In this document: one piece after another, positions 1 through 35,119 of the stretch
How the letters are laid out: every line of letters begins with the position of its first letter
Position numbering within the stretch: the first letter of the stretch is position 1
Origin: a virus
Direction: 5' to 3' (one strand)
Length of the DNA: 35,119 bases
Virus genome (UHGV): UHGV-0196339
Translations under genes and position numbers: made by a program
The notes under the pieces: generated by a model
Database searches by the model: none
Told to the model about the DNA's origin: nothing
The model's input: only the letters and a program-made list of their open reading frames with translations

Positions 1-9
1 GTGGTTGAA

Positions 10-477
10 TTATTGTTTAATGGCGTTTTCTATCCATGTCGCCAAATTGTTCTTGATATCGCTATAAGCGTCGTTAAAGTTAGGTTCATATACGAGTGGT
101 TTAATTACTCGATCGCCTCGCTTAAATGTAAATTGGTCGAAAGGATTCGGTCCTTTTGTCCCATAGCCGTTACGAGGGCATTTCAGTCGATGAATATAAA
201 TACCCACCACAGCCTTACCCTCTTTCCAGGCTCTTTCGATCTCATACTTGACCCATGGGCGATTAGCCGTTTGACTCCCGATCAGTACTACTAAGCAGGA
301 TTTGCCATTTAAGCTCTGATTAATCCAATTCTTCACGCCCTGCTCAGTTCGTTTAATTTGTTCCCAAGTATTTGGGCTGACCGGTTCATCCCCCTCCAGC
401 ACTCCCATGTTACGAATCTGCTGTACCCGCATAACATCGTTATCAAAGTGAAAGCTGTAAAATACCTTACGTTTCAT
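10..477 (-). CDS. thsB: Thoeris ThsB, TIR-domain protein
   Basis: 155 aa. N-terminal RKVFYSFHFDND, LVVLIGSQTANRPWVKYEI and KGPNPFD blocks match the ThsB TIR family. ATG lies 2 nt after the thsA stop, with an AGGAGG SD inside the thsA 3' end. AT-rich. Confidence 0.88.
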   Translation of the reverse strand: MKRKVFYSFHFDNDVMRVQQIRNMGVLEGDEPVSPNTWEQIKRTEQGVKNWINQSLNGKSCLVVLIGSQTANRPWVKYEIERAWKEGKAVVGIYIHRLKCPRNGYGTKGPNPFDQFTFKRGDRVIKPLVYEPNFNDAYSDIKNNLATWIENAIKQ

Positions 478-479
478 AT

Positions 480-1946
480 CTAACCTCCTAGTTTCTTTAA
501 AATTTCTAAAACTTTCATTTCGATATTTGCCCGATTAGCAGAGAGATCTGCAAGCTGAGCAACTTCCTTTTCCAACCAAGGGTACCGGACAAAATGTTTA
601 CTTGGATCCGTCAGCATCTCGTCAGCTAGTTCCTTGGCCATATAACCAGTGACGCCAAGTGGAAGCACGACAACCCCTGTTTCCTGAGCAATTTGAAACT
701 CCCTTCGGACCCCATCAGCATTAACGATTCGACCATCATGGAGTTTATTCCCAAAAAGGAATATAGCGATTCCAGAAAGACCAATCATACGCTGCCGATA
801 TTCGTCCCATAGCTCGCTCAGGGCTTTATCGTTTGATGAGTGTTGAGGGAATGGCCGCATGATAAGTTGCTCTTCTGAGTACTTATCAGGCTTAGAATAA
901 ATGGCTTCAAGAGCTCCGTTGATGACCGCACTACCAATACCCCATCCAAACCCATTGACAACTCGATAGCCATTCTTCACCAAAGATGACGAAAGTATGT
1001 GTACAAAGTTTAGTGCTTCCTGTTTGTCCCAAGCGCCATACTCTTCTGCACTACCAGATATAAATATGGTCTTCTTGAGGAAGCGACTCTCAATCTCTTT
1101 CAATATAAGTGGAATATCATCGTACTCGTTTACTAATACAGCCTGAATGCCAAAACGGAGCAAATCGCGAATATGATGTTCTTGCCTACGCTGCCTATAC
1201 ATAGCGCCAGCTTCATCTTCATTTCCTTGCGGCAGAGAGGGTTCCTTACGAAGAAAGCAGTAGTGTCTACGACGATGCTTCTCCGGAACATGCAATCGGC
1301 TCAATATGTAATCAAGATTAGGATCAGTAAAACTGAAGCCAATAAATAAGAATGTCTTAGAAATCAAATCTCCACTCAATGCTGTAACAAACCCCTCATG
1401 GGTCTTGTAGTACTGCTCATACTGAGCTTTATAAAGTATGGCGTCACCTGGCGAGCTAACATCACCATGCATTTTGTAAACAACAGCATCTCGTTTAGGA
1501 CGAGTGGAAATAAGATCATCGGTTCTGCGTTTAATATCTGCGACACGGTAGTTTTCTTTGAGACTATCTTCAATCAAAGTGTCATAGTTGGTTGTCCAAT
1601 AAGTTCTAATGGGTAGTCTAGCAAGGATTTTATGGGCTTCGGAAGGTTCCGCTTGCTCCGAGAATTCCTCTAGGATTTTTCTAGCTAAACCAGTTGAGCT
1701 GTTGTTCTTGTTGACATGGTATTGTGCAACCGAAATTAAGTCGTGCTCTAGCTCAACAGAAAGGCCTAATTCTTCAGCAATTTCACGCAGCAGTTCACTC
1801 CAATTAACGAAGCCGCTGGTTCTAGATAGGCCCGCACCAGCAAAAACGGCGGCAACCCCTTCTTCGAGATCCTTCACATAAGTCCTGATAAAAGCTTCAA
1901 CTTCAGCCGAAAACTGAACACTCATATTTTTAGACAATCCGGTCAA
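480..1946 (-). CDS. thsA: Thoeris ThsA, SIR2 (NADase) + SLOG domain protein
   Basis: 488 aa. SIR2 motifs FAGAGLS, TTNYD, YKMHGD, FIGFSFTDPNLDYILSR. C-terminal SLOG-like region (FISGSAEEYG, GFGWGIGS). Operon partner of thsB. Confidence 0.9.
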   Translation of the reverse strand: MTGLSKNMSVQFSAEVEAFIRTYVKDLEEGVAAVFAGAGLSRTSGFVNWSELLREIAEELGLSVELEHDLISVAQYHVNKNNSSTGLARKILEEFSEQAEPSEAHKILARLPIRTYWTTNYDTLIEDSLKENYRVADIKRRTDDLISTRPKRDAVVYKMHGDVSSPGDAILYKAQYEQYYKTHEGFVTALSGDLISKTFLFIGFSFTDPNLDYILSRLHVPEKHRRRHYCFLRKEPSLPQGNEDEAGAMYRQRRQEHHIRDLLRFGIQAVLVNEYDDIPLILKEIESRFLKKTIFISGSAEEYGAWDKQEALNFVHILSSSLVKNGYRVVNGFGWGIGSAVINGALEAIYSKPDKYSEEQLIMRPFPQHSSNDKALSELWDEYRQRMIGLSGIAIFLFGNKLHDGRIVNADGVRREFQIAQETGVVVLPLGVTGYMAKELADEMLTDPSKHFVRYPWLEKEVAQLADLSANRANIEMKVLEILKKLGG

Positions 1947-2338
1947 AAGATAGACATAAACTTCTTACCACAAACTAACCTTTGTAGTTCTATACACCGC
2001 TTTTACGCTGTGCTTTAGTATCCAAATGGATTCATTACTACTGGGGTCAGTACCTATTGAGTAAGTAGGTAGAAAGCCATTACTAGCTCCAATACTCGCT
2101 AAGTATATGAGGCAATTAGGTGGTATTTTCAAGTTCACCGAGCCTGATACAGGGCCATAGGAATAAATAGTCACATTTTCGTAGCTCTTTTCCACTATTG
2201 GTAGTTAAATAATTACTTTCACTTTATCGCTCAAAGCGTACTCTCAGGTTTATTGCTTTTTAGTTACATAAACCGTCAGTTAGAGTTTGTACCTGTACAA
2301 CCTAGAATAACGGTAGCAACACGTTTGGGGAGGTCGCA

Positions 2339-2599
2339 ATGTTCCGTTGTCCACTTTGTGGTGCATCTGCCCGTATCCGCACCAGTCGTCCGGAAAATGA
2401 TTCAAACACTGTACGACAAAAGTATTACCAGTGTAATAACTTAGAATGCGGCGTATGCTTCTCAACACTGGAAGCTTTTCATAAGTTCACATCAAAACAC
2501 ACCTCCTGCGTTCACTCTTCAGGGGATATTCCGTGGCATGAGCTGCCAGCTTCACACAAGGGAAACAATCAGATGAGTTTGCCTTTACCTCAGAATTAA
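2339..2599 (+). CDS. ogr: Ogr/Delta-type zinc-finger late-gene transcription activator
   Basis: 86 aa, MFRCPLCG...ARIRTSR...YYQCNNLECG: C2C2 zinc-finger pattern as in P2 Ogr. GGAGG SD upstream. Confidence 0.9.
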   Translation: MFRCPLCGASARIRTSRPENDSNTVRQKYYQCNNLECGVCFSTLEAFHKFTSKHTSCVHSSGDIPWHELPASHKGNNQMSLPLPQN

Positions 2600-2687
2600 C
2601 AAGCAGAATTGCCGGAGTAGCAAAAAAGCGATAGATTACGCGCGGGTGCCTTTCGGCTGATGGTCGGAGGGAATACCCGAAGGCCAG

Positions 2688-2924
2688 ATGTGGAAAGGCC
2701 CCGGAAAAACATCTCTGTTTAACCGAGGCCCTAACCGCATTACCTTGACAAGTGAAAGGTTAGCGCCTCTCCGGAAAAGGAGCAAGTGCTATGTCGCAAA
2801 AATCGCTTACGGCCATCACGTTCTGCGTGACGGCAATCCTCATCATCTGGATGCTGCACGGTTCGCTGTGCGAAATACGGATGAGCTTCTGGGGAGCGGA
2901 GTTTGCGGCGTTCTTACAGTGTAA
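2688..2924 (+). CDS. mok-like overlapping reading frame (modulator of killing) of the hok locus
   Basis: 78-aa ORF starting upstream of hok and overlapping it in another frame, the arrangement known for hok/mok/sok loci. No independent sequence support. Confidence 0.3.
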   Translation: MWKGPGKTSLFNRGPNRITLTSERLAPLRKRSKCYVAKIAYGHHVLRDGNPHHLDAARFAVRNTDELLGSGVCGVLTV

Positions 2925-2931
2925 GCAGTAA
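2791..2931 (+). CDS. hok: Hok/Gef-family type I toxin (small membrane peptide)
   Basis: 46 aa, MSQKSLTAITFCVTAILIIWMLHGSLCEIRMSFWGAEFAAFLQCKQ: N-terminal TM helix, then SLCEIR and E-x-AAF motifs as in Hok/Gef. AAAAGGAG SD at 2775-2782. Too short for the ORF track. Confidence 0.7.
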   Translation: MSQKSLTAITFCVTAILIIWMLHGSLCEIRMSFWGAEFAAFLQCKQ

Positions 2932-3020
2932 GGAAACCGCGACGGGGGAGCAATCCCCCGTCAATCGGTTGCCAAGGTAAGGTCGATAAGGCACCCTATC
3001 TCATAGAGATGAATAACAAA

Positions 3021-3052
3021 CCCGCAGCGTAAAAACTGCGGGGTTTCTTTTT
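3021..3052 (+). terminator. Rho-independent terminator of the hok transcript
   Basis: Hairpin CCCGCAG-cgtaaaaa-CTGCGGG followed by TTTCTTTTT. Confidence 0.5.
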
Positions 3053-3120
3053 GGAACTCTCACTAGCTAGTGTACCGTTAGCGGCACATAATGCTCGCAC
3101 AACAAACCAGTTAAAAGAGA

Positions 3121-3516
3121 TTACTCAGCATTCTCCTGCTTCCATTGCCGGATCATTTCATCGGTAACATCACTCTCATAACATACCACGTCATACCCTC
3201 CAGTACGGCTATATGCACTGCGTCCACCACATCTACTACCATTCCTTGCATGATTATAAGGACACGCACAATTGCCTGGATAAGATTCAATGGATTCTTT
3301 AATTATTTCTTTCTTGATCTGAGCATCTGACTTTCCTTTTGCTGCATACCCACTAAAAGATACCAAACAAAGGCAGATTGCCATTAATAAACCACATCGC
3401 ATACCGATACGCCCTATTACTAACCAATCATAGCCCACATCATAAAATCGAGATGAGGAGTACAACACCTTTAACAAGAAGGTGCCATCACGATAATATG
3501 TCGTGCAATTCATCAA
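3121..3516 (-). CDS. Hypothetical Cys-rich secreted or membrane-anchored protein (att-proximal cargo)
   Basis: 131-aa ORF. Internal Met at 3402 is followed by a signal-peptide-like segment MRCGLLMAICLCLVSFSGYAA and a Cys-rich domain (GNCACPY...RCGG...VVCY). The true start may be 3402, which has a better SD. AT-rich. Confidence 0.5.
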   Translation of the reverse strand: MMNCTTYYRDGTFLLKVLYSSSRFYDVGYDWLVIGRIGMRCGLLMAICLCLVSFSGYAAKGKSDAQIKKEIIKESIESYPGNCACPYNHARNGSRCGGRSAYSRTGGYDVVCYESDVTDEMIRQWKQENAE

Positions 3517-3870
3517 AAAAAAGATCTATATCAAAGAGATAGAGTTATTATCAGTGCTGCAGACATCAGCATTCGAGGCAGCAGAAAAACAGTTAATCTA
3601 ACGAATTTGTATTTTCTCAGGATGTTGATTAAAAAAGATAGATTAGCGCAGACACCTTTTGGCGGGTGGTAGGAGGAAAAATGAAGTTGAGTGGGAAGAT
3701 CCCAGAAAAAATTTTGATTTAACCAAGGCCCTAGTTCAACATGCGAAATACAGATTAGTTGCAGGAGAGTTCTGCTTCACGCTTAGAGCTTCAACAGACG
3801 TGCACTATCATTGTTTCTGCATATCGCCACATCATCGCCACTTTACCGCCATTGCACAAAATACAAATAC

Positions 3871-3895
3871 AAAAAAACCACCCGAAGGTGGTTTC
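3871..3895 (-). terminator. Intrinsic terminator (minus strand) downstream of int and the att core
   Basis: Hairpin CCACC-ttcg-GGTGG followed by a 7-T run on the minus strand. Confidence 0.4.
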
Positions 3896-3937
3896 ACGAC
3901 ACTGCTTATTGCTTTGATTTTATTCTTATCTTTCCCA

Positions 3938-3992
3938 TGGTACCCGGAGCGGGACTTGAACCCGCACAGCGCGAACGCCGAGGGATTTTAAA
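3938..3992 (-). other. Phage attachment core: 3'-terminal ~55 nt of a tRNA-Leu(UAA) gene (anticodon loop to CCA), not a complete tRNA
   Basis: Minus-strand sequence TTTAAAATCCCTCGGCGTTCGCGCTGTGCGGGTTCAAGTCCCGCTCCGGGTACCA matches the 3' part of enterobacterial tRNA-Leu (leuZ-like, recalled from memory). The 5' half (D-arm, acceptor 5' strand) is absent. Confidence 0.7.
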
Positions 3993-4098
3993 AACTATCA
4001 ACCACCATTTATATATCATAAAGTTATGATTTTATTAACTTTGCAAATGACTCTATACGACGCCATTTGAATCTATTGTCACTTTTTATCGCCACTTT

Positions 4099-5100
4099 TT
4101 ACCCTCTATTATCAAAAGGATTCAATTCAACAGCAGCCTCTAAATGACCTGGAGCAAAATGCGCATAACGCATAGTCATTTTTATATCGCTATGCCCCAG
4201 TATTTTTTGCAACACAAGAATATTTCCGCCCCGCATCATAAAATGACTGGCAAACGTGTGACGTAGCACATGAGTTAATTGCCCATCAGGAAGCTCGATC
4301 TTCGCTCTCTTAATTGCAGCGTCAAAAGCCTCATAACATGGTGAAAATAGCGCTCCTCGTTTTTTAGGAAGCATAGCCTGCAATTGAGGTGAAATAGGTA
4401 CAGTGCGGTTCTTCTTTCCTTTAGTTTTAACAAATGTGATTCGACCGGGCAGTACTTGAGATTGCTTTAATCCTTCTGCTTCACTCCACCGAGCACCAGT
4501 CGCAAGCCCAATACGGACAACAACCCCCAAATCTTTATTCCGTGACTCATCACACGAAATCAGAAGGCGTTCAATCTCATCTACATACAGAAACGCCAGT
4601 TCCTTTTCTTCCTCACGAAACTTGCGAATACCAGTCAGAGGGTTTTCACCAGACCACTCCCCAAGGCGCTTCAGTTCGGCAAAAACAGCATGTAGATATG
4701 ACTGCTCGCGATTAACGGTTGCTTCACTAAGTTTTTTCTTCCCCTTGGGATTCCATTCTCCTGATAGCCTTCTTTCCCGATAAGTAGCAAACATATTTTT
4801 GTCAAACTGAGAAGCAAATGGATCTCCCAGCCTAGAACAAATCGCCTCAAGTTTGACTTTGCGCTCTGCACCAGAGGACAAGGTTTTACCGTACATCTCA
4901 AACCAACGAGCAATCAACTCAGAAAGACGAGGACCAGAACCATCTTGAAACTCGTCTCCAACTCTACTATTCATTAAACGGCGCTCATAAGAGAGCGCCT
5001 CACTTTTTGTCGCAAACTGTTTACGAATGCGTTTTCCCGATGCCCCGTAGGGATAACATTCGCAAAGCCATTTACCTGATGGAATCTTACGAACCGACAT
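4099..5100 (-). CDS. int: Tyrosine recombinase / phage integrase
   Basis: 333 aa. C-terminal catalytic region with HVLRHTFAS, GHSDIKMTMRYAH (R-H-R-Y family). Adjacent to the tRNA-derived att core. Confidence 0.95.
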   Translation of the reverse strand: MSVRKIPSGKWLCECYPYGASGKRIRKQFATKSEALSYERRLMNSRVGDEFQDGSGPRLSELIARWFEMYGKTLSSGAERKVKLEAICSRLGDPFASQFDKNMFATYRERRLSGEWNPKGKKKLSEATVNREQSYLHAVFAELKRLGEWSGENPLTGIRKFREEEKELAFLYVDEIERLLISCDESRNKDLGVVVRIGLATGARWSEAEGLKQSQVLPGRITFVKTKGKKNRTVPISPQLQAMLPKKRGALFSPCYEAFDAAIKRAKIELPDGQLTHVLRHTFASHFMMRGGNILVLQKILGHSDIKMTMRYAHFAPGHLEAAVELNPFDNRG

Positions 5101-5105
5101 TTTAG

Positions 5106-5453
5106 TTACTTATCACATAAATCAAATGCAGCCTTAGTGACATCCCCCAGATTCTTTTTTAACCCTGGGGCGGCATCATTATCTAGCCAAAATGGATTAT
5201 TGTTATCTAACGGTAACGCACCAAATGTTTTACCTTTTATTCGAGCCAAACCTGTAAGCGCATATAACTTATTATCGTCAAAATTCATCACATAAGGATT
5301 ACCATCAAGACACTGTAATTGAACCTCATCAGTATTAAATGGCCATACCCCATTGAAACTCTCACGTTCAATAGTTTTAAAAGGCATTGCGACGGCAGAA
5401 AAAGAAAACATAAATAAAAAAGTAACTAATAGTTGAATCTTTTTTACTTTCAT
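5106..5453 (-). CDS. Hypothetical secreted (signal-peptide) protein, lysogeny-operon cargo
   Basis: 115 aa. N-terminal MKVKKIQLLVTFLFMFSFSAVA signal peptide, two Cys in the mature part. GAGGT SD. 5-nt gap to int, AT-rich. Confidence 0.6.
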   Translation of the reverse strand: MKVKKIQLLVTFLFMFSFSAVAMPFKTIERESFNGVWPFNTDEVQLQCLDGNPYVMNFDDNKLYALTGLARIKGKTFGALPLDNNNPFWLDNDAAPGLKKNLGDVTKAAFDLCDK

Positions 5454-5482
5454 ATCATTACCTCAATTTAGCTCAAGTAAGA

Positions 5483-6133
5483 TTACAAATTAAAAAACAT
5501 CCTAGAAATGGCACCGCCTACCAAAACCCCTACGCAGATAAAGAATATTATTTCTTTTGGATAAAGTCGGATTAATTCTGAAGCACGAAGTCGGACTTCT
5601 GGTAAGGTCGAATTCTCTGTGTTGCTTGATACCGATTGTTGCTCTAACCACGACAATGCAGACTGTAACTGAGAACGAGTAAGATCGTTTAAACGTCCTG
5701 TACCGAAATTGATATGGCAATACCGCAGAAGTTTTTGTCGAAGTCCACAGTCTTCACTGTTACGTAGTAATAAACTTACAAGAGTCTTACAGGCATCATG
5801 ATCTTTACATCGCTCAAGCATTGCATGCAGAAAACTCTCCGCTGTTTTATATTGATTTACTGTCATATCATCAATACCAGCTACACCAATCTCCGCATGT
5901 ACTTTTTGCCAAATAATAAACGCTTCAGTATTGCTAGCTTCTGCAATAGCAGCAACCAAGCTATTTAGCTCCTTACGCTGAGCCTTAAGCAAAGGGCGAT
6001 CGTCATCATCATTATTCGAAGGGATTGCGATATTGACGATATGAGAACCATCATATCGATCTATCTGAATATTCTTTTCGTGAAAATCACGCCCAGCAAC
6101 GCGATTGTTTGAACCGTTTGAGTTGACGGCCAT
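5483..6133 (-). CDS. Hypothetical tail-anchored membrane protein, lysogeny-operon cargo
   Basis: 216 aa. C-terminal hydrophobic helix IIFFICVGVLVGGAISRMFF. N-terminus SNNRVAGRDFHE repeats the repressor C-terminal motif. GGGAGG SD, 15-nt gap to the repressor stop. Confidence 0.6.
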   Translation of the reverse strand: MAVNSNGSNNRVAGRDFHEKNIQIDRYDGSHIVNIAIPSNNDDDDRPLLKAQRKELNSLVAAIAEASNTEAFIIWQKVHAEIGVAGIDDMTVNQYKTAESFLHAMLERCKDHDACKTLVSLLLRNSEDCGLRQKLLRYCHINFGTGRLNDLTRSQLQSALSWLEQQSVSSNTENSTLPEVRLRASELIRLYPKEIIFFICVGVLVGGAISRMFFNL

Positions 6134-6148
6134 GTCACCTCCCTACTA

Positions 6149-6553
6149 TCACCTACCCTTAGTTTCGTTATAGTCACGACCAGCGATACGGTTATTACCA
6201 CCAGAAATATTTAACTCACGTCCTGATGGCTGAGTTTCCTTTTCACTGACCGCACCTTTTAAAGCCCCGATCACCGCGTTTTTCACATCTAACGAAGCTG
6301 CTCGAAAGCGAGTAATCAACTCCTGCTCATCATCGTTATAAGTTTCAGGTGAGTGAATTCCCAACACAACATACTGAACATCAAGGCCAAAACGAGACAG
6401 CGCTGCCAAATACGCAGCATCAGGAAAGCTATCTCCTTTCTCATATCTAAGCTGAGTTAGCTTTTTGACTCCACCAATGTCGCTCATAGCAACTTGACTA
6501 AGCCCCAATCTTTCCCTTTCCTCACGCAACCGCTGACCAATATCATTTTTCAT
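6149..6553 (-). CDS. XRE-family HTH repressor (cI-like immunity repressor)
   Basis: 134 aa. N-terminal HTH (LGLSQVAMSDIGGVKKLTQLRYEKG). Divergent from the early operon. First gene of the repressor-cargo-int operon. Confidence 0.75.
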   Translation of the reverse strand: MKNDIGQRLREERERLGLSQVAMSDIGGVKKLTQLRYEKGDSFPDAAYLAALSRFGLDVQYVVLGIHSPETYNDDEQELITRFRAASLDVKNAVIGALKGAVSEKETQPSGRELNISGGNNRIAGRDYNETKGR

Positions 6554-6628
6554 ACAAAAACCTTGACAAGTATCTTTTTTGATACCAAAATAATTTCACG
6601 AGCTATTAGATGATCACAATATACCACT
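6554..6628. promoter_or_regulatory. Divergent early/repressor promoter-operator region
   Basis: 75-nt intergenic region between divergent genes. TTGACA at 6564-6569. Palindrome GTATC-tttttt-GATAC at 6571-6586 is a candidate operator. Confidence 0.4.
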
Positions 6629-6835
6629 ATGAAACAAGTTCTTCACGATACCAGATCACGCATTCCGCGTAACACCGCCACAGGTCCAAGACTGGCACTT
6701 CGGCTGTCCCTCGAGGAGCGAGCCGTCATTGATGAAATGGCAGCTAAAGAGCAACGCTCATCCTCTAACATGGCGCGCATGATCTTCCTTCGCGGCCTAG
6801 AGCTAACCCAGAAAGAACAAAACAAATCTTCCTGA
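6629..6835 (+). CDS. Small ribbon-helix-helix-like early regulator (Cox/Cro-position protein)
   Basis: 68 aa. LALRLSLEERAVIDEMAAKEQRSSSNMARMIFLRGLE resembles an RHH beta-alpha-alpha fold. First ORF of the rightward early operon. No clear SD. Confidence 0.45.
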   Translation: MKQVLHDTRSRIPRNTATGPRLALRLSLEERAVIDEMAAKEQRSSSNMARMIFLRGLELTQKEQNKSS

Positions 6836-6851
6836 TCAGGAGGCTAGTGGG

Positions 6852-7084
6852 ATGTCAGGTATAACCATCAATATCAATGTGAATGCCCCCTATGTATCCC
6901 TGCAGAAATATGCAGAGATAACAGGTATCCCTCCGAGGTCGACGAACGCCTGATTACCACTATCGACAAACATCGTTCGGAAAAGGATGCACACCACATC
7001 TACCTCACTGACGGCACTTACTTCTGCGCCACCAACGTGGCGCGAGTAAATCTTATCCGACAGGTACAGGAGCCACGCAGATGA
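6852..7084 (+). pseudogene. Frame-disrupted HTH/excisionase-like early gene (frameshift near 6930-6945)
   Basis: ATG at 6852 gives MSGITININVNAPYVSLQKYAEITGIPPRS then stop at 6951. The +2 frame continues open as DERLITTIDKHRSEKDAHHIYLTDGTYFCATNV... to a TGA overlapping the next ATG at 7081, with no in-frame start of its own. Confidence 0.35.
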
Positions 7085-7347
7085 CCATTCTGGACTACAT
7101 CGCTACTCATCCGGGGTGTAGCGGCGGAGAGATCGCCGCAGCACTGAATACCCCAACCACAGCCATTAATGCTGAGTTACGCCGACTTTGGCGCGGCGGC
7201 TTAGTCATCAGAACAAACCGCAGCACAGGTGGTCGCGCTCGCAAAACAGGAGGCCAAGCTTCTTACCACGTAAACCCGATGCCGTTCGGGTGTAGCAATC
7301 CACTTACTCACATGTTTAACCAGCTACTGAAGGAAGCCAGAGCATGA
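7081..7347 (+). CDS. Small winged-helix-like DNA-binding protein (early operon)
   Basis: 88 aa, AGGAG SD. ILDYIATHPGCSGGEIAAALNTPTTAINAELRRLWRGGLV resembles a wHTH. Confidence 0.55.
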   Translation: MTILDYIATHPGCSGGEIAAALNTPTTAINAELRRLWRGGLVIRTNRSTGGRARKTGGQASYHVNPMPFGCSNPLTHMFNQLLKEARA

Positions 7348-7643
7348 GCACCATCAACCACCAGAAGCTACGCGAACTGGCATTTGCCCTGCAACGAATG
7401 GCAACGCCTCAAAAATTACTGGCATTTCGCGCAATGCTCTCGCCGTCTGCTGTGCTGGCACTGCTGGATGAGCTGGAGCACGCCAGAACCACGGCTCCTG
7501 CCATTCGCCTGACGCTCCATCATGAAATCGCTGATTTCTGCGCGACGTTGGAGGCGCCGGGCGAACCGGAAACGCCGGAAGCAATACAGCAAGAGCTGCT
7601 GCAACGCATTGACAAGGTTTTTGATTTTTTTCTGAACCAGTAA
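7344..7643 (+). CDS. Hypothetical early protein
   Basis: 99 aa, AAGGAAG SD, ATGA overlap with the preceding gene. Confidence 0.5.
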   Translation: MSTINHQKLRELAFALQRMATPQKLLAFRAMLSPSAVLALLDELEHARTTAPAIRLTLHHEIADFCATLEAPGEPETPEAIQQELLQRIDKVFDFFLNQ

Positions 7644-7734
7644 GAAACCAGAACATGCACACACAAAAAAACCGCTTGCCATGCCTCAATAGGTCAGGTT
7701 ACATTTCCGCTGCACCTCATAAAACGGGTGCCGG

Positions 7735-7920
7735 GATTCTCAACCCGACACAGAGCAAAGCGCATAACCGCGCAAGCGGTTTTTTTGTGCGTACTGTATT
7801 GCCACGTCTTTTTCGCGTCAGAATTATGGCGGGGCGTACGGGGCCGACTTTGGTCGGGCCGGATTCTTTGCTCTCCGGTGTTGAGAACCCTGTACGTCTC
7901 GCCACCCCGAGATTCTCAAC
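7735..7920. repeat. Three copies of GATTCTCAAC-like motif (two direct, one inverted) flanking a terminator
   Basis: GATTCTCAACCCGACACAGAGCAAAG at 7735-7760. Its imperfect reverse complement at 7866-7889. GATTCTCAAC again at 7911-7920. Confidence 0.4.
7766..7787 (+). terminator. Rho-independent terminator within the early region
   Basis: AACCGC-gcaa-GCGGTT followed by TTTTTT. Confidence 0.5.
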
Positions 7921-7965
7921 TCTGGATGGTGAGTTATTTCTATCACCGAGCAAAGAGGCCACACC

Positions 7966-8196
7966 ATGGCAAACCGCAAACAGCACCGCGCTATCGCGGA
8001 GCGTCGTCACATCCAGACTGAAATCAACCGCAGACTTTCCCGCGCATCACGCGTCGCGCAAATCATGCACATCAATATGCTGCATGAGCGCAGCCACGCA
8101 CTATCAAACATTTATTCCGCCTCTGTTTTCAGCTATCTGGCGGATGATCTGCACGAGCTTCAACAGCTCATCCAGCAGCAAAACAAACTCCATTAA
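7966..8196 (+). CDS. Hypothetical small helical protein (early region)
   Basis: 76 aa, AGAGG SD 8 nt upstream, compositionally protein-like. Confidence 0.5.
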   Translation: MANRKQHRAIAERRHIQTEINRRLSRASRVAQIMHINMLHERSHALSNIYSASVFSYLADDLHELQQLIQQQNKLH

Positions 8197-8268
8197 TTCC
8201 TGTTCCGGGCCTTTCCTGCACCTTGCGGCGGGAGGCCTTCGCACATCTGTAACAAGAGGATTGCCGCA

Positions 8269-8634
8269 ATGATTCTCGCCAACGACTTTCTTGAATACCT
8301 GCTCAACACAGAACGTGATCTTGCCGCTCGCGTGCGTGATCGTTATGACATGTACCTGAAATCCCTGCCTGTACCGCAGCTCGCTGACGGAAAGATTGTT
8401 ATTGAAGATCGCTACATGATTGACAGCCACGAGGGAAATTACAGGCTTTACCGCATTGAAGGTGGCACCCCGTCCGTTATTGGCATTTACCAGCGCCCAT
8501 CCTCTGCAATCGTCGATGTGATTGCCGACAGCATCCGCATCACACATCGCCATGCCGACACAGAAGACACCGTGCTGGAAATTCAGCGGCTGGCTACAGT
8601 CTGCCGCGACACCCTGAATGGCATGACGAAGTAA
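8269..8634 (+). CDS. Hypothetical protein immediately upstream of the replication gene
   Basis: 121 aa, AGAGGA SD. Stop lies 6 nt before the gene A start. Confidence 0.55.
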   Translation: MILANDFLEYLLNTERDLAARVRDRYDMYLKSLPVPQLADGKIVIEDRYMIDSHEGNYRLYRIEGGTPSVIGIYQRPSSAIVDVIADSIRITHRHADTEDTVLEIQRLATVCRDTLNGMTK

Positions 8635-8640
8635 ATCACT

Positions 8641-11406
8641 ATGACGGCAGAGTACATCAGGGACTGGCAACAACCGCGCCACGCAGTGGGGCGTGAAGGA
8701 ACGGGGATCCCCGCTCCTGAATCCGCGCTTTCCTCCTGGCTGGATGCCTACCGGGCAGAGAACGAGCGCCGCCAGGAAATGGCTGATGCGGCGTTCTCCG
8801 CCACGCCGCTGGGCAACCTGATTAATAAAAGCCTGGACGCACAGGAAAAACAGGACAAAACCATCACACTGGCAGGAGACGCCAGAAAACAGGCACGTGG
8901 CGCGGTGGATGAAGCCATGGCCTCGCTGCGCCTGCTGCCGACCTATCTGCGCGATCCGCTTATTCGCCACCTCTCCTTCCTGCGCAAAAAACAGGAAGCC
9001 GATCGTCAGAAAGGAAAAAACGCCAGGCAGGCAGAACGCTATGCGCGTGGGACCCTGCGCAAAATATTCGAACGTCTGGAGCGCACCGATCACCGCTGGC
9101 TGACACCGGGTTATCGCTCCCTTGCCGGACGCGAACGCCTGGACAATTTGCTTTACCTGCCGCAGCTCAACAAACACCAGATACAGACGCTGGCCACCAT
9201 GACGGCGGCGATGTTCAGCAGCACCTTCGAAAAACTCTGCGATGGCTTTGGCGCGACCGATGGCGAGCTGACCATGGATGTAACCCTGAAGGCGTATCAG
9301 ATGCTGGCCCGCATAGCGTTACACCTGCACGCCATGCCTCCACATTATGACGCACTGACAACAGACAAAGACCGGAGGAACGAACCGGACACGGAGCTGC
9401 TGCCGGGCGCAATCCTTCGCCTGACCTGTGCGGAATGGTGGAAACGCAAACTGTGGCTGTTACGTTGCGAGTGGCGGGAAGAACAACTCCGCGCCGCCTG
9501 TCTGGTTTCCAGAAAGACATCACCCTATCTGAGCCAGGACGCGTTAAGCGAGTTTCGCGCACAGCGCGAGAAAACACGCGATTTCCTGAAAAGTTTCATG
9601 CTGGAAAACGAAGACGGGTTCACGATTGATCTCGAGACAGTGTATTACGCGGGAGTAAGTAACCCGGTTCACCGTAAGGCAGAAATGATGGCCACCATGA
9701 AGGGGCTGGAACTTCTGGCCGAAGCCCGTGGCGACAGAGCGGTGTTTCTGACTGTCACCTGCCCGTCAAAATACCACGCAACAACGGAGAACGGTCATCC
9801 GAATCCCAAATGGAACGGGGCCACTATGCGCGACTCCAGCGATTACCTGGTTAACACGTTTTTTGCAGCGGTCCGCAAAAAACTGAACCGCGACGGCCTG
9901 CGCTGGTATGGCATCCGCACGGTGGAGCCTCATCATGACGGCACGGTGCACTGGCACATGATGGTTTTTGCTCATCCTGACGAGATTGAAACCATCGTGT
10001 CCCACGTCTGCGATATTGCCATTCAGGAAGACCGCCACGAGCTGGGCGATGACATAACTCCGCGTTTTAAGGCGGAGTACGTCGACGGCTCAAAAGGCAC
10101 ACCAACCAGCTATATCGCGACCTACATCGGAAAAAACCTGGACAGCCGCGCCGTGGATGGCATCGACCCGAAAACGGGCAAACCACGCGTTGACCACGAA
10201 ACCGGAAAATCAATGGCCGAGAGCGTGGAGCGCGCCATCGGCTGGGCGCGCCTTCACCGGGTCCGCCAGTTCCAGTTCTTTGGCATCCCCTCCCGTCAGG
10301 TGTGGCGTGAACTGCGCCGCCTTGCCAGCCAGATGGCACGCAACCCGGAAGGCCCGCAACGGCTGAAGGATGACGCAATGGATGCGGTACTCGCTGCCGC
10401 TGATGCCGGGTGTTTTGCCTCCTACATTGAAAAACAGGGTGGCGTACTTGTTCCACGCAAGGACTACCTGATTCGCACCGCCTACGACCTCGCAGATGAG
10501 CTGAACGATTACGGCGAACAGAGCGTACAGATTTACGGGATCTGGTCACCACTCATCGGGGAATCCTCCCGTGTGTGCACGCACCCGGATAACTGGAAGC
10601 TGGTAAGACGTAAACCGGAAGCGGAAGACAGCACCCGCGAAAATGATTTTGACCTTCAGGGCGGCCCTGCCGCCCCTTGGACTCGTGGCAATAACTGTCC
10701 CCGTGTACAGGAAACGGACAACAACGGGACAGAACAGCAGGAAGAACGGCCAGCACTGTGGCCGCAGCTTCCTGACGGCGTTGATGTGGATGAATGGATG
10801 CGCTCACTGAAACGGCACGAACGCCGGGCGCTGATGCGTTCGCTTCGTGACAAACAGGCAAAAAACAGCAGTGATGAAATGCAGAGCTGGACACAGAGCC
10901 GCAAACAGCAGCGGCCTTTGCCTGATAACCACGAATTACTCGCTAAAGAATGGCGGGAATCTGCCGAATCTCTCGGCCTGCATATCGGTGAACAGCAGAT
11001 GCAGCACCTGTTACGAGGCGGCAGTCTGTACGTTGACGGCAGCATCATTGCACCGCAGGGATTTGAAATTGTACGCAAACCAGATACCCGACCGGACAGC
11101 CGAATCACGCAGCTCTGGCAGCGCCTGAGCCGTAATCACGGCGTAAACAGCACGGAAATCCGCCATAACCCGGTTTCCAGCTATCTGAAACAGCTCGGGG
11201 CATCAGACCCTGAAGCCGCTGCACGCCTGGCATCCACAATTCAGCAGGACCAGAGCACCATGAAAACTCCCGTTACCGTGCTTTCTGACATGCTGCGCGC
11301 CATCCGTGACGCAGAGCACGCACAGAGAATCAATGAAACCACTGAACGCGCACGTCACAAGGCGGGTCTGTTGCAGGACAAAGGCAATAGCGAGAAGAAA
11401 AAATAA
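8641..11406 (+). CDS. A: Gene A-type rolling-circle replication initiation endonuclease
   Basis: 921 aa. TVTCPSKYH, VEPHHDGTVHWHMMVF (HUH motif) and YIATYIGKN (catalytic Tyr motif) match P2 gpA. Long low-complexity C-terminal extension. Confidence 0.9.
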   Translation: MTAEYIRDWQQPRHAVGREGTGIPAPESALSSWLDAYRAENERRQEMADAAFSATPLGNLINKSLDAQEKQDKTITLAGDARKQARGAVDEAMASLRLLPTYLRDPLIRHLSFLRKKQEADRQKGKNARQAERYARGTLRKIFERLERTDHRWLTPGYRSLAGRERLDNLLYLPQLNKHQIQTLATMTAAMFSSTFEKLCDGFGATDGELTMDVTLKAYQMLARIALHLHAMPPHYDALTTDKDRRNEPDTELLPGAILRLTCAEWWKRKLWLLRCEWREEQLRAACLVSRKTSPYLSQDALSEFRAQREKTRDFLKSFMLENEDGFTIDLETVYYAGVSNPVHRKAEMMATMKGLELLAEARGDRAVFLTVTCPSKYHATTENGHPNPKWNGATMRDSSDYLVNTFFAAVRKKLNRDGLRWYGIRTVEPHHDGTVHWHMMVFAHPDEIETIVSHVCDIAIQEDRHELGDDITPRFKAEYVDGSKGTPTSYIATYIGKNLDSRAVDGIDPKTGKPRVDHETGKSMAESVERAIGWARLHRVRQFQFFGIPSRQVWRELRRLASQMARNPEGPQRLKDDAMDAVLAAADAGCFASYIEKQGGVLVPRKDYLIRTAYDLADELNDYGEQSVQIYGIWSPLIGESSRVCTHPDNWKLVRRKPEAEDSTRENDFDLQGGPAAPWTRGNNCPRVQETDNNGTEQQEERPALWPQLPDGVDVDEWMRSLKRHERRALMRSLRDKQAKNSSDEMQSWTQSRKQQRPLPDNHELLAKEWRESAESLGLHIGEQQMQHLLRGGSLYVDGSIIAPQGFEIVRKPDTRPDSRITQLWQRLSRNHGVNSTEIRHNPVSSYLKQLGASDPEAAARLASTIQQDQSTMKTPVTVLSDMLRAIRDAEHAQRINETTERARHKAGLLQDKGNSEKKK

Positions 11407-11506
11407 CCAAGAAAGAAATCATCAATTGTATGAAGGTAGAGTTTAGACATGGTAAGGACGTTCCATGAGGCACACTGTAATTTCATATAGTATTCCTCTT
11501 CCCTGT

Positions 11507-11534
11507 TTGATAAAAAAGTGCAATACTATAAATA
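11507..11534 (+). promoter_or_regulatory. Candidate sigma70 promoter for the ATPase-protease cassette
   Basis: TTGATA (11507-11512), about 16 nt, then TAAATA/TATAAA around 11527-11534, in an AT-rich leader upstream of the ATG at 11587. Confidence 0.3.
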
Positions 11535-11586
11535 GTCCAGTTAAATGCTTTTTCAATTCACTTAAAATCAAGAGGTTACAGTTAAG

Positions 11587-12708
11587 ATGGGCGACTTAGG
11601 TGGTATTCAGTCAGATTTAGCCCAACTAGTTAGACTGGTAATAACTGAACAGTATGATGACGTTCGGTTATATGTCGCTCGCTTGGTGCGTAAATATCGG
11701 GAAACTATGCCTGCTCTATCCGAGCAGCTTGATCTTTATCTACGAAATAAACCGCAAAAGCCTGCACAAAGCCTGCGTAAGGTTACCGCACCAAAACAAG
11801 CGCTGCCTCAAACCATGCCTGTGGACGAGGAGTCAAGGCTTACCTTGCTTAAAGCACCAAATGAAAAGATTGTGAGCAAACCTCTACTGTCCAGTCAGAT
11901 AGAAGACTCACTGGATCAAATTATTCTTGAGCGGAAGCACATCGATCGCCTCAAGACTCTCGGCTTACAACCAACACGCTCTGCCATTTTTGTTGGCCCT
12001 CCGGGTGTAGGTAAAACACTTACGGCAAGCTGGTTAGCTCAGAAATTAGGGGTTCCTTTTTACGTTCTTGATTTAACGGCAGTAATGAGCAGCTATCTGG
12101 GCAAAAGCGGAAATAACCTTCGGGCAGCTCTAGATTTTGCGAAGAAAGGGCCGTGCGTTCTTCTGTTAGATGAAATTGATTCAATCGCCAAAAAGAGAAG
12201 TGATGATTCTGATGTTGGAGAATTAAAAAGACTTGTTACAGTGATACTCCAGGAGGTTGACGAATGGCCGTCTTCTAGTTTGCTACTTGCTGCAACTAAC
12301 TTCGCTGAGTTGATTGATCCAGCACTATGGAGACGTTTTGATTTAGTGCTCAATTTTGAGAAACCAGATAGCGAAAGTATTAAAGAAGCAATTAAACGCT
12401 TTTCAGGTCCCGACTACGCGATTTTTGCACGTTGGATAGATCTACTGGCTATTATGTTCAAAAATGAATCTTTTAGTAATATTGAGCGTTCTATCAACAA
12501 ATTCCGACGTTCGGTCGCTTTAGGTATTTCCTCAGATGAAGAGTTGATTGGGTCGTTCATTAAAGATGGTTTATCAGAATTAGACAGGAATGAACGTAAA
12601 GAAATTGCAGTTACTCTAAAAAGAAATTCTAAATTATCCCAGCATGCCATATCAGACTTAACCGGAGTCAGTAGGGATACAATTAGAAAATACAGTCAAA
12701 AAATGTAA
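11587..12708 (+). CDS. AAA+ ATPase with C-terminal HTH-like segment (IetA-like)
   Basis: 373 aa. Walker A GPPGVGKT, Walker B LLLDEID, sensor-1 ATN, Arg finger region WRRFD. C-terminal LSQHAISDLTGVSRDTIRKY resembles an HTH. AT-rich. Confidence 0.8.
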   Translation: MGDLGGIQSDLAQLVRLVITEQYDDVRLYVARLVRKYRETMPALSEQLDLYLRNKPQKPAQSLRKVTAPKQALPQTMPVDEESRLTLLKAPNEKIVSKPLLSSQIEDSLDQIILERKHIDRLKTLGLQPTRSAIFVGPPGVGKTLTASWLAQKLGVPFYVLDLTAVMSSYLGKSGNNLRAALDFAKKGPCVLLLDEIDSIAKKRSDDSDVGELKRLVTVILQEVDEWPSSSLLLAATNFAELIDPALWRRFDLVLNFEKPDSESIKEAIKRFSGPDYAIFARWIDLLAIMFKNESFSNIERSINKFRRSVALGISSDEELIGSFIKDGLSELDRNERKEIAVTLKRNSKLSQHAISDLTGVSRDTIRKYSQKM

Positions 12709-12731
12709 TACAGCATAGATAAGGAGTATGT

Positions 12732-14957
12732 ATGGCGAAAACTAATTTTCTGATTGGACGCGGCGAATTATTAACCAGCGATATTCCTGGTCCTAAAAGA
12801 GTGCCCGGAAAAGCTGAGGTTTATTCTCTTTACGAATCGAAACAACGTTTATTGCCGCAAATTGCATCTACTATAGAAAATTTTGATGATTTACCCAGTC
12901 AGGCATGTCCTTATGATTATGCTGTGGCTAAGTTGACGTTGAATCCGAGCTATATTGCACGCTCTTTTTTTCCTGCAAAAATGCTTAAGTCTACCGGGTT
13001 AACGTCTATTGGCAGCAGGACGGTAAAAATTACGCCTCAAAGCTGGAAGCGAAAAGTTACTGTGTCAGAAGTAACTACGACACAAATGTTTGTTGCTGGT
13101 AAAAGAGAATCCTTCAAAGAGTTACCTCATTGGGTGTCAGGACTCAAAGAGTTTTCTGACGAAGCGATTGATTTTGCACGCATAGAACGGTTCGATGCCT
13201 ATTTACCCGAAGAGCGTATTATTACCATTGGTGAGCAGGATTCTTCGTATTTTGAGGTTGGTGTTCATTTACTGCCAGATAATGAACAAGACTTGGTTCA
13301 GCAACAATTTGTTCAGTTTGCATCAAATTTGAACATCAAAGTACATACTTCATTAGCTTTTACCGCTGGTACATTATGGTTCGTGCCAATCCAGGCCGAT
13401 AGAATTACTATTAGTAAGCTTGCGAAATTTACATTTGTACGAGTAATAAGACCGGTTCCAAGATTGCGTGGGATTAGACCAATACAAAGGAACTACGGTC
13501 CTTTAGCTCAGTGTAAATTGCCTGCTGAGGGCCCCGTATCTTCAGAAATAAAAGTTGCGATTCTTGATGGCGGTTTACCATCAGAGCACGCTATATCGCC
13601 ATGGTTAAAATCCTATAGAGTTTTGGACGATCATGCAGAGGATGATCCAGACGGTTTAGAACATGGTTTAGCTGTGTCTTCAGCCTTTTTATTTGGACCA
13701 ATAAGTAATAAATCGGAAGCGAAAAGACCATACTCTTATATTGATAACTTAAGAGTTTTGGACAACAAGACCTGCCAAGAAGATCCGCTGGAACTATATC
13801 GAAATTTGGGCTTTATTGAAGAGGTATTGTTGTCTCGCCAGTATCAGTTTATCAATCTAAGTTTAGGTCCAGACCTACCAATTGAAGATACGGAAGTTCA
13901 TGCATGGACTTCCGTTATTGATGATTTGTTAAGTGATGGTGAAACATTAATGACTGTTGCTGTTGGCAACAATGGAGAAATGGATCGCAAGTCTGGTAAT
14001 GCAAGAATTCAAGTACCAGCCGATTGCGTTAATGCTCTTGCTGTTGGTGCTTGTGATACAGTTAATGATACGGAATGGAAACGAGCACCATATAGCGCCA
14101 TTGGGCCAGGCAGAAGTCCTGGCGTGATGAAACCGGATTTAGTTGCGTTTGGTGGTGACACAGACGAGTACTTTCATGTTTTAGGTAAAGGTAAGAAGCC
14201 TGTAATCATACCCCAGCTAGGAACAAGCTTTGCCTCTCCTTACGCCTTACGAGCAGCTGTTGGTGTTCGGGCAATTTTAGGGAACGATTTGAGCCTACTA
14301 GCAATCAAAGCTTTGTTAATTCATGCGTCAAAACAGCTTGATCATCCTTGTACAGAAGTTGGCTGGGGAAAACTTCCTGAAGACTTGAACGACATTATAG
14401 TCAGCCCTGATGGTGTTGCCCGTATCGTCTACCAAGGTGAATTGAAACCAGGAAAATACTTACGCGCTCCTCTTCCAATACCTGAAGGTGGCTTGAAAGG
14501 TAGAATAAACTTAGCGGCAACTTTCTGTTATGCAACAACCACTGATCCACAAGACCCAGCTTCCTATACAAAAGCTGGTTTGGAAGTGACATTCCGGCCA
14601 AATGATTCAAAAATCAAAGACGGAAAACAAAATGCTGAAACCAAGGGATTCTTTGAACTGGCCAAATATTCAACTGAAAGTGAGCGACGTTCTGACATGG
14701 GCAAATGGGAGACCGTCTTACATAATTCGAAGAACATGCTCGGTTCAACTCTAAAAAATCCTGTATTTGACATTCATTATAACGCTCGTGAGGCCGGTGC
14801 AAGCATAGCCAGCCATAAGGCAGAAAAAATCAAGTATGCTCTTATAATTACCATTAAGGCATCAAAGCACCAAGACCTGTATAACGAAATTTTACGTACT
14901 TATAATCAGGTGCTCGTGCCAATTCAACCGCAAACATCAATTCCTATTCGTTCGTAA
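12732..14957 (+). CDS. S8-family subtilisin-like serine peptidase with N- and C-terminal extensions (IetS-like)
   Basis: 741 aa. Subtilase motifs: Asp in VAILDGG, His in LEHGLAV, oxyanion Asn in VGNNG, Ser in GTSFASP. AAGGAG SD 5 nt upstream, 23 nt after the ATPase stop. Confidence 0.85.
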   Translation: MAKTNFLIGRGELLTSDIPGPKRVPGKAEVYSLYESKQRLLPQIASTIENFDDLPSQACPYDYAVAKLTLNPSYIARSFFPAKMLKSTGLTSIGSRTVKITPQSWKRKVTVSEVTTTQMFVAGKRESFKELPHWVSGLKEFSDEAIDFARIERFDAYLPEERIITIGEQDSSYFEVGVHLLPDNEQDLVQQQFVQFASNLNIKVHTSLAFTAGTLWFVPIQADRITISKLAKFTFVRVIRPVPRLRGIRPIQRNYGPLAQCKLPAEGPVSSEIKVAILDGGLPSEHAISPWLKSYRVLDDHAEDDPDGLEHGLAVSSAFLFGPISNKSEAKRPYSYIDNLRVLDNKTCQEDPLELYRNLGFIEEVLLSRQYQFINLSLGPDLPIEDTEVHAWTSVIDDLLSDGETLMTVAVGNNGEMDRKSGNARIQVPADCVNALAVGACDTVNDTEWKRAPYSAIGPGRSPGVMKPDLVAFGGDTDEYFHVLGKGKKPVIIPQLGTSFASPYALRAAVGVRAILGNDLSLLAIKALLIHASKQLDHPCTEVGWGKLPEDLNDIIVSPDGVARIVYQGELKPGKYLRAPLPIPEGGLKGRINLAATFCYATTTDPQDPASYTKAGLEVTFRPNDSKIKDGKQNAETKGFFELAKYSTESERRSDMGKWETVLHNSKNMLGSTLKNPVFDIHYNAREAGASIASHKAEKIKYALIITIKASKHQDLYNEILRTYNQVLVPIQPQTSIPIRS

Positions 14958-14970
14958 TCCTTCAAGACAT

Positions 14971-15000
14971 AATGCCCCTCAATTTGAGGGGCATTTCTTT
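14971..15000 (+). terminator. Rho-independent terminator after the S8 peptidase gene
   Basis: Perfect palindrome AATGCCCCTCAA/TTGAGGGGCATT followed by TCTTT. Confidence 0.6.
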
Positions 15001-15097
15001 GCACAAAAGTGCACAAATTTGCACAATTTTTTTGAACGACTTTTTGCCCTTCCGGCCCGCATGGCGGCTGGATCGGTCAAGGATCCGTGCGTGCACA
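15000..15097. repeat. Phased TGCACAA repeats in the cos-proximal intergenic region
   Basis: TGCACAA at about 15001, 15011 and 15021 (10-bp phasing) and again near 15090, in the region where P2-like phages carry cos. Confidence 0.35.
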
Positions 15098-15450
15098 AAA
15101 AAACGCGCTTTTTCTGCGCGCAGGTGACGGGGGAACAGCCCGCGTTTCAGGGGGGAAATAGCATCCCCTGAACGATGTCGCAGCGACACAACAGAATGGC
15201 TGTATTTCTCACGCTGAGCGTGAAAAAGACGTGAGGGCTTTTGATTTGATGGGGTGAAAGGTAAGGCCGTCAAAATCGCACTGAGACGGCGAGAACATGC
15301 AGTCAACGCGGTGGGATTGCGTAAGAGTCTGACTGTCGATGATGGCAATCAGCAGGAAAGCATCGTGAAATTATCTGACTGATACAGGAGCTGGAGAGTC
15401 GGGGCATAAATTTTTTATGCCCCGGCGAAGCAGCAGACAAGCGAAGCGCG

Positions 15451-16497
15451 TCAGGATGTGGGCTGGGTGTCTAACAGTGCGTAAGGGTTAAAGCGGATCA
15501 CCTCTTCGCCAAGCCAGTCATTGATGTGCTTCATGGCCTCCATGACGGGCATCAGCTCGTTAATTGCGTAAACCCGTGCGGCCTTCTCCACATCACCAAA
15601 CGCACTTTTTTCGCCCGGCATCGCCCCCATCAGTTGCGGCGGAACGCGGTGCGCAGCCAGCACATCATCACGGGATGCCGCCTTAACATTCATGAACTCA
15701 TCCTTTGCGGTGATCTGCTGGAACGGCAAAATTTGCACCCCCTCTTTGCCCCCGTTGGGCGCATGGATGAGCACGTTTTTAAACGCACCACCTCCACGTG
15801 CCCCCTGTAACGTTTCTTTCAGGGAGTCCATGCTTTCGCGGTTTACCTGCGCTGCTCCGATGTAGATGATGCACCCGGCGTGGGATCCATTGTCGTAATA
15901 CAGTTTTCTGAACATGTCCGCCGAATGAGACAGGCTGGCCGAGAGTAATGCGCCAAGATATTCCGGCATGCCGTAAATTTCCTGGTTAATGTCCGGATTC
16001 ATCAGGTGGCACACTTTGCCAGGGCGAAACTGAAACGCGTCTTTGCCATCCTGCACATACCACCATGATTCAAGATCGCTTCCGCGTCGCATGTATTTCG
16101 CCAGTGCGTGCCGTAATTTAAGTGGTTCGCCGAGCATATTGCTTCGAAGCTCAAGGAATGCGTTACCGAACACAAACCAGTCCAGCGCCAGCGCCGAGAA
16201 ATCCTGCCGGGAAAGCAGCGGGTGCGGGATGTAGCAACCAAGTAATACATTGCGCTTAAAGTAAAGCGCAGACTGATGCCAGGACGTTTGCCGGGCAGCT
16301 CTTGCCAGACCGTACCAGTCCACCGGGGTTTCATACCACCGCCCGTTATCAGCACAGTACATATTGTCCAGCAGGTCATGCCCGGTCAGGCGATAAGGAC
16401 CATCAAATGTGAATGCACTGAGCGATGATTCTTTCCTGAGCGCATCAGCGAGATCAATGCGTGAACTCATGCGCACTTTTTTATTTTTTCTGCTCAT
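15451..16497 (-). CDS. Q: Portal protein (P2 gpQ-like)
   Basis: 348 aa, downstream of and ATGA-overlapping the terminase gene on the minus strand. Position and size as P2 Q. Possible alternative start at 16470. Confidence 0.85.
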   Translation of the reverse strand: MSRKNKKVRMSSRIDLADALRKESSLSAFTFDGPYRLTGHDLLDNMYCADNGRWYETPVDWYGLARAARQTSWHQSALYFKRNVLLGCYIPHPLLSRQDFSALALDWFVFGNAFLELRSNMLGEPLKLRHALAKYMRRGSDLESWWYVQDGKDAFQFRPGKVCHLMNPDINQEIYGMPEYLGALLSASLSHSADMFRKLYYDNGSHAGCIIYIGAAQVNRESMDSLKETLQGARGGGAFKNVLIHAPNGGKEGVQILPFQQITAKDEFMNVKAASRDDVLAAHRVPPQLMGAMPGEKSAFGDVEKAARVYAINELMPVMEAMKHINDWLGEEVIRFNPYALLDTQPTS

Positions 16498-18248
16498 CAG
16501 AACTCCATAACCGTGAAACGCTCGTTTTCTCCTTCGCCGCCAATCGGTTCGTTAATGACAGCAAGCATGGTTGCCCACGCAAGGTCGCCGTGGCTGATCC
16601 CCCTCGCGCGGTCCGTTTCGTAAGTGATAAAGCCGCCCGGTGTTTTCACCTTACGCACGGCGTTAAAGGCCGCGACCAGCTCGCGTTCGGCGCGATCGTA
16701 TTCCCACCGCCCGGCACGCATTATTTGCAGCATTTTCAGTACCAGCGACCGTTTTGATGACAGCGTGAAGGTGTACGGAATAGCAGCAGGGAAAAACCGT
16801 TTCACTATCTGATAAACAGCCTCCCCGTTCCCGCCCGTCACATCAATGCCGATGTGTTCCACGTTGTAGCGACACGTGAACTCTTCAATGACTCTGGCCT
16901 GTTCTTCAAACTCCAGCCCCTGAACGCGTCGCGTCTCCACCGTTCGAAAACGGCCACCAGGAACAGCCGGAGGAACCACCACGGACACAGCGCCGCTGTC
17001 GCCGTTGCCACTGCTGCCGTTTGCGTCATACCCAATCCATACCGGACGATTTCCCATCGGGCGGGGAGCAAAAGGTTTCCAGTCTTTCCAGTCGTCGTAT
17101 CCGTCAACACCGCAGCCAATCAGGATATTCAGGTTAAATGCCGATTCCCCTTCGCGGACAAACTCACACATATAGAGATTGAGGAACTCGTCTTCGGTGT
17201 TTTCATCACGAATTTCGTCGATATCGGTGTGTTTCCAGCCGTGATTAACCACATCTTCCAGCGTGACAATTTGCCGCCACGTCCGGTCAGGGCAGATAAG
17301 CCCGTTATGCAGCGTTTTCCAGTCCACAGAAAAACGCTGGCGTTTATGCGAGGCCTTTTTCTCGTTCCAGCGGTCGCCGTTCCAGTAGGCGTATGCCTCG
17401 TGCGTTTCGGTGGATGGCGTGGAGAAGTAGGTGCGCCGCAGTCCGCTGAGGGTTGCCATAGCGCCAGCCACCTTGCGCAGTTCAGCAAAGCGACTGACCC
17501 AGAAAAATTCATCAAAATAAAAATTGCCCGTATAGGACTGTGCCGACGCAGCAGAAGTGCCGAGAAAATGCAGCTCTGCGCCGTTGGAGAGGATGATTTT
17601 ATCGCCCCCTTTCAGCTCCACATCAACTTCAGCCGCGGCCTTCTGAATAATGCTTTTAAACTGGAACGCCTGACGACGCGACGCAGACAAAAAAATCTGG
17701 TTACGCTGGTAAGGTTGCGCCACATCGTCACGCAGCGCCATCAGCAGAGCTTCCTGTGCAAAATACCAGGTCGCCCCAATCTGTCGGGATTTCAGGATCA
17801 TCCTGTTACGTATCCCGGCTTCCCTGCAAAGGGTCAGGGAGTCAAACCAGCCCCGCTGATGCCACTCCAGCCTGCTGATGATTTTTTCCCGCAGTGCGGC
17901 AATCTGTTCCGGCGTGAAATGATTTTTGAGTTTTTTCGCCCGGCCTTTCTTTCCTGCGGTCATCACATCCGGCTGGCCATCATGCAGCTTTTTAAGCTGC
18001 CGGGTCAGCAGGTCTATTTCCTTAAAGTCACCGCCTGTTTTATTCTGTTTTTCAGTAAGCTGGATGAGGCGCGCATCGATGGACTGCGTAACACGCTGCA
18101 CGGGTGGTGTTTCATCCCACTGGTCGCGTTTTTTCCACGCATAAATCGTGTTCGGGTTTATTCCCATCAGACGTGATATTTCTGCGGGCGGATACCCCTG
18201 CCAGTAAAGTTGCCGCGCACGCTGGCGCACAAAAGCGTCCTGAATCAT
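16497..18248 (-). CDS. P: Terminase large (ATPase) subunit (P2 gpP-like)
   Basis: 583 aa, GGGGGAG SD. Divergent from the capsid operon as in P2. Confidence 0.88.
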   Translation of the reverse strand: MIQDAFVRQRARQLYWQGYPPAEISRLMGINPNTIYAWKKRDQWDETPPVQRVTQSIDARLIQLTEKQNKTGGDFKEIDLLTRQLKKLHDGQPDVMTAGKKGRAKKLKNHFTPEQIAALREKIISRLEWHQRGWFDSLTLCREAGIRNRMILKSRQIGATWYFAQEALLMALRDDVAQPYQRNQIFLSASRRQAFQFKSIIQKAAAEVDVELKGGDKIILSNGAELHFLGTSAASAQSYTGNFYFDEFFWVSRFAELRKVAGAMATLSGLRRTYFSTPSTETHEAYAYWNGDRWNEKKASHKRQRFSVDWKTLHNGLICPDRTWRQIVTLEDVVNHGWKHTDIDEIRDENTEDEFLNLYMCEFVREGESAFNLNILIGCGVDGYDDWKDWKPFAPRPMGNRPVWIGYDANGSSGNGDSGAVSVVVPPAVPGGRFRTVETRRVQGLEFEEQARVIEEFTCRYNVEHIGIDVTGGNGEAVYQIVKRFFPAAIPYTFTLSSKRSLVLKMLQIMRAGRWEYDRAERELVAAFNAVRKVKTPGGFITYETDRARGISHGDLAWATMLAVINEPIGGEGENERFTVMEF

Positions 18249-18403
18249 TGCTCCCCCTGAGTAATTACAGGAAGATTACCCGCGCGCGAAACCGTTCTCC
18301 TTAACCCCCTGTTCTGGCCGTTTTCTTACAACAAAAGCCCTTTGTATCAGCCTGTTACGCTTTGCCATCATGACTGAAGAACCAGTCAGAGGGGCAAAAA
18401 ACT
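18249..18403. promoter_or_regulatory. Divergent late promoter region (P-Q leftward, O-N-M-L rightward)
   Basis: 155-nt intergenic region between divergent late operons. Contains dyad ACAAA-agccc-TTTGT and CCCTTTGTATC, shared with the FI-D intergenic region. Confidence 0.4.
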
Positions 18404-19240
18404 ATGGCTAATGAAAAAAAGACATCCCGCAAAAAGTTTCGCGTGGCTGTCTCCGGATCAACTGTTGATGGCCGTGAAATCAGTCCGGTGCATCTGCGTG
18501 AAGCCGCCGAGAACTTCAACCCGGATGTTTACGCTGCCCGCGTGAACGTTGAGCACTATCTCTCGCCATGCCCGTCAAGCGAATTTTCCGCAATGGGCGA
18601 TGTCACCGCACTGAGTACGGAAGACATTACGGAAGGTCCGCTGGCCGGACGTACTGCGCTGTATGCAGAAATCGAACCGACCGAGCGCATGAAGCAGCTT
18701 GTCGCGGACGGCAAGAAAATCTATTCCAGTATCGAACTGCACCCGCAGTTCTCCGTTAACGGGCGCGCCTATCTGGTCGGGCTGGCGATGACCGACACCC
18801 CGGCAAGCCTGGGCACTGAGCGCCTGAAATTTACGGCACAGCAACGTCAGGCGGTAATGACGTTCAACAGTGTCCAGGGTGAAGCACCGCTTATCTCCGA
18901 AGCCATCGAGTCTGAAATCATCGAAATGGCAGAACAACGCCAGGAAGAAGGCACCCAGTGGTTTAACCGCGTAATGGGGATTATTGGTCGTGGCCGCAAA
19001 GCGGATGACGCCAGTTTCTCCCGTATTCAGGAAGCGCTGGAAGGCGTCGCAACGTCACAGGCCGACATTATCGACCGTTTTAATGTGCTGGAAACCCGCC
19101 ATCAGCAGGACAGCCAGAAAATCACGTCACTGACCACAGAGCTGACAGCATTGAAGGAAAAACTGCGCACGCAGGACGGCGATCCGCAGAACCGGTTCAC
19201 CGCAACAGGTGCAGCCTCCGACCAGCTGGCTGACTTCTGA
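18404..19240 (+). CDS. O: Capsid scaffolding protein (P2 gpO-like)
   Basis: 278 aa, AGAGGGG SD, position before the major capsid gene. Confidence 0.8.
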   Translation: MANEKKTSRKKFRVAVSGSTVDGREISPVHLREAAENFNPDVYAARVNVEHYLSPCPSSEFSAMGDVTALSTEDITEGPLAGRTALYAEIEPTERMKQLVADGKKIYSSIELHPQFSVNGRAYLVGLAMTDTPASLGTERLKFTAQQRQAVMTFNSVQGEAPLISEAIESEIIEMAEQRQEEGTQWFNRVMGIIGRGRKADDASFSRIQEALEGVATSQADIIDRFNVLETRHQQDSQKITSLTTELTALKEKLRTQDGDPQNRFTATGAASDQLADF

Positions 19241-19263
19241 TAAGACAAAGGAGCAAATTTTTT

Positions 19264-20316
19264 ATGAATCTGGTGATGTCAGATATTACCCGCAACAAGC
19301 TGGGTTGCTATATGGCGCAGCAGGCGTCGCTTAACAATATCCCGGTTTCTGCACTGGTATCGCGATTTACCGTGGAACCCGCGGTGCAGCAGCGTTTTGA
19401 AAACGCCTCAAAGGAAAGTACCGAATTTACGAAAAGAATTAACGTGATCGGCGTGACCGACCAGAAAGGCGAAAAAATCCTCCTGGATACCACAGGACCG
19501 ATTGCGCGCACGAATACCAGTTATGACGGCACAAAACGCCGTAACCCGAATAACGTGGTTGATCTGAAAAACCGCAAATACCAGTGCGAACAGGTGAACT
19601 ACGACACGTTTATTTCGTATCCGCAGCTTGATGCCTGGTCGGCACACCCTGATTTTCAGTCCCGCATCAGCGCACAGATTGCCCGACAGGTGGCACTTGA
19701 CCGCATCATGATCGGTTTCAACGGCACGTCTCACGCGGATGAGTCCAACTTCAGCACCAACAAGTTGCTTCAGGACGTTAACGTGGGGTGGCTGGAGCAC
19801 ATCAGAACCAACGCCAGCGAACGCGTTATGAATGACGTGACGCTGACCTCCCGTAACATGGACAACACCGTGGCGCACGCGGGTAAGTATGCGAACGCTG
19901 ATGCACTGGTACAGGACGCGCGCTCATCCCTGCTGGATGAATGGCACAAGGAAGCTGACGACCTCGTGGTGATTATGGGGCGCAACCTGTTTAACTCGCT
20001 GCGTCTGCCCGTGCTGAACAGCATCAGCGGCCAGAATCCCAATGCGGAATTACTTGCCGGGCAGCTCATTCTGTCATCGCGCACCATTGGCGGGCTGGGC
20101 GTGTTCCTTGCGCCGTTCTTCCCGGATTCAACGATGCTGATCACCTCGTTCAACAACCTGTCGATTTACTGGCAGAAAGGTTCAATGCGTCGTCTGATGA
20201 AAGACGAACCGGAATACAACCGCATCGCCACCTACCAGTCCATCAATGACGCTTATGTCGTTGAAGACTATGGCAAGTGCGCGATGGTCACTGGCCTGAA
20301 GTTCGCCGACAGCTAA
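19264..20316 (+). CDS. N: Major capsid protein (P2 gpN-like)
   Basis: 350 aa. FTVEP, GFNG, LQDVNVGWL, NLSIYW, YVVEDY blocks match P2 N. Confidence 0.9.
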   Translation: MNLVMSDITRNKLGCYMAQQASLNNIPVSALVSRFTVEPAVQQRFENASKESTEFTKRINVIGVTDQKGEKILLDTTGPIARTNTSYDGTKRRNPNNVVDLKNRKYQCEQVNYDTFISYPQLDAWSAHPDFQSRISAQIARQVALDRIMIGFNGTSHADESNFSTNKLLQDVNVGWLEHIRTNASERVMNDVTLTSRNMDNTVAHAGKYANADALVQDARSSLLDEWHKEADDLVVIMGRNLFNSLRLPVLNSISGQNPNAELLAGQLILSSRTIGGLGVFLAPFFPDSTMLITSFNNLSIYWQKGSMRRLMKDEPEYNRIATYQSINDAYVVEDYGKCAMVTGLKFADS

Positions 20317-20361
20317 TCAACTCACGGCGGGCATCATGCCCGCCTGTAACGGAGAGAAAAA

Positions 20362-21162
20362 ATGATTACTCCTGCACAGCAACACTGGCAGAACGTGATG
20401 GCACAGCGCGCAGGCCGGGCGAATGAAGGCGTGGACCACGCCGCGCGTACCGCGCATGAAGAGGTGCTGTATCGTCTGCGTCTGGCACAGGCCCGGCTTA
20501 AGGGCGTACAGGCCAGAAGCGCCAAAGCCGCCATCAAAAAAGAGTTGTTGCCGGACTTTTCCGGCTTGATTGAGGGAACACTGGAGGCTGACGGCGGGCA
20601 GCAGGATGAAGTGATTGCCACGCTGATGGTGTGGGCGATTGACTGCGGCGATCTTCCGCTGGCACTGCGTATTGGTGCATATGTGGTCCGTCACAACCTC
20701 ATCATGCCGGATAACTTTGGACGTACTGCTGCTACGGTACTGACCGAAGAAATCTGCAACCCGGTACTGACGCAGGCCGGGACGGATGCCGACGCGGATT
20801 TGTCCGCCTTTATCGAACCACTGGATACCCTCCGGGAGATTGTCACCGACCAGGACATGCCGGACGAAGTGCGCGCCAAATTATGCAAGGCGTGCGCCTT
20901 TGCCCGCCGTGGCCTGACCGATGCGGACAGCATGGCCTCATCACTGAAGCTGCTGCGCGAAGCGATGCACCTGAACCCGAACGCAGGTGTGAAACGCGAG
21001 ATTGCAACCCTTTCCCGCGCTCTGAAAAAAGCCGATTCCGCAGCCGCACCAGAAGATGCCAGCACACCGCAGGCGCAGGACGAAAGCAGCAAAAGTAAAA
21101 AGACAACGCGGAAGCCTGCAACACGAAAAACCACCGCGACGCAGAAGGCGAAGCGCGGTTAA
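20362..21162 (+). CDS. M: Terminase small (endonuclease) subunit (P2 gpM-like)
   Basis: 266 aa, GGAGAG SD, basic C-terminal tail, position as P2 M. Confidence 0.8.
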   Translation: MITPAQQHWQNVMAQRAGRANEGVDHAARTAHEEVLYRLRLAQARLKGVQARSAKAAIKKELLPDFSGLIEGTLEADGGQQDEVIATLMVWAIDCGDLPLALRIGAYVVRHNLIMPDNFGRTAATVLTEEICNPVLTQAGTDADADLSAFIEPLDTLREIVTDQDMPDEVRAKLCKACAFARRGLTDADSMASSLKLLREAMHLNPNAGVKREIATLSRALKKADSAAAPEDASTPQAQDESSKSKKTTRKPATRKTTATQKAKRG

Positions 21163-21263
21163 CGACTGACCCCGTCAGCGGGCGGCGTGCGCGGTGTTCC
21201 GGTTTGACTCCGTGACCGTTTACACCGCGCACCCACCGCCCGATTTTTTCAGGAGTGAACCCC

Positions 21264-21758
21264 ATGAGTATGGTTGCCAGAACCAACCCCGGACCCGCAG
21301 AGGACGACATCACCGATACCGATGATGGTGATACCCGTATTTCAGCGGGTGCATTCTGGCCGGATATTGTGCTGCGTGAGCTGCGTCTGGCGGTACGACT
21401 GCCGGGGCGCGTGACCACCTCCCGCCTGCTGCATACCGCCACCGGAGCTGTGGCACACGTTACCCGCGAGCTGGAAGCATGGCAGCAGGAACAGCAGGCG
21501 GCTGGCCATCAGACGCTGGCCGATGTTCCGGCACCCGTAATTAACGGAGAAAGCGTCAATCTCTGGCACTGGCGCAATGCTGTTTATACCGCCACGCGCG
21601 CCCTGATTCTGGAGCGTTATCGTGATGCAGACACAACGGACAAGGGCGACCGCCGGGCGGACGCACTGGATATACAGACATCGGATTTGTGGCGTGATGT
21701 GAGCTGGGCCATCTCTGACATTCTGTGCCGCCCACGAATCTTTGCGGATTTGTGCTGA
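21264..21758 (+). CDS. L: Head completion/stabilisation protein (P2 gpL-like)
   Basis: ATG at 21264 has an AGGAG SD 8 nt upstream (the ORF track starts at an upstream GTG, 21255). LADVPA...GESV, ERYRD...KGD and LWRDV blocks match P2 L. Confidence 0.8.
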   Translation: MSMVARTNPGPAEDDITDTDDGDTRISAGAFWPDIVLRELRLAVRLPGRVTTSRLLHTATGAVAHVTRELEAWQQEQQAAGHQTLADVPAPVINGESVNLWHWRNAVYTATRALILERYRDADTTDKGDRRADALDIQTSDLWRDVSWAISDILCRPRIFADLC

Positions 21759-21958
21759 TGAAAGTTAAGGCACTGGAAGGCGACACCGTGGATTCGCTCT
21801 GTTTCCGGTACTACGGCACGACGCAGGGCGTCACCGAAAAGGTGCTGGATGCCAACCCCGGACTCTGTCAGCAGGTATTTCTGGACGCCGGGCAGGAAGT
21901 GGAGATGCCGGAGCCGGAGAAGAAGAAACGAGAAATGATTCAGTTGTGGGGGGAGTAG
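21758..21958 (+). CDS. X: Tail protein X (P2 gpX-like)
   Basis: 66 aa, MKVKALEGDTVDSLCFRYYGTTQGVTEKVLDANPGL matches P2 X. TGATG overlap with L. Confidence 0.75.
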   Translation: MKVKALEGDTVDSLCFRYYGTTQGVTEKVLDANPGLCQQVFLDAGQEVEMPEPEKKKREMIQLWGE

Positions 21959-21960
21959 CA

Positions 21961-22284
21961 GTGAGCACCATTCAAACAGGGATCACAGAGCAGGTTATTG
22001 CGTGGCTCTTTGACCACCTGCCAACGGTGTATGCAGTAGGCGCGGCGGTCAGCATTTCCGCGCTGATGAGTCTTTATGACGGACGAACACTGGTTCAGAC
22101 CGTAACGGGATCGCTGGCGTGCGGCGTTCTTGCCATGGCCGTGGCCGGGTCGTTGCGCTTCTTCGGGTTTCCTGAAGATGCCGTGACGTTTATCGGCGCA
22201 TCAATCGGTTTTATGGGTGCAGAGAAAGCACGCGACAAGGTTATTGCGGCCTTTAATCGCAGGGTGAAGGAGAAGGACGAATGA
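21961..22284 (+). CDS. Holin (putative, three TM segments)
   Basis: About 107 aa from GTG 21961 (GGGGGAG SD). Hydrophobic segments typical of a class I holin. Sits before the endolysin. Confidence 0.55.
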   Translation: MSTIQTGITEQVIAWLFDHLPTVYAVGAAVSISALMSLYDGRTLVQTVTGSLACGVLAMAVAGSLRFFGFPEDAVTFIGASIGFMGAEKARDKVIAAFNRRVKEKDE

Positions 22285-22673
22285 GCAACACATTTAAATT
22301 CAGCAGCCGGAGCGAAAAGAATTTGCAGAGCGTAAATCCTGATCTGGTGAAAGTGACACGACGGGCACTGGAAATCTCGGAAGTGGATTTTGGTATCACC
22401 GAAGGGTTGCGCAGCCGTTACCGTCAGAAGCAACTGGTGGCCACGGGTAAGAGCCAGACCATGAACAGCCGCCACCTTACGGGGCATGCCGTGGATGTTG
22501 TGGCTTATATCGGCAGCCAGGTGTCATGGGAATGGCCGCTGTACGAAAAAATCGCTGCAGCATTCAGACAGGCCAGCCGGGAACTGAATATTCCGGTGGA
22601 ATGGGGCGGCGACTGGAAGACCCTGAAAGACGGACCGCATTTTCAGTTACCACACGGAGCCTATCCGGCATGA
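22281..22673 (+). CDS. Endolysin, M15/LAS-family L-alanyl-D-glutamate peptidase
   Basis: 130 aa. SRHLTGHAVDV and WGGDW motifs of zinc D-Ala-D-Ala carboxypeptidase-like (peptidase M15) endolysins. ATGA overlap with the holin. Confidence 0.8.
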   Translation: MSNTFKFSSRSEKNLQSVNPDLVKVTRRALEISEVDFGITEGLRSRYRQKQLVATGKSQTMNSRHLTGHAVDVVAYIGSQVSWEWPLYEKIAAAFRQASRELNIPVEWGGDWKTLKDGPHFQLPHGAYPA

Positions 22674-23077
22674 AGCTCTGGCCCACGCTGGGCGTCGCTT
22701 TCCTTCTGATTGCCGCATGGGGAACATCCATGCGTCTGTCGTGGTCGCTGGGCCGGGAGAACGCCAGAAACGAAGCGCAGGCCAGCGCCCTGAAAAGTAC
22801 CGCCGATACCCTGAATATCATCAGCGCCGGGGTACAGGATATGCAGCAGGTGCTGGCGCAACTCCGCGTGGAAAATCAGCAACGCAATCAGGACGGAGAG
22901 GTAAGACGTGAACAGCTACGCAACGATATTGCAAAAGATGAATGCGCCCACGCTTTGCCTGACGCTCGTTTTACTGACAGGTTGCGCAGGCACGCAGAAC
23001 GCGCCACGGCCAGCGCCGTCAGTCCGGCTTATACCGCAGACGCTGACCATACCGGTAACGCCTCCCCCCTTCCCTGA
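22670..23077 (+). CDS. i-spanin (Rz/LysB-like)
   Basis: N-terminal TM helix MKLWPTLGVAFLLIAAW then a coiled-coil-like region. ATGA overlap with the endolysin. The ORF track extends it upstream to 22526. Confidence 0.6.
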   Translation: MKLWPTLGVAFLLIAAWGTSMRLSWSLGRENARNEAQASALKSTADTLNIISAGVQDMQQVLAQLRVENQQRNQDGEVRREQLRNDIAKDECAHALPDARFTDRLRRHAERATASAVSPAYTADADHTGNASPLP

Positions 23078-23228
23078 CACTCCCACATGGGGAAATCTCG
23101 GTATATGGGGCGACCGCCTTCTGGATGCACTGGAAACCTGTAACGCGGATAAACGGGCCATTGAATTACTGGAACAGCGCAGGCTGCAACGACTGAACAA
23201 CGAGGACAACAACCATGCTGAAAACTGA
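22908..23228 (+). CDS. o-spanin (Rz1/LysC-like outer-membrane lipoprotein), overlapping the i-spanin in another frame
   Basis: Lipobox LLTGC after a signal peptide, Pro-rich mature region. Starts inside the i-spanin gene and extends beyond it. GTG start with a GGAGAGG SD. Confidence 0.6.
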   Translation: MNSYATILQKMNAPTLCLTLVLLTGCAGTQNAPRPAPSVRLIPQTLTIPVTPPPFPDTPTWGNLGIWGDRLLDALETCNADKRAIELLEQRRLQRLNNEDNNHAEN

Positions 23229-23682
23229 TTCCCTGCGTGAAGCCATGACCCGTTCATGCCGATGGTGTCAGGCCAACCCGGAAAAATTCACCATTTTCGT
23301 GGAGAGCGGCAACATTGAAACGACAGGAGAAACCCCATCGTTTGTTTACCGCTATCAGATGGTGATGTTTGTCATGGATTACGCCGGGGAGCTGGACGAC
23401 CTCACGCTGCCGCTGCTGGCGTGGTTATCCGAAAATCAGCCACAGTTGTTGCTCAACCCTGAGCGTAATCAGGACATCAAATTCTCCGCCGTTATTAATG
23501 ACGATGACAGCGCCGATCTCCTGTTTACGCTCCCCCTGCGGGAACGCGTTCGCATCACGCGCAGCAGTCAGGGCACACCGCAGGCAGAACACCTGCCGGA
23601 GCCAAAACCCCGCCTGCCATCTTCCGAAGGCGACTGGTCGCATGTATTCCAGGATGTGACGTGGGGTGAAAGCGATGGATAA
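23215..23682 (+). CDS. R: Tail completion protein R (P2 gpR-like)
   Basis: 155 aa, position and size as P2 R. Confidence 0.75.
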   Translation: MLKTDSLREAMTRSCRWCQANPEKFTIFVESGNIETTGETPSFVYRYQMVMFVMDYAGELDDLTLPLLAWLSENQPQLLLNPERNQDIKFSAVINDDDSADLLFTLPLRERVRITRSSQGTPQAEHLPEPKPRLPSSEGDWSHVFQDVTWGESDG

Positions 23683-24310
23683 GGCATTCACCCGCGTGGA
23701 TGAAACCTTTGAGGCCATCCGCGACAGCCTGAATCAGCAGGCCATCAATAACATCGCCAGAAAGCTGGCACAGGATTTACGCCGCGCCCAGCAGGCGCGT
23801 ATCCGGTCACAGAAAGCGCCGGACGGGACCGCGTGGACACCACGCAGACGCCGCGTAACCCGGATACAGGAACGCATTCGCTTTATCTGGAATAACGAAG
23901 CACGCACGCTGAAAAACTGGCATCACGACACGGGGAAATACGGGCGAACCATTACCGGGTGGGATGAGGATAAAAACAATATCCGCACGTTTTACCGGGA
24001 TGACATCGACCGTTTTCTGGAAATACGCACCCGGCGCATCAACCAGGACAGCACCAGGCGCGTCCCCATGTTCGTAAAACTGCGCACCGCCCGCTACCTG
24101 AAAGCCCGTGCAGATGCTTCCAGTGTGACGGTGGGTTACAGCGGCGTGGCCGCACGTATTGCCCGCGTTCATCAGTTCGGTGAGCGCGATCAGGTTGCGC
24201 CGGGCATTTTCACCGATTACCCGGTACGTGAGCTGCTGGGTATCAGCCAGGCAGATGAGCGCCTGATTTATAACACGGTGCTGGGCCGGATTGCGGAGGC
24301 TGTACGGTGA
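23675..24310 (+). CDS. S: Tail completion / virion morphogenesis protein S (P2 gpS-like)
   Basis: About 211 aa from ATG 23675 (the ORF track starts at GTG 23666). Position after R. Confidence 0.72.
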   Translation: MDKAFTRVDETFEAIRDSLNQQAINNIARKLAQDLRRAQQARIRSQKAPDGTAWTPRRRRVTRIQERIRFIWNNEARTLKNWHHDTGKYGRTITGWDEDKNNIRTFYRDDIDRFLEIRTRRINQDSTRRVPMFVKLRTARYLKARADASSVTVGYSGVAARIARVHQFGERDQVAPGIFTDYPVRELLGISQADERLIYNTVLGRIAEAVR

Positions 24311-24888
24311 GCGCAGAACTCATGCGACTGCTGAGCAATATCATCCGCACCGGGATCATCTCTGAAGTTGATGAGAAGTCCTGGCGCGTGCGCGTTCGCA
24401 GCGGCGAACTGGAAACAGGCTGGTTGCGCTGGAACACCACGCGCGCGGGAGCCTTCAATGTGTGGCTGCCGCCATCACCAGGCGAACAGGTGGTAATTGC
24501 CTGCATTGGCGGCAACCCGGAAACCGCCATGATAATTGGCAGCCTGTGGAGTGATGCCAGTCCGGCACCCGGCAAAAGCCTGAAAGAAATCGTGATCAGC
24601 GCGCCGGACGGCGCGGTGTTCCGCTACGACGCGGACGCAGGCGCACTGAGCGCCAGCGGCATGAAAACGGCCACTTTACAGGCATCCGTCAGCGTGAAAC
24701 TGGATACGCCCGTCGTGGAATGCACAAACCTTCTGAGAACGGCGACGCTTGACGTCACAAAAGGGGGAAAGATGAGCGGCAATATCACGCACAGCGGCGG
24801 CAATTTCACCTCAAACGGCATCACAGTGCATACGCATAAACACGGTGGCGTTAAAGGTGGCAGCGATTCGACAGGAGGCCCGCAGTGA
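24307..24888 (+). CDS. V: Baseplate spike/assembly protein V (P2 gpV-like)
   Basis: 193 aa. IRTGII, HTHKHGG and C-terminal Gly-rich tail match P2 V. GTGA overlap with S. Confidence 0.85.
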   Translation: MSAELMRLLSNIIRTGIISEVDEKSWRVRVRSGELETGWLRWNTTRAGAFNVWLPPSPGEQVVIACIGGNPETAMIIGSLWSDASPAPGKSLKEIVISAPDGAVFRYDADAGALSASGMKTATLQASVSVKLDTPVVECTNLLRTATLDVTKGGKMSGNITHSGGNFTSNGITVHTHKHGGVKGGSDSTGGPQ

Positions 24889-25235
24889 CAACCCGCTACA
24901 CAGGAATGAACCCGGACGGAACGGGAAACCTGAACGATATGGAGCACCTGAAACAGTCAGTCAGGGACATCCTGACCACCCCGCTGGCAAGCCGGGTTAT
25001 GCGACGGGAATATGGCAGCCTTGTGCCTGATTTGATTGACGAACCCATGAATAACACCACACGTCTGCAATGCATGAGTGCTGCTGTGATTGCGCTGACA
25101 CGATGGGAACCCCGCATTGCCCTGGACGCTATCGACGTTGTCTGGAAGGCAGGAGGCCGCGCCGGGGTGACGCTGTCGGGCACTGTCATGCAGACCATGC
25201 AGAATGTTGAATTAACCATCACGCTGAGGGAGTAA
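24885..25235 (+). CDS. W: Baseplate wedge protein W (gp25-like)
   Basis: 116 aa. MTTRYTGMN...RVMRREYGSL matches P2 W (MTARYLGMN...). Confidence 0.85.
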   Translation: MTTRYTGMNPDGTGNLNDMEHLKQSVRDILTTPLASRVMRREYGSLVPDLIDEPMNNTTRLQCMSAAVIALTRWEPRIALDAIDVVWKAGGRAGVTLSGTVMQTMQNVELTITLRE

Positions 25236-25238
25236 ATC

Positions 25239-26135
25239 ATGCCTGCCGTTGACCTTTCCCAGTTACCGGAACCCGCCATCATCGCGGAGCCTGACTTTGA
25301 GGCAATTCTGGCTGACACAAAGGCCATGATGATTGCGTCCTATCCCGCCGAACAGCGTGAAGCCGTTTCCGCCGCGCTGGAGCTGGAATCGGAACCCCTG
25401 AACGTTATCGCTCAAACCATGTCGTTTCGTGAAATGCTGTTACGCCAGCGGGTCAATGAGGGCGCACGTGCCTGCATGTTAAGCCACAGCACCGGAACAG
25501 ATCTGGATAACCTCGCGGGCAATATGAACACAAAGCGCCTGACCATCACTCCAGCAACGGATACCACCGACGCGGTGATGGAGAGCGACACCTCGCTGAG
25601 ACTACGGGCGCAGCGGGCGTATGACGGCCTGAGTGTTGCAGGCCCGTCAGGCGCATACGAGTATTTTGCCCGCAGCGCCAGCGGTCTGGTGCGTGATGCG
25701 CGAGCCATCAGCCCGTCTCCGGCCTGTGTGACGGTTTCCATCCTGTCCACTGAGGGCGACGGCACAGCAACGGAGGCGTTGCTTAATACCGTTCGCGCCA
25801 TTCTGAATGCAGAGGATACCCGCCCGGTAGCCGACCGCCTGACCGTACAGAGTGCCAGAATCGTGACATGGCGGCTGAATGCAAAACTGTACTTTTACCC
25901 CGGCCCGGAATCCGAACCTATTCTGGCCGCGGCTGAATCGTCGTTCAGGAAGTGGCTGGCTGAGCAGGGGTTTATCGGTCAGGACGTGGCACTGTCAGCC
26001 ATTGCCGCCGCACTGCATGTGCACGGTGTGCAACGCGTGGAGATAATCGAACCCACACAGAATGTTGTCATCAGTGATACGCAGGCGGCGCGCTGTGAAT
26101 CATTCACCATCAGCGAAGGTGGGCGCAATGAGTAA
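25239..26135 (+). CDS. J: Baseplate protein J
   Basis: 298 aa. DLSQLPEP...DFEAILA, LESEPL, GLSVAG, SPSPACVT, VADRLTVQSA match P2 J. Confidence 0.9.
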   Translation: MPAVDLSQLPEPAIIAEPDFEAILADTKAMMIASYPAEQREAVSAALELESEPLNVIAQTMSFREMLLRQRVNEGARACMLSHSTGTDLDNLAGNMNTKRLTITPATDTTDAVMESDTSLRLRAQRAYDGLSVAGPSGAYEYFARSASGLVRDARAISPSPACVTVSILSTEGDGTATEALLNTVRAILNAEDTRPVADRLTVQSARIVTWRLNAKLYFYPGPESEPILAAAESSFRKWLAEQGFIGQDVALSAIAAALHVHGVQRVEIIEPTQNVVISDTQAARCESFTISEGGRNE

Positions 26136-26736
26136 TTCACTGTTACCACCATCAGCCAGCAGTTTCATGCGTTGTGTCGAAACTGCCAGCACACGCATCA
26201 CAGGCATTCCGGTAAACCTCAGCACACTGTGGTCGCCGGACACATGCCCGGTGCACCTGCTGCCTTATCTCGCCTGGGCGTTTTCCGTTGACCGCTGGGA
26301 TCGCAACTGGCCGGAAGAGACAAAGCGACAGGTGATTCGTGATGCATGGCTGATACACCGACATAAAGGCACTCTCAGCGCACTGCGAAAAGTTGTTGAG
26401 CCACTTGGTTACACGATCGAAATTAAGGAATGGTGGCAGCTCAATGAGGAACCAGGGACATTTCGCATTGTTGTCGGGGTACTTGATCAGGGCATCACCG
26501 ATGAAATGTACATGGAGATTGAACGCCTTATTGCAGATGCAAAACCTGTAAGTCGTCATCTGGCTGGTATGACAATCACTCTGGATACCAAAGGCAATAT
26601 TTTTACTGGTGCAGGGTGTTACCTCGGTGATGCTCTGACAGTGTATGCCTTCACCCCGGAGGAAATTACCGCCAGAGGAGAGTGCACCCCAGCCCAGTCC
26701 GTTCATTTAATTGATAATCTGGAAGTGAAAATATGA
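26128..26736 (+). CDS. I: Baseplate/tail protein I
   Basis: ATG at 26128 overlaps the J stop. MSNSLLPP..., LLPYLAWAFSVDRWD, HRHKGTL, IADAKPVSRHL match P2 I. The ORF track starts at 26062. Confidence 0.85.
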   Translation: MSNSLLPPSASSFMRCVETASTRITGIPVNLSTLWSPDTCPVHLLPYLAWAFSVDRWDRNWPEETKRQVIRDAWLIHRHKGTLSALRKVVEPLGYTIEIKEWWQLNEEPGTFRIVVGVLDQGITDEMYMEIERLIADAKPVSRHLAGMTITLDTKGNIFTGAGCYLGDALTVYAFTPEEITARGECTPAQSVHLIDNLEVKI

Positions 26737-27701
26737 CTGTAAAATACCATGCCATCCTGACAAACCAGGGCGCAACACGAATGGCGCATGCGGTCACGCC
26801 TGGCAACAAACTCAATCTGACGCAAATGGCTGTTGGTGATGCGAACGGAACATTGCCAACGCCAGATCCGGCGCAAACAAGCCTCATTAACCAGAAACGC
26901 ATTGCACCGCTGAATATGCTGAGCATTGACCCGAACAACCCCGGCCAGCTCATTGCGGAGCAAATCATCCCTGAAAACGAGGGAGGATTCTGGATCCGTG
27001 AAATTGGTCTTTTTGATGATGAAGGTGTACTCATTGCGGTGGCAAACTGCCCGGAAACATACAAACCCAAATTACAGGAAGGCAGTGGTCGCACCCAGAC
27101 TATCCGCATGATTCTTACAGTATCAAACACAGACGCTGTTACCTTAATCGTCGATCCTGCTATCGTGCTGGCCACACGGCAATACGTAGATAATCAGGTT
27201 ATCGAAATAAAAGAGCTTCTGAGTGAACATGAAGCAAAACCCGATCCTCATCCTCAGTATGTCAGCAAAACAAGTGAGGAAATGAAGCTTCTGGCTTCAG
27301 TTACAGAGATTGGTAAAAAACTGTTATCCGCCGGAGCTGTTGAAGATATCTGGTCACTACTCGGGCATGATTCAACTTTTGACGGAACACCGGATAACTG
27401 GTGTATTCGATTTAAGAATGGATTTATGGTTCAGGGCGGCACTTTACCTGAAACCGGACCCGCAAGAGTAATCACATACCGGGTCCCCTTCACAACAGCC
27501 GTGCTCTGGCATGATGCTCTGGGATATCAGGATTATTCAGGAGGTGGAGGTCTCGCATATTATAAAATGCACACAATGAAAGATATTGGACTAACCAGCG
27601 CAAAAATCGGGATGCTCGGTTATTTTCGTGCAGATACGACTCAGTTTATTCCGTCGCCGTCATCCATGACGGGCGGGAAATATATTTTTATGGGGTATTG
27701 A
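26733..27701 (+). CDS. H: Tail fibre protein H (short form with divergent C-terminal domain)
   Basis: 322 aa. N-terminal 150 aa (TQMAVGDANGTLPTPD...GGFWIREIGLFDDEGVLIAVAN...EGSGRTQTIRMIL) matches the conserved P2 H N-terminus. C-terminal half unrelated and short. Confidence 0.8.
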   Translation: MTVKYHAILTNQGATRMAHAVTPGNKLNLTQMAVGDANGTLPTPDPAQTSLINQKRIAPLNMLSIDPNNPGQLIAEQIIPENEGGFWIREIGLFDDEGVLIAVANCPETYKPKLQEGSGRTQTIRMILTVSNTDAVTLIVDPAIVLATRQYVDNQVIEIKELLSEHEAKPDPHPQYVSKTSEEMKLLASVTEIGKKLLSAGAVEDIWSLLGHDSTFDGTPDNWCIRFKNGFMVQGGTLPETGPARVITYRVPFTTAVLWHDALGYQDYSGGGGLAYYKMHTMKDIGLTSAKIGMLGYFRADTTQFIPSPSSMTGGKYIFMGY

Positions 27702-28139
27702 ATGAAATATACATACAGCCCGTCAGCCGGCGCATTTTTCCCAAATGAATTCAAAGAAAGCTATAAAGCGGCAGGAAGCTGGCCAACTGATGGTATTGAG
27801 GTGACAAAGGAAATTCGGGATAAGTTTTTAGCCCAGCCACCTGAAGGTAAGTGTCTCGGTGCAGACCAGAACGGGCACCCTGCATGGATTGACATACCCG
27901 AGCCAGATAAGGAAGAACAACAGGCCGAATTCATCAATGAACGAAACCTGCGAATATTGTTTGCTAATGACTATATTGCCAGTAAGCAATGGCCCGCCAG
28001 AGCTGTTCTTGGTCGGTTAAAGGGTAACGAATTATCTGATTACAATAAGTGGCTGGATCACCTTGAAGAACTTGAATCAATAACCCTCGACACTGTTCGT
28101 AATAATCACTGGCCGCAACCCCCTCTACCTTCGACATAA
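27702..28139 (+). CDS. G: Tail fibre assembly protein G
   Basis: 145 aa, immediately downstream of H. N-terminal MKYTYSPSAGAFFP... typical of Tfa proteins. Confidence 0.75.
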   Translation: MKYTYSPSAGAFFPNEFKESYKAAGSWPTDGIEVTKEIRDKFLAQPPEGKCLGADQNGHPAWIDIPEPDKEEQQAEFINERNLRILFANDYIASKQWPARAVLGRLKGNELSDYNKWLDHLEELESITLDTVRNNHWPQPPLPST

Positions 28140-28142
28140 TCT

Positions 28143-28170
28143 ATTGGCCGTGCCATTACGCACGGCCAAT
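28143..28170. terminator. Bidirectional hairpin terminator between convergent G and U
   Basis: Perfect 10-bp stem ATTGGCCGTG/CACGGCCAAT with an 8-nt loop in the 34-nt gap between convergent stops. Confidence 0.5.
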
Positions 28171-28173
28171 ATT

Positions 28174-28665
28174 TCAGACACGAGAAAAAACATTTCCCAC
28201 TGTTTCATATGCTGAGCTTGCTGTTTTCTGGAAATCACCCAGAAGATCTCCGAAGGAGGATGACTGCAGGCGCTCCCGCAAATCCTCATCACAGCGTTCA
28301 AGGGTCAGTGAAAACTCTATCTTTTTCGCCTTACCGTAGCGATCAAACTCGGAACGGGTCGTATTCGTTTCGGTCAGGACATACATGCCGTAAATCTGCC
28401 CGACGCCATCAATCAAAGGCCAGGGACGTCCTGTATACGCCTGCGTGGTCAGCAGCGACAGCGACACTTCGCCACCTGTAATTTCAGGATAAAGCACACC
28501 AGAAAGCACAATGCGATCATCGCCTGCCCCGATATACTGCCAGCTTGCTGAACGGTTAACGCGTTCATTTTTCACATGTCGCCAGCTTTTATTTTGCTGT
28601 AACTGCTGATGCGGCAATGTGCGCAGCTCAAAAACAAACATGCCGTAGATCATCATCATGTCCAT
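28174..28665 (-). CDS. U: Tail protein U
   Basis: 163 aa. MMMIYGMFVFELRTLPHQQLQQNKSWRH resembles the P2 U N-terminus. Last gene of the minus-strand tail operon. Confidence 0.8.
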   Translation of the reverse strand: MDMMMIYGMFVFELRTLPHQQLQQNKSWRHVKNERVNRSASWQYIGAGDDRIVLSGVLYPEITGGEVSLSLLTTQAYTGRPWPLIDGVGQIYGMYVLTETNTTRSEFDRYGKAKKIEFSLTLERCDEDLRERLQSSSFGDLLGDFQKTASSAYETVGNVFSRV

Positions 28666-28671
28666 GACTCC

Positions 28672-31515
28672 TCAATCTTTATCGTAAAAACTGCCACGCC
28701 CGGCACGGGCGCGCCGTTCTATTTCTGCCCTGACCATTTCACCGACCAGTTTCGCCAGTTCGCGGGGATTCTGCGTAACAACGTTATGCAGATGGACATG
28801 AATTTCACCACCAAATCCGGAGGCAACAGGCTCCTGGTTACGGGAAGTTGCAGGAACTGATGCCACTGGCGATCGTATGGCCTCCACCACCGGGCGGGAG
28901 TTGGCCGCAACAACAGGGACCAGCGCCGGAGGCAGCGGAGCCGGGACCACGGGTGTGATATTAATTGCGGGGGCAGGCTTACTGGCCTGCGCAATCTTCC
29001 GCTCCTGCCACTCCCCACGAACGGCAAGTGCGCGGGGCAGGTTCTTAAAGACAATATCACCGGGGCCAATACGTTTTTTCGTCTCATCAACCAGCTTACC
29101 TGTGTTATCAGCAATTTTGCTGAGTCTGCGTAGCGTACCGGTATTGCTGTCTGTGAGCGGTTTGTTGTCTTTGGGTTTATCACCTCCGGTGCCATTGCCA
29201 TTTTCCACAGGCTTCGGTGGATTGATTTTCGCCAGGTCCCCCTGAAGCAAGGCAACCTTGTCCTGAAGAATGGCCGCACGCTGTGCGTCTTCGATTTTCT
29301 TTCTCGCCCTTTCCGCTTCATCCGGAAGCACACCGAGCTTTTCAAGTATCCACGCCAGCGTATTCAGCAACATTTTTGCAGGTGTCAGAACAAGCTGTAA
29401 CGTACCGCCAAGAACGTTACCGAATATCTCGCCAGCACTGGTACATTTATCCAGCGTTTCCTTGCTGGACTCCATCGGTGACAGCAGCGATTTAAACCAG
29501 TTAAAGAGCTGAATAATCCCATCGCGCACGACATCAAAAACAGGACCAAACCGTTCAAAGGTTTCGCGCAACGGAGCCAGCCGTTCCATAATCCCACTGA
29601 ACACCCCGGCATAAAACGCCTTGATGGGTTCCCAGTATTTCCAGATGAGAACCGCCGCAGCCACAAACGCGGCAACAATCAATCCGACCGGACTGAACAG
29701 CGCCCCGATAGCGCCACCCAGCAACGAGATGGAACCTGTTACCATTCCCCATAGTGCTGGCAGCACCCTGACGACATTCATTGATCCGGTCAGGAGAGAA
29801 AAACCAAGACGTAACGTGGCCAGTTTCCCGTGAAGCACGCCAATAACCAGCGACAACGAGCCAATCGTTGCAGTCATTGCCAGCAACGCACCGCCTGCTA
29901 TCAGTAGCTGGCGCGTCAGTGCCGGATGGGCCTGCGCCAGCGCCGTCACCCTTGATACCACCCGCGTGAGCCACTGCGTGACAGAACGCAGCGGGCCGTC
30001 AATCAGATCTGCAATGCGGATGCGCAACCCTTCCCATGCACTGCCGAGTGATTTCAGATCGCCATCAAGGTTGTTGGCCATAACCTTTGCCGTGCGTTCA
30101 GCCTCACCGCGTGCGCCTTCAAGTTCTTTTCTCAGTTTGGGTAAGGAACCGTCACCTGCCGCATCAACGAGGGCCATAAACGATGTGAAAGCCTCTTCCC
30201 CGGCGATGTCCTTAAAGAAGGATACCCGGTCAACTTCCCCGTATTTGCGGGTGGCTTTATAAAGGTCGGCCAGCACATCCTCCATCGGACGCATTTTGCC
30301 GTTCGCGTCAGAAACTGCCACACCAAGCTCTTTCAGCGCCTCTGCTGCTGCCTTTGGCGGTGATGCCAGACGAGCCAGGCTGGCACGCATTGCCGTCCCG
30401 GCATCACTCCCTCTGATACCCATATTCGCCAGCACGCCCGCCATCGCTGCGGCCTGCTCCAGCGATATTCCCAGCTTACCCGCCACCGGACCTGCATATT
30501 TCATGGTTTCGCCCAGTGCGCGAAGGTCAGTGTTGGTACGGGTAAACGCTGCGGTGAGTGTGTCACCAACCCGGTCCATCTGGTCAGCAGAAAGGCCGAA
30601 CTGCGTCAGGATATTTGAGCCAATATCCGCCGTCTCGCCGAGATCCATACCGCCAGCCGTTGCCATGCTCAACACGCCGGGAAGCGCAGCCTGAATGGCC
30701 TGCGGTGTGAAGCCAGCCATTGCAAGAAATGCCTGTCCACTGGCGGCATCGCCTGCGGTGAACTGCGTTTCAGAGCCAAGTTTTAACGCCTGCTCACGCA
30801 GCGCCTTAAACTGTGGGCTGTTCTGGTCGATTCGCGTCAGTGCCTGAACGCGGGACATCTCTTTCCCGAACCCGATCGCAGGCTGCAAAAAACGCCCGGC
30901 AGCATAGCCGCCAGCCGCTGCCGCACCAATTGCCAGCGCACCACCTGTTTTCAGTTTTCCAGCAGTTTCCTGCGCGCGCGAATACCGCTCACGCGCCCGC
31001 GTTACACGCGCAAGCGTCTGCCGTTCGCGTTCAAGCTGGTTGTTGTACTGTTCGGTGCGTCTGATGGCCTGCTGGATGGTGTTATCGCTGCCTGTCAGGG
31101 AAATGCCGTGGCGTTTCAGCTCTCCGCCAAGTTCCCGCATTTTCTGAATTTCCCGTGTGCGCGATTCATTCAGGCGTTCAAGCCGGGTGCTTAACTGCTG
31201 CATCAGCTTTTGTTGTTTTTCGCTGAGCACTGTACCCGTGCGTTGTAACTGATTAAGGGCGTTAAGCTGGCGTCGTGCTTTCACGATGCCAGCATCCGCT
31301 TTACTGACAGCGTCGCGGGCGCGCTCAAATGATCGCGCCTGACGCTCGAGATTTTTGATCGCCCCCTGCGTTCGCTGGATGGCGTCACCAAACTGCCCCA
31401 TCAGGCGGCGTGCGTTTTCGGCAGGTCGGGTCAGCCTGTCAACGGCGCTGAAAGCGACCCGGATATCAAGAGTCTTCATTGTCTGCATTCCCGCTGCGAA
31501 GTGCCGCCCGCTCAC
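28672..31515 (-). CDS. T: Tail tape measure protein T
   Basis: 947 aa, coiled-coil N-terminus, central Gly/Ala-rich hydrophobic region. Position between E/E' and U. Confidence 0.85.
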   Translation of the reverse strand: MSGRHFAAGMQTMKTLDIRVAFSAVDRLTRPAENARRLMGQFGDAIQRTQGAIKNLERQARSFERARDAVSKADAGIVKARRQLNALNQLQRTGTVLSEKQQKLMQQLSTRLERLNESRTREIQKMRELGGELKRHGISLTGSDNTIQQAIRRTEQYNNQLERERQTLARVTRARERYSRAQETAGKLKTGGALAIGAAAAGGYAAGRFLQPAIGFGKEMSRVQALTRIDQNSPQFKALREQALKLGSETQFTAGDAASGQAFLAMAGFTPQAIQAALPGVLSMATAGGMDLGETADIGSNILTQFGLSADQMDRVGDTLTAAFTRTNTDLRALGETMKYAGPVAGKLGISLEQAAAMAGVLANMGIRGSDAGTAMRASLARLASPPKAAAEALKELGVAVSDANGKMRPMEDVLADLYKATRKYGEVDRVSFFKDIAGEEAFTSFMALVDAAGDGSLPKLRKELEGARGEAERTAKVMANNLDGDLKSLGSAWEGLRIRIADLIDGPLRSVTQWLTRVVSRVTALAQAHPALTRQLLIAGGALLAMTATIGSLSLVIGVLHGKLATLRLGFSLLTGSMNVVRVLPALWGMVTGSISLLGGAIGALFSPVGLIVAAFVAAAVLIWKYWEPIKAFYAGVFSGIMERLAPLRETFERFGPVFDVVRDGIIQLFNWFKSLLSPMESSKETLDKCTSAGEIFGNVLGGTLQLVLTPAKMLLNTLAWILEKLGVLPDEAERARKKIEDAQRAAILQDKVALLQGDLAKINPPKPVENGNGTGGDKPKDNKPLTDSNTGTLRRLSKIADNTGKLVDETKKRIGPGDIVFKNLPRALAVRGEWQERKIAQASKPAPAINITPVVPAPLPPALVPVVAANSRPVVEAIRSPVASVPATSRNQEPVASGFGGEIHVHLHNVVTQNPRELAKLVGEMVRAEIERRARAGRGSFYDKD

Positions 31516-32004
31516 GCCAGCTAACCACTTCGCCGGGCGTCATCATGAAGATTTCGGCGGGCGACCAGTTAAAAATGGCGGCAATATCCGCCACCAGATC
31601 TTCGATGCGCTCAAAGCACACCAGGGTGATTACGCTGCCGTCTCCTGCACGCTCTTCGCGCCAGAGTCTGGCTCGCTCATAAAATTTACAGCCACAGCGC
31701 ACAACTGAATAAAATCGCGTGACGACATTTTTTTAATCATCACTTCATCCAGTCGTGGCGAGGTCACGCGAGGCAACAGCGTGAACATGGTATCCGCTTT
31801 CAGGTTCAACACATCAGAAAGCGACAGACCACGCAGAGATCCAGCCTGCTCAATAGCCCCGGTGATTTCCACATACGTGATTTTTTCGCCACCGCGCTCA
31901 ATTGGTCGGGCCAGTTTTACGCCACGTTCGACAGCCATATCCTCACCTGCCGTCACATCATCCGCCACGGCGTTATTCTGGGTTTCAGTATTGATGTTTT
32001 TCAT
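31466..32004 (-). CDS. Tail assembly chaperone E+E' (-1 programmed frameshift product)
   Basis: The -1 frame is open from about 31702 to 31466 and overlaps the E 3' end. Slippery heptamer A_AAT_TTT on the minus strand (plus-strand 31681-31687). The E' frame ends inside T, as in P2. Confidence 0.5.
31630..32004 (-). CDS. E: Tail assembly chaperone E
   Basis: 124 aa, AAGGAG SD, between the tube and tape-measure genes. Confidence 0.75.
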   Translation of the reverse strand: MKNINTETQNNAVADDVTAGEDMAVERGVKLARPIERGGEKITYVEITGAIEQAGSLRGLSLSDVLNLKADTMFTLLPRVTSPRLDEVMIKKMSSRDFIQLCAVAVNFMSEPDSGAKSVQETAA

Positions 32005-32059
32005 CAGTTGTCTCCTTTTCAGTCAGAGGCGACGCACCGCGCCGCCTGCATATTACTTA

Positions 32060-32572
32060 TCAGCCAAGCCCAAGCGCGGAACGGATGCGATCGGGCACAA
32101 TGTCCTTGCCGTCCTTCCGGTAGATGTGGTTCAGCAGGTCGATTTCCCACAGCGGACGATCGTTAACGCTCAGCTTGTAGTAGGTGTTTTTGACAGCGTA
32201 AGTGTGTGATGTGGCTTCGCCCTGTTTGGCTTCCCCCATATCAATTTCCGTCACACGCCCGCGCATCTCGATTTCATACAGATCACTTTCTGCATCGGTG
32301 TAGTATTCACCCGCAAAACGCAGCAACGTGCCGTCAATCGTGCCGCCATATTTAAGGAACAGCTCACGGACTGCCCCCCCCATGACAAAACTCGCATCAA
32401 GCGCAGAATCATCAAGACCGAGGTCGATACTCACCGCCCCCATCATGCCACCGCCACGATAGCTTTCAGTTTTGCGCGTCAGTTTAGGTGGAGTGACGGA
32501 CGTCACCTTACCCACTTCGTTTTCACCATTCACAAACAGCGTAAAAAAGCGAAGATGTTTTGGTACAGCCAT
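32060..32572 (-). CDS. FII: Tail tube protein FII
   Basis: 170 aa, ATGA overlap with FI, position and size as P2 FII. Confidence 0.85.
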   Translation of the reverse strand: MAVPKHLRFFTLFVNGENEVGKVTSVTPPKLTRKTESYRGGGMMGAVSIDLGLDDSALDASFVMGGAVRELFLKYGGTIDGTLLRFAGEYYTDAESDLYEIEMRGRVTEIDMGEAKQGEATSHTYAVKNTYYKLSVNDRPLWEIDLLNHIYRKDGKDIVPDRIRSALGLG

Positions 32573-33756
32573 CAGACACCTCCCAACACCGCAAATGCGG
32601 GATCAAAGTATTCATCAGTAAACGTCTGGTAAAGCTCCATATCTTCCAGCGGAGGAACGGGCGTATATTTGTAGCGAATACGCACACGCCCCTGTCGCAA
32701 TTCCGTGGTACTGTTATCCACAATGTCATACCAGCACGACGCCCCAATCAGTTTCCCGGCAGTAACCAGCGAATCCAGTTTTGCCCTGATAGCACTGATA
32801 ACATCCTTCACGTTCGCGGGCGTCAGTGGACTGTCGATGGTTTCAAACTGCGCTTCCGCAATTGAATCAGCCAGCACCTGTGCGGTTCGGGTATACACCT
32901 CAAAGATGTAGGCGTTCGTTTCCGGTGTGCGGTTGCCCCAGAAACGGAACCCGTTGCGACGAATAATGGTCGTGATTTCTTTGTTGTTAAGGCTGTTGGC
33001 ATCGCTGTCTTCGGCCTGCAACGACCAGAACACATGCCGGGACATCCCCAGCACATTTTTAACCGGAACGTTGGACAGTGATTTGTGCCATCCCTGCTCA
33101 TGGTCAATGTACGCACGAAGGCCGCACGCATAGGCAGACGCGGGGAACGTTTCGTTTTTGCCACTTTTCGGGTTGTAGGCGATGAAGTCAGGCCATAAGA
33201 GCATCACCTCACGTTCGTTGAATTTCTGGCGGTAGGTAATCGCCTCAGCCATCGTGTTACAGCCGTGACATGAGGCATACACAAACGCGCGCAGTTTACC
33301 TGCAATCACGCACAGGGATTTTGTTACAGCCTCCGTGTCCAGCTCCGGCGCGGCCAGAATACGCGGACGGTATCCGATGCTTTCATCCTGCTCTGCAACA
33401 AGCAGCGCATACATCCCCGTATAGCTGCCGTCAGATTCAGAACCACCGATAACCAGTTGATCCTGCGTCTTTCCGTCTTCTTCTTTGTGTTCAGCCACGC
33501 GAACGACGATCACCTTTGTGCTCACCTGGTCTGCGATGGCCTTAAGCGCACGATAAAGCGTCCCCGTTGTCCCGCATTTCCCCAGCACGTCATTGACGCG
33601 GGTCAGCAGTGTGGGCTTGTTCAGCGGGAACAGCTTCGCGTCCGCATCATCCGCCGTTGCCACGATACCGATAACGCTGGAATCAACATCGTTAATCGCT
33701 GTTACCAGGTCGGTATTTTCCGTAACACGGGCACCATGAAAACGAGTTTCACTCAT
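32572..33756 (-). CDS. FI: Contractile tail sheath protein FI
   Basis: 394 aa. ADDADA..FPLNKP, GTLYRALKAIADQ, KLRAF, WPDF, EQGWHKSLSNV, IRRNGFRFWGNRT, YTPVPPLE blocks match P2 FI. Confidence 0.9.
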   Translation of the reverse strand: MSETRFHGARVTENTDLVTAINDVDSSVIGIVATADDADAKLFPLNKPTLLTRVNDVLGKCGTTGTLYRALKAIADQVSTKVIVVRVAEHKEEDGKTQDQLVIGGSESDGSYTGMYALLVAEQDESIGYRPRILAAPELDTEAVTKSLCVIAGKLRAFVYASCHGCNTMAEAITYRQKFNEREVMLLWPDFIAYNPKSGKNETFPASAYACGLRAYIDHEQGWHKSLSNVPVKNVLGMSRHVFWSLQAEDSDANSLNNKEITTIIRRNGFRFWGNRTPETNAYIFEVYTRTAQVLADSIAEAQFETIDSPLTPANVKDVISAIRAKLDSLVTAGKLIGASCWYDIVDNSTTELRQGRVRIRYKYTPVPPLEDMELYQTFTDEYFDPAFAVLGGV

Positions 33757-33913
33757 AGCTTCAGCCCCTTGTATCCGTTAAATGATTCGGCAACAATCAT
33801 CACCCACCACGCGCGTAATCTCACCCCTGCGCCGTTCTCCCGCCACGGCGACAACAAAAAGCAGTAACCCCCTCCGCACGCACATGCGACCATGCCGCAC
33901 AGGGAGGGAGCAG
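33757..33913. promoter_or_regulatory. Divergent late promoter region between FI (minus) and D (plus)
   Basis: 157-nt intergenic region between divergent starts. Shares CCCTTGTATC, ACAACAAAA and AACCCCCT with the P-O region. Confidence 0.4.
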
Positions 33914-35023
33914 ATGACCGACACCACCATGCAATTGCTCAGTCAGGGCACGGACCCCGTGAAAATGCCGGATTTTGATATTCTCACGGAGGGGAAAACG
34001 CTGCCCAGCGTGGCAGAGCGCCTGATGAACCTGTCACTGACCGACAACCGGGGATTTGAAGCAGACCAGCTCACCATCACGCTGGATGATGCAGATGGTC
34101 AGTTGCAGCTACCGCCACGGGGCGCGCGCCTGACGGTTCTCATTGGCTGGAAAGGAGAACCGCTGACAGAAAAAGGTACTTATATTGTTGATGAAATCGC
34201 TCATGAAGGACCGCCGGACAGGCTGACTGTTTCAGCCAGAAGCGCAGATTTCCGGGATGAATTTAACGTTAAACGTGAGGTGTCCTGGCATGATGTGACC
34301 GTTGAGCGTGTGGTATCCGCCATCGCTCACCGGTACGGCCTGAAACCGCAAATCAGCGAAATGCTGATGGATATCGAAATCGACCACGCTGACCAGACTG
34401 AAGAAAGCGACATGTCCTTCCTTACGCGCATGGCGGAAATGCTGGGCGCAATCACCACAGTAAAAAGCGGTAATCTGTTATTCATCATGCCAGGCGGTGG
34501 CGTGAACGCACAGGGCCAGCCGTTGCCATCGTTCGCCATCACTCGCAGTAGTGGCGATCGCCATCAGTTCCGCATTGCTGACCGCGAAGCGTATACGGGA
34601 GTACGCGCTTACTGGCTTGATCTTAATTACGGGAAAAAGAAAAAAGTCAGCGTGAAACGCCGCAAACCGAAAAAAGAGAAAAGCAGCAGCCGTGAAGGTG
34701 ACTATATGGAAGGTTCGGAAGGCAACGTGTTTGTGTTACGCAAAACTTATCAGAACGAACAGGCAGCAAGACGCGCAGCGGCGGCAAAGTGGCAGCAGCT
34801 ACAACGCAGAGCCGCATCATTCTCCATCACACTGGCACGTGGACGCGCAGAACTCTACCCCGAAATGCATGGCACGGTGACAGGCTTCAAAAGTGACATC
34901 GACAATCAGGACTGGATTATTGCAAAAGCCGAGCACACCATTGATAACAGCGGCTTTACCACGCAGCTTGAGCTTGAGGCAAAAATCCCAGAGTGGATAG
35001 CAGAAACAGAGCGAGCAACATAG
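33914..35023 (+). CDS. D: Tail protein D (late control gene D family)
   Basis: ATG at 33914 preceded by AGGGAGGGAG. About 369 aa with the gpD-family layout. The ORF track extends the frame upstream to 33782. Confidence 0.85.
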   Translation: MTDTTMQLLSQGTDPVKMPDFDILTEGKTLPSVAERLMNLSLTDNRGFEADQLTITLDDADGQLQLPPRGARLTVLIGWKGEPLTEKGTYIVDEIAHEGPPDRLTVSARSADFRDEFNVKREVSWHDVTVERVVSAIAHRYGLKPQISEMLMDIEIDHADQTEESDMSFLTRMAEMLGAITTVKSGNLLFIMPGGGVNAQGQPLPSFAITRSSGDRHQFRIADREAYTGVRAYWLDLNYGKKKKVSVKRRKPKKEKSSSREGDYMEGSEGNVFVLRKTYQNEQAARRAAAAKWQQLQRRAASFSITLARGRAELYPEMHGTVTGFKSDIDNQDWIIAKAEHTIDNSGFTTQLELEAKIPEWIAETERAT

Positions 35024-35119
35024 ATACATTAGTTCATGCATAAGCTGGCCAGCTTACTACAAAAAGCTAGAATAAATTTGGCAATCCGCACAAATTAACA
35101 GGAGGCAGCTCAGGCCTCC

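Follow-up and report, generated by a model that had tools for sequence, protein, structure and literature searches.

Here we describe a complete type I Thoeris system which, with a probability of about 90%, represents accessory cargo of a temperate P2-like phage, held in a recurrent slot between the tail gene D and the late-gene activator ogr. The window analysed, by which we mean the whole 35,119-nt stretch of virus genome UHGV-0196339, corresponds to a temperate, Xuanwuvirus-like (P88-like) E. coli phage in its excised state, circularly permuted. The value of the locus is contextual: structurally characterised ThsA and ThsB proteins are shown as cargo of an inducible-looking P2-like phage, while their mechanism adds nothing new, because both are E. 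coli proteins already crystallised. The features on which the argument depends are as follows.

10..477, minus strand: thsB, 155 aa, TIR-domain sensor and signal synthase (Pfam, PADLOC, PDB)
480..1925, minus strand: thsA, 481 aa, effector with SIR2 (NADase) and SLOG/STALD domains (Pfam, PADLOC, PDB)
1926..2225, minus strand: thsA leader, AT-rich (~37% GC), non-coding
2226..2300, minus strand: IR-R, right inverted repeat, the more diverged copy (nhmmer)
2298..2308, plus strand: right direct repeat, CAACCTAGA at 2298-2306, overlapping the conserved ogr -10 hexamer
2339..2599, plus strand: ogr, zinc-finger late-gene activator, right flank (Pfam Ogr_Delta, 5.1e-14)
33782..35023, plus strand: D, tail/baseplate hub gene, left flank (Pfam Phage_GPD, 3.2e-18)
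35016..35024, no strand: left direct repeat of 9 nt, CAACATAGA, overlapping the D stop codon (sequence and junction alignments)
35022..35089, plus strand: IR-L, left inverted repeat, a copy of a ~95-nt family (nhmmer)
35101..35119, no strand: GC-rich hairpin GGAGGC-N7-GCCTCC (read from the sequence)

Both Thoeris genes are intact and translationally coupled, lying adjacent on the minus strand as one operon with a gap of 2 nt and with the AGGAGG Shine-Dalgarno sequence of thsB located within the 3' end of thsA. The mechanical open reading frame of thsA (480..1946, minus strand) reaches a TTG at 1946; the start codon is likely the ATG at 1925, where RefSeq starts the gene and where the sequence of PDB entry 8WC0 begins after a 4-residue N-terminal extension. 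The initial annotation, made from the sequence alone, had read this pair as type I Thoeris (a SIR2-SLOG ThsA with a TIR ThsB) encoded by a closely spaced operon that runs counter to the flanking phage genes, in AT-rich DNA, and this reading is borne out by profile searches and composition. On ThsB, Pfam matched ThsB_TIR (1e-23) and PADLOC matched ThsB1 (3e-70); on ThsA, Pfam matched SIR2_2 (1.8e-28, residues 115-241) and STALD, the SLOG domain (9.3e-78, residues 277-485), and the PADLOC model ThsA1 was matched over its full length (6.4e-203). D and ogr occupy the plus strand, and the cargo has a GC content of 42.3%, compared with 54.6% in the late-gene region, such that its AT-richness is real. 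The stop codon of thsB occupies positions 10-12, and therefore 9 nt precede it from the window start, as had been counted previously.

The slot that holds these genes is a recurrent cargo hotspot and not a one-off. Its left flank encodes a D protein with ~48-58% identity to P2 gpD (tblastn, tblastx), annotated as late control D or VgrG family in sister prophages; in other annotations D starts at 33914. Both flanks are conserved (92-95% identity among related phages), and on the ogr side the window follows P88-like phages at ~92% DNA identity from 2295-2299 onward. In P2, as the initial annotation had stated, D adjoins ogr, the gap of 81 nt containing the ogr promoter, and the two genes are adjacent likewise in P88-like relatives. 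Empty sites were identified in five phages, namely P88 (an interval of ~40 nt), Shae_phiSM, P884B11, PhiR44_2 and Chuche, with other cargo present in phages 500465-2 and 520873. When the interval was compared across P2-like prophages, the D-ogr junction was found to be contiguous, and hence empty, in 728 of 1241 matching E. coli complete genomes and split in up to ~40% of the matching genomes. A spread sample of sites comprised 24 empty and 18 occupied examples, the latter with about ten (at least 10) cargo types. These include GmrSD, DUF3800 and DUF2971 proteins, a 500-aa PIN protein, a 465-aa protein, a HEPN-like protein of 340 aa, a SEC-C/YecA-like protein and a PRTase pair. Much of the cargo in related phages is defence-like, and at the sampled sites it consists mostly of uncharacterised single genes, among which new defence genes may reasonably be sought.

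Profile searches indicate that the Thoeris cargo is bracketed by convergent inverted copies of the ~95-nt repeat. IR-L was recovered by nhmmer at E=1.5e-4 with a profile built without it, and at 5.6e-5 in a separate profile search, while IR-R was recovered on the minus strand at E=4.7e-4, again with a profile from which it was left out. The right linkers of the YecA (1.8e-10) and ComF (1.8e-4) cassettes can likewise be aligned to IR-R. Convergent pairs in sister cassettes are much stronger than in the window. The consensus left linker matched the reverse complement of the right linker with a score of 17, compared with a null of 8.3 +/- 1.4 (0 of 2000 shuffles reached 17), and a profile built solely on left copies matched the inverted right copies of the YecA cassette (1.8e-10), P2-EC31 (4e-7) and P2 itself (6e-6). 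By contrast, a within-locus test under stringent scoring was marginal per locus (z up to 3.4), the repeat signal being clear only by consensus and profile methods and not by single-locus scoring. Furthermore, the whole D-ogr unit is flanked by the 9-nt direct repeat, which reads CAACTTAGA as the consensus of the other occupied sites and of which the empty P88 site has one copy, GAACTTAGA.

Beyond this locus, homologues of the ~95-nt family are annotated as left and right inverted repeats in AJ512677, AJ512680 and AJ512685 from the P2 Z-region. Among 80 loci of IMG/VR, convergent pairs were found at the Z site (46-52), at D-ogr (4) and at the A-Q hotspot (1 pair, in L101); a profile search of the window's own A-Q slot detected no inverted repeats. 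Repeat pairs also bracket single genes on the Yersinia plasmid p_153kb, with no flanking direct repeats seen at the repeat copies there. In E. coli the repeat has a median of 1 copy per genome and a maximum of 2, and copies are ~70-80% identical to one another. Several identities for the family were considered but not adopted. As ERIC/IRU elements the repeats gave a best local score of only 8-9 against a 44-nt ERIC core, and ~1 copy per E. coli genome sets them apart from ERIC. As structured RNA they showed essentially no fold (RNAalifold consensus of -0.23 kcal/mol) and no Rfam match. A transposon with target-site duplication would fit the 9-nt direct repeat at D-ogr, but less well the Yersinia plasmid copies, where no flanking direct repeats were seen.

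The sharing of bracketing repeats between the D-ogr and Z/fun slots hints at a common acquisition route. It is possible, though we consider it rather doubtful, that D-ogr cargo represents the payload of a mobile gene cassette, in which the inverted repeats would serve as sites of a putative recombinase or transposase, moving single defence genes or operons among the Z/fun, D-ogr and A-Q hotspots, other prophages and plasmids. Such a route is consistent with the inverted match between linkers and the detection of right copies by the left-copy profile, with the recovery of both window copies at ~1e-4, with the annotation of the same repeats around the Z-region, with the convergent pairs at Z, D-ogr and A-Q sites and around single plasmid genes, and with a direct repeat that encloses the whole unit and is single-copy in empty sites. 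However, the repeats have no recombinase associated with them, no direct repeats were seen around the Yersinia plasmid copies, and tblastx and megablast searches of a limited sample found no cargo common to the Z and D-ogr sites or to plasmids. In addition, identical ThsA occurs in one locus only (10 of the 10 contexts listed), and the repeats are low-copy in E. coli, show neither a conserved RNA fold nor an Rfam family, and have diverged as old passive flanks would. A swap of cargo by homologous recombination in the conserved flanks explains the data equally well. The broader proposal that the repeats define an integron-like cassette system linking Z/fun, D-ogr, A-Q, lambdoid prophages and enterobacterial plasmids is tentative to the same degree. 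If true, the extension beyond the Z-region to other slots and plasmids would be its new part, and the repeat profile would offer a handle for mining defence genes independently of flanking core genes. For the Z-region itself, a site-specific mechanism is said to have been proposed already in work from 2004.

For Thoeris as accessory cargo of a P2-like phage, the reading that we favour, acquisition probably occurred through recombination either within the conserved flanks or at them, the flanks comprising the end of D with IR-L on one side and IR-R with the ogr promoter on the other. The ogr -10 hexamer TAGAAT is conserved at 2303-2308, the P2 ogr promoter being annotated at the equivalent position, and the -35 element is likely TTAGAG at 2280-2285, supplied by IR-R on the plus strand. 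Since IR-R would restore the -35 element in this way, insertion would not leave the essential ogr gene cut off.

The proteins themselves offer little scope for novelty. ThsA is 100% identical to PDB entry 8WC0 over all 481 residues, and ThsB is 100% identical to 8WCF over all 155, so that the Thoeris system itself is already known, its proteins having been crystallised. The PDB title of the ThsA-identical entry is 'NAD(+) hydrolase ThsA', and PMC12700824 names 8WC0 as E. coli ThsA. The literature searched yielded neither a publication attached to 8WC0/8WCF nor a paper describing the thsAB locus as cargo of a P2-like phage. Relative to the B. cereus system, ThsA matches 6LHX at E=5.6e-138 (aligned residues 8-452) and ThsB matches 6LHY at E=6e-21. 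N113 (WTTNYDT) and H153 (YKMHGDV) of ThsA align with N112 and H152 of 6LHX, the SIR2 catalytic Asn and His, and R377, K394 and E409 align with B. cereus R371, K388 and E403, the SLOG pocket residues that bind the cyclic ADP-ribose (cADPR) isomer. In ThsB, E79 (VKYEIER) aligns with E85, the catalytic residue of the B. cereus protein. By these alignments, the SIR2 catalytic Asn and His, the ligand-binding Arg, Lys and Glu of the SLOG domain and the TIR catalytic Glu are all kept.

Drawing on the characterised homologues of B. cereus, B. amyloliquefaciens and S. equi, we propose the following course of defence. In the lysogen, thsAB would have a promoter of its own and be transcribed from the strand that does not encode the late genes. 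On infection by another phage, ThsB would convert NAD+ to a cADPR isomer (3'cADPR, or 1''-3' gcADPR), which would bind the SLOG domain of ThsA and give rise to active ThsA oligomers or filaments. The SIR2 domain of activated ThsA would then destroy NAD+, such that the infected cell may no longer support phage growth (abortive infection), and the lysogen population, hence the prophage, would be protected.

The thsA promoter presumably lies within the leader at 1926..2225, where a scan upstream of thsA returned weak sigma-70-like matches only, none of them convincing. DNA homology to the closest Thoeris relative (L025) ends 25 nt upstream of the thsA ATG. A 76-aa open reading frame in the leader (1965..2195, minus strand) matched nothing in Pfam or PADLOC and is not called by RefSeq, and a further 131-aa frame (3121..3516, minus strand) was likewise without a Pfam or PADLOC match. 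A terminator scan returned nothing convincing for thsA. The hairpin at 35101..35119, which at the window end was outside the reach of that scan, ends on the last window base, 9 nt before the thsB stop codon across the junction, and may terminate the thsAB transcript.

With regard to distribution, identical ThsA was found in 634 blocks of the assembly collection, and all 10 contexts among those listed represent the D-ogr locus. Beside one identical ThsA (L016), an IS replaces gene D. The full 2.7-kb segment is intact in 5 of 5426 complete E. coli genomes, and ~63 complete E. coli genomes carry a decayed locus that matches window positions 1-1057 only, corresponding to thsB and the SLOG half of thsA. 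It follows that the system is dispensable and that its loss is common. What resembled an effector-domain swap at the thsA N-terminus in these ~63 genomes is actually disruption by IS3/ISEc52 and a group II intron. Related Thoeris modules occur elsewhere, in a lambdoid phage (84% identity) and in the A-Q hotspot of another P2-like phage (L029). The IS-disrupted remnants, the scarcity of the intact segment among complete genomes and the want of a clear thsA promoter could together be taken to mean that the locus is decaying and persists through linkage only, as a hitch-hiker that is silent or inactive in defence. We regard this as improbable, as both open reading frames in the window have their full length and encode proteins 100% identical to ones already expressed and crystallised, every functional residue checked is conserved, and identical ThsA recurs across the 634 blocks.

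Placement of the cargo in the phage was previously conditional on the two window ends being contiguous, with the module inserted between D and ogr, and both suppositions hold. In the closed chromosome of E. coli H3 (NZ_CP010167.1), the last 120 nt of the window are followed by its first 20 nt with 140 of 140 positions identical, and the order D-thsB-thsA-ogr is found in 9 of 10 assemblies with identical ThsA and in 2 IMG/VR contigs. The E. coli H3 prophage reads D, thsB, thsA, ogr, hok, attR; because ogr, hok and attR lie beyond thsA, thsAB is inside the prophage borders. The attP site maps to 3869-3992 of the window, overlapping the 3' end of a tRNA-Leu gene. Situated in the phage genome between D and attP, thsAB therefore travels with the phage, and from sequence it is predicted to be mobilised as cargo between attL and attR. 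That thsAB derives from a chromosome or other element and came to stand beside D through circularisation or misassembly, as the location of the D and thsB ends at opposite window ends might suggest, is refuted by the closed H3 junction, by the same junction in 9 further assemblies and the IMG/VR contigs, and by the genes beyond thsA. The same window carries IetAS in its A-Q slot, and lysogenisation by this phage therefore delivers two defence systems.

Assignment to another SIR2 or TIR system (DSR-type, SIR2-HerA, pAgo-associated SIR2, TIR-STING/CBASS or type II Thoeris), at which weak secondary PADLOC matches to LmuA, Dsr1/2, pAgo-associated SIR2 and PDC-S25 might hint, can be dismissed given a full-length ThsA1 match of 6e-203 against at best 3e-18 for other families, the presence of the SLOG/STALD domain (9e-78), the absence nearby of a Macro/TM domain, HerA, Argonaute or cyclase gene, and identity to the PDB protein entitled as ThsA.

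Among known systems, E. coli ThsA and its TIR partner (8WC0, 8WCF) show no difference from the window at the protein level, but the PDB file holds no genomic context. The type I Thoeris of B. cereus MSX-D12 (ThsA 6LHX, 8BTO; ThsB 6LHY, 9B7D) has the same two-gene architecture and the same domains, a SIR2-SLOG effector and a TIR sensor. It differs in that ThsB is ~190 aa in B. cereus compared with 155 aa here, with divergence after residue 120, and in that thsB here is a single gene, in contrast to the MSX-D12 system. Here the host is Gram-negative, and the genes are carried by a P2-like prophage in place of the chromosomal defence island of B. cereus.

With respect to the phage hotspots, the variable region that a preprint describes for P2-like prophages probably spans the same part of the genome (D ... 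ogr, att, int, repressor). The preprint text does not treat D-ogr as a slot of its own and contains no occurrence of either ogr or Thoeris, and its passages that deal with this region make no mention of the repeats. The tin/old locus (gpA-gpQ) is a variable slot of P2-like prophages with diverse anti-phage systems (Rousset et al. 2022, PMC9122126). It resembles D-ogr in its variability, with IetAS in the window and Thoeris in the other P2-like phage mentioned above, but it is a different slot, with no inverted repeats detected at A-Q in the window and a repeat pair at A-Q in L101. The initial annotation had placed the Thoeris site apart from both tin/old and Z/fun, which stands with respect to position but not with respect to mechanism, as the repeat family is common to D-ogr and Z/fun. 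The P2 Z/fun cassettes (AJ512677, AJ512680 and AJ512685; Nilsson et al. 2004 records) have the same ~95-nt family of convergent repeats, and their cargo is likewise defence-like (Shedu SduA, a Lit-like peptidase and a nuclease effector). They sit, however, between the tail-fibre genes and FI, whereas the Thoeris cargo sits between D and ogr, where its repeat copies are more diverged than those of Z/fun and where, as a further difference, the right repeat doubles as the ogr -35 region.

Pfam and PADLOC profile searches bore out the initial annotation's proposal of a type I Thoeris system, composed of a SIR2-SLOG ThsA and a TIR ThsB, whose genes are arranged as follows:

10..477, minus strand, thsB, 155 aa
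480..1946, minus strand, thsA (mechanical ORF; probable start ATG at 1925, 481 aa)

Both lie on the strand opposite D and ogr, 2 nt apart, with the AGGAGG ribosome-binding site of thsB located within the 3' end of thsA, in keeping with the tightly spaced operon first described; the window does begin 9 nt past the thsB stop codon, and the insert as a whole is AT-rich (42.3% GC vs 54.6% in the late-gene region), as had been noted. The ATG at 1925 is the start used by RefSeq, and the sequence of PDB entry 8WC0 also begins there, behind 4 additional N-terminal residues. ThsB matches Pfam ThsB_TIR (1e-23), and ThsA matches SIR2_2 (1.8e-28) and STALD (9.3e-78), the SLOG domain associated with SIR2 and TIR. 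PADLOC assigned the pair to ThsB1 (3e-70) and, over its full length, to ThsA1 (6.4e-203, vs 3e-18 at best for the other SIR2 systems Lamassu LmuA, DSR and pAgo-associated SIR2, which were rejected). The Bacillus cereus proteins are clear homologs (ThsA 6LHX, E=5.6e-138; ThsB 6LHY, 6e-21), and ThsA N113/H153 and R377/K394/E409 align with the B. cereus SIR2 catalytic residues N112/H152 and SLOG ligand-site residues R371/K388/E403, respectively, and ThsB E79 aligns with the catalytic E85 of B. cereus ThsB. By every feature that can be assessed from sequence, the pair would thus be classed as type I Thoeris.

Placement of the operon between D and ogr assumed that the two ends of the window are contiguous, which the closed E. 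coli H3 chromosome (NZ_CP010167.1) confirmed: there the terminal 120 nt of the window run straight into its first 20, with 140/140 identities. The features that define this setting are:

33782..35023, plus strand, tail gene D (Pfam Phage_GPD, 3e-18), followed by 96 nt to the window end
3869-3992, attP region, 124 nt common to the H3 attL and attR sides, including the 3' end of tRNA-Leu

The annotated order in H3 is sheath, D, TIR protein, SIR2 protein, ogr, hok, tRNA-Leu/Cys/Gly and pgsA-uvrC; the attR side of its prophage corresponds to window 2601-3992 and the attL/int side to 3869-6000, and ARAGORN found no complete tRNA in the window. From the 124-nt overlap it therefore follows that the window is the excised, circularly permuted form of the phage genome, with thsAB inside the phage borders. 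In the assembly collection, 634 blocks contain the identical ThsA; of the ten contexts listed, nine show D-thsB-thsA-ogr-hok at the H3 chromosomal site (the other being a decayed prophage), and the D-thsB-thsA-ogr order recurs in two IMG/VR contigs. The phage is P2-like and of the P88/Xuanwuvirus type, which differs from P2 in having an inverted FI-U tail block, with D and FI transcribed divergently.

Comparison of the D-ogr interval across P2-like prophages revealed a variable cargo slot, empty in some genomes and occupied elsewhere by about ten different payloads. D and ogr are indeed adjacent in P2, separated by an 81-nt gap that contains the ogr promoter, and lie ~40 nt apart in P88, Shae_phiSM, P884B11, PhiR44_2 and Chuche, while phages 500465-2 and 520873 carry there a HEPN-like protein (340 aa) and an unknown protein (132 aa), respectively. 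When an 804-nt probe across the empty P88 junction was compared with 5426 complete E. coli genomes, 1241 matched, with a contiguous (empty) junction in 728; the junction is therefore split in up to ~40% of matching genomes, an upper bound on occupancy because decayed prophages are also counted. An evenly spaced sample of matches to a D+cargo+ogr probe comprised 24 empty and 18 occupied sites, the latter holding Thoeris, a SEC-C/YecA-like protein, a ComF-type PRTase with a 185-aa partner, a GmrSD-like nuclease, a 500-aa PIN protein, a DUF3800 protein, a DUF2971 protein (PADLOC candidate PDC-S31), a 465-aa unknown, a 340-aa HEPN-like protein and IS elements. A defence hotspot has just such content. 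The other cargo of the slot, from D-ogr intervals of other E. coli prophages and phages, is mostly uncharacterised and provides candidates for new defence genes. Only five complete E. coli genomes carry the 2.7-kb Thoeris segment intact. A remnant matching window 1-1057 occurs in E. coli DA33133 and ~63 other complete genomes, in which thsB is intact and an ISEc52/IS3-family element with a group II intron interrupts thsA, leaving only its SLOG half; in these remnants D is replaced by IS1, with a type I restriction system adjoining.

The site had been considered distinct from the classical tin/old and Z/fun hotspots, which holds for its position but not for its flanks, since the inverted repeats that bracket the cargo are common to Z/fun. 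Alignment of ten different occupied D-ogr sites identified a conserved left linker of ~95 nt after the D stop codon and a conserved right linker upstream of the ogr -10 hexamer, both missing from empty sites. The consensus left linker aligns with the reverse complement of the right (local score 17 vs 8.3 +/- 1.4; 0 of 2000 shuffles as high). BLAST with the left linker retrieved the Z-regions of P2-EC31, P2-EC46 and P2-EC67 (AJ512677, AJ512680 and AJ512685), where the match overlies an annotated "left inverted repeat" accompanied by a "right inverted repeat", and homology between the D-ogr linker and the Z-region repeat is strong (score 32 vs 8.5 +/- 1.5). When a profile was built from left copies only, it detected right copies in inverted orientation in the YecA cassette (E=1.8e-10), P2-EC31 (4e-7), the fun(Z)-FI interval of P2 (6e-6) and the ComF cassette (2e-4), and a second profile, from which Thoeris copies were excluded, located two copies in the window and no others:

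35022-35089, plus strand, left repeat (E=1.5e-4)
2226-2300, minus strand, right repeat (E=4.7e-4)

The right repeat carries TTAGAG (TTGGAG in most other cassettes) 17 nt upstream of the conserved ogr TAGAAT, a plausible -35 element that would allow ogr expression to continue with the cargo in place. The whole D-ogr unit lies between two copies of a 9-nt direct repeat (consensus CAACTTAGA), of which the empty P88 site has just one.

The repeat is low-copy in E. coli, being found in 771 of the 5426 genomes (median one copy, maximum two). Among 80 IMG/VR loci with the repeat core motif, 46, plus 6 probable, have a convergent pair enclosing 0.8-5.8 kb of payload beside FI at the Z site; D-ogr sites of Xuanwuvirus-like phages account for four, and a distant P2-like phage has one pair in its A-Q hotspot. 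A solo copy occurs in an ST131 lambdoid prophage, and further copies reside on enterobacterial plasmids, including Yersinia pseudotuberculosis p_153kb, where convergent pairs bracket single genes and no flanking direct repeats were found. The Z-region cassettes recorded in 2004 (L034 321-1409; L035 294-1295 and 1819-2925) encode Shedu SduA (9e-163), a Lit-like U49 peptidase (5.5e-11) and a nuclease-effector-like protein, such that their 'putative lysogenic conversion proteins' are now recognisable as defence genes. These repeats may represent passive, old flanks that act as homology arms. Alternatively, an active cassette mechanism could move the bracketed cargo, and the title of the 2004 Z-region paper points to site-specific recombination; however, we found no recombinase for the repeats and, in a limited sample, no cassette shared between two different types of site, and active movement is therefore an unlikely, minority hypothesis. 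Identity with ERIC was rejected, there being no match to the ERIC core, and searches for an Rfam family or a conserved RNA fold returned none.

The closest non-identical Thoeris (ThsA 84%, ThsB 88%) lies between DnaC-like and RusA genes of a lambdoid phage contig (L025, IMG/VR_UViG_3300045115_000105, 5001-7862). DNA homology extends from 25 nt upstream of the thsA ATG to the thsB stop codon, such that the two modules share nothing beyond the pair of ORFs and the ribosome-binding site. In the lambdoid contig a 290-aa ORF with a faint TIR_2 match follows, possibly a second ThsB. A more distant ThsA (56% identical), with its own 203-aa ThsB, adjoins the portal gene of another P2-like phage (L029 1-2010) in the classical A-Q slot. 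Thoeris modules thus move between phage hotspots, in line with the "shuttling" view of a 2026 NAR study (PMC13586616).

Other cargo and small elements of the phage genome include:

2791..2931, plus strand, hok/gef-family toxin gene directly after ogr, with its leader upstream
3121..3516, minus strand, ORF between hok and attP with a signal-peptide/lipoprotein-like N-terminus (93 aa in the RefSeq version)
5106..5453 and 5483..6133, minus strand, DUF2511 protein and a 216-aa protein without a family match (AT-rich, 35-41% GC)
7712-7786, plus strand, isrK Hfq-binding RNA, early region (Rfam 61.9 bits, above gathering threshold)
7822-7909, plus strand, C4 antisense RNA, early region (Rfam 77.6 bits, above gathering threshold)
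11587..12708 and 12732..14957, plus strand, IetA and IetS (1e-77 and 1.2e-51) in AT-rich DNA

IetA/IetS occupy the classical hotspot between gpA (8641..11406) and gpQ (15451..16497), and the phage therefore carries two defence systems. The DUF2511 pair, flanked by the integrase (4099..5100) and an HTH repressor-like gene (6149..6553), possibly represents additional cargo, in the int-proximal slot that the NAR study lists (PMC13586616). In sister loci a sok-antitoxin-like RNA reaches 48 bits, under the Rfam cut-off of 59, and the ORF at 3121..3516 has no Pfam or PADLOC match. The Z/fun-equivalent slot is an empty 34-nt gap (28140-28173) between the tail-fibre assembly gene (27702..28139) and U (28174..28665), whereas the otherwise near-identical H3 prophage holds there a serine acetyltransferase (L001 333-905), at which no repeat copies were detected.

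The thsAB operon is intact and coupled, its active-site and ligand-site residues are conserved, and a temperate phage carries it within its genome in a recurrent cargo slot. By analogy with characterised homologs, they would be expressed in the lysogen, where ThsB is predicted to sense a superinfecting phage and to synthesise a cADPR isomer; its binding to the SLOG domain would drive ThsA oligomerisation, and the resulting NAD+ depletion would lead to abortive infection.

Defence cargo in P2-like prophages is expected, and the initial annotation was correct in both observation and interpretation. The gpA-gpQ hotspot was described by Rousset et al. 2022 (PMC9122126), a 2010 paper cites the TO-region, Z-region and orf30 as the three classical variable regions (PMC3091744), and the 2026 NAR study lists gpA-gpQ, int-att, int-primase and tail-gene hotspots in a text that mentions neither ogr nor gpD (PMC13586616). 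The variable stretch in an excerpted preprint probably spans D-ogr without setting the slot apart. The D-ogr slot has thus been described loosely at most, and it belongs to a well-known kind. The Thoeris system itself is already known, as far as identical solved structures: at 100% identity, the full 481 residues of ThsA match 8WC0 ("NAD(+) hydrolase ThsA"), named E. coli ThsA in a 2025 paper (PMC12700824), and the full 155 residues of ThsB match 8WCF ("Molecular chaperone Tir"). Relative to these known systems, our analysis adds modestly that the D-ogr hotspot is populated, with much of its cargo uncharacterised, and that its bracketing inverted repeats are common to Z/fun.

Follow-up and report, generated by a model that had tools for sequence, protein, structure and literature searches.

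The P88-like Escherichia coli phage genome UHGV-0196339 very probably carries, as cargo, an intact hok/sok-type type I toxin-antitoxin module, in which the gene for a 46-amino-acid Hok toxin lies within a highly structured RNA (Table 1). The window analysed, i.e., the whole 35,119-nt stretch of DNA, comprises the entire genome, in circularly permuted form, of a P88-like temperate E. coli phage (Xuanwuvirus, P2-like). The module is already known: it is annotated in RefSeq, it falls into PHROG 251, it is widespread, and its peptide has been assayed; therefore, it carries little weight as a discovery. Judged by comparison with its closest relatives, the locus is ordinary except for the "mok" leader frame, which these relatives do not conserve.

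Table 1. Features of the hok module in the phage genome (positions are those of the window)
Feature	Position	Strand	Basis
Predicted hok promoter: -35 TTGCCG (2609-2614), 17-nt spacer, -10 TAGATT (2632-2637)	2609-2637	+	Sequence
Predicted full-length hok mRNA, ~409 nt	2644-3052	+	RF01794 alignment start, fold, homolog structure
tac element (5' end), pairs with fbi or ucb	2644-2658	+	MFE (fbi), RNAalifold consensus (ucb)
78-codon ORF overlapping hok, -1 frame relative to hok; allele-specific	2688-2924	+	ORF list
ucb (upstream complementary box) GUGGAAAGGCCCCG	2690-2703	+	Consensus fold; near-invariant in alignment
Predicted Sok antisense RNA, ~60 nt, hairpin at 2732-2695	2691-2750	-	Minus-strand fold; ends inferred from promoter and hairpin
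GAGG at R1 mok Shine-Dalgarno position	2725-2728	+	Rfam CM alignment, R1-type locus alignment
Variable loop of GAGG:dcb hairpin; predicted target of Sok 5' end	2737-2756	+	Alignment and consensus fold
Predicted Sok promoter: -35 TTGCTC (reverse complement of 2780-2785), 17-nt spacer, -10 TAACCT (reverse complement of 2757-2762)	2757-2785	-	Conservation, homologous position
dcb-like box GGUUAGCGCCUC; opposite strand carries Sok -10	2758-2769	+	Consensus fold, conservation
hok Shine-Dalgarno AAGGAG	2777-2782	+	Sequence; 8-nt spacer to ATG
hok toxin gene (46 aa)	2791-2931	+	Pfam HOK_GEF, PHROG 251, dN/dS, identity to 72_1621
3' UTR stem-loop past hok stop codon	2940-2963	+	Helix 15 pairing in homologs
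fbi (fold-back inhibition) element AGGUCGAUAAGGCACCC	2980-2996	+	Pairs with tac
Intrinsic terminator	3021-3052	+	Hairpin 3021-3042, then T-run

The toxin gene and its distribution

A sequence-only reading of this DNA had picked out by eye an ORF too short for the ORF list and had proposed, from SLCEIR and E-x-AAF, that it encodes a toxin of the Hok/Gef type. This reading identified a true toxin gene. The peptide, MSQKSLTAITFCVTAILIIWMLHGSLCEIRMSFWGAEFAAFLQCKQ, contains a hydrophobic stretch (residues 6-23), followed by SLCEIR (residues 25-30) and E-F-A-A-F (residues 37-41), and it matches the Pfam model HOK_GEF (PF01848) with 29.9 bits (E 4e-7), exceeding the gathering cutoff of 22, with peptide residues 7-44 aligned onto positions 5-42 of the profile (profile length 42). 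PHROG 251 is matched with 80.6 bits (E 1e-22). The residues conserved in >80% of Hok peptides according to a recent logo (C16, T18, L30, C31, E32, and E41; bioRxiv 10.1101/2025.08.07.668861) correspond here to C12, T14, L26, C27, E28, and E37, i.e., with a constant offset of -4. Among the NCBIfam models, the HokA equivalog NF007290 scored best (34 bits, E 2e-8, vs. a curated cutoff of 89), and the Hok family model NF007279 gave 21.6 bits and did not reach its cutoff of 73; a PADLOC run did not detect Hok. Orthology with HokA of E. coli K-12 was ruled out because 34 bits is far under the equivalog cutoff.

The peptide is identical to entry 72_1621 (construct LRP137) in Table S2 of the homologs tested in the study that provided the logo (Escalera-Maurer et al., 2026 preprint, bioRxiv 10.1101/2025.08.07.668861). 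This entry belongs to Hok cluster 72, a cluster classed as high-abundance. Within that study, 45 Hok homologs were assayed, and only 19_179, 60_1482, and 69_1540 are stated to be non-toxic on induction. Since 72_1621 is not one of these three entries, the text of the preprint implies that the identical peptide is toxic on overexpression, in an assay in which the CDS alone was overexpressed and not the native locus. The same study found hok to be enriched in prophages. The proposal of a type I module is upheld by the Pfam match, the hok-type RNA architecture described below, and this toxicity of the identical peptide; the two findings named beforehand as decisive, a match to a Hok model and toxicity, both came out in its favour, the latter from the literature.

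Within the phage genome, the module is directly preceded by ogr (2339-2599). The genome is colinear with a prophage of E. coli H3, and identity to this prophage breaks at position 3992, within the host tRNA-Leu gene; thus, the att core ends at 3992. The integrase gene (4099-5100) lies beyond it. The att site, which had been described as adjacent to the module, is indeed downstream, but the end of its core is ~0.9 kb away, with one small gene in between. A Thoeris system adjoins the hok module in the cargo region of this P2-like phage.

The locus is by no means restricted to this phage. Over 461 bp, the region is 100% identical to chromosomal copies in E. coli, for which the PGAP annotation reads "Hok/Gef family protein". 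A match is present in 1546 of the 5426 complete E. coli genomes (~28%), and 1986 matching places were counted in E. coli. The PGAP protein WP_000078916.1, annotated both in E. coli H3 and on an IncC plasmid, is the identical peptide, which is also encoded in at least 80 IMG/VR viral contigs. The region is 93-98% identical in P88, Chuche, PhiR44_2, and other phages; many Stx phages have a locus with ~81% identical DNA downstream of lom, and the module is also found on IncI1 and IncC plasmids. Among relatives in other contexts, homology starts at the -35 box of the predicted hok promoter and stops just past fbi, and these limits are taken as the bounds of a mobile unit. A scan of species-representative genomes returned 6 loci only and barely widened the alignment; three of the six come from implausible hosts and are probably contamination.

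Predicted structure of the hok mRNA and the putative antisense RNA

The RNA predicted to extend from 2644 to 3052 folds with z = -8.7, and none of 100 shuffles folded as well, which argues that the ORF is not a chance one. A fortuitous small ORF in the spacer that separates ogr from the att site might be suspected from its length (46 aa), which is under the usual gene-calling cutoffs, and from the many small ORFs that overlap the region. However, this explanation has a negligible probability: the peptide matches Pfam above threshold and PHROG 251 with the E-value given above, and as a unit the module has been conserved across unrelated contexts (P2-like phages, Stx phages, and IncI1 and IncC plasmids). 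Together with the fold, these matches and the conservation across contexts refute it.

The 5' part of the RNA was aligned end to end with the Rfam model RF01794 ("sok"; model positions 1-157) at 2644-2804 (+), with 47.6 bits and E 2e-9. An Rfam check had been suggested by the sequence-only reading; its outcome is significant, but the score is under the gathering score of 59, and the model turns out to be in sense to the hok leader. In the control, an R1-type plasmid locus was matched on the hok strand with 87.2 bits, from which it follows that RF01794 represents the hok leader and not the antisense RNA; relatives of the locus studied here gave 38-50 bits. At the gathering threshold, only C4 and isrK were found in the whole window, both elsewhere, and the hok leader was retrieved only in E-value mode. 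On these alignment scores, the leader of the cluster is a divergent form that is missed by the Rfam threshold.

The predicted hok promoter matches the consensus at 8 of 12 positions, which is under the threshold of the promoter scan. Such a consensus scan of 2500-3200 returned 0 sites, neither the hok nor the Sok promoter passing, and therefore both promoter predictions rest on positional homology and conservation. For the hok promoter, boxes of the form TTGnnn-N17-TAnAnT are aligned in register in divergent homologs from other contexts, with the spacer varying. At the other end of the RNA, the proposed intrinsic terminator was found as a hairpin followed by a T-run. It is common to many relatives, and other contexts carry a different sequence past fbi.

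Two folds of the RNA were obtained. In the minimum free energy (MFE) structure of the full-length RNA, tac (2644-2658) is paired with fbi (2980-2996), which closes the molecule, ucb is paired with the CCGAGGCC region, and the hok Shine-Dalgarno sequence is masked by a hairpin that it forms with 2761-2772. In the RNAalifold consensus of 39 distinct homologs, ucb is paired with tac instead, and GAGGCCCUAAC (about 2725-2736) is paired with the dcb box GGUUAGCGCCUC (2758-2769); the MFE structure of a truncated RNA (2644-2966) also shows both the tac:ucb pairing and the pairing of the Shine-Dalgarno region with dcb. In these models, the tac:fbi fold and the tac:ucb/GAGG:dcb fold are the two mutually exclusive conformations known from R1 hok mRNA.

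Comparison of the homologs bears on the two folds to a different extent. When the full-length structure was imposed on the 39 distinct homologs, 92.1% of the cells were paired, vs. 35-45% in slid controls, and 30 double-changed pairs were observed, vs. 16.6 +/- 2.6 in shuffles (0 of 500 shuffles equalled the observed number), these values being for a structure taken from a single member of the alignment and for homologs that are closely related. Across the 39 homologs, the tac:fbi helix is 97.2% paired; it shows replacements of G-C by G-U and a single compensatory pair. The stem-loop in the 3' UTR (helix 15) is 99% paired, four of its nine pairs having changed in a compensatory manner. The pairs of the alternative fold, tac:ucb and Shine-Dalgarno region:dcb, are almost invariant, and covariation is neutral on them; in the dcb box, 11 of 12 positions are invariant among 39 sequences and C2764 is at least 90% conserved.

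It might be argued that the locus is a decaying, non-functional hok relic that is passively carried by the prophage, as are several chromosomal hok loci of K-12. Degenerate relatives do exist, namely, an E. albertii plasmid copy with internal deletions and a copy in Stx2_EH2011 that has lost 8 nt after the start. In addition, the mok frame is unstable, and previous reports describe the chromosomal hok copies of K-12 as mostly inactive. However, the ORF is intact here and identical in the viral contigs counted above, and hok dN/dS is well under 1 (0.13-0.67 across all compared pairs and 0.17-0.40 between divergent pairs). Neither the promoter boxes nor tac, ucb, dcb, and fbi show damage, and all of them are conserved; the identical peptide is toxic on expression, as implied by the preprint text. 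Decay is thus a quite improbable explanation, and an intact module is the reading followed here.

An antisense RNA, Sok, had been expected opposite the leader at about 2650-2730. The candidate obtained here overlaps the 3' half of that interval but is predicted to run from ~2750 to ~2691 on the minus strand, a position that follows from a start ~7 nt downstream of the -10 box. Its fold has z = -5.3, with a 10-bp stem of G+C followed by UUUCC. The promoter boxes TTGCTC and TAACCT are invariant in 39 of 39 homologs and align with TTGCGC-N17-TATCCT of the R1-type locus; however, their conservation is confounded, since these positions also belong to dcb and to the ribosome-binding region of hok. 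The 5' part of the putative Sok is complementary to 2737-2756, which is the most variable stretch of the leader in the alignment and is flanked by invariant sequence. Such variability would be expected if this stretch sets the specificity of Sok for its target. The existence of Sok, the ends of the transcripts, and the processing of the mRNA at its 3' end are inferred.

The leader reading frame and the question of mok

The sequence-only reading had likened ORF 2688-2924 to mok. The ORF exists and overlaps hok in another frame, and its overlap geometry is mok-like, but its start is not at the position equivalent to that in R1, starts differ among alleles, and neither a Pfam nor a PHROG match was found for it. 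The strong Shine-Dalgarno sequence that had been noted is also present, but AAGGAG belongs to hok; ATG2688 is preceded by AAGG alone, at a spacing of 4 nt, and is located in a helix of the predicted folds. In the relatives, the GAGG at 2725-2728 is not followed by a conserved start codon, and there is no start after it in this phage.

The frame was surveyed in 13 and then in 50 distinct leader-plus-hok alleles (96 loci), the most upstream ATG, GTG, or TTG start being counted. The ORF starts at -130 in 19 of the 50 alleles, at -103 in seven, among which is the allele of this phage, and at -100, -47, -46, or -28 in another seven together. The remaining 17 alleles (25 of the 96 loci), among them those of the isolated phages P88 and Chuche and of Stx phages, lack any ATG/GTG/TTG ORF that reaches the hok Shine-Dalgarno sequence. 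The frame is closed in various ways: by TAA or TAG at -46 to -44, P88 having TAA where this phage has TTG at 2745, by TGA just before the Shine-Dalgarno sequence, or, in IncI1 plasmids, by ATG-TAG. In the phage studied here, an extra A at 2705-2709 shifts the frame from the common -130 ATG to the -103 ATG, and the codon for Cys27 is TGC and not TGT, by which a TGA is lost from the -1 frame. On the basis of the 13-allele and then the 50-allele comparison and of the absent Pfam and PHROG matches, ORF 2688-2924 was ruled out as a conserved mok. The database label "MokW-like host killing", which is attached to the 46-aa ORF, is misleading, as that ORF encodes a toxin of the Hok type and not a Mok.

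In plasmid R1, translation of mok up to the hok Shine-Dalgarno sequence is mandatory. Judging from the allele comparison, the subfamily either tolerates the loss of mok or includes many silenced copies. A tentative explanation, which we regard as possible but not as the probable one, is that hok works without mok in cluster 72 and related Hok peptides, i.e., in the subfamily of 46-aa toxins with "AAFLQCK". The exchange of the tac:fbi pairing for tac:ucb would then itself open the hok ribosome-binding site, and Sok would force the dcb arm back onto the hok Shine-Dalgarno sequence and AUG and/or lead to cleavage by RNase III. The alleles that lack a leader ORF, with frames closed in several different ways, are consistent with this explanation, as is the persistence of purifying selection on hok between lineages without any leader ORF (dN/dS 0.22-0.27). 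In the MFE structures, moreover, a hairpin over the hok Shine-Dalgarno sequence and AUG (2761-2772:2779-2791) is present both in the full-length RNA and in the truncated RNA masked by Sok, and in the free truncated RNA it is replaced by helices of 2-3 bp.

Several observations speak against this explanation. In 33 of the 50 alleles, including the one studied here, an ORF does cross the leader into the hok Shine-Dalgarno sequence, and in this phage, where a 1-nt indel disrupts the widespread -130 ORF, the -103 ATG is used, a coincidence that could reflect selection for a leader ORF. Across the structural ensemble, the unpaired probability of the hok Shine-Dalgarno sequence hardly rises (0.33 to 0.38). 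R1 requires its leader ORF, and the alleles without one could be silenced copies.

Known hok loci, a possible mechanism, and meaning

One of the nearest named systems is hok/sok (parB) of plasmid R1. Its elements follow one another in the same order (promoter, tac, ucb, GAGG, target hairpin, dcb, hok Shine-Dalgarno sequence, hok, 3' hairpin, and fbi), and the two mutually exclusive folds and the position of the antisense promoter are shared as well. The toxins have the core motif in common: 12 of 31 residues are identical, including SLCEIR and E-x-AAF, which corresponds to 39% identity over the 31-residue BLASTP segment (residues 12-42). However, R1 Hok has 52 aa, compared with 46 aa here, an R1-type locus scores 87.2 bits against RF01794, compared with 47.6 bits, and the R1 element is plasmid-borne, whereas the module studied here is phage-borne and lacks a conserved mok start after GAGG.

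Another module borne by a prophage is hokW-sokW of the Stx2 prophage Sp5, for which both toxicity and antitoxin activity have been demonstrated (Takada et al. 2021, PMC8621323). The sokW promoter, TTGCCT-N17-TAACC(T), has the same -10 hexamer as the Sok promoter predicted here; the hexamer that was changed in the promoter-less sokW mutant, in which antitoxin activity was lost, is TAACCT, as deduced from primers YO-421 vs. YO-597 (PMC8621323). Upon induction of Sp5, sokW disappears and HokW appears, and phage release is faster and approximately twofold above that of a deletion mutant (PMC8621323). However, HokW is a 51-aa HokD-like protein (MKQQKAM..., cluster 35) with 31% identity over 35 residues to the cluster 72 peptide found here, and Stx phages possess, downstream of lom and apart from hokW, a further locus that is of the present 46-aa type. 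Identity of the present locus with the published hokW-sokW was ruled out because the primers and the peptide of that paper define the different, 51-aa toxin. It is the best available functional analogy and not an ortholog.

By combining the predicted elements with what is known for R1, the following course of events can be proposed. A weak predicted promoter would start a stable mRNA of ~400 nt at ~2644. In the full-length RNA, tac would pair with fbi and ucb with the GAGG region, and the hok Shine-Dalgarno sequence and AUG would be held in a hairpin, so that no toxin would be made. By analogy with R1, slow trimming from the 3' end would then remove fbi, after which tac may re-pair with ucb and GAGGCCCUAAC with dcb; this re-pairing would be expected, as in R1, to expose the target loop and to weaken the hairpin over the hok ribosome-binding site. 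As long as Sok is present, this short and unstable RNA from the minus strand (~2750 to ~2691) would pair with the leader and block expression, either by blocking translation, by RNase III cleavage, or by both. Once Sok is no longer made, the 46-aa Hok would be translated and inserted into the inner membrane, and would kill or lyse the cell.

The preprint study that defined cluster 72 did not include an analysis of mok, Sok, or the mRNA, and the RNA anatomy described here adds to it a coordinate-level map of the regulatory RNA for a Hok cluster that had no prior description of its mRNA, Sok, or mok. For this subfamily, the "MokW-like" label and the equation with hokW-sokW have been flagged as wrong. 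In addition, a testable question is raised as to whether mok is dispensable in this subfamily; if so, the subfamily would represent a mok-independent variation on the hok/sok mechanism of the textbooks. The roles proposed for other hok loci include retention of the element that carries them and exclusion of lytic phages. In this phage, the module may serve in prophage retention, in the exclusion of other phages, or in assisting lysis upon induction. The neighbourhood of a Thoeris system bears on this question, i.e., on whether prophage hok loci act in retention, phage exclusion, or lysis timing.

Attachment site and circularly permuted genome

The window is a complete phage genome in circularly permuted form. 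The E. coli H3 prophage is colinear with it up to position 3992, where the colinearity breaks inside the host tRNA-Leu gene; thus, the final 55 nt before this break duplicate the 3' part of tRNA-Leu and mark the attP core, and no complete tRNA was found in the window by ARAGORN. Coordinates of the features discussed in this part are collected below.

Features of the phage genome and of compared hok loci
Feature	Position	Strand	Basis or remark
ThsB (TIR)	10-477	(-)	PADLOC, 233 bits
ThsA (SIR2-SLOG)	480-1946	(-)	PADLOC, 673 bits
Small Cys-rich protein	3121-3402/3516	(-)	PHROG 27544, 196 bits
attP core	3938-3992		colinearity with E. coli H3 prophage
Integrase ORF	4099-5100	(-)
isrK	7712-7786	(+)	Rfam, 61.9 bits, above threshold
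C4 antisense RNA	7822-7909	(+)	Rfam, 77.6 bits, above threshold
R1-type hok locus	L014 (pMTY1886_IncFII) 292-509
46-aa hok type, Stx phage	L002 2170-2310		just downstream of lom
46-aa hok type, Stx phage	L013 318-458		just downstream of lom

Predicted defence and immunity functions and a small protein gene beside the hok module

Together, the ThsB and ThsA matches identify a type I Thoeris anti-phage system, which has tail genes on one side and ogr on the other, with the hok module approximately 0.7 kb downstream. E. coli H3 has the same pair, named by PGAP as a TIR-domain protein and a SIR2-family protein. Between the hok module and attP lies the gene of the small Cys-rich protein, which has a hydrophobic, signal-like segment at its N-terminus and matches a PHROG annotated as 'unknown function'; the PGAP version is a 93-aa 'hypothetical protein'. 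In this P2-like phage, the isrK and C4 matches constitute a putative c4 immunity/antirepressor control element of the P1/P7 type.

Leader reading frames and copies of hok in other records

Within its 5' portion, the hok mRNA has a second leader ATG at 2660 (ORF 2660-2722, + strand), i.e., at -130 from the hok start codon, which opens a long leader ORF in most relatives. The window has one additional nucleotide in its A-run at 2705-2709; this insertion shortens the ORF from 2660 to 20 codons, and the long leader frame begins instead at ATG 2688. In the R1-type plasmid locus, the mok ATG and hok share one frame (reading ...HMSDNIRIASYRALRKEKKAMKLPRSS...), apparently owing to a 1-nt difference from the R1 sequence; the sole PGAP annotation there is a 33-aa Hok fragment.

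Copies in assemblies of unrelated bacteria, namely L015 (a Planococcaceae MAG) and L016 (Vagococcus sp.), both 98% identical in protein to the window-type hok, and L019 (an 857-bp Xanthomonas pisi contig; 72%), most likely represent assembly contamination, not a real host distribution. Three IMG/VR loci (L025, L027, and L031) and approximately 45 further ones end exactly 3 nt past the hok stop codon. Because boundaries were called at gene ends, the 3' UTR (3' hairpin, fbi, and terminator) is missing from these prophage contigs, and RNA-level analyses using them would lose half of the hok module. The 46-aa copy near lom in Stx phages, which lacks annotation in many records, is a separate locus from hokW-sokW, the published module of Stx2 prophage Sp5; thus, EHEC Stx prophages can carry two different hok subfamilies.

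Follow-up and report, generated by a model that had tools for sequence, protein, structure and literature searches.

Integrases of the 186/HP1 type, which occur among P2-like phages, target tRNA genes, and the common cores of their attachment sites are long and extend to variable lengths beyond the tRNA (PMC3448106). The arm-type repeats of this integrase type have the consensus tgccGCCActt, according to a survey of P2-like phages (PMC3448106). The Haemophilus phage HP1 (Hpunavirus) has an 18-bp attB in a tRNA-Leu gene and an attP of about 420 base pairs, and its recombination requires both IHF and Cox (PMC4111918). Phage 186 from the family Peduoviridae shares with the phage described here a tyrosine integrase with arm-type repeats; however, its target is a tRNA-Ile gene. 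Phage P2, also of the Peduoviridae and likewise with a tyrosine integrase and arm repeats, integrates outside tRNA genes, and its arm repeats are of another sequence (tgTGGaCa).

The gene leuZ of Escherichia coli, encoding tRNA-Leu(UAA), is a known integration hot spot (PMC8767318). One of its occupants is Sp13, a P2-like prophage of E. coli O157:H7 Sakai (PMC8190617), which excises to a circular attP form, as shown by PCR and quantitative PCR (PMC2669165). The RNA 3'ETS-leuZ is cut by RNase E from the glyW-cysT-leuZ precursor (PMC6191717). It acts as a sponge for the small RNA RyhB, with which it base-pairs and whose level it reduces (PMC6191717).

The DNA analyzed here, referred to as the window, is the whole stretch of 35,119 nucleotides recorded as the virus genome UHGV-0196339. 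Positions 3823–4098 together with the integrase gene next to them very probably form the attP module of a P2-like phage of E. coli, and the window a complete, circularly permuted copy of the phage genome. Jointly with this reading, and with the same high confidence, the phage can be placed among the temperate Peduoviridae of E. coli that are related to P88 and Xuanwuvirus. Read in this way, the site is an ordinary attP of P2-like phages at leuZ and belongs to the well-studied HP1 type, which is already known.

Integrase and arms of the putative attP

The integrase of the window phage is 58% identical to that of HP1 over its full length (E = 2e-139). In comparisons with known structures, it matches the catalytic domain of HP1 integrase (PDB 1AIH, E = 3.6e-75) as well as the integrase of P2 (5C6K, E = 1e-53). 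Many IMG/VR proviruses encode integrases that are 100% identical to it in protein sequence. As in HP1, the gene reads toward the attachment site. The coordinates of the attachment site and of the other features discussed in this study are listed in Table 1.

Table 1. Features of the window phage genome at and around the putative attachment site.
Feature	Position	Strand	Remarks
Type I Thoeris system	10–1946	-	Between tail gene D and ogr
ThsB, TIR	10–477	-	PADLOC, E = 3e-70
ThsA, SIR2-SLOG	480–1946	-	PADLOC, E = 6e-203
hok/sok-type toxin-antitoxin locus	2644–2931		Between ogr and the att site
hok ORF, 46 aa	2791–2931		Overlaps a mok-like ORF, 2688–2924
Non-coding phage DNA forming the rest of the P arm	3403–3822	.	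From the last ogr-side ORF to the arm-type sites
Candidate arm-type integrase sites of the P arm	3823–3853	-	Direct repeats TGTGGCGAT, AGTGGCGAT, AATGGCGGT; 11 bp start to start
Block identical to host attB (common core), 124 bp	3869–3992	-	Begins at the anticodon loop and ends 2 nt beyond the terminator of the operon
Complete copy of 3'ETS-leuZ RNA, 67 nt	3871–3937	-	67/67 identical to K-12 b4759
Intrinsic terminator of the glyW-cysT-leuZ operon	3874–3895	-	Terminator scan; hairpin seen in RNA fold
3' 55 nt of leuZ, tRNA-Leu(UAA)	3938–3992	-	Anticodon loop, 3' anticodon stem, variable arm, T arm, 3' acceptor strand, CCA
Putative 7-bp overlap TTTAAAA, equal to the anticodon loop	3986–3992	-	Placed where host identity begins and from HP1
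P' arm	3993–4098	-	29% G+C
IHF-like palindrome AATCATAAnnTTATGAT	4014–4031		In the P' arm; consensus-like match only
Weaker copies of the arm motif in the P' arm	4059–4067, 4075–4083	-	Motif scan
Arm-type site of the P' arm, AGTGGCGAT	4088–4096	-	Motif scan
Tyrosine integrase, HP1 type, 333 aa	4099–5100	-	Pfam Int_N, E = 5e-32; Phage_integrase, E = 1e-21
IetA (AAA ATPase, 373 aa) and IetS (S8 subtilase, 741 aa), second defence system	11587–14957	+	

The arm-type sites were called by a motif scan combined with a repeat finder. The repeats follow the pattern A-N-TGGCG-R-Y with an 11-bp phase, and the sequence ATCGCCAC is present in five copies in the window, three of which are located in the P-arm sites or in the P' arm. 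The candidate sites fit the 186/HP1-type consensus, and as expected for this family they are positioned on both sides of the core, at 3823–3853 and 4088–4096. The sites are kept in related attP and attR sequences, and the IHF-like palindrome AATCATAAnnTTATGAT is conserved in relatives whose integrases are 70–100% identical to that of the window phage.

The region of the P arm beyond the candidate arm-type sites (3403–3822) is an AT-rich stretch of about 420 base pairs that is conserved at 89–99% in prophage ends at leuZ from 609 genomes; the G+C content of the segment 3403–3868 is 39.5%. A search of 3403–3822 against Rfam returned no match. The stretch may contain binding sites for a directionality factor. 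The search for a recombination directionality factor gave none; the switch region contains no homologue of HP1 Cox, and the cox position (6629–6835) is occupied by a gene for an Arc-like repressor family member that does not resemble HP1 Cox.

The annotated attP of HP1 (NC_001697, positions 251–694) was compared with the window directly from the genome record. In HP1, int is followed by the tandem repeats ACTGGCGAT and GCTGGCGGT, after which the 3' part of tRNA-Leu begins with TATTTAAAATCCCTCG. The rest of the operon, in which a spacer precedes another, complete tRNA gene, comes next and is succeeded by ACTGGCGAC, AGTGGCGGT, and AATGGCGAT. The arms of the two sites share the A-N-TGGCG-R-Y motif and the 11-bp spacing, and both phages have the anticodon loop of tRNA-Leu(UAA) as their target, with the common sequence TTTAAAATCCCTCG. 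The two phages differ in their hosts, which are Haemophilus for HP1 and E. coli for the window phage, and in the carried segment: HP1 contains the spacer and the whole tRNA-Lys gene, whereas the window contains 3'ETS-leuZ and the terminator in a block of 124 base pairs in total. They also differ in that the window has no homologue of HP1 Cox, and the rest of its genome resembles P88 and Xuanwuvirus.

The block shared with the leuZ operon

The minus-strand letters at window positions 3992–3938, TTTAAAATCCCTCGGCGTTCGCGCTGTGCGGGTTCAAGTCCCGCTCCGGGTACCA, are an exact copy of the last 55 nucleotides of leuZ from E. coli K-12, and 55 nucleotides is also the length of the longest leuZ suffix found in the window. 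The first base of the fragment is the start of the seven-nucleotide anticodon loop (TTTAAAA), and its end is CCA. Directly 5' of the fragment the window reads GATAGTT, whereas the tRNA has CAAGGGA, and the 5' 32 nucleotides of the tRNA are missing from the window. ARAGORN detected no tRNA gene in the whole window, and Rfam gave no tRNA match between positions 2000 and 5500 even at E ≤ 1. The window thus holds no complete cloverleaf that scores with a tRNA model, as a functional tRNA-Leu gene would. An earlier, preliminary description of the locus, made from its letters and open reading frames, had stated that only the part of tRNA-Leu(UAA) from the anticodon loop to CCA is present and that the upstream tRNA positions differ. 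Both statements agree with the exact 55-nucleotide match and its mismatched 5' neighbors, and the complete tRNA that would speak against an attP at this locus was detected by neither ARAGORN nor Rfam. The description had also equated the att core with the 55-nucleotide fragment; the length of the tRNA part is exact, but the block shared with the host is in fact 124 base pairs long.

The identity between the window and the host site is 100% over positions 3869–3992 in alignments with both K-12 and a lysogen junction. It passes the CCA end of the tRNA, crosses the whole 67-nucleotide 3'ETS-leuZ and the operon terminator, and ends two nucleotides beyond it. The identity to K-12 stops after the T-run of the terminator, with K-12 diverging immediately to the left of position 3869. 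The interval 3871–3992, to which the preliminary description referred, is the sum of the 55-nucleotide fragment and a 67-nucleotide spacer. Chance cannot explain an exact match of 55 nucleotides, or of 124. The core is present in a single copy in the window.

The K-12 counterpart of the spacer is b4759, annotated at 1991748–1991814 directly 3' of leuZ. The phage copy of 3'ETS-leuZ contains the RyhB-pairing stretch AAGCAGUGUCGUG, and this stretch together with the predicted terminator gives it the sequence features expected of the small-RNA sponge. Rfam has no family spanning the 3'ETS or the tRNA fragment. In the free phage, the 3'ETS copy would lie behind the truncated tRNA and downstream of int, and in lysogens it lies behind an intact leuZ.

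According to the terminator scan, the leuZ terminator is the first one downstream of the phage cI-int gene block. The scan found no minus-strand terminator in the region 5000–7000 and none from the int stop codon to position 3895. Because none is predicted on the minus strand from the repressor gene to int, or from int to the core, the leuZ terminator probably also ends the cI-int transcript, in the free and integrated states alike. Open reading frames on the plus strand across the att region (3659–3991, 3759–3917, and 3811–4029) run antisense through the block of tRNA and terminator and were rejected as spurious.

Genes neighboring the attachment site

To the right of the core, int is followed by a DUF2511 gene, an ORF of 216 amino acids, and a gene encoding a CI-like repressor with an HTH motif. 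To the left of the core are a small ORF, the hok gene accompanied by a sok-like RNA, ogr, and the Thoeris pair thsA/thsB. The sok-like RNA matches Rfam family RF01794 with E = 8.5e-9, which is below the gathering score. The junction of thsB with gene D is matched at 99–100% in only five of the 5426 complete E. coli genomes. The genes of IetA and IetS sit between replication gene A and the portal gene; the prophage of E. coli H3 has parM and a partition gene at this position instead. Tail genes (U-like, tape measure, E, tube, and sheath; 28174–33756) are on the minus strand, and the baseplate and fibre genes (23666–28139) and gene D (33782–35023) are on the plus strand. The gene order of P2 is co-oriented, unlike this split of tail and baseplate genes between strands. 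The split arrangement is common to related E. coli prophages.

Flanks of the core and completeness of the genome

The core is positioned between ogr (2339–2599; Pfam Ogr_Delta, E = 5e-14) on one side and the tyrosine integrase gene on the other. Among 5426 complete E. coli genomes, just 641 (12%) contain the P arm on the ogr side (window 3300–3868), which is therefore accessory prophage DNA and not part of the host backbone. In all four lysogens examined (F2_407_2_2, H3, WS4202, and 155), the ogr-side flank is the prophage end next to leuZ. The order in lysogens H3 and F2_407_2_2 is yecA, core, int, and so on to the tail genes, D, thsB, thsA, ogr, hok, and a core, and this core at the ogr/hok end is joined to an intact leuZ-cysT-glyW. 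Both junctions, attL and attR, are present in E. coli H3, F2_407_2_2, and strain 155, and the lysogens keep an intact annotated tRNA-Leu.

BLAST comparison with the E. coli H3 locus places window 3869–6933 at the int end of the prophage and window 1–3992 at its ogr end. Segment 28246–35119 of the window corresponds to 30505–37368 of H3, and segment 1–3992 to 37369–41364. The ends of the window are thus adjacent in the phage, since the first segment ends at H3 position 37368 and the second starts at 37369. A 395-nucleotide query spanning from the window end to its start has a 100% match in two lysogens. The window has no terminal overlap and includes no host DNA, and its start point falls between gene D and thsB. 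The gene set appears to be complete, with portal, terminase, capsid, tail, and lysis genes.

The complete E. coli genomes, 5426 in all, lack the order P arm, core, P' arm. The attP form is present in two IMG/VR contigs, of which one (L018) is an isolate assembly and the other (L047) comes from a metagenome. The scan for the attP form employed a generic two-boundary pattern, for which L047 was also the single metagenome match; the same pattern had no match in genome_contigs. A 38-mer of the P' arm that is specific to the window was likewise without an exact match in viral_contigs and genome_contigs, so that the contig of origin did not turn up in these collections.

Three other origins of the junction were considered. 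If it were the attL or attR of an integrated prophage, the ogr-side flank would be host DNA or another island, and the 69 base pairs to the left of the tRNA fragment (3869–3937) are indeed 100% identical to the host. However, the identity to K-12 stops at 3869, the DNA further to the left is the right end of the prophage in lysogens and joins the other end of the window, the ogr-side DNA occurs in only 12% of genomes, and host DNA adjoins the core on neither side in the window. The attL and attR readings are excluded. The internal junction of two prophages arranged head to tail, from which the window would have been cut, has the same arrangement as an attP, and leuZ does carry tandem arrays made up of different elements. 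An arbitrary cut, however, would yield exactly one unit with seamless ends only by coincidence, such a junction is found in 0 of the 5426 complete E. coli genomes, and the window lacks both host DNA and a second core; a tandem dimer is extremely unlikely as the source.

The window might also be an assembly product, in which the two 124-bp direct repeats of a lysogen were collapsed into a seemingly circular contig that was later rotated, so that no excised molecule would be needed. A cycle in the assembly graph would give exactly the observed sequence, as the core is identical at both prophage ends examined; the window is exactly one unit with an arbitrary start, and contigs in the attP form are rare in public collections. 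By contrast, contigs collapsed in this manner normally begin and end at the repeat, whereas the window begins between gene D and thsB. Circularization of the related Sp13 (PMC2669165), the attP form of the independent metagenome contig L047, and the seemingly complete gene set also speak against a collapse, which we consider improbable.

The attP of a circularly permuted phage genome is the reading that we adopt. The preliminary description had placed phage genes on both sides of the core, in the configuration of attP and not of attL or attR. This holds, given the frequency of the P arm among the E. coli genomes and its position at the prophage end in lysogens, and the host identity of the ogr-side flank, which would contradict it, is limited to the 124-bp block, beyond which the flank is prophage DNA. 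The suggestion of a circular or arbitrarily started phage genome gains support from the adjoining of the window ends in the H3 prophage and from the perfect matches of the junction query in two lysogens. The existence of a physical circular molecule is beyond the reach of sequence alone.

Other elements integrated at leuZ

Integrases of at least three lineages use leuZ, sometimes in tandem. The lambdoid phage mEp390 (Hendrixvirinae) has an attP of 121 base pairs, annotated in its record as a 'putative prophage insertion site', that comprises the 3' part of leuZ, the trailer, and the terminator and is 88.5% identical to the corresponding sequence of the window. Its integrase is unrelated to that of the window phage (21% identity) and is encoded on the other side of the core, and its arm repeats are TTCGCCAT. 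The tRNA part of mEp390 contains a compensatory change in the T-stem.

An mEp390-like prophage alters the functional leuZ of its host, with the T-stem pair C-G replaced by T-A and the trailer differing at several positions. The RyhB-pairing stretch AATAAGCAGTGTCGTGAAACC is unchanged in the mEp390-like trailer, both in E. coli 2017C-4173W12 (L090, 48360–48596) and in the attP of mEp390 (L084, 2501–2621).

Tandem arrays at leuZ were observed in loci L005, L024, and L027 (about 3733–4900), and also in L034, L046, L048, and L039. In these arrays, an mEp390-like integrase gene comes directly after the core of the P2-like int and converges on that core. Because the second integrase converges directly on the core, two different prophages share one core copy. 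Loci L034, L046, L048, and L039 had been candidates for attP forms, owing to the direct repeats after the core, and for phage-borne trailers in other host species; they were rejected on both counts as tandem junctions with the mEp390-like integrase. In L020, the core is followed by another island, one with a fragment of a P4-type integrase. Up to four core copies per genome were counted. The record NC_049344.1 ('Escherichia phage 520873', locus L085) contains at positions 2–685 first the host gene yecA and then the att core and a split integrase. Because the record starts with a host flank, it is a prophage excerpt in the attL form rather than a free phage genome.

Probable strand exchange and its consequences in lysogens

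In HP1, in the window, and in all integrase relatives examined, TTTAAAA is the exact point at which identity to the host sets in, and in none of them do the bases just 5' of TTTAAAA match the host. Hauser and Scocca reportedly located the exchange points of HP1, in 1992, within the anticodon loop of tRNA-Leu. From the block boundary and the homology with HP1, we infer that the integrase of the window phage exchanges strands across the anticodon loop TTTAAAA.

An O157-type prophage is related to the window phage, with 97.9% DNA identity in the stretch from the core over P' into int (to position 4400) and about 89% in the P arm; however, Sp13, a close relative of the window phage, is a degraded remnant of about 21 kb interrupted by IS elements, whereas the window is a full genome of 35.1 kb. 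In the O157-type strain 155, the leuZ-proximal core, which is linked to the P arm, differs from the window by two SNPs, located at positions 64 and 122 of the core. On the int side, the core that is joined to the yecA flank matches the host in sequence. The exchange therefore lies 5' of core position 64, within positions 1–63, unless the SNPs arose after integration; as they could postdate it, the SNPs are suggestive evidence for the side of the crossover. A search for the O157 core variant (C64) in the attP form returned an attR junction as its only match.

Exchange between attP and attB within the 124-bp block would generate two recombinant junctions, one with the order yecA, core, P', int, and the other with the P arm, the core completed by the 5' half of leuZ, cysT, and glyW; natural lysogens carry both. 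If the integrase swaps strands over the seven base pairs TTTAAAA of the leuZ anticodon loop, then the phage copy would supply all parts of the operon 3' of the exchange, which are the 3' half of the tRNA, 3'ETS-leuZ, and the terminator. The leuZ gene, the trailer RNA, and the termination of the operon would stay intact in the lysogen, and the displaced host copy would end up about 35 kb away, downstream of int. In the case of the window phage, whose copy is 100% identical to that of the host, the operon would be restored unchanged.

In E. coli 2017C-4173W12, which harbors an mEp390-like lambdoid prophage, the intact leuZ has the T-stem pair and the variant trailer of the phage, and the host versions of the tRNA part and trailer are located at the yecA end. 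Because the intact leuZ of this lysogen carries the phage version, replacement at leuZ is shown directly, for the mEp390-like phage only. Lysogeny certainly duplicates the 3'ETS-leuZ sponge, and most likely it also replaces the leuZ-linked sponge copy.

Implications for phages at leuZ and their hosts

For the annotation of this phage, the analysis fixes the integration site (leuZ), the orientation, and the att boundaries. The window is to be read as a whole genome with an arbitrary start, and its 124-bp stretch identical to the host belongs to attP and is neither contamination nor a host flank. The site exemplifies the rule that the attP of a phage includes the whole of the host transcription unit downstream of the crossover, which for HP1 means a second tRNA and for the window phage a trailer RNA and a terminator.

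Prophages at leuZ were seen in no fewer than 12% of the E. coli genomes. These common prophages duplicate a small-RNA sponge of the host, and they would replace the leuZ-linked copy if the exchange takes place in the anticodon loop. Our literature search found no paper linking 3'ETS-leuZ to the att sites of prophages. That the phage-borne 3'ETS-leuZ is more than filler, and that prophages at leuZ could increase or otherwise change the amount of the sponge for RyhB and RybB, is a speculative idea that we regard as possible but doubtful. If it is true, the copy attached to leuZ would be that of the phage, and the displaced host copy would end the constitutively transcribed cI-int operon. In lysogens of phages with diverged copies, such as the mEp390-like phages, the sponge would also be altered in its sequence. 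The thresholds of small-RNA responses to iron stress and envelope stress could then shift in the lysogens.

Follow-up and report, generated by a model that had tools for sequence, protein, structure and literature searches.

A lysogenic operon of a P2-like phage with a repressor-partner gene pair, matching terminal motifs and a variable slot before the integrase

Organization of the operon and its parent phage

The window, i.e. the whole 35,119-nucleotide stretch of DNA analysed here (UHGV virus genome UHGV-0196339), carries four ORFs within positions 4099-6553, all on the (-) strand. They encode, in order, a prophage repressor, two proteins of 216 and 115 residues (orf216 and orf115) and a tyrosine integrase (Table 1), and together they form the lysogenic (immunity) operon of a P2-like phage. 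The preliminary description of this DNA had placed two AT-rich ORFs between repressor and int, with intergenic gaps of 15, 29 and 5 nt. Coordinates, strand and low GC are all confirmed, and the gaps (repressor-orf216, orf216-orf115 and orf115-int, respectively) are reproduced from the coordinates. The GC content is 0.345 for orf115 and 0.402 for orf216, compared to 0.444 for the repressor and 0.443 for int; the window as a whole averages 0.51 and its structural genes 0.56. Good Shine-Dalgarno sequences had also been claimed, which holds for orf216 (GGGAGGTGA) and orf115 (TTGAGGT) but not for int, where none is present and the start lies 5 nt past the orf115 stop. No terminator-like site was found on the (-) strand inside 4099-6553, and a search of the switch region for operator-like repeats found none. 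Judging by full-length homologues with 58-70% identity in many genera, both orf115 and orf216 are real genes.

Escherichia phage 520873 (Peduoviridae, Xuanwuvirus) shares 98% identity with the segment. DNA of the two genes is present in about 505-525 of 5426 complete E. coli genomes; at a threshold of at least 95% identity, the segment occurs in about 500 of these, where it adjoins yecA; the carriers include O157:H7 (prophage CP-933T), O26, O103 and O111 strains. The leftmost 4 kb of the window maps to the opposite end of the CP-933T-type prophage, so the window represents the excised phage genome. As had been proposed, the two genes lie in the repressor-to-int operon of a P2-like phage and have no counterpart in P2; they are also absent from nearly all deposited phages, phage 520873 being the sole carrier of orf216 and orf115 among 50,697 phage records. 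Elsewhere, the window also contains IetAS in the gpA-gpQ hotspot.

Table 1. Features of the repressor-to-integrase operon and its flanks (positions in the window).
Feature	Position	Strand	Evidence and remarks
Promoter-like site of the divergent early (lytic) operon, in the 75-bp switch region	6563..6591	(+)	TTGACA-17-CAAAAT; consensus match only, 10/12
HTH (XRE-type) prophage repressor, 134 aa	6149..6553	(-)	Pfam HTH_31/HTH_3 and PHROG transcriptional-regulator/repressor families; first gene of the lysogenic operon
Repressor C-terminal tail motif NISGGNNRIAGRDYNETKGR	6152..6211	(-)	Kept across diverged repressors; resembles orf216 N-terminus
Repressor-orf216 spacer, 15 nt	6134..6148	(-)	Three in-frame stops in total (TGA TAG TAG); carries the orf216 Shine-Dalgarno sequence GGGAGGTGA
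orf216, 216 aa, predicted tail-anchored Flk_N protein	5483..6133	(-)	PF27202 on homologues; phrog_5825 match over full length; synteny with repressor
orf216 N-terminal tail motif VNSNGSNNRVAGRDFHEK, residues 3-20	6074..6127	(-)	Matches the repressor tail
orf216 predicted helical cytoplasmic domain, residues 46-171	5621..5998	(-)	AF2 model
orf216 predicted C-terminal transmembrane anchor, residues 192-214	5492..5560	(-)	Hydropathy and AF2 helix
orf115, 115 aa, predicted secreted protein of DUF2511/YebY fold	5106..5453	(-)	PF10709; match to YebY 7N0J; variable-slot cargo
orf115 predicted signal peptide, residues 1-23, ...SAVA|MP, no lipobox	5385..5453	(-)	Sequence
Tyrosine integrase int, 333 aa	4099..5100	(-)	Pfam Int_N and Phage_integrase; last gene of the operon
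Terminator-like hairpin with T-run, 3' of int	3874..3895	(-)	Sole (-) terminator-like site within 3600-7100

Protein families of orf216 and orf115

Neither protein family had been recognized in the preliminary description. Both are in fact already catalogued, orf115 as Pfam DUF2511/YebY, which has a solved structure, and orf216 as Pfam Flk_N (PF27202). Precomputed PF27202 matches are found on essentially all orf216 homologues, and the NCBIfam Flk model matches orf216 with an E-value of 5.5e-16 over residues 38-169, aligned to Flk residues 21-152. The score is 58.8 bits versus an equivalog cut-off of 353, and the protein has 216 residues versus ~333 for Flk; by profile score and length, orf216 belongs to the Flk_N family but falls outside the Flk orthologues. 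Flk itself is a tail-anchored inhibitor whose action at the flagellar export gate depends on protein contacts (PMC13344023; PMC6794478).

The single C-terminal hydrophobic helix attributed earlier to orf216 and the signal peptide attributed to orf115 were both found in the sequence. In orf216, the anchor is placed at residues 192-214 of 216, its hydrophobic stretch at about 195-213 and the hydropathy maximum at residue 195, and its homologues stop right behind it, with 0-8 residues past the membrane helix. The AF2 model has a disordered N-terminal tail (residues 1-40), in which the tail motif reaches a pLDDT of about 35, followed by a confident helical domain and the C-terminal membrane helix (Table 1). 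On the basis of sequence and model, orf216 is thus predicted to be a tail-anchored inner-membrane protein whose remainder is cytoplasmic, a topology that has been demonstrated for Flk (PMC6794478). Although orf216 contains five cysteines, C139 alone is nearly invariant across the wider family, which makes a metal site unlikely. Zn-finger and ELYS Pfam matches on orf216 were discarded, being below threshold and resting on cysteines that are not conserved.

The orf216 family is small, with 137 representatives among 1.84 billion proteins, and it is abundant in prophages of Klebsiella pneumoniae (P0090, 754 contigs) and also found in Arsenophonus. The search of PDB sequences with orf216 gave no matches, and nothing significant was found in BFVD (best E-value of 8.5e-3). 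Weak profile matches were obtained to antirepressor families and ORF6C-type proteins, and the first helical bundle of the orf216 Flk_N domain resembles the C-terminal domain of Red-beta, a peptide-tail binder.

Analysis of orf115 gave a PF10709 match of 25.9 bits (cut-off 21) over residues 28-113, covering profile positions 2-87 of 87. A phmmer search matched it to E. coli YebY (PDB 7N0J) with about 29% identity, and the orf115 AF2 model (pLDDT 74) superimposes on 7N0J with an E-value of 1e-4 and TM-scores of 0.64/0.78. Matches to the MlbQ structures 2MVO and 6QFP have an E-value of about 1e-2, and beyond YebY and MlbQ nothing in the PDB is below an E-value of 1. Both C48 and C113 are present without exception in the 13 homologues compared and line up with the disulphide cysteines of YebY. 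The N-terminal Sec-type signal ends in AVA and lacks a lipobox. Profile, export signal, cysteine pair (a predicted disulphide) and modelled fold all assign orf115 to the DUF2511/YebY family. The yobA and yebZ genes that would mark a YebY orthologue are not alongside, orf115 being located between orf216 and int in a prophage. YebY is a periplasmic, weak copper binder that damps YebZ-dependent copper import (PMC8689200, PMC11923076), and MlbQ is a proposed lantibiotic-binding self-resistance protein (PMC8689200). The 2021 YebY paper had already drawn attention to homologues of YebY located, in Enterobacteriaceae, between a recombinase and a CI repressor (PMC8689200). When orf216 and orf115 were compared with the PADLOC 2.0 defence models, no family was matched at E <= 1.

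A fixed repressor-partner pair and a variable slot

The genomic context of the orf216 family was examined in about 95 loci, which come from E. coli, Klebsiella, Enterobacter, the Serratia group, Mixta, Hafnia, Arsenophonus and others and include P2-like prophages of many Enterobacterales. A wide family alignment contained no conserved stretch usable for a locus search, and a genome scan with another alignment gave only 10 loci. With the exception of one degraded prophage, an Flk_N gene directly follows a homologue of the same repressor in all of the ~95 loci, with a spacing of 2-18 nt; among related loci in general, a 4-nt overlap also occurs. The same pairing of repressor and partner is observed in Mu-like phages, and in B3 (ORF18/ORF20), BcepMu (gp17/gp18) and KS10 (gp13/gp12). 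Members of this repressor family are annotated as repressors in B3 (ORF18), BcepMu (gp17), KS10 (gp13) and Ps59. The partner is not always of the same build: in B3 the tail motif is carried by a different body with two transmembrane segments, and KS10 gp12 is an Flk_N partner lacking a membrane anchor, so a membrane location of the partner is not universal.

One motif recurs at the end of the repressor (its last ~18 residues, NISGGNNRIAGRDYNETKGR) and near the start of orf216 (residues 3-20, VNSNGSNNRVAGRDFHEK), with 10 of the 18 residues identical. Only four of these 10 identical residues use the same codon, which points to selection of the motif at the protein level; recent gene conversion is excluded by this codon usage as the source of the similarity. 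In the repressors, the motif is kept among proteins that are just 35-60% identical overall. The two tails co-vary between lineages, taking forms such as NR.AGRD[YF], QQF.G.V..V..GD, F..RDIVN, HGDVG..V.G.V.I and SG.GI.QV (examples in Table 2). Cognate tail pairs outscore non-cognate pairings (permutation p about 5e-5) and, relative to composition-preserving shuffles, reach z = 4-12. B3, BcepMu and KS10 retain the motif, also where the body of the partner differs.

Table 2. Repressor C-terminal tails and partner N-terminal tails in other phages and loci.
Phage or locus	Repressor tail	Partner N-terminal tail
Mu-like, locus L103	QQFNGPVGTVTTGDVVN	QQFHGAVEQVAAGDIKN
Locus L106 (phage type not determined)	FNAPISGGEFAARDIVNH	FNNQIHDGQFAGRDIVNN
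P2-like, locus L107	VVHGDVGQTVKGNVTIEGG	IIHGDVGIVAEGDVIQNNS
B3, ORF18/ORF20	ISVTGDGNRTAGRDFHE	IEVTGSNNIVAGRDFIE
BcepMu, gp17/gp18	Matches partner	Matches repressor
KS10, gp13/gp12	Matches partner	Matches repressor

The constant element across lineages is the repressor together with a downstream partner bearing a matching tail. A reading of orf216 as variable cargo does not hold, since the gene is found wherever this repressor type occurs; by sequence and gene order, orf216 is the fixed partner of this repressor type. Chimeric orf216 alleles were observed, as well as loci in which the repressor is 94% identical and the partner only 70% identical, indicating recombination inside the partner gene. 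A fusion of repressor and orf216 by read-through or frameshifting was also considered and rejected, given the three stops between them and the spacer lengths of relatives, which are not frame-consistent. The literature search on BcepMu gp18 or on a repressor-linked membrane protein found nothing and, as far as our searches show, a repressor-partner unit with co-varying tails is undescribed.

Between this pair and int, the gene content varies, in line with the suggestion of an accessory locus here, for which there is a clear precedent. The 58 distinct slot sequences contain 11 clusters of predicted proteins, of which at least eight are plausible cargo families, and share with K139-type loci the presence of same-strand genes of variable content between repressor and int. 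In the loci examined, the slot is empty or contains DUF2511 proteins, DUF8087-like proteins, 288-295 aa proteins that begin with a BRCT domain, a family of 291-298 aa, a membrane protein of 242 aa, a secreted protein of 137 aa or sets of three genes. Full-length comparison of the 291-298 aa family (F5) with Orf2 of Vibrio phage K139 gave 34% identity (E = 9e-51), and this family also matches the PADLOC candidate PDC-S48. In one Mu-like phage, a TIR-domain gene follows the repressor-partner pair. The lysogenic transcript of K139 has the order cI-orf2-glo-int, with Glo annotated as a periplasmic exclusion protein, and the cI-int position in K139-like phages was described as a hotspot by Rousset et al. 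2022 (PMC9122126). In a 2026 survey in NAR, the stretch between int and primase accounted for only 8% of P2 defence systems. Given the K139 layout, the Rousset hotspot and the 2026 survey, orf115 occupies a known kind of accessory slot.

Interpretation and comparison with known systems

The reading that we prefer, with evenly balanced confidence, is a lysogenic operon in three layers in which orf216 modulates the repressor and orf115 is exported lysogenic-conversion cargo. The first layer is a fixed core formed by the HTH repressor and a translationally coupled, membrane-anchored orf216; the second, a variable slot of one to three accessory genes, here orf115; and the third, the integrase. In such an arrangement, orf216 would act on the repressor and would not be defence cargo. 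As both proteins carry the same lineage-specific motif, their tails may pair directly, or both may compete for a single binding site, the candidates being the Flk_N three-helix bundle, a protease and an antirepressor. How much repressor is present, or how active it is, would thereby be linked to the inner membrane. The protein contacts made by Flk, the Red-beta-like bundle and the weak antirepressor matches speak for a protein-binding Flk_N domain. As for orf115, it would be exported to the periplasm and most likely bind a ligand or an envelope component, the possible outcomes being superinfection exclusion, as for K139 Glo, protection from a peptide toxin, as for MlbQ, or damping of copper import, as for YebY.

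Several considerations run counter to a modulator role of orf216 at the membrane. The similarity of the tails could be the relic of an old duplication at the gene junction, with the two copies kept for separate reasons, a conserved exclusion protein would also look like a conserved membrane protein expressed from the immunity promoter, and KS10 gp12 has no anchor. For orf115, nothing separates exclusion from metal or peptide binding, and neither protein resembles a defence model. A more specific mechanism, in which the repressor and its usually membrane-bound partner communicate through the matching motifs, either by beta-strand or amyloid-like templating or by tail mimicry, so that a membrane-located protein switches the repressor, strikes us as improbable. 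If true, it would be a previously undescribed control of lysogeny operating in both P2-like and Mu-like phages, among them B3, BcepMu, KS10 and CP-933T of E. coli O157:H7.

The preliminary description had instead suggested a membrane-plus-periplasm pair, with orf216 and orf115 forming one two-component superinfection-exclusion or abortive-infection system. The two genes are adjacent and co-oriented downstream of the repressor, they are nearly always found together in E. coli (525 and 507 of 5426 genomes), and K139 has an exclusion protein at the equivalent place. However, the co-occurrence in E. coli reflects one widespread prophage lineage with 95-99% identity. Across lineages, the gene before int next to the orf216 homologue is a DUF2511, a DUF8087 or a BRCT protein, a K139-Orf2 homologue, other cargo or nothing, which argues against a single module. 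Moreover, orf216 tracks the repressor and not orf115, recombinant orf216 alleles show exchange at the junction, and neither protein has a PADLOC match. A joint system thus seems quite doubtful; the earlier suggestion survives in part for orf115, as K139-like slot cargo, and fails for orf216, the fixed partner. It is somewhat less doubtful, but still unlikely, that orf216 on its own is a conserved exclusion or abortive-infection membrane protein, comparable to lambda RexB, P22 SieA or HK97 gp15, and that the similarity of the tails is incidental. It is a membrane protein encoded in an immunity operon, and exclusion genes beside repressors are known from K139 and, in Gram-positive phages, from Sie2009 and Ltp. 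Yet purely periplasmic exclusion by orf216 is unlikely because almost nothing protrudes past the membrane helix (0-8 residues in the family) that could meet an incoming phage in the periplasm. In addition, orf216 is conserved in P2-like as well as Mu-like phages despite their differing tails and hosts, although variability is the usual pattern for exclusion genes; a role in exclusion only would leave the co-varying tail motif unexplained and would not fit KS10 gp12, which lacks the anchor.

That orf216 is a phage copy of Flk acting on the type III export switch of the host flagellum, for motility conversion or to block flagellotropic phages, is very improbable. The homology (E = 5.5e-16) and the shared tail-anchored topology speak for it, but the score of 58.8 bits lies far under the equivalog cut-off. 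K. pneumoniae is non-flagellate. A flagellar role is thus unlikely, as the family is abundant in the prophages of this species, and in Arsenophonus, and also occurs in Mu-like phages of other Proteobacteria. For orf115, a function other than anti-phage activity deserves more weight, while still being the less probable case: it could damp YebZ/YobA copper import like YebY or bind a peptide antibiotic like MlbQ. The shared fold and predicted disulphide are consistent with such functions, as YebY lowers YebZ-dependent copper uptake (PMC11923076) and MlbQ is a proposed lantibiotic binder (PMC8689200), and the YebY homologues recorded between recombinase and CI repressor in Enterobacteriaceae (PMC8689200) lend it further support. 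On the other side, orf115 is only about 29% identical to YebY and its slot otherwise holds defence-like cargo, such as the K139 Orf2 homologues matching PDC-S48, as does the position after the pair in the Mu-like phage with the TIR gene.

If our preferred reading is correct, the immunity region of widespread temperate phages would be a two-protein unit, made of a repressor and a usually membrane-anchored partner, in a group that spans a prophage present in about 10% of the complete E. coli genomes as well as B3 and BcepMu, which are model Mu-like phages. We know of no account of how the non-SOS-type repressors of these phages are controlled, and the co-varying tail motif would offer a precise and cheap experimental handle on this control.

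Several known systems share parts of this organization. Salmonella and E. coli Flk (Fluke, RflH) has the Flk_N domain, the cytoplasmic orientation and the C-terminal tail anchor in common with orf216. However, it is 333 residues long, compared to about 200 for the phage proteins, which lack its long linker; it starts with MQP... and lacks the phage N-terminal motif, and only the phage gene adjoins a repressor. Similarly, orf115 resembles YebY (7N0J) and Microbispora MlbQ in its signal peptide, fold and conserved Cys48-Cys113 pair, but YebY is encoded in a yobA-yebZ-yebY operon whereas orf115 is prophage-borne and about 29% identical. The amyloid signalling pairs (fungal HET-S/NWD2, bacterial BASS, E. 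coli Bab/Agp) also have a short motif at the C-terminal end of one protein and the N-terminal end of the product of the adjacent gene, and a prophage setting. Unlike in these pairs, no NLR/STAND, Bell/HeLo-type or pore-forming effector is present here, a transcriptional repressor is one of the two proteins, and the motif has more charged residues and a shorter length. In the monomer AF2 model, the orf216 tail is simply disordered.

The closest parallel in layout is K139, a P2-related phage with extra genes of variable content between repressor and int on the lysogenic transcript, one of which encodes a protein annotated as periplasmic and involved in exclusion; moreover, family F5 of the slot described here is homologous to K139 Orf2 over the full length. 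In contrast, the cI of K139 is different, larger and has no Flk_N partner, while the slot described here follows a fixed repressor-partner pair, and sequence comparison of orf216 and orf115 with K139 Orf2 and Glo revealed no similarity. Finally, the P2 defence hotspots (gpA-gpQ and Z/fun) are likewise variable accessory loci of P2-like phages, differing in their location. Under our reading, the position before int would be a minor slot for cargo, in which exclusion or defence genes could be sought in the same way as in these two classical hotspots.

Excised form of the genome and its defence loci

Window positions 1-3992 and 4099-6900 map about 30 kb apart in strain EC21Z-048, at opposite ends of one prophage, and no intact tRNA is present. 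The window thus corresponds to the phage genome in its excised, circularly joined form, which places attP between ~3992 and ~4099. In matching genomes, ogr/Delta and Hok/Gef genes are annotated close to the Thoeris-like pair, which puts a third defence locus close to the phage att end. In the gpA-gpQ hotspot, the AT-rich DNA of the IetAS region encodes an AAA ATPase, IetA (E = 1e-77), and a subtilase, IetS (E = 1.2e-51).

Defence and switch-region features of the window
Feature	Position	Strand	Remark
Thoeris-like pair	10-1946	-	ThsB + ThsA
ThsB	10-477	-	TIR protein; member of the Thoeris-like pair
ThsA	480-1946	-	SIR2-STALD protein; member of the Thoeris-like pair
First early-operon gene, 68 aa	6629-6835	+	Annotated as Arc-like in phage 520873
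45-aa ORF	6643-6825	-	RefSeq annotation; antisense to the 68-aa gene, upstream of the repressor
IetAS	11587-14957	+	Two-gene defence system; gpA-gpQ hotspot

Switch region and the record of phage 520873

The 68-aa product of the first early-operon gene has no match in Pfam, and the RefSeq genomes carry an annotation for the antisense 45-aa ORF in its place. A consensus scan did not find the repressor promoter. Beyond the motif shared with the partner, the product of the gene directly downstream (orf216 in the window), nearly all repressors across lineages end in a short basic stretch (e.g. window 6152-6163), seen as KGR, NKK, GRKK, TRKK, GKK or KKRK, which could be a recognition signal in its own right, for instance one used by a protease.

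The only deposited phage carrying the orf216 and orf115 genes is phage 520873 (NC_049344, 1039-3065). Its record bears no annotation over these two genes, which are covered by tblastn in three to four pieces, and presents int as two separate CDS. These features are probably due to frameshift errors in the record.

Variation of the partner gene and comparison with Mu-like phages

One orf216 homologue (P0006) is a mosaic allele, its N-terminal half being of the type of another homologue (P0020) and its C-terminal half of the window type. Two related loci with DUF8087 cargo (L064 and L065) combine a repressor of 94% identity with a partner of only 70% identity. Together, these sequence comparisons show that recombination takes place within the partner gene.

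The repressor family of the window also occurs in the classical Mu-like phages B3 (ORF18/ORF20; locus L109), BcepMu (gp17/gp18; L110) and KS10 (gp13/gp12; L111), in each case with a tail-matched partner encoded downstream. The tail motif of B3 ORF20 is carried by a non-Flk_N body with two transmembrane helices, while KS10 gp12 has the Flk_N domain without the anchor. In one Mu-like phage (locus L103, 4597-5862), a 123-aa gene and a TIR_2-domain gene lie between the repressor-partner pair and the lysis genes; defence-like cargo thus also occupies the position after the pair outside the P2-like phages.

Follow-up and report, generated by a model that had tools for sequence, protein, structure and literature searches.

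The window, i.e., the whole 35,119-nucleotide stretch analyzed here (UHGV-0196339), comes from an Escherichia coli P2-like prophage. Its lysogenic operon runs on the minus strand and opens with a gene for a protein with an XRE-type helix-turn-helix (HTH), which is followed directly by a gene for a predicted membrane protein (hereafter the partner), a secreted protein and the integrase; no terminator-like site was found on the minus strand between 6553 and 4099. The HTH gene occupies the position of a lysogeny switch: an Arc-like early gene diverges from it and int lies downstream in the same operon, and a promoter-like site is present on the plus strand at 6563-6591. By its HTH domain and its position, this gene fits a phage immunity repressor of the CI/C type, and immunity is its predicted function.

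Table 1 Features of the repressor-partner locus and its neighbours. Positions are those of the window.
Feature	Position	Strand	Basis or remark
Tyrosine integrase, end of the lysogenic operon	4099..5100	-	Profile match
DUF2511/YebY-like secreted protein, same lysogenic operon	5106..5453	-	Enterobacteria-specific, outside the conserved pair
Partner gene, 216 aa, PHROG phrog_5825	5483..6133	-	ORF, PHROG match
Predicted C-terminal transmembrane tail anchor, partner residues 192-215	5489..5560	-	AF2 helix 192-215, hydropathy
Flk-like helical domain, partner residues 45-170	5624..6001	-	NCBIfam Flk 5.5e-16
Partner motif copy 2, degenerate, residues 24-38, IDRYDGSHIVNIAIP	6020..6064	-	Sequence comparison with relatives
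Partner motif copy 1, residues 3-19, VNSNGSNNRVAGRDFHE	6077..6127	-	Window alignment
Gene junction: TGA TAG TAG, GGAGGT Shine-Dalgarno, GAC, then partner ATG	6134..6151	-	Sequence
Predicted immunity repressor gene, 134 aa	6149..6553	-	ORF and HTH matches; XRE-type HTH
Basic repressor C-terminal end TKGR	6152..6163	-	Homologues usually KK, KKK or RKRK
Repressor tail motif, residues 114-130, LNISGGNNRIAGRDYNE	6164..6214	-	Window alignment, homologue conservation
Arc-like (ribbon-helix-helix) early regulator, divergent, in Cro/Cox/Apl position	6629..6835	+	PHROG phrog_3431 1e-28

The repressor is composed of the XRE-type HTH (residues 1-65), helices (residues 74-102) and a disordered tail (residues 103-134). 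An AF2 model of the repressor alone has a five-helix HTH fold, with pLDDT ~90 at residues 10-100 and <50 at residues 103-134. The HTH was matched by PHROG phrog_8 (3.6e-14), by a DicA/RstR-like NCBIfam model and by Pfam HTH_31 (8e-5), the Pfam matches (HTH_31, HTH_19 and HTH_3) all falling under their gathering scores; homologues are annotated as repressors in KS10, Ps59, Mana and PhiBP82.3. There was no Pfam match to a Peptidase_S24 domain, and the C-terminal part instead consists of two helices and the disordered tail, which rules out a LexA/lambda CI-type SOS-cleavable repressor. In homologues, the tail carries the consensus (I/V)N(V/I)(S/T)GxG(N/Q)R(V/I)AGRD(Y/F)(N/H)E. Relatives of the repressor without this tail exist, and the tail and the partner are thus an add-on.

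The partner begins with a motif segment that is also predicted to be disordered (pLDDT <50 in an AF2 model of the partner alone). Across 53 partner homologues, G7, N10, R11, D16 and E19 of this first copy are invariant, and G14 and R15 are nearly so. The degenerate second copy corresponds to a clear second GRD unit in relatives (e.g., FVGRDLVNISIP). The helical domain that follows (AF2 pLDDT 84-94) aligns to E. coli Flk by BLASTP with 28% identity (E 1e-10), and Rha, AntA and Bro-N proteins carry the same domain C-terminally. The flagellar regulator Flk of Salmonella and E. coli is known to be tail-anchored (PMC6794478), and the partner resembles it in having both the helical domain and a C-terminal tail anchor. 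Flk, however, has the domain twice, is 331 residues long, is chromosomally encoded, starts MIQPISGPPPGQ and lacks the N-terminal motif. The partner is not a Flk equivalog: against that model (NCBIfam NF007987) it scored 58.8 bits where the cutoff is 353, with one domain copy matched and a different N-terminus.

The preliminary description of this DNA had noted, within 6080-6200, an 11-residue core common to the repressor C-terminus (...LNISGGNNRIAGRDYNETKGR) and the partner N-terminus (MAVNSNGSNNRVAGRDFHE...). This similarity held up, with both copies on the minus strand: 8 of the 11 core residues are identical and 2 more are conservative changes. It also reaches further upstream than this core, as (V/I)N(V/S)xGxxNR; between the longer ends (...RELNISGGNNRIAGRDYNETKGR before the repressor stop, and MAVNSNGSNNRVAGRDFHEKNIQI for the partner), the best local alignment has 10 of 17 residues identical. 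The BLOSUM62 local score of the repressor tail against the partner was 62, compared with a mean of 28.9 (sd 4.7) for shuffles of the partner, and a score of 62 was reached by 1 of 20,000 such shuffles (Gumbel fit p ~5e-5). When all 35 kb of the window were translated in six frames, the motif pattern occurred at these two places only, with no third copy. A short-motif tblastn against 50,697 phage genomes returned only repressor/downstream pairs of this kind, and a padded motif profile run on the 8000 candidates sharing most words, from a set of 5.8 billion proteins, returned fragments and mini-proteins made of the motif and a transmembrane segment. Within the window, these phage genomes and these candidates, the motif is not scattered through unrelated phage proteins. 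Searches of PDB sequences found no relatives.

The two copies were also said to differ in most codons and so to reflect conservation of protein rather than a recent duplication of DNA, and our counts bear this out. In the window pair, a codon is shared at only 4 of the 10 identical residues, with 59% nucleotide identity; across 34 pairs, this applies to 148 of 317 identical residues (47%), and the nucleotide identity is again 59%. These values rule out recent DNA duplication or gene conversion. An RNA-level cause, i.e., pairing of the two segments, seems unlikely, as the copies are direct rather than complementary and are conserved at the amino-acid level. The two ORFs share a frame, but three in-frame stops intervene, making a read-through fusion product implausible.

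The pairing of motifs extends well beyond this prophage. Among 115 unique related loci from genome and viral collections, there were 70 in which the repressor tail significantly matched the N-terminus of the downstream product, where the downstream ORF was picked by an unbiased rule and significance meant a score above the 99th percentile of shuffles. The matching loci include P2-like and Mu-like phages, among them Pseudomonas B3, Burkholderia KS10 and Ralstonia RSA1; the KS10 paper had entered the downstream product, gp12, as having no significant match. The preliminary description had proposed to check whether homologues of both proteins keep the motif, and its absence from either set would have spoken against it; both families keep it across Enterobacterales, and it ranks among their best-conserved parts. 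The repressor and partner genes are collinear with gaps mostly between -4 and about +30 nt, and the repressor C-terminus and the partner N-terminus therefore emerge close to each other in time and space. At least four unrelated partner architectures were found, from a 57-residue motif-plus-transmembrane protein to a 330-residue protein with a periplasmic domain. Common to them are the N-terminal motif and a membrane anchor (a transmembrane segment in 61 of the 70), and the smallest consist only of the motif and one transmembrane helix (L026; P0400-P0402). No transmembrane segment was detectable in some partners (KS10 gp12, L056 and L033). The repressor/partner pair is thus a widespread two-gene module of temperate phages of Proteobacteria, not a peculiarity of one prophage.

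The motif differs among lineages while the two copies within a pair remain alike. Variants change together, as in GNAQIGQASAGDIVN with GGAQIDQAAAGDINN, ASGSGITQVG with ASGFGIIQVAG, and FTQHGSGMQVGHVS with FEQTGSGTQFGQVS. In a curated set of 33 pairs, the mean score was 44.5 for cognate and 26.4 for non-cognate combinations, and the cognate partner ranked first in 12 of the 33. Several motif classes occur within one host genus, each matching its own partner: scores against the own partner and against other classes were 51 vs <=29 for Pseudomonas B3, 41 vs 20 for Burkholderia KS10 and 36 vs 18 for L043. Inside the AGRD class, whose AGRD(F/Y) core is kept from Escherichia to Pseudomonas phage B3, no fine-scale co-variation was evident. 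In composition, the motif combines a high content of G, N and Q with short runs of alternating hydrophobic residues that Gly interrupts, and it is also rather charged (R, D, E and K). The partner often carries two tandem copies, compared with one in the repressor.

That the motif is shared and co-varies suggests that the lysogeny switch is physically connected to the cell membrane. From the observed motif match, its conservation and co-variation, the predicted disorder of both segments, the predicted membrane anchoring and the operon layout, we infer that direct motif-to-motif pairing couples the repressor to a membrane-anchored modulator, a reading to which we give about an even chance (~0.5) and in which direct binding is as much a proposal as the direction of control and the signal that the cell would provide. 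In this model, the two copies would be matched disordered, glycine-punctuated, strand-forming segments that bind each other, joining the immunity repressor to the membrane protein whose translation directly follows on the shared lysogenic transcript. By itself, the core of the repressor (the HTH and helices) would repress transcription, whereas an accessory module, i.e., the flexible tail (spacer, motif and basic end) together with the partner, would keep a fraction of the repressor at the inner membrane face and subject to the partner, whose other domains vary (a Flk/antirepressor-type helical domain, coiled coils or periplasmic Cys domains). Such an arrangement would most likely serve to modulate repressor availability, e.g., as a membrane input to induction or de-repression in P2-like and Mu-like phages, whose repressors lack a LexA-type self-cleavage domain. 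Recurrence of the partner's helical domain in Rha, AntA and Bro-N phage proteins of the antirepressor type counts in favour of such coupling. The partners without a detectable transmembrane segment and the lack of evident fine-scale co-variation in the AGRD class count against it; furthermore, if the two proteins are translated in roughly equimolar amounts, full sequestration would abolish immunity.

Direct pairing also has to be weighed against a common partner. A third protein that co-evolves with both copies would give the same co-variation, and the wide conservation of AGRD(F/Y) is also compatible with a conserved reader. Both copies might thus be a docking site or degron for a third factor (ClpXP, Lon, FtsH, an adaptor or a phage antirepressor), with the membrane protein acting as a decoy or competitor that sets the threshold for repressor inactivation; such a decoy or competitor role, which corresponds to the mimicry suggested in the preliminary description, is compatible with the co-variation. 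Known ClpX signals include the C-terminal tails of phage repressors (e.g., Mu Rep) and basic C-termini (e.g., that of MuA), and here both copies are terminal, exposed and predicted to be disordered, the core is conserved over wide host distances and the repressor tails end in basic residues. We nevertheless consider third-factor docking unlikely. A single host genus can contain several quite different motif classes, each with its own matching partner, and one conserved host protein would hardly read them all. Neither the window nor the related neighbourhoods showed a third motif carrier or a conserved third gene. The only constant component across pairs, the repressor core, is far more conserved than the motif. 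The preliminary description had named a shared binding, degron or oligomerisation element as candidate roles. As the motif co-varies both across lineages and within single host genera, its behaviour favours binding or oligomerisation, whether motif to motif or through a common co-evolving partner, over a degron for a conserved host protease. A different explanation, that the copies are a relic of a tandem duplication over the gene boundary and that each serves its own protein (e.g., in self-association) without cross-talk, would account for their spacing of ~90 nt, the geometry of a small tandem duplication. We find this highly improbable: independent drift would erase the similarity, yet it persists within pairs even though the motif itself varies widely from lineage to lineage and synonymous sites have diverged.

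The layout of the pair mirrors that of amyloid-signalling pairs (BASS, Bab/Agp), a likeness of layout that does not by itself make the pair one of them. Such pairs have been described as having a motif of 15-25 residues common to the C-terminal end of one protein and the N-terminal end of the protein encoded next to it, by collinear genes with an overlap or a gap of <=10 nt (10.1101/2020.01.06.895854). The window pair and the 70 of 115 related loci have the same arrangement of a C-terminal and an N-terminal motif in adjacent collinear genes. Like HET-S/NWD2, the BASS1-10 Bell/NLR pairs and E. coli Bab/Agp (BASS11), they combine adjacent collinear, often overlapping genes with a G/N/Q-rich motif of 15-25 residues, pair-specific similarity over diverse families, one membrane-associated partner and occurrence in prophages. 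The C-terminal carrier here, however, is a DNA-binding immunity repressor rather than a pore-forming Bell or HeLo effector, and the N-terminal carrier is a tail-anchored or transmembrane protein rather than an NLR/STAND or Agp-type sensor; neither protein matched NB-ARC, NACHT, Bell or HeLo. Although some motif variants (ITQVG, AQIGQ) loosely resemble G-phi-Q-phi-G, Pfam profiles gave no match to RHIM or a related motif on the full proteins at E<=0.01, and by this comparison, which covered Pfam models, the motif falls outside the described families (RHIM, PP, HRAM, sigma and BASS1-11).

By analogy with HET-S/NWD2, BASS and Bab/Agp, clustering might nucleate a beta-arch in one copy that templates the other, giving a switch-like, self-propagating signal that leads to repressor aggregation and induction or to activation of the membrane protein. 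The gene-pair grammar shared with amyloid signalling motifs (10.1101/2020.01.06.895854), the Gly-broken G/N/Q-rich composition and monomer disorder of the motif, and the frequent presence of two copies in the partner and one in the repressor, which recalls the two repeats of HET-s and the one of NWD2, argue for such cross-beta signalling, and an E. coli prophage-borne defence pair has been shown to use amyloid signalling (10.1101/2024.11.07.622273). The missing RHIM-type match, the rather charged motif and the unlikeness of an HTH repressor and a tail-anchored protein to any described amyloid-signalling pair argue against it, as does constitutive co-expression in lysogens, under which nucleation would need tight control, and we regard it as unlikely. 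It is equally doubtful that the motif represents a new prion-like class linking a membrane-anchored sensor to the immunity repressor, in which clustering of the sensor (e.g., after superinfection or damage to the envelope) would convert the tails into an aggregate by templating, with an irreversible flip of the lysogeny switch as the outcome. We also considered that the pair may act like a toxin-antitoxin or abortive-infection system, in which the repressor tail holds a membrane-active effector inert until loss or titration of the repressor frees it. An HTH protein upstream of a small membrane protein does resemble a type II toxin-antitoxin layout, the smallest partners are single-transmembrane proteins of 57-74 residues, and the repressor weakly matches MqsA- and HipB-type antitoxin HTH models. 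In PADLOC, however, the repressor gave only weak matches, at the HTH level, and the partner had no PADLOC, NCBIfam or toxin-family match that would place it among type II toxin-antitoxin or known defence systems. The partner architectures do not have conserved membrane parts in common, as would be expected of the active region of a toxin, and the intact pair is present in ~10% of complete E. coli genomes in a seemingly ordinary immunity region, which together make an effector role very unlikely.

Direct coupling of the repressor to the membrane would have parallels in both bacterial and phage regulation. Transcription factors are sequestered at the membrane in E. coli, as with Mlc by PtsG, MalT by MalK, and PspF/PspA with PspBC. 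The arrangement proposed here would likewise couple a soluble regulator to an inner-membrane protein, so that the status of the membrane or of transport controls transcription, but where those systems use folded interfaces and unlinked or functionally distinct genes, here the contact would be made by a duplicated terminal peptide common to two phage proteins that are translated together. Phage antirepressors (P22 Ant, 186 Tum, the Gifsy antirepressors and RS1 RstC, which aggregates RstR) similarly act on a repressor without cleaving it, as we propose for the partner, and antirepressor-type Rha, AntA and Bro-N proteins have the same helical domain. Known antirepressors, in contrast, are soluble, have their own controlled (often LexA-regulated) promoters and share no motif with their target, whereas the partner is predicted to be membrane-anchored and is co-transcribed with the repressor.

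In the literature on phage repressors and membrane proteins, on amyloids, and on B3 and KS10, we found no earlier description of this motif pair. Its recovery indicates that a search rule based on C-terminal and N-terminal motifs of adjacent genes works outside NLR systems. If the pairing is simple beta-pairing, the motif could serve as a small, transferable tag with which to anchor proteins at the membrane; if it is amyloid-like, amyloid signalling would extend from cell-death effectors to the control of transcription, and a prion-like switch would give P2-like and Mu-like phages, which are not SOS-induced, a route to induction. The findings may also help to explain the cytoplasmic domain of Flk. 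Temperate phages of the P2-like and Mu-like kinds are common and have repressors without self-cleavage. A co-evolving peptide link, if true, would give their lysogeny switches a membrane-facing input or output, and it would provide a role for a large family of phage proteins, i.e., phrog_5825 and its analogues in B3, KS10 and RSA1.

The preliminary description held that an 11-residue motif, NNR(I/V)AGRD(Y/F)xE, is common to the repressor C-terminus and the N-terminus of the downstream membrane protein (the partner). We confirmed this motif pair and found it to be considerably broader than first described. The repressor ends ...LNISGGNNRIAGRDYNETKGR and the partner starts MAVNSNGSNNRVAGRDFHEKNIQI; their local alignment score is 62, while shuffles average 28.9 (sd 4.7) and 1 in 20,000 reaches 62. 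The codons were said to differ at most positions, and indeed codons coincide at only 4 of the 10 identical residues. No further occurrence of the motif pattern was found in the six frames of the window. Both ORFs lie in one reading frame, and at their junction (TGA TAG TAG GGAGGT GAC ATG) two more in-frame stops come after that of the repressor, ahead of the partner Shine-Dalgarno sequence. A fusion product is not plausible because three stop codons part the ORFs.

The window is a P2-like prophage from E. coli, with an immunity region 96% identical to that of Escherichia phage 520873. A 1.5 kb segment bearing the repressor/partner pair was present in 521 of the 5,426 complete genomes of E. coli. 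No terminator-like site was found on the minus strand of the lysogenic operon. The DUF2511/YebY-like protein encoded between the partner gene and int has a signal peptide; its gene is annotated beside the pair in E. coli relatives, and most non-Enterobacterales loci have another gene order. The window also holds two defence systems, one directly after replication gene A (a typical cargo hotspot of P2-like phages) and one in the left flank, outside the prophage.

Features of the prophage and its flank
Feature	Coordinates	Strand	Remarks
Thoeris system	10-1946	-	left flank
ThsB TIR protein	10-477		1e-23
ThsA (SIR2 + STALD/SLOG)	480-1946		9e-78
Tyrosine integrase (int)	4099-5100	-	last in lysogenic operon
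Secreted DUF2511/YebY-like protein	5106-5453	-	third in lysogenic operon, before int
Membrane protein, 216 aa (partner)	5483-6133	-	second in lysogenic operon
Repressor/partner junction	6134-6151	-
XRE-HTH repressor	6149-6553	-	first in lysogenic operon
Arc-like early regulator	6629-6835		divergent from lysogenic operon; PHROG 1e-28
GPA-type replication protein	8641-11406		Pfam Phage_GPA 2e-129
IetA/IetS anti-phage defence pair	11587-14957	+	IetA, AAA ATPase, PADLOC 1e-77; IetS, S8 subtilase, 1.2e-51

The terminal motif pair is significant and conserved, and the protein-level conservation proposed earlier is borne out in homologues of both proteins. All 120 listed partner homologues (58-97% identity; Escherichia, Klebsiella, Serratia, Erwinia, Enterobacter and other genera) carry MxVNSxGxxNR(V/I/A/T)(A/S)GRD(F/Y)xE at the N-terminus, scattered single-residue substitutions aside. 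In an alignment of 53 sequences (mean column identity 70%), G7, N10, R11, D16 and E19 never vary. Enterobacterales repressor homologues end in (I/V)N(V/I)(S/T)GxG(N/Q)R(V/I)AGRD(Y/F)(N/H)ExKK. Among 37 paired AGRD-class loci, the A, G, R and D are found in 34-37 tails and in 34-37 partner N-termini. When 50,697 phage genomes were searched with 21 residues of the motif, every hit fell within a repressor/downstream pair of this kind.

Selection keeps the two copies alike while the motif diversifies. Distant repressor relatives have other tails, such as FNGDISGQFAGNQIINNG or FHGSVGQSVAGNITN, and in most loci collected with the repressor profile (80 each from viral contigs and from contigs of a one-genome-per-species set) the immediately downstream protein carries at its N-terminus the same variant as the tail.

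Matched variants at collected repressor loci
Locus	Repressor tail	Partner N-terminus
L019 (Jeongeupia)	TVDYGNAQIGQASAGDIVN	TVSFGGAQIDQAAAGDINN
L013 (Rhodocyclaceae)	QQINGPISGGVAGRDFVQ	QEINGDVEGGIAGRDIVR
L018	KQVFKGSVSGVAGRDVVK	KQTFKGPVGDVAGNDVVK
L033	FTQHGSGMQVGHVS	FEQTGSGTQFGQVS
L022 (Aggregatibacter)	MEIKGDNNVQI	MKITGNGNTQV

To guard against selection bias, we fixed the downstream ORF as the longest same-strand ORF starting -60 to +150 nt from the repressor stop. With the ORF so chosen, the match exceeded the 99th percentile of composition-matched shuffles at 70 of 115 unique loci. The failures were mostly Pseudomonas chromosomal HTH paralogues without a G/N/Q-rich tail, which represent a separate, non-phage use of the repressor HTH family; they lie directly upstream of a response-regulator gene starting MIRVLVVDDHDLVRTGITRML (L031, L034 and many Pseudomonas loci among L036-L079). 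In 33 curated pairs, the mean score was 44.5 for cognate and 26.4 for non-cognate combinations, and the cognate ranked first of 33 in 12. Gene conversion as the source of this likeness is excluded by codon differences, which point instead to selection at the protein level: across 34 pairs, only 148 of 317 identical aligned residues share a codon, and nucleotide identity is 59%.

Named phages also carry the pair. Phage B3 of Pseudomonas, which is Mu-like, has an ORF18 ending in ...ISVTGDGNRTAGRDFHERKE and an ORF20 beginning with VNIEVTGSNNIVAGRDFIENHL. In Burkholderia phage KS10, gp13 contains ASGSGITQVG and gp12 contains ASGFGIIQVAG; for gp12 the genome paper reports no significant match (PMC2628397). 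In Ralstonia phage RSA1 (L083 2453-5086), described as active, the pair is ORF35 and ORF33, parted by the IS transposase ORF34.

Both motif copies lie within disordered extensions. AlphaFold2 models of the repressor show a confident HTH domain (residues 1-65), helices at 74-102 and a tail (103-134) at pLDDT <50. Repressor tails in general run from a variable spacer rich in A, S and G through the motif to a basic end. Because some relatives lack any tail, we regard it as an addition to a functional repressor core. The partner model begins with a low-confidence stretch (residues 1-40, pLDDT below about 50), followed by a helical domain (45-170, pLDDT 84-94) and, at the C-terminus, a TM helix (192-215). 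Many Flk-like partners have a second tandem GRD unit, such as NRVAGRDFNEENTRIDQFVGRDLVNISIP, degenerated to RYDGSHIVNIAIP in the window. The partner's helical domain and that of Flk are homologous (BLASTP, 28% identity, E 1e-10; NCBIfam Flk, 5.5e-16, yet only 58.8 bits where the cutoff is 353). Flk itself is well established as tail-anchored (PMC6794478); it has two such domains and no motif. In phage regulatory or antirepressor-type proteins (representative proteins P0346, P0372 and P0373), the domain is found again, C-terminal to Rha, AntA+ORF6C and Bro-N domains, which links chromosomal Flk to a phage domain family.

The second motif carrier is nearly always membrane-anchored. At least four architectures can be told apart among the downstream proteins: Flk-like tail-anchored (about 190-230 aa); Flk-like domain, coiled coil, TM segment and periplasmic Cys-containing domain (260-340 aa); two TM segments with a C-terminal coiled coil (140-195 aa, e.g. 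B3 ORF20); and zinc ribbon with TM segments. Mini-proteins (L026, 57 aa; P0400-P0402) consist of only the motif and one TM helix. A crude hydropathy rule assigns one or more TM segments to 61 of the 70 motif-positive partners. Across the varying architectures, the constant features are therefore an N-terminal cytoplasmic motif and membrane anchoring. The long partners (L010, L011, L019, L043, P0334, P0376 and RSA1 ORF33) have one type of C-terminal module, periplasmic and of the pattern C-x-(F/Y)-(D/G)-G-(K/Q)-x-(Y/F)-x-x-G-(S/T)...C; it matches Pfam DUF1496 weakly and could be a sensor domain. At L017 (3995-4721, Janthinobacterium), L163 and L164, the repressor tail is still G/Q-rich with a basic end, and the downstream ORF looks like a truncated partner, having a TM segment and periplasmic CxFDGKxY...C domain and lacking the motif and helical domain.

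The simplest reading, to which we give a probability of about one half, is that the two motif copies bind each other, tethering the repressor to a membrane-anchored modulator. Pairing would occur between short beta-strands punctuated by Gly, and the placement of an upstream C-terminus before a translationally coupled downstream N-terminus would suit assembly on the polycistronic mRNA. Alternatively, a common third-party reader or degron could recognize both copies, with the partner as a decoy. We consider this unlikely; several motif classes coexist within one genus, each matching its own partner, which makes a single conserved host reader less likely. The cognate score is 51 in Pseudomonas B3, where non-cognate combinations give at most 29; the corresponding scores are 41 and at most 28 in Pseudomonas L056, 41 and 20 in Burkholderia KS10, and 36 and 18 in Burkholderia L043.

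Amyloid-like templating seems somewhat less probable still. Amyloid signalling pairs follow the same gene-pair grammar, in which a C-terminus matches an N-terminus in collinear genes with overlaps or gaps of ≤10 nt (10.1101/2020.01.06.895854), and amyloid signalling was shown for Bab/Agp, a pair borne on an E. coli prophage (10.1101/2024.11.07.622273). However, their carriers are of other kinds than a repressor and a membrane partner, and in Pfam searches the repressor/partner motif matched no described motif family, so we do not file it there. Toxin-antitoxin-like control of a membrane effector is improbable, and a duplication relic without cross-talk, set beside selection that keeps the copies alike, is highly improbable.

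For mutual binding of the motifs, the nearest functional analogies may be antirepressor action and membrane sequestration of regulators, as when Mlc is sequestered at the membrane by PtsG; this kind of interface is not described for either, and our literature search found no description of a motif pair common to a repressor and a membrane protein. The variable sensor-like domains (some periplasmic) and the domain link to antirepressor-type proteins suggest that the partner controls the repressor, a direction and purpose that we infer. Through such control, phages whose repressor is not SOS-cleavable would have a means of de-repression that is linked to the membrane.

Follow-up and report, generated by a model that had tools for sequence, protein, structure and literature searches.

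Two gene remnants meeting out of frame in the early region of a P2-like phage of Escherichia coli: the probable scar of a 1,732-bp deletion

Introduction

Temperate phages give rise to spontaneous deletion mutants, such as the del and vir deletions of P2 and the b deletions of lambda. Mutants of P2 in cox are able to grow lytically and are deficient in excision. Cox in P2 and Apl in phage 186 are excision factors, also described as recombination-directionality factors (PMC3448106, PMC3936717, PMC7498355).

The locus described here lies in the early region of a phage genome of 35,119 nucleotides (UHGV-0196339), hereafter called the window. An earlier note on this DNA had pointed to two clashing reading frames at positions 6852-7084 and had considered a pseudogene, a sequencing error or a recoding event as possible causes. 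We contend that the clash is, with high probability, the scar of a 1,732-bp deletion that joined the start of a Cox-like gene to the end of a gp08-like gene out of frame.

The Cox-like gene resembles cox of P2 and apl of 186 in several respects, as its intact homologue encodes a small protein (67 aa) with an N-terminal helix-turn-helix (HTH) motif and lies where the early operon begins, facing the immunity repressor gene. In contrast to the P2 and 186 genes, it follows an Arc-like gene and occupies the second place in the operon instead of the first. Unlike P2 Cox, the intact homologue has no match in Pfam at E<=0.01, including Phage_Cox (PF10743), and no relevant sequence match in the PDB at E<=10, including the solved P2 Cox structure (4LHF). 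Compared with intact proteins of the Cox/Apl type, the first 27 residues alone survive in the window. As in the del and vir mutants of P2 and the b mutants of lambda, the proposed event is a kilobase-scale illegitimate loss of non-essential early or accessory DNA by which truncated genes are joined and the genome is otherwise left intact; unlike those mutants, the deletion in the window is known from sequence alone.

The phage genome and its early region

Judging from the genes around the locus and from database matches, the window is a P2-like phage (Peduoviridae) of the Xuanwuvirus / P88 group of E. coli. The prophage used for comparison is that of E. coli EC21Z-048 (NZ_CP101269.1), which measures 37 kb and lies between a tRNA-Leu gene and yecA. 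The window comprises exactly one genome unit in circularly permuted form, with positions 28240-35119 continuing into positions 1-3992, and a 124-bp attachment-site repeat that is found at both ends of the EC21Z-048 prophage occurs in it once, at 3869-3992. Given that the repeat occurs once and that the ends are continuous, the window represents the excised (attP) form of 35,119 bp. No tRNA gene was called in the window, although the prophage adjoins tRNA-Leu. Outside the locus under study, the genome is collinear with the EC21Z-048 prophage except for two known variable regions.

The integrase gene (4099-5100, minus strand) and an intact, divergent gene for a CI-type immunity repressor of 134 aa (6149-6553, minus strand) are found upstream of the early operon. 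The latter is an HTH_XRE protein with weak Pfam matches to HTH_31, HTH_19 and HTH_3, and it is annotated as a helix-turn-helix protein or transcriptional regulator in relatives. A promoter-like site at 6563-6591 on the plus strand (TTGACA, a 17-nt spacer and CAAAAT; 10/12 in a consensus scan) may serve as the early promoter and is unaffected by the deletion. The first gene of the operon (6629-6835, plus strand) is intact and encodes an Arc-like ribbon-helix-helix repressor of 68 aa that matches phrog_3431 over 1-68 of 67 (E=1e-28); 'Arc-like repressor' is the annotation of its homologue in phage 520873. This gene is unannotated in the RefSeq E. coli genomes examined, in which a 45-aa ORF on the opposite strand is called instead. 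Downstream of the locus are an intact winged-helix gene of the MarR type (7081-7347, plus strand; Pfam MarR_2, E=2e-7), an Ead/Ea22-like gene (7344-7643, plus strand) and the gene for the replication endonuclease A (8641-11406, plus strand).

Two reading frames and two protein families

An ORF that starts at ATG 6852 and is preceded by a good ribosome-binding site (AGGAGG, 6838-6843) runs for 33 codons (MSGITININVNAPYVSLQKYAEITGIPPRSTNA) to the stop codon TGA at 6951-6953. An open stretch of 78 codons in the frame of base 7082 lies between TAG 6845 and TGA 7082-7084, the latter overlapping the ATG at 7081 of the 88-aa MarR-type gene, and within it no ATG, GTG or TTG is present before the GTG at 7037, 15 codons from the stop. 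The CCCTCC run occupies positions 6929-6934, and one base added there results in a reading frame of 77 aa. The short ORF, the second open frame lacking a usable start and the effect of a one-base change had all been described in the earlier note, and each was borne out when the sequence was read again, the last of them as a matter of arithmetic.

The 33-aa ORF matches PHROG 575 with E=7e-9, covering profile positions 2-31 of 71 only, and the downstream frame matches PHROG 3459 with E=1e-30 over profile positions 19-67 of 67. Since both pieces have strong homologues, the two-frame arrangement is not a chance pattern, and the suggestion that the downstream frame is coding sequence was well founded. 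In the hypothetical 77-aa fusion, residues 3-29 correspond to positions 2-28 of PHROG 575 and residues 29-77 to positions 19-67 of PHROG 3459.

The left remnant: a Cox-like gene

The left part of the locus (6852-6933, plus strand) is the 5' remnant of a Cox-like excisionase/repressor gene and consists of 27 codons and the first base of codon 28, or 82 nt. The ORF read from it (6852-6953, plus strand) is chimeric, with 27 native Cox-like residues followed by six residues (PRSTNA) that are read out of frame from the gp08-like remnant and then by TGA. The intact 67-aa homologue (MSGITININVNAPYVSLQKYAEITGIPLNTCKKMLADGRIIIRPKRAKMEKPEVNLVAMLKDALANS) is found in EC21Z-048, in the O26:H11 strain 11368 and in phage 520873, where it is annotated as 'DNA-binding protein' or as 'Cox-like excisionase and repressor'. 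This intact protein (WP_000014504.1, 67 aa) matches phrog_575, 'Cox-like excisionase and repressor', end to end (3-67, with profile positions 2-67 covered in intact relatives) with E=1e-27, in agreement with the previous view of the upstream ORF as a broken early gene of the HTH/excisionase type. Neither a match over the full length of PHROG 575 (about 71 positions) nor a single frame of about 67 aa is found in the window, which therefore carries a truncated PHROG 575 remnant and no member gene.

In 80 IMG/VR loci whose products are at least 66% identical to the Cox-like protein, the ORF measures 67 aa in 78 cases and 69 aa in two. The intact arrangement is also common: a query that extends over the block of Arc-like, Cox-like and DUF4761 genes is matched to at least 80% by 514 of 5,426 complete E. 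coli genomes, and in the sampled rows the Cox-like gene ('DNA-binding protein') and the DUF4761 gene are annotated under that match. The Cox-like protein has no match in NCBIfam, and the name 'Cox-like' should be read as the PHROG family label only.

A single-sequence AlphaFold model of the Cox-like protein gives the order strand-helix-helix-strand-helix, which is compatible with a winged helix followed by a C-terminal oligomerization helix, at a pLDDT of only 67.5. A Foldseek search of this low-confidence model against the PDB returned nothing at E<1, the hits being noise and mostly fusions with maltose-binding protein. According to the model, the part left in the window comprises strand 1 and the initial helix of the predicted HTH motif and ends before the recognition helix, the second strand or wing and the C-terminal helix. 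With these elements lost, the 33-aa product should be inactive and non-functional.

The right remnant: a gp08-like gene

The right part (6934-7084, plus strand) is the 3' remnant of a gene related to P88 gp08, which sets in with the third base of codon 18 and continues through codons 19-67 to the stop codon; the first 53 nt of the gene, including its start codon, are missing, as is its ribosome-binding site. The intact protein is 67 aa long (MAIKHFPVVRFTSRGREYEVDERLITT...QEPRR; P88 gp08, WP_000985157.1) and matches PHROG 3459, a family of unknown function, with E=1e-45. The 151 nt of the remnant are 100% identical to the gene of E. coli O157:H7 PV15-279 (WP_000985157.1) and 99.3% identical to that of EC21Z-048. 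Relative to P88 gp08 (YP_009113051.1) and PHROG 3459, the remnant matches residues 19-67 and shows the same stop/start overlap with the MarR-type gene; unlike P88 gp08, it is devoid of the first 17 codons, most of codon 18, the start and the ribosome-binding site. The full 67-aa ORF with its own start that characterizes PHROG 3459 is reduced in the window to positions 19-67. Having no start, the remnant is dead coding sequence, and the old overlap with the MarR-type gene is kept because that end of the gene was never touched.

In relatives, the two genes are intact and separate. The gp08-like gene is annotated in O157:H7 PV15-279, phage 569R5 and P88, and in EC21Z-048 as well as in O26:H11 11368 the Cox-like and the gp08-like genes are annotated as separate 67-aa genes. 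In the 42 of 80 IMG/VR loci that have a gp08-like gene within reach, its start lies 1,314-1,764 nt downstream of the Cox-like gene, and the two are never adjacent. This is the outcome of the alignment to homologues from related phages that had been suggested before: it brings up two separate 67-aa genes, not a single-frame gene, and these are not neighbors. As the genes are intact and separate across relatives, the window represents the derived state.

A rearrangement of another kind was seen on contig JARCCX010095394.1 of GCA_029782595.1, where a tandem duplication has led to an 87-aa chimera between a normal gp08-like gene and a normal MarR-type gene. This chimera consists of the first 28 residues of the MarR-type protein and residues 9-67 of the gp08-like protein.

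The probable deletion junction

Searches with segments of the window on both sides of the locus place the break. Positions 6600-7400, used as a query, match 1,289 complete E. coli genomes and 14 phage records; the right-side matches start at query base 335, that is, at window position 6934, in the 30 E. coli rows listed of the 1,289 and in all 14 phage records, and no complete E. coli genome covers 80% of this query. Conversely, positions 6140-6940 match 524 genomes and phage 520873, and the left-side matches end at query base 794, that is, at window position 6933, in the 30 rows listed of the 524 genomes and in phage 520873. The switch of homology partner at 6933/6934 falls inside the CCCTCC run.

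In the EC21Z-048 prophage, the two points that match at the junction are 1,732 bp apart (1969889-1971620 of NZ_CP101269.1 is missing from the window), and identity to this prophage is 99.5-99.7% on the left (6140-6933) and 99.3-99.75% on the right (6934-8100). A three-way alignment reveals no microhomology at the junction, as no base is common to both ends: the left parent reads ATCCCTC/TTAAT, the right parent GAATA/CGAGG and the window ATCCCTC/CGAGG. Since 1,732 equals 3 x 577 + 1 and is not a multiple of 3, the remnants meet out of frame; with 82 nt kept on the left and entry at the third codon position on the right, the frames are one base out of register.

The junction itself appears to be a single sighting. 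It was not found in any complete E. coli genome, searches of 185,579 representative genomes, IMG/VR and the JGI metagenomes for the exact 36-mer across it gave no hit, and for the exact 33-aa peptide there is no record in 153 billion gene positions. A cloning origin at a restriction site was also considered and rejected, since the nearby SalI site (GTCGAC, 6938-6943) belongs natively to the right-hand gene and the junction falls 4 nt before it.

Proposed origin of the junction

These comparisons establish where the breaks lie, what the two remnants derive from and that both genes are intact in relatives, and the following course of events can be proposed. The ancestor would have been essentially identical to the EC21Z-048 prophage, and a single non-homologous (illegitimate) deletion, with ends sharing no bases, would have taken 1,732 bp out of its early operon. 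This deletion would run from after base 1 of codon 28 of the Cox-like gene to before base 3 of codon 18 of the gp08-like gene, and would have taken away, in this order, the remainder of the Cox-like gene, the genes for DUF4761, a 92-aa protein and DUF4754, a 37-aa ORF that is already truncated in EC21Z-048, the gene for a 138-aa protein and the 5' end of the gp08-like gene. The DUF4761, 92-aa, DUF4754 and 138-aa genes and the 37-aa ORF all belong to PHROG families of unknown function. Ribosomes starting at 6852 would now translate 27 native codons and six nonsense codons before stopping at 6951.

The reading of the locus as one gene, put forward in the earlier note, would have a gene of about 77 aa disrupted by a single-base indel or a base-calling error, or read through by a programmed -1 frameshift. 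It draws on the fact that one base added at CCCTCC joins the frames and on the ATGA overlap at the end of the downstream frame, which is typical of coupled genes. We regard it as extraordinarily improbable, and the homology break at 6933/6934 already refutes it. The two halves are unrelated and belong to different families, and their genes are 1.3-1.8 kb apart in every relative examined, so that joining them in a 77-aa protein would create a chimera from two PHROG families. When 5.8 billion proteins were searched with this fusion, only two kinds came back, gp08-like (MAIKHF...) and Cox-like (MSGITININ...), and none of the hits returned spans both halves. An apparent hit with 99% coverage was set aside, as it actually is a chimera of a MarR N-terminus and a gp08-like C-terminus that stems from a local duplication. 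Recoding by a programmed -1 frameshift was likewise rejected: no slippery heptamer of the form X XXY YYZ is present in 6852-6951, where the only homopolymer is CCCCC at 6886, well upstream of the CCCTCC run; the local RNA fold is unremarkable (z = -2.0); and the two-frame arrangement is conserved in no relative or genome searched. The junction being a one-off, no recoding signal could have evolved there. Nor is a sequencing error supported, because miscalling a base cannot make the homology change from one partner to another. Among the three causes named at the outset, it is the pseudogene that is upheld, in the form of two remnants.

An assembly artefact would mean that the 1.7-kb segment is present in the phage and that the assembler joined two non-adjacent points. 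The absence of the junction from every other sequence set searched, with no second sighting, is in line with this. Misjoins, however, arise at repeats or shared k-mers, and the ends have no bases in common here; both flanks come from the same lineage, each being at least 99.3% identical to one prophage, and the remaining genome is collinear with it and forms one complete circle of exactly unit length. We consider an artefact unlikely, and a real deletion in the phage genome, correspondingly, very likely. Illegitimate recombination between two co-infecting P2-like phages could also have created the joint as a new mosaic boundary, given that the early regions of these phages are mosaic, that common mosaic boundaries are located nearby, inside DUF4761, and that positions 6934-7084 are closer to the O157:H7 prophage than to EC21Z-048. 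Yet EC21Z-048 alone matches both flanks at 99.3-99.8% for kilobases, so that one parent suffices, and the outcome, two truncated genes joined out of frame, would be the same either way; a joint of two phages is judged very improbable. The 1,732-bp deletion in a single lineage thus remains the preferred reading, and we see in it an ordinary, strain-specific deletion scar with a mundane cause.

Consequences for the phage

After the deletion, transcription of the early operon would still extend into the MarR-type gene and replication gene A. The promoter and the Arc-like gene are intact, as are the MarR-type gene, which has its own AGGAG (7068-7072), and all that follows it, so that early transcription and replication functions should persist; what the MarR-type gene has lost is its coupling to a translated upstream gene. 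The phage would lose the Cox-like function, which most likely consists in directing excision. Given that cox mutants of P2 grow lytically, a phage with this deletion could still multiply.

If the Cox-like protein is an excision factor, lysogens of the window phage should excise poorly. The excised circular form in which the genome was recovered sits awkwardly with the loss of the presumed excision factor. It is compatible with lytic growth, with help in trans from another protein or a co-resident prophage, or with the Cox-like protein not being an excision factor. The window phage is hence a ready-made test of whether the Cox-like protein is an excision factor. It also amounts to a naturally occurring knock-out of a run of six or seven early genes, from the Cox-like to the gp08-like gene, in an otherwise intact P2-like phage, and it hints that this block of early genes is dispensable for replication as a circle.

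For annotation purposes, the locus is best labelled as a pair of gene remnants on either side of a deletion junction and not as a frameshifted gene, a correctable error or a recoding site. Beyond its annotation and the knock-out, the case is that of an ordinary strain-specific deletion.

A possible break-point hotspot in the Cox-like gene

The Cox-like gene contains the ends of three independent rearrangements, all within about 8 nt of one another. The deletion in the window breaks after nt 82 of the gene, an in-frame 15-nt deletion in GCA_015914975.1 / SRR13147434 removes nt 67-81, and on an ENA metagenome contig (ERZ1106971) the C-terminal part is swapped wholesale from about nt 80-88. All three end points are located in the loop of a weak hairpin, GTAT-CCCTCTTA-ATAC. 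It could be speculated that the site GGTAT-CCCTCTTA-ATAC is a recurrent break point, either as a fragile site or as the target of a nuclease or recombinase, and if this were true, the scar would mark a hotspot driving module exchange in the early region of P2-like phages. We consider this very improbable and leave it as an anecdote, as larger samples show no excess of breaks there: in 60 sampled rows of the 514 matching complete E. coli genomes the common mosaic boundary lies elsewhere, and the Cox-like ORF is full length in 80 of 80 IMG/VR loci.

Other features of the window

Two accessory genes are found on the minus strand between the integrase gene and the repressor gene, one DUF2511/YebY-like (5106-5453) and the other encoding a 216-aa membrane protein (5483-6133) with a precomputed Pfam hit to Flk_N; neither matches a defence system.

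Between the Ead/Ea22-like gene and replication gene A, Rfam matches identify an isrK Hfq-binding RNA (7712-7786, plus strand; 61.9 bits) and a C4 antisense RNA (7822-7909, plus strand; 77.6 bits), both located just upstream of a 76-aa ORF (7966-8196, plus strand) that is annotated as 'derepression protein' in relatives. This region looks like a c4/antirepressor module of the P1/P7 style inside a P2-like early region, and a 205-aa ORF called mechanically at 7655-8272 is probably spurious.

The window also carries two defence systems as cargo. A Thoeris anti-phage defence pair, made up of ThsB (TIR; 10-477, minus strand, E=3e-70) and ThsA (SIR2; 480-1946, minus strand, E=6e-203), is situated between gene D and ogr, a known cargo position of P2-like phages. 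An IetA/IetS defence pair (11587-12708 and 12732-14957, plus strand; E=1e-77 and E=1e-52, respectively) lies between replication gene A and the portal gene, where EC21Z-048 has ParM/partition and RelE-type cargo.

Follow-up and report, generated by a model that had tools for sequence, protein, structure and literature searches.

The record of phage P1 annotates the elements a1, b1, c4, a2 and b2 with the remark 'repression of icd ant translation'. In N15, a small processed RNA encoded in the anti-immunity region gp32-gp31-gp30 reportedly controls an antirepressor. The C4 precursor is a substrate of RNase P, and in the literature such processing is documented for P1 and P7 only. A related arrangement, the isrK-orf45-anrP region of Gifsy-1, has been characterized in some depth: IsrK has its own promoter and a leaky terminator, and the mRNA produced by read-through is not active in translation (Hershko-Shalev et al. 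2016, PMC4825925). IsrK pairs with a conserved non-coding stretch downstream, which is processed to the ~80-nt STnc1160, and both terminator read-through and trans-activation by IsrK were demonstrated (PMC4825925). The same study presents IsrK as a structural homolog of P4 seqA and describes P4 CI as a processed RNA that, through premature termination, keeps the P4 replication genes from being expressed (PMC4825925). Antisense action in P1 and P4 is documented at the next ORF's ribosome-binding site, by way of which it also affects downstream transcription. The role of IsrK varies between the precedents, from activator or decoy in Gifsy-1 to co-target for termination in P4.

The C4 and isrK profiles are described in the literature as detecting relatives of CI and seqA. 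By Rfam, the isrK-C4 tandem occurs in P4 (seqA/CI RNA), P1 (a1b1/c4), N15 and lambdoid phages, and it was not found by Rfam in P2 or 186. In P4, P1 and N15 it comes with the site layout described below, whereas the lambdoid phages showed just the tandem. Here, we analyzed a stretch of 35,119 nucleotides (hereafter the window) from a P88-like (Xuanwuvirus) P2-type phage, in which an intergenic gap of 322 nt (7644-7965) is bounded by a stop codon at 7641-7643 and an ATG at 7966. We conclude that this gap is very probably a two-RNA immunity cassette of the P4-immunity/P1-immI type that has been inserted into the P88-like early operon. The isrK-C4 switch is of a known kind; in P2-like phages it had not previously been described.

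Two RNA families lie ahead of an epsilon-like gene

A preliminary description of the locus had proposed a structured non-coding region, and this proposal was borne out: two Rfam families, isrK at 7712-7786 and C4 antisense RNA at 7822-7909, each score beyond the curated gathering score within the 322-nt gap, and the pairings between them covary strongly. The order along the gap is a promoter-like site, IsrK with a1 and b1, an intrinsic terminator, about 40 nt, C4 with b' and a', then a2 and b2. The features of the gap and of the genes that follow it are:

7659-7679, plus strand: left arm of a 21-nt inverted repeat, ACACACAAAAAAACCGCTTGC, 95% complementary to 7772-7792
7676-7705, plus strand: candidate promoter P_isrK, with -35 TTGCCA at 7676-7681, an 18-nt spacer and -10 TACATT at 7700-7705
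7712-7786, plus strand: IsrK/seqA-type small RNA (Rfam RF01394, 61.9 bits, gathering score 50, model 1-77 of 77), made up of hairpin 1 (7712-7731), hairpin 2 (7732-7747), a single-stranded tail, the terminator (7766-7781) and a U-run to 7786
7737-7744, plus strand: a1, UUCUCAAC, loop of IsrK hairpin 2, complement of a' (P1 nomenclature)
7752-7760, plus strand: b1, AGAGCAAAG, in the single-stranded tail of IsrK, complement of b'
7822-7909, plus strand: C4/CI-type antisense RNA gene (Rfam RF01695, 77.6 bits, gathering score 45, model 1-87 of 87), made up of a 17-bp closing stem (7827-7843/7888-7904), hairpin 1 (7844-7857), hairpin 2 (7858-7879) and the 3' end GCCACC
7864-7874, plus strand: b', UUCUUUGCUCU, recognition loop of C4 hairpin 2, pairing with b1 and b2
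7880-7887, plus strand: a', GUUGAGAA, single-stranded 3' junction of C4, pairing with a1 and a2
7913-7920, plus strand: a2, UUCUCAAC, first downstream C4 target
7948-7957, plus strand: b2, GAGCAAAGAG, second downstream C4 target, overlapping the Shine-Dalgarno sequence AAGAGG (7953-7958)
7966-8196, plus strand: epsilon-like ORF of 76 aa, the first controlled gene, homolog of the P4 epsilon 'derepression protein'
8269-8634, plus strand: orf121, 121 aa, phrog_3237, in the same transcription unit
8641-11406, plus strand: replication endonuclease gpA (PF05840, 431.7 bits), in the same transcription unit

The architecture of IsrK is supported by a terminator scan and by the fold of 7712-7800. The intrinsic terminator reported earlier at 7766-7787 is present, with a stem at 7766-7771/7776-7781 and a T-run at 7780-7786, and the second GC hairpin of that report is hairpin 1 of C4 (7844-7848/7853-7857). 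As an isrK match the upstream RNA scores 61.9 bits, compared with 15 bits as c4-a1b1. The C4 region has a conserved AUUAU/GG 5' context and a tRNA-like GCCACC 3' end, both as in P1, and from the annotated ends of P1 c4 the mature C4 RNA is predicted to lie at about 7828-7906. Transcripts from the early promoter need to pass through the IsrK terminator before they reach gene A, a point that weighs against the cassette reading.

Candidate promoter P_isrK matches the consensus at only 9 of 12 positions, has a predicted start near G7712, and keeps both hexamers unchanged across homologs. Its geometry is that of the annotated P1 promoter P1c4/P51b, with the -10 ending 6 nt before the isrK/c4-a1b1 match, and P4 has TTGCCT...TATAGT (PLE) at the equivalent position. 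A second promoter-like site, at 7799-7827, was rejected: its -10, AATTAT, belongs to the conserved C4 5' context that is shared with P1, and we judged it no promoter because transcripts starting at this site would have an incomplete C4 stem. No LexA box was found in the gap, the sole CTGT-N8-ACAG match lying within gpA.

The left arm of the 21-nt inverted repeat forms the left boundary of the conserved cassette. An A7 tract lies within it, and it shares sequence with the -35 hexamer of candidate P_isrK. It is identical in all variants despite differing upstream genes. Folding 7644-7800 pairs the arm with 7772-7792 (z -5.8), and the equilibrium fold that includes the arm removes the terminator. 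Covariation gives the arm no support, since the arm is invariant and an A7774C change opposite it is uncompensated; the arm is absent from the P4, P1 and lambdoid cassettes. We rejected it as an antiterminator, as its partners are the 3' half of the terminator and the U-run, the last parts to emerge, and termination might still occur at a stem abutting the U-run. Four elements go beyond the preliminary description: this inverted repeat, the promoter-like site, the C4 closing stem, and the copy of b on the Shine-Dalgarno sequence.

Complementary half-sites covary in three places and re-assort

A 26-nt element with an imperfect inverted copy had been noted in the gap before. Both are present, and the element proved to have two parts. 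The first, GGATTCTCAAC (7734-7744), matches the reverse complement of 7880-7890 at 91%, and the second, AGAGCAAAG (7752-7760), that of 7866-7874 at 100%. The third, direct copy that had been noted is also there, as CCGAGATTCTCAAC at 7907-7920, and the second half has a third copy of its own, GAGCAAAGA at 7948-7956, which sits on the Shine-Dalgarno sequence. Taken singly, the 8-mer counts of these repeats over the whole 35 kb are unremarkable; all three copies of both 8-mers, however, fall inside 220 nt, with matching order and orientation. C4 can thereby pair downstream through a' (7880-7887) with a2 (7913-7920) and through b' (7864-7873) with b2 (7948-7957). In the minimum free energy fold of the read-through RNA (7712-7975), b2 is paired with b', sequestering the Shine-Dalgarno sequence.

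We then compared 38 distinct variants of the cassette from related prophages, across which the pairing of the repeats is kept and the changes are compensatory three ways. For the upstream pairs, between a1/b1 and C4, 96.4% of positions are paired and double-sided changes occur at 10 of 17 pairs: a1-a' changes on both sides at 4 of its 8 pairs, and b1-b', which is paired in 100% of cases, does so at 6 of its 9 pairs, with up to four pair types. The upstream covariation score was 0.640, compared with 0.122 in shuffles (0 of 500) and 0.05-0.17 in slid controls. The downstream pairs, between a2/b2 and C4, are 94.4% paired with 9 of 18 covarying (score 0.545 versus 0.129). In some variants G-U wobble pairs replace Watson-Crick pairs. 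Variation across the set is almost wholly confined to the six a/b patches, where nucleotide diversity is 0.334, as against 0.078 in the remainder of the gap.

The helices that present these sites are conserved as well. The closing stem and two 5-bp hairpins of C4 are 100% paired in the 38 variants, with compensatory changes present and double-sided changes at four pairs; the IsrK helices are 84-100% paired, and overall 96.2% of cells are paired.

Counting specificity types, we found at least 13 combinations of a' and b' (11 among the 38 variants and 2 from other loci), which draw on at least 10 different loops for b' and 5 junctions for a', with the half-sites re-assorting independently. The predicted duplex energy is about -23.5 kcal/mol for cognate and -11.4 kcal/mol for non-cognate pairs, with the cognate target ranking first in each row. 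The flanking proteins stay 89-100% identical while the a/b sites change completely, and repressor type and a/b site type assort independently. An exact search for the b'-a' string of the window gave 39 matches, all in P88-like phages with an epsilon-like ORF and none in any other phage type.

Genes downstream of the two RNAs

The epsilon-like ORF matches Pfam PF25738 (32.7 bits, cut-off 27) and phrog_3688, and its P88 counterpart is annotated as 'derepression protein'. Over 66 aa it shares 29% identity with P4 epsilon (E 4e-9), and it is on this identity that a putative epsilon-type function leans. Between phages with unrelated repressors, or with repressors sharing only 35-48% identity, the protein is still 89-100% identical; because it is nearly invariant across repressor types, a role as a repressor-specific antirepressor fits poorly. 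No similarity of orf121 to P4 orf151 was found.

There is no terminator-like site on the plus strand between 7787 and 9000, and orf121 and gpA are presumed to be subject to polarity if the epsilon-like ORF goes untranslated. The epsilon-like ORF is C-rich and G-poor, with a GC skew of about -0.29 over 7960-8120, which is compatible with Rho loading; as evidence for polarity this skew is weak because the upstream sequence also shows it.

A proposed mechanism and its alternatives

By analogy with the characterized homologs, a fraction of transcripts would read through the IsrK terminator, and C4 would be excised from these, with its 5' end generated by RNase P. The excised C4 would pair with a2 and b2, in cis or in trans, and block translation of the epsilon-like ORF; to judge from these homologs, the IsrK-C4 switch most likely silences the next gene in this way, through pairing with its ribosome-binding site. 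Rho may then end the untranslated mRNA prematurely, so that orf121 and gpA would also be held low. IsrK, which has the same a and b sequences as the mRNA target, may compete for C4, either as a derepressing decoy or as an additional target. If C4 is able to act in trans, a superinfecting phage with the same a/b sequences should be silenced too, which would explain why these sequences have diversified and re-assorted.

The preliminary description had read the inverted copies as pairing across the terminator in an antiterminator-type switch, and the part of this that stands is RNA-RNA pairing, for which the compensatory changes, the G-U pairs and the placement in a loop and a junction all argue. 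A cis attenuator, in which pairing of 7735-7760 with 7866-7889 decides whether the terminator at 7766-7787 forms, is very unlikely. The arms are complementary and the terminator does lie between them, and the Gifsy-1 read-through RNA contains a cis helix between the middle part of IsrK and the downstream region (PMC4825925); that helix, however, acts on translation rather than termination (PMC4825925). Neither arm extends into the terminator stem (7766-7781). The 3' arm (7864-7887) is transcribed ~80-100 nt past the U-run and so would be unable to pre-empt the terminator hairpin. Complementarity to the terminator is confined to 7659-7679, and there it involves the 3' rather than the 5' half of the terminator. 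Moreover, the 3' arm consists of the loop and junction of a separately folded Rfam RNA with conserved helices of its own, and attenuation would leave the covarying third copy on the Shine-Dalgarno sequence superfluous. That third copy is also among the reasons why we abandon the suggestion of iterons or regulator sites in DNA. Direct and inverted copies that co-evolve, in both orientations, with a DNA-binding protein would covary too if the specificity of the protein shifted, and a replication gene is located downstream; but no protein covaries with the sites, the flanking ORFs being 89-100% identical over 13 site combinations, and the G-U variants would make mismatched repeats in DNA. With half-sites that re-assort independently, at unequal spacing in the three copies (7, 5 and 27 nt), and with sites that are the hairpin loop, junction and Shine-Dalgarno sequence of RNAs with experimentally characterized homologs, a DNA-level explanation is very improbable. 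It is extremely unlikely that the gap codes for protein, be it the 205-aa 'Ash family' ORF at 7655-8272 or a 97-aa ORF. Such ORFs do span the gap, a weak match to Pfam Phage_ASH (19.9 bits where the cut-off is 26; E 1e-3) can be found, and PGAP adds the note 'similar to ash family protein'. Homologs, however, have 1- and 2-nt indels (alignment columns 40, 78-79, 106, 163-164, 218, 240 and 263-264), so any reading frame would be shifted; the variation is RNA-compensatory rather than codon-like; the 205-aa ORF overlaps the well-supported epsilon-like ORF out of frame; and the Phage_ASH model matches a stretch of P4 that is now known as the CI RNA gene.

The cassette could also serve mainly as an induction trigger rather than for immunity, with IsrK that builds up under stress titrating C4 or opening the ribosome-binding site, and the epsilon-like protein then derepressing its own or a different P2-like prophage. 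Classical P2 is regarded as non-inducible, and a P88 prophage was recovered after mitomycin C. Gifsy-1 sets a precedent for such a trigger (PMC4825925), and the a/b sequences of IsrK are those of the mRNA target. A search for stress-responsive elements near the promoter gave no hit, however, the gap having no LexA-box match, and the near-invariance of the epsilon-like protein across repressor types speaks against a specific antirepressor. We consider this trigger possible, if rather doubtful; it is compatible with the immunity-cassette explanation and does not exclude it.

Returning to the two-RNA immunity cassette, we tentatively hypothesize that it might be a second immunity, encoded in RNA and independent of the protein repressor, a fast re-assorting 'barcode' that gates an epsilon-type protein and gpA and is shared with satellites. 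Were this so, the cassette would set which related prophages superinfect or are cross-activated, and P88-like phages, as potential helper phages for P4-like satellites, would share the RNA immunity logic of the satellite. Role-inverted a sites are shared with P4-like CI RNAs (UUUCCAC/GUGGAAA and UUCUCA/UGAGAA), and pairing between the immunity RNAs of helper and satellite could result.

Distribution and significance

Of 5426 complete E. coli genomes, 1171 carry the cassette, with 1352 places in E. coli in all. It is unannotated in every record listed, where labels given by PGAP or by depositors read 'hypothetical protein' or 'similar to ash family protein'. Searching species-representative genomes with this epsilon-like protein as the query yielded only 3 loci, in Salmonella, in E. 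albertii and in a probably contaminated Vagococcus assembly. The P88-like and P4-like types were co-resident under only two shared genome identifiers, too few for statistics.

With this cassette, P88-like P2-type phages would gain an RNA layer in the control of lysis-lysogeny and replication, unlike classical P2 and 186, which are without such a layer, and the shared immunity and epsilon module connects helper-type phages with P4-like satellites. The variants form a natural collection of orthogonal pairs of antisense RNA and target; because 13 specificities sit in nearly identical scaffolds, they are directly testable for heteroimmunity or usable as regulators. For annotation, the Pfam family Phage_ASH, which is used as a marker of P4 epsilon, largely models a translated RNA gene.

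Comparison with known immunity regions

The Gifsy-1 cassette resembles that of the window, and in related lambdoid cassettes Rfam puts C4 where Gifsy-1 has the stretch processed to STnc1160. The gene under its control encodes an antirepressor, the lambdoid-type AnrP, and a replication gene is not involved, in contrast to the window. The Gifsy-1 authors call the C4 region 'orf45' and report IsrK as an activator (PMC4825925). In N15, isrK (62.4 bits) and C4 (78.8 bits) stand in tandem and the three-way complementarity is visible; a' (GUUGAGAA) and a2 have exactly the sequences seen in the window, whereas the b sequences differ, and there is a weaker analog of the upstream arm that is complementary to the IsrK terminator. 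Downstream, however, N15 has icd-like and antirepressor genes, and its cassette follows the replication gene rather than preceding it.

In P1 and P7, the immI order is P51a/b - a1 b1 - c4 - a2 b2 - icd - ant. P1 shares with the window a C4-family RNA (68.8 bits), an identical order of a1, b1, c4, a2 and b2, a' in the junction and b' in the hairpin-2 loop, b2 on the Shine-Dalgarno sequence of the first ORF, and, if candidate P_isrK is counted, a promoter 6 nt upstream of the first hairpin. Its upstream part scores 51 bits as c4-a1b1 and only 35 bits as isrK. Unlike in the window, the P1 cassette forms an operon of its own, and the genes under its control encode a cell-division inhibitor and the Ant antirepressor, with no replication gene.

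Among the known systems, P4 immunity is the closest in gene arrangement. P4 has isrK (60.8 bits) and C4 (74.9 bits) in tandem and the same layout of upstream promoter (a candidate in the window), hairpin-2 loop with a1, tail with b1, intrinsic terminator, C4-type RNA, a2, and b2 on the Shine-Dalgarno sequence of the first ORF, in the order PLE - seqA - cI/CI RNA with seqB - seqC - kil - epsilon - orf151 - cnr - alpha. Epsilon-family and replication genes lie downstream in the same operon in both, and P4-like satellites likewise have re-assorting specificity types. The two also differ: P4 is a satellite, whereas the window belongs to a full P2-type myovirus; the IsrK-C4 spacer is about 40 nt in the window and about 110 nt in P4; and the a element has the opposite polarity, with GUUGAGAA as a' in the window and UUCUCAC in P4. 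Finally, the first controlled ORF in the window is the epsilon homolog itself, without kil, and the replication gene is gpA, a rolling-circle endonuclease, where P4 has the alpha primase-helicase.

Genomic context of the gap

The window belongs to a P88-group member of the P2-type phages (Peduoviridae, Xuanwuvirus). Identity to vB_EcoM-569R5 is 93% over 7600-8300, but only 84% over the gap itself. The gap covers 322 nt (7644-7965): a 99-aa ORF ends just before it (stop codon 7641-7643) and a 76-aa ORF starts just after it (ATG at 7966). Upstream are a repressor gene, a divergent promoter pair, an Arc-like gene and small early ORFs. The flanking genes are:

6149-6553, minus strand: repressor gene, upstream of the gap
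7966-8196, plus strand: 76-aa epsilon-like ORF (Pfam 'Derepression protein' family, 32.7 bits; 29% identical to P4 epsilon)
downstream of the epsilon-like ORF: 121-aa ORF
downstream of the 121-aa ORF: replication gene A (PF05840, 431.7 bits)

The epsilon-like and 121-aa ORFs are 72 nt apart, and this spacer (8197-8268) holds an imperfect hairpin rich in GC, GGGCCTTTCC...GGGAGGCC, that lacks a T-run. Our scan found no plus-strand terminator-like site between the epsilon-like ORF, the 121-aa ORF and gene A. In GenBank the gap goes under 'hypothetical protein' or 'similar to ash family protein'.

The gap is an isrK-C4 antisense cassette

An Rfam scan of the whole window returned exactly two matches above the curated gathering scores (isrK, 50; C4, 45), both full length and both within the gap. 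The feature is a P4-immunity/P1-immI antisense cassette, so far unannotated. Its pairing patches can be named after the P1 record, which is fully annotated, with entries for a1, b1, c4 RNA, a2 and b2:

7712-7786: isrK (RF01394, 61.9 bits)
7737-7744: a1, UUCUCAAC, in the IsrK hairpin 2 loop
7752-7760: b1, AGAGCAAAG, in the IsrK tail
7822-7909: C4 antisense RNA (RF01695, 77.6 bits)
7864-7874: b', in the C4 hairpin-2 loop
7880-7887: a', GUUGAGAA, in the C4 junction
7913-7920: a2, downstream target
7948-7957: b2, on the Shine-Dalgarno (SD) sequence of the 76-aa ORF

The preliminary description took the gap for a structured non-coding region, and the elements it listed are all present. Its intrinsic terminator (stem 7766-7771/7776-7781, T-run to 7786) is the 3' end of IsrK (7766-7786), and its second GC hairpin, at 7844-7857, is hairpin 1 of C4. 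The inverted repeats it reported are present (GGATTCTCAAC at 7734-7744/7880-7890; AGAGCAAAG at 7752-7760/7866-7874), as is the third direct copy (7907-7920). It overlooked four features: the second half-site recurs a third time, as GAGCAAAGA at 7948-7956, on the Shine-Dalgarno AAGAGG (7953-7958); there is a 17-bp stem (7827-7843/7888-7904); a promoter-like site lies at 7676-7705; and an inverted repeat of 21 nt occupies 7659-7679/7772-7792. If its ends correspond to those annotated for P1 c4, mature C4 RNA would span about 7828-7906, with GCCACC at its end.

A second sigma-70-like match, TTGCCA-17-AATTAT, lies directly 5' of C4 at 7799-7827. It is probably not a promoter, because the supposed -10 is the AUUAU leader of C4, which is conserved and occurs in P1 too.

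Pairing patches covary and suggest specificity types

Using the epsilon-like protein as a query, we collected 80 related IMG/VR loci (92-100% protein identity), which reduced to 38 distinct versions of 7706-7975. Nucleotide diversity among these versions was 0.334 in the six patches and 0.078 in the rest of the gap. The upstream pairs (a1:a' and b1:b') were 96.4% paired, with both-sided changes in 10 of 17 pairs and a covariation score of 0.640, compared with 0.122 for shuffles (0 of 500) and 0.05-0.17 for slid partners. Downstream pairs (a':a2 and b':b2) were 94.4% paired and scored 0.545, compared with 0.129. Internal helices were 96.2% paired overall (C4, 100%; IsrK, 84-100%) and showed a few compensatory changes. 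Because the gap contains 1-2 nt indels, a conserved protein-coding frame is ruled out.

The preliminary description had offered two modes of action for the repeats, an antiterminator-type switch formed by pairing in RNA, or iterons or regulator sites in DNA. The compensatory changes across the 38 versions bear out RNA pairing; neither the switch nor the iteron reading was supported.

The set contained 11 a'/b' combinations, with two more from Salmonella and another assembly, and the a and b modules re-assort among variants. Predicted duplex energies averaged -23.5 kcal/mol for cognate and -11.4 kcal/mol for non-cognate pairs, with the cognate target best in every row of the matrix. C4 type and repressor type assort independently: across loci L001, L002 and the related loci L003-L082, a given C4 type is found alongside several repressor types, and a given repressor alongside several C4 types. 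These at least 13 natural specificities may deserve experiments.

Proposed mechanism

Three things can be read from the sequence itself: how the cassette is laid out, that its patches are complementary and covary, and that the read-through RNA is predicted to fold so as to occlude the SD. Judging from homologues, the putative promoter at 7676-7705, with a geometry like P1 P51b and P4 PLE, would make IsrK. Part of the transcripts would read through the terminator, as in Gifsy-1. C4 would then be excised, its 5' end presumably formed by RNase P as in P1/P7, and by binding a2/b2 would keep the epsilon-like ORF from being translated; for P1, the record speaks of 'repression of icd ant translation'. 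The untranslated C-rich RNA may in turn allow Rho termination before gpA. In P4, CI-dependent premature termination prevents replication gene expression (PMC4825925).

IsrK may compete for C4, because it has the same sequences as the mRNA target. IsrK is reported to be an activator in Gifsy-1 but a co-target in P4 (PMC4825925), so its candidate effect here could have either sign. C4 is able to act in trans, so that immunity to superinfection would follow wherever a/b sequences are identical. This offers a rationale for a/b diversification, and P4-like satellites show the same diversification. The position of the cassette before the replication gene of a helper-type phage may deserve experiments.

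Some points sit less well with this scheme. Transcripts from the early promoter have to get past the IsrK terminator before they reach gene A. The case for the epsilon-like protein as an antirepressor is weak, because the protein is nearly invariant (89-100% identical) in phages with at least four repressor types that are unrelated or only 35-48% identical to each other (L001, L002 and L003-L082). The 21-nt inverted repeat is 95% complementary and brackets the putative promoter and IsrK; no homologue shows a change in its left arm (7659-7679), which coincides with the left boundary of the conserved cassette whatever the upstream gene. In an equilibrium fold this arm displaces the terminator hairpin, but a kinetic antiterminator role is doubtful, because the arm pairs with the terminator's 3' half. 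The repeat may be a site for RNase III, a terminator acting on leftward transcripts, or an UP element together with a -35.

Distribution and annotation

Of 5426 complete E. coli genomes, 1171 (about a fifth) carry the cassette (7655-7965), at 1352 places and up to four times per genome; in the 15 E. coli records listed, no annotated feature lies under the match. A Gram-positive assembly, 'Vagococcus sp.' (L251, NZ_JBQPOM010000071.1), carries it within an Escherichia-type P88-like prophage region, probably through contamination.

Pfam family PF10554 (Phage_ASH) scores 59.7 bits against the obsolete 'cI protein' CDS of P4 (8168-8584 of the P4 locus L083, minus strand), over the CI/C4 RNA gene plus a2/b2, and weakly matches a spurious ORF across our gap (7655-8272, +2 frame). 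Because of these matches, we conclude that this 'protein family' at least partly models translated RNA genes. One census of P4-like satellites used it to mark 'epsilon' (PMC8628076).

Comparison with related systems

Rfam finds the same tandem in P4, as CI RNA (C4, 74.9 bits) and the seqA leader (isrK, 60.8 bits), in an identical layout: promoter, a1 in the hairpin-2 loop, b1, terminator, CI, a2 and b2. There b2 sits on the kil SD, and epsilon, orf151 and alpha come after kil. P1 scores 68.8 bits for C4, 51 for c4-a1b1 and 35 for isrK. The tandem is also present in N15, an N15-like phage, Stx phage PA2, mEp460, a Salmonella phage and P88; Rfam did not find it in the early regions of P2 and 186. 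N15 has a weaker analogue of the left arm (19 nt, 74%), and P4, P1 and the lambdoid cassettes have none.

IsrK has already been termed a structural homologue of P4 seqA (PMC4825925); our literature search found no paper describing the cassette in P2-like phages. Gifsy-1 'orf45', conserved in nucleotide but variable in amino-acid sequence and processed to the ~80-nt STnc1160, was likened as a region to P4 CI in the same paper, which never names C4 or P1. It sits where Rfam places C4 in related lambdoid cassettes (L086-L088).

Upstream of epsilon, P4-like satellites (L252-L331; epsilon 98-100% identical) carry seven b' loops and three a' junctions in at least 13 combinations, each with corresponding target copies on either side. 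The satellite a' sequences, UUUCCAC and UUCUCAC, are the same as the a1/a2 targets found in some P88-like types, and the satellite targets, GUGGAAA and GUGAGAA, resemble a' sequences of the P88-like group. The a element thus has opposite polarity in the two groups, so that a P4-like antisense RNA could base-pair with a P88-like one over 6-7 nt.

Follow-up and report, generated by a model that had tools for sequence, protein, structure and literature searches.

An ietAS ATPase–protease cassette as accessory cargo at the gpA–gpQ locus of a P88-like Escherichia coli prophage

The UHGV virus genome UHGV-0196339 (35,119 nt, hereafter the window) carries an AT-rich insert of 3.6 kb that separates replication gene A from the portal gene, and, judged by its sequence, this insert is an intact IetAS, an ATPase-plus-protease toxin–antitoxin and anti-phage pair. 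The host element is a P88-like (P2-family, Peduoviridae) E. coli prophage with the cassette as accessory cargo at gpA–gpQ. We consider it probable that the ietA-ietS operon works as a toxin–antitoxin or abortive-infection unit, in which IetA would restrain IetS until a phage trigger appears. The cassette itself is already known, as both proteins have been tabulated at this hotspot before. The locus thus adds little new; it bears out the transport of IetAS among enterobacteria by P2-like prophages, with gpA–gpQ as the carrying site. It is also a convenient native E. coli example of IetAS, in which the two genes come with a conserved leader and a terminator of their own.

The two genes are co-oriented and adjoin on the plus strand. 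ietA (11587..12708, 373 aa) encodes a classical-clade AAA+ ATPase and ietS (12732..14957, 741 aa) encodes a cytoplasmic S8 subtilase; the gap between them is 23 nt, and an AGGAG Shine-Dalgarno sequence lies 6 nt 5′ of the ietS ATG. The single terminator is located 3′ of ietS. It is an intrinsic-terminator-like hairpin with a U-rich tail (14971..15000, plus strand; stem at 14971-14995), which was not picked up by the consensus scan of 11200-15600 and was then confirmed by RNA folding. Its perfect 11-bp stem has a dG of -19.4 kcal/mol and is followed by UUUCUUU; with a z-score of -4.9, none of 200 shuffled sequences folds equally well. The hairpin marks the right edge of the cargo, where homology to P88 restarts (~14993), and on the left the similarity to P88 stops near the end of gene A, at about its stop codon. 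The GC content is 0.38-0.46 over 11.5-15 kb versus 0.52-0.60 in both flanks. The AT-rich two-gene unit and the strong terminator of the preliminary description are therefore both confirmed.

Gene A (8641..11406), upstream of the cassette, matches Phage_GPA with an E-value of 2e-129. Downstream follow the portal (15451..16497) and terminase (16497..18248) genes on the minus strand, as annotated in an E. coli record of 99.6% identity. The cassette is a variable insert adjacent to cos, bounded by gene A on one side and portal gene Q on the other, and P88 has other genes at this site. This is the cargo hotspot of P2-like phages, where P2 has old and tin (PMC9122126), and the location at the tin/old site had been recognized correctly in the preliminary description. 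The same arrangement of gene A, cassette and portal recurs in P2-like prophages of Serratia, Klebsiella and Salmonella.

Within E. coli the cassette is found at an identity of at least 99.5% in 43 of 5,426 complete genomes, and is missing from ~1,100 others with the same right flank. In the collection of sequenced phages no record contains it, and the matches there are limited to the cos-proximal right flank. One could regard the insert as inert hitch-hiking cargo that has lost its function; ietS is indeed broken by an IS5-family insertion in one E. coli genome and another genome has a truncated copy. However, both reading frames are intact here with all catalytic residues kept, the 43 genomes share the cassette nearly unchanged and the leader is constrained. 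Moreover, were the toxin active, an orphaned or broken antitoxin would be lethal, and we consider functional loss highly improbable. A role as the head-maturation protease or ATPase of the phage itself was rejected, since the prophage already has a GPO-family capsid scaffolding gene; the absence of the cassette from P88 and from the right-flank-sharing E. coli genomes also contradicts this role.

Gao et al. reportedly described ietAS as an anti-phage system in 2020. The cassette is like the ietAS of PADLOC and NCBIfam in being a two-gene operon of an AAA+ ATPase and an S8 subtilase with full-length profile matches and intact catalytic residues. IetA matches PADLOC PDLC02196 at 1e-77 (aa 9-372, profile positions 5-370 of 374) and Pfam AAA (PF00004) at 2.6e-30 (aa 134-258; 106 bits versus the cut-off of 21.2), and IetS matches PADLOC PDLC02197 at 1.2e-51 (aa 36-726, positions 38-733 of 749) and Peptidase_S8 (PF00082) at 7.7e-19 (aa 271-546, positions 2-288 of 288). 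The hidden Markov models for AAA, Peptidase_S8 and defence systems thus all gave significant matches, in agreement with the preliminary assignment of gene 1 to classical AAA+ ATPases, of gene 2 to subtilases and of the pair to ietAS. The best-scoring NCBIfam families are IteA (NF042959) and IteS (NF042956), with scores far below the equivalog cut-offs (223.3 versus 510 bits and 136.6 versus 900 bits, respectively), which, by the measure of those models, makes the pair a diverged subtype.

IetA has the same sequence as WP_000502620, and a single substitution, N358T, separates IetS from WP_001140702. Both accessions are listed by Rousset et al. (2022) in Table S5 as “AAA/HTH_50 + Peptidase_S8, WP_000502620 + WP_001140702” at the P2 hotspot and are labelled ietAS (PMC9122126), so the novelty implied by the preliminary description was too high. 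In the same work ietAS ranks 7th at gpA–gpQ with 400 occurrences (PMC9122126). The representative of that rank is of a different subtype, with 43% (IetA) and 33% (IetS) identity to the cassette proteins and with its domains listed in the reverse order. In the main text and supplements of PMC9122126 we did not find ietAS among the hotspot systems tested there, and the literature searched yielded no experiment on the exact cassette variant.

The IetA protein is composed of an N-terminal helical bundle (aa 4-53), a disordered linker (57-84), the AAA core (103-260), the lid (262-312) and a C-terminal helical/HTH region (317-372). A Pfam scan of the N-terminus alone gave no match at E<=10. The Walker A/B, sensor-1 and Arg residues are intact, with K143, D195/E196, N238 and R249/R250 invariant in 24 homologues, as is the HTH at 350-368. 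The best Foldseek matches of the AF2 model (pLDDT 74) are p97 D2, FIGL-1, Mpa and FtsH, and the best PDB sequence matches are Cdc48/p97; IetA is thus a classical-clade AAA ATPase of the Cdc48/FtsH/proteasomal type. It differs from p97 D2, FtsH and Mpa, whose folds its core matches, in having a single AAA ring and an HTH tail. The HTH-like C-terminal segment (12601..12705, plus strand, aa 339-373) contains the motif LSQHxISDxTGVSRDTIRK, invariant in the 24 homologues. Its Pfam matches, to many HTH families, are sub-threshold (E about 2e-3), which qualifies the HTH-like segment noticed earlier; in Table S5 of Rousset et al. the C-terminal domain is called HTH_50 (PMC9122126).

In IetS the catalytic triad is complete, as had been described: D279, H311 and S499, together with N413, are the same in all of 40 homologues (35-66% identity), and an alignment to subtilisin E locates D279, H311 and N413. 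The S8 catalytic domain (PF00082; 13542..14369, plus strand, aa 271-546) is preceded by an N-terminal region (12732..13496, plus strand, aa 1-255) and followed by a C-terminal beta-sandwich domain (14394..14921, plus strand, aa ~555-730), and the same 40 homologues share invariant residues in both flanks. The N-terminal flank comprises about 270 aa and the C-terminal one about 195 aa, which corrects the 250 and 230 aa given in the preliminary description. Nor are they unusual, as was claimed there: they fall inside the IetS profile (36-726 of 741), and their conservation extends to hundreds of homologues of ~740 aa. The same holds for the HTH of the ATPase, which lies inside the IetA profile (9-372 of 373).

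The N-terminal region corresponds to residues ~1-255 of those ~740-aa homologues that are among 557 representative clusters, and it is the fastest-evolving part of the protein. It contains, in this order, a conserved GxGExL motif, two beta-alpha-beta-beta-alpha-beta units (aa 63-156 and 173-241) and an Arg/Pro-rich linker. The two units are modelled as ferredoxin-like and similar to subtilase prodomains, and they directly precede the S8 domain, as prodomain/I9-like units do. This predicted likeness is at the level of the fold, and the comparison is with subtilases that retain their prodomains, such as Clostridium CspB/CspA and PCSK9. Unlike those prodomains, the IetS N-terminus comprises two units and about 60 further residues, and it has no sequence match to Inhibitor_I9 (PF05922). 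Pfam scans of the flanks alone (aa 1-260 and 541-741, E<=10) gave no match either. The AF2 model of IetS is poor (pLDDT 53, below 50 in the catalytic core) because the input alignment was shallow, with 30 sequences of at least 64% identity. PDB sequence searches found no structure of IetA or IetS, and for IetS they returned generic subtilisins alone, at E about 1e-4.

The leader of the cassette (11407..11586, plus strand) fills the space between the stop codon of gene A and the start of ietA, and its core (11474-11586, 113 nt) shows conservation across genera. This core shares 75-78% identity with the leaders in Serratia and Klebsiella, with only 36-43% identity at the third-codon positions of ietA in the same comparison. 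Conservation so far above synonymous-site identity indicates that the leader is under evolutionary constraint. Within it lies the inverted repeat TATAGTATTCCTCTT / AAGTGCAATACTATA (11486..11530), a putative operator, which recurs in the loci of Salmonella and Serratia and in part also in that of Klebsiella. The best promoter-like site, TTGATA-18-AATAGT at 11507-11536, overlaps this repeat. The sigma-70 consensus scan of 11200-15600 gave 7 promoter-like sites versus 7.2 expected, that is, chance level. The leader described as promoter-like is nevertheless conserved across genera, although the scan lends no support to any specific promoter.

[quoted passage not shown] We suggest that in the uninfected lysogen IetA acts as a hexameric Cdc48/FtsH-like protein remodeller and would use ATP to hold the cytoplasmic subtilase IetS inactive; the p97/Cdc48, Mpa and FtsH matches together with the invariant Walker A/B, sensor-1 and Arg residues point to the remodeller function. 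The target of IetA might be the tandem prodomain-like modules of the IetS N-terminus, or the conserved Arg/Pro linker that leads into the catalytic domain. Through its C-terminal HTH, IetA probably binds the inverted repeat of the leader and so would autoregulate the operon, as is suggested by the invariance of the HTH and by the conservation of the leader and its repeat. With the infection by a competing phage a trigger would be supplied that blocks, diverts or outpaces IetA. The freed IetS would then degrade essential proteins of either host or phage, and the lysogen under attack would die or stall ahead of the replication of the invader.

The division into a toxic protease and a neutralizing ATPase is proposed for the cassette pair by analogy with its relatives. 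In the Mycoplasma mycoides pair A132/T133, whose proteins have the same architecture and are of comparable length (353 and 757 aa), deletion of the antitoxin is lethal and the toxin works in E. coli (PMC8562856); unlike the cassette, this pair is chromosomal, belongs to Mollicutes and has no phage context. The subtilase of SgiAT (S026/S025) from Salmonella genomic island 1 (SGI1) is likewise toxic, with the toxicity relieved by the ATPase (PMC5006074). The ietHAS system (Liu-DS4) has the same IetA and IetS core; its defence depends on protease activity, and attempts to clone ietA mutants failed (PMC13069673). ietHAS has, however, a third gene, ietH, for an essential SNF2-family helicase, whereas from gene A to the terminator the cassette has no more than its two genes.

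These observations bear on the possibility that the cassette encodes a split ATP-dependent protease, comparable to FtsH, Lon or the proteasome, in which IetA unfolds and feeds substrates and would be no antitoxin but an activator or a factor that confers specificity. The nearest relatives of IetA are protease-feeding unfoldases (proteasomal ATPases, FtsH, Cdc48), it has a pore-loop-like S-Y/L-L-G motif, and the two genes are tightly coupled. The motif reads Y170-L-G here and in close relatives and L-L-G in homologues below ~70% identity, and with Leu replacing Y170 in the more distant homologues substrate threading by IetA is not assured. An obligate activator would predict the opposite of what is seen in the homologues, where the lone protease is toxic and relieved by the ATPase (PMC5006074, PMC8562856) and ATPase mutants cannot be cloned (PMC13069673); besides, subtilases are not self-compartmentalised. 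We regard the split-protease arrangement as quite improbable.

That the cassette protects from phages is likewise proposed by analogy. IetAS homologues protect from phages (PMC13069673; bioRxiv 10.1101/2022.08.27.505566), and the gpA–gpQ locus has been validated as a reservoir of anti-phage systems (PMC9122126). In Bacillus cereus, IetAS acts by abortive infection triggered by SPbeta YosG, and the expression of one phage protein kills the cell (bioRxiv 10.1101/2022.08.27.505566). The same features argue against a module that serves mainly for addiction, in which post-segregational killing stabilizes the prophage or related elements are excluded and defence is at most a side effect. For such a role speaks that IetAS was first described on Agrobacterium pTiC58 as a plasmid stability and incompatibility module, as cited in PMC13069673 and PMC5006074, and that SgiAT keeps SGI1 from being lost (PMC5006074). 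Both reside on mobile elements, as the cassette does, with the gene of the AAA-ATPase antitoxin upstream of that of the subtilase toxin; they differ from it in belonging to a plasmid and an integrative mobilisable element, not a prophage, and in having been studied for element maintenance and not for phage defence. The limited protection given on its own by the E. coli ietAS of ECOR52 (Wu et al.), which may belong to another subtype, also fits addiction; the source of this system was sought among 44 carriers of the cassette and not found. We note that addiction and defence are compatible with each other, and a mainly addictive function appears rather unlikely to us.

The abortive-infection mechanism suggested above leaves room for a zymogen-like IetS, which we put forward tentatively and hold to be doubtful as it stands. 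The prodomain-like N-terminal modules would then be the inhibitor and at the same time the element of specificity or sensing; IetA would keep this plug engaged and repress its own operon, and a phage trigger would disrupt the interaction and set the protease free. Specific mutants and binding assays can be designed from the domain map, the invariant residues and the leader repeat, and, if true, such activation would give IetAS a concrete, testable mechanism.

The cassette is an IetAS pair. Two co-oriented reading frames, ietA (11587..12708, + strand, 373 aa) and ietS (12732..14957, + strand, 741 aa), are present where the preliminary description placed a two-gene unit. The gap between them is 23 nt and includes an AGGAG Shine-Dalgarno sequence placed 6 nt ahead of the ietS start codon. 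The segment is AT-rich as described (GC 0.38-0.46 vs 0.52-0.60 on either side). The strong terminator also proposed is found directly past the ietS stop codon as a hairpin (14971-14995) with an 11-bp perfect stem followed by UUUCUUU; its folding energy is -19.4 kcal/mol (z-score -4.9), and 0 of 200 shuffles fold as well.

All profiles proposed for checking the pair, AAA, Peptidase_S8 and defence models, give matches. Pfam AAA (PF00004) matches IetA residues 134-258 (2.6e-30) and Peptidase_S8 (PF00082) matches IetS residues 271-546 (7.7e-19) with the whole profile covered. The PADLOC models match end to end, IetA (PDLC02196) over aa 9-372 (1e-77) and IetS (PDLC02197) over aa 36-726 (1.2e-51), and the top NCBIfam matches are anti-phage IteA and IteS, which bears out the IetAS reading. 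Both NCBIfam scores fall well short of the equivalog thresholds (223 vs 510 bits for IteA, 137 vs 900 for IteS), which makes the pair a diverged subtype. In PHROGs, each protein already has a full-length family, labelled 'unknown function'. IetA is indeed a classical AAA+ ATPase, with invariant K143 (Walker A), D195/E196 (Walker B), N238 (sensor 1) and R249/R250. The catalytic triad of IetS is complete, as claimed: D279, H311 and S499, together with N413, are invariant in 30 close homologues and 40 distant ones (35-66% identity). Such conservation contradicts the explanation that the cassette is inert cargo.

Upstream of the cassette lies gene A, encoding the Phage_GPA replication protein (8641..11406, Phage_GPA 2e-129). 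Downstream of the cassette, on the - strand, portal and large-terminase genes are followed by P2-type capsid and lysis genes, as annotated in an E. coli record with 99.6% identity. The closest sequenced phages are P88-like Xuanwuvirus (Peduoviridae), which have only the cos-proximal right flank in common (window 14994-15450) and carry different genes at the cassette site. Similarity to P88 ends near the gene A stop and restarts where the 3' arm of the hairpin lies (~14993); therefore, the cargo spans ~11407-14995. As proposed, it occupies the gpA-gpQ hotspot, the site between replication gene A and portal gene Q that in P2 is occupied by old and tin (PMC9122126). The gene A product has 921 aa with the Phage_GPA domain confined to residues 179-503, and its long C-terminal part departs from the P88 replication protein near the 3' end, beside the cargo junction.

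The pair is already known, and the same proteins are in the literature at the same hotspot. The window IetA is identical to WP_000502620, and N358T is the only difference between IetS and WP_001140702; Table S5 of Rousset et al. 2022 (PMC9122126) gives 'AAA/HTH_50 + Peptidase_S8, WP_000502620 + WP_001140702' among the gpA-gpQ contents. The system is named ietAS there, at rank 7 in the hotspot with 400 occurrences; however, the printed rank-7 representative is a second subtype, 43% (IetA) and 33% (IetS) identical to the window. In E. coli the hotspot is used by two or more IetAS subtypes that are only distantly related, the second with its domain order listed in reverse, and some arrangements have StbA/Plasmid_stab_B or DUF3850 neighbours (PMC9122126 Table S5). 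Wu et al. located E. coli ietAS in prophages and found limited activity for the cloned ECOR52 copy on its own, and a porcine-ETEC survey reports ietAS in 35 strains.

According to the papers that cite its first description (PMC13069673, PMC5006074), IetAS of pTiC58 is a toxin-antitoxin system whose toxin is the protease and whose antitoxin is the ATPase. The subtilase of the SGI1 homologue SgiAT exerts its toxicity within 30 minutes, an effect countered by the ATPase (PMC5006074); Mycoplasma A132/T133 is likewise toxin-antitoxin and lethal if the antitoxin is deleted (PMC8562856). Phage defence by IetAS needs protease activity, and ietA mutants could not be made (PMC13069673). In B. cereus IetAS acts by abortive infection, and its toxicity is set off by expressing the SPbeta protein YosG alone (bioRxiv 10.1101/2022.08.27.505566). 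One rival explanation, that IetA would activate IetS within a split ATP-dependent protease, is contradicted by the toxicity data. Another, compatible with defence, is that the pair serves primarily for prophage addiction.

Demonstrated in these homologues are a toxic protease that the ATPase neutralises, the need for protease activity in defence, abortive infection and triggering by a single phage protein. The most likely mechanism is that IetA, probably hexameric, uses ATP to hold cytoplasmic IetS inactive, possibly via the prodomain-like N-terminus or linker of IetS. A factor of the incoming phage would disturb this restraint, and the freed IetS would cleave essential proteins, aborting the infection. 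The remodeller activity of IetA, the prodomain-like plug and the HTH/operator autoregulation we infer here. In line with the preliminary description, we found no paper resolving the mechanism in the literature searched; how IetAS works is the sole reason to return to the locus.

The features regarded as unusual in the preliminary description, an HTH on the ATPase and the protease extensions, are typical of the IetAS family. The IetS flanks of the S8 core measure ~270 aa (N) and ~195 aa (C), rather than 250 and 230 aa, and have no Pfam match up to an E-value of 10. They are conserved over their full length in 738-741-aa homologues across Gamma- and Betaproteobacteria and contain residues invariant family-wide. 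An exhaustive search with IetS residues 1-260 gave 557 representative clusters; among the best 150, the N-terminal region lies at residues ~1-255 in every full-length match (~725-766 aa). The predicted structure of IetS is poor overall (pLDDT 53) and confident only for residues 30-240. Residues 63-156 and 173-241 are modelled as two beta-alpha-beta-beta-alpha-beta units, whose resemblance to prodomains is modest, the ferredoxin-like fold being common. Residues 555-730 are predicted with moderate confidence as a beta-sandwich, and the C-terminal part matches GOLD, collagenase PPC and collagen-binding beta-sandwiches. The N-terminal region evolves fastest (mean identity 28% in the second unit vs 49% in the S8 core). 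In the linker an Arg/Pro pattern is kept: R237 never varies, and R240, P243 and R246 rarely do.

In the IetA model (pLDDT 74), an N-terminal bundle of helices (aa 4-53) and a disordered linker (57-84) precede the AAA core with lid, and the C-terminal region is helical. The nearest solved folds to IetA are the protein remodellers p97 (D2), FIGL-1, Mpa and FtsH. The pore loop reads Y-L-G in the window protein and L-L-G in more distant homologues. The C-terminal HTH-like segment falls within the IetA profiles, 24 homologues share its motif LSQHxISDxTGVSRDTIRK without variation, and a counterpart occurs in the 43%-identical subtype; in Pfam it gives many sub-threshold HTH matches and nothing more.

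The 113 nt upstream of ietA (window 11474-11586) are 75-78% identical to the Serratia and Klebsiella loci, whereas third-codon positions of ietA are just 36-43% identical. Across genera (homologous loci L003, L005 and L009, each at 5885-6000) leader identity is 75-85% vs 36-74% at synonymous sites of the adjacent gene. The leader described as promoter-like is conserved, although a consensus promoter scan does no better than chance (7 sites vs 7.2 expected). A conserved inverted repeat, ATATAGTATT...AATACTATA (window 11486-11530), overlaps the best promoter-like site and may serve as an operator bound by the IetA HTH. Together, the repeat and the invariant HTH suggest antitoxin-style autoregulation of the ietAS operon.

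The cassette is present at >=99.5% identity in 43 of 5,426 complete E. coli genomes, always on the chromosome, and an additional genome carries it at 84.7%. P2-like prophages of Serratia, Klebsiella and Salmonella carry the same subtype, flanked by gene A and the portal gene (84%, 73% and 95% IetA identity). In another Salmonella lineage (Salmonella enterica loci L007 and L008, 6001-9375; 69% IetA identity) it lies in a non-P2 island beside a DUF5710 gene and an integrase; hence, the cassette crosses from one type of mobile element to another. In E. coli E06 (H43, NZ_CM143910.1, 1650722-1655411) an IS5-like ISKpn26 element splits ietS and ietA is kept, and in an O111:H8 genome (H74, NZ_CP077515.1) a truncated copy retains the 3' 42% of the cassette. 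Both are natural toxin-inactivated cassettes.

Elsewhere in the prophage, two Rfam matches above gathering score lie in the early region upstream of gene A (+ strand): the isrK Hfq-binding RNA (7712-7786, 61.9 bits) and C4 antisense RNA (7822-7909, 77.6 bits). Between the integrase (4099-5100, - strand) and an HTH repressor-like gene (6149-6553) are a DUF2511 ORF (5106-5453, - strand) and a 216-aa ORF (5483-6133, - strand) with no Pfam or PADLOC match; this AT-rich region (5106-6133, GC 0.35-0.41) may be further accessory cargo. At the left window edge, in AT-rich DNA, a type I Thoeris pair (10-1946, - strand) consists of ThsB (TIR; 10..477, PADLOC ThsB1 3e-70) and ThsA (SIR2_2 + STALD/SLOG; 480..1946, PADLOC ThsA1 6.4e-203). 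It lies outside the integrase, and therefore a second defence system abuts the prophage.
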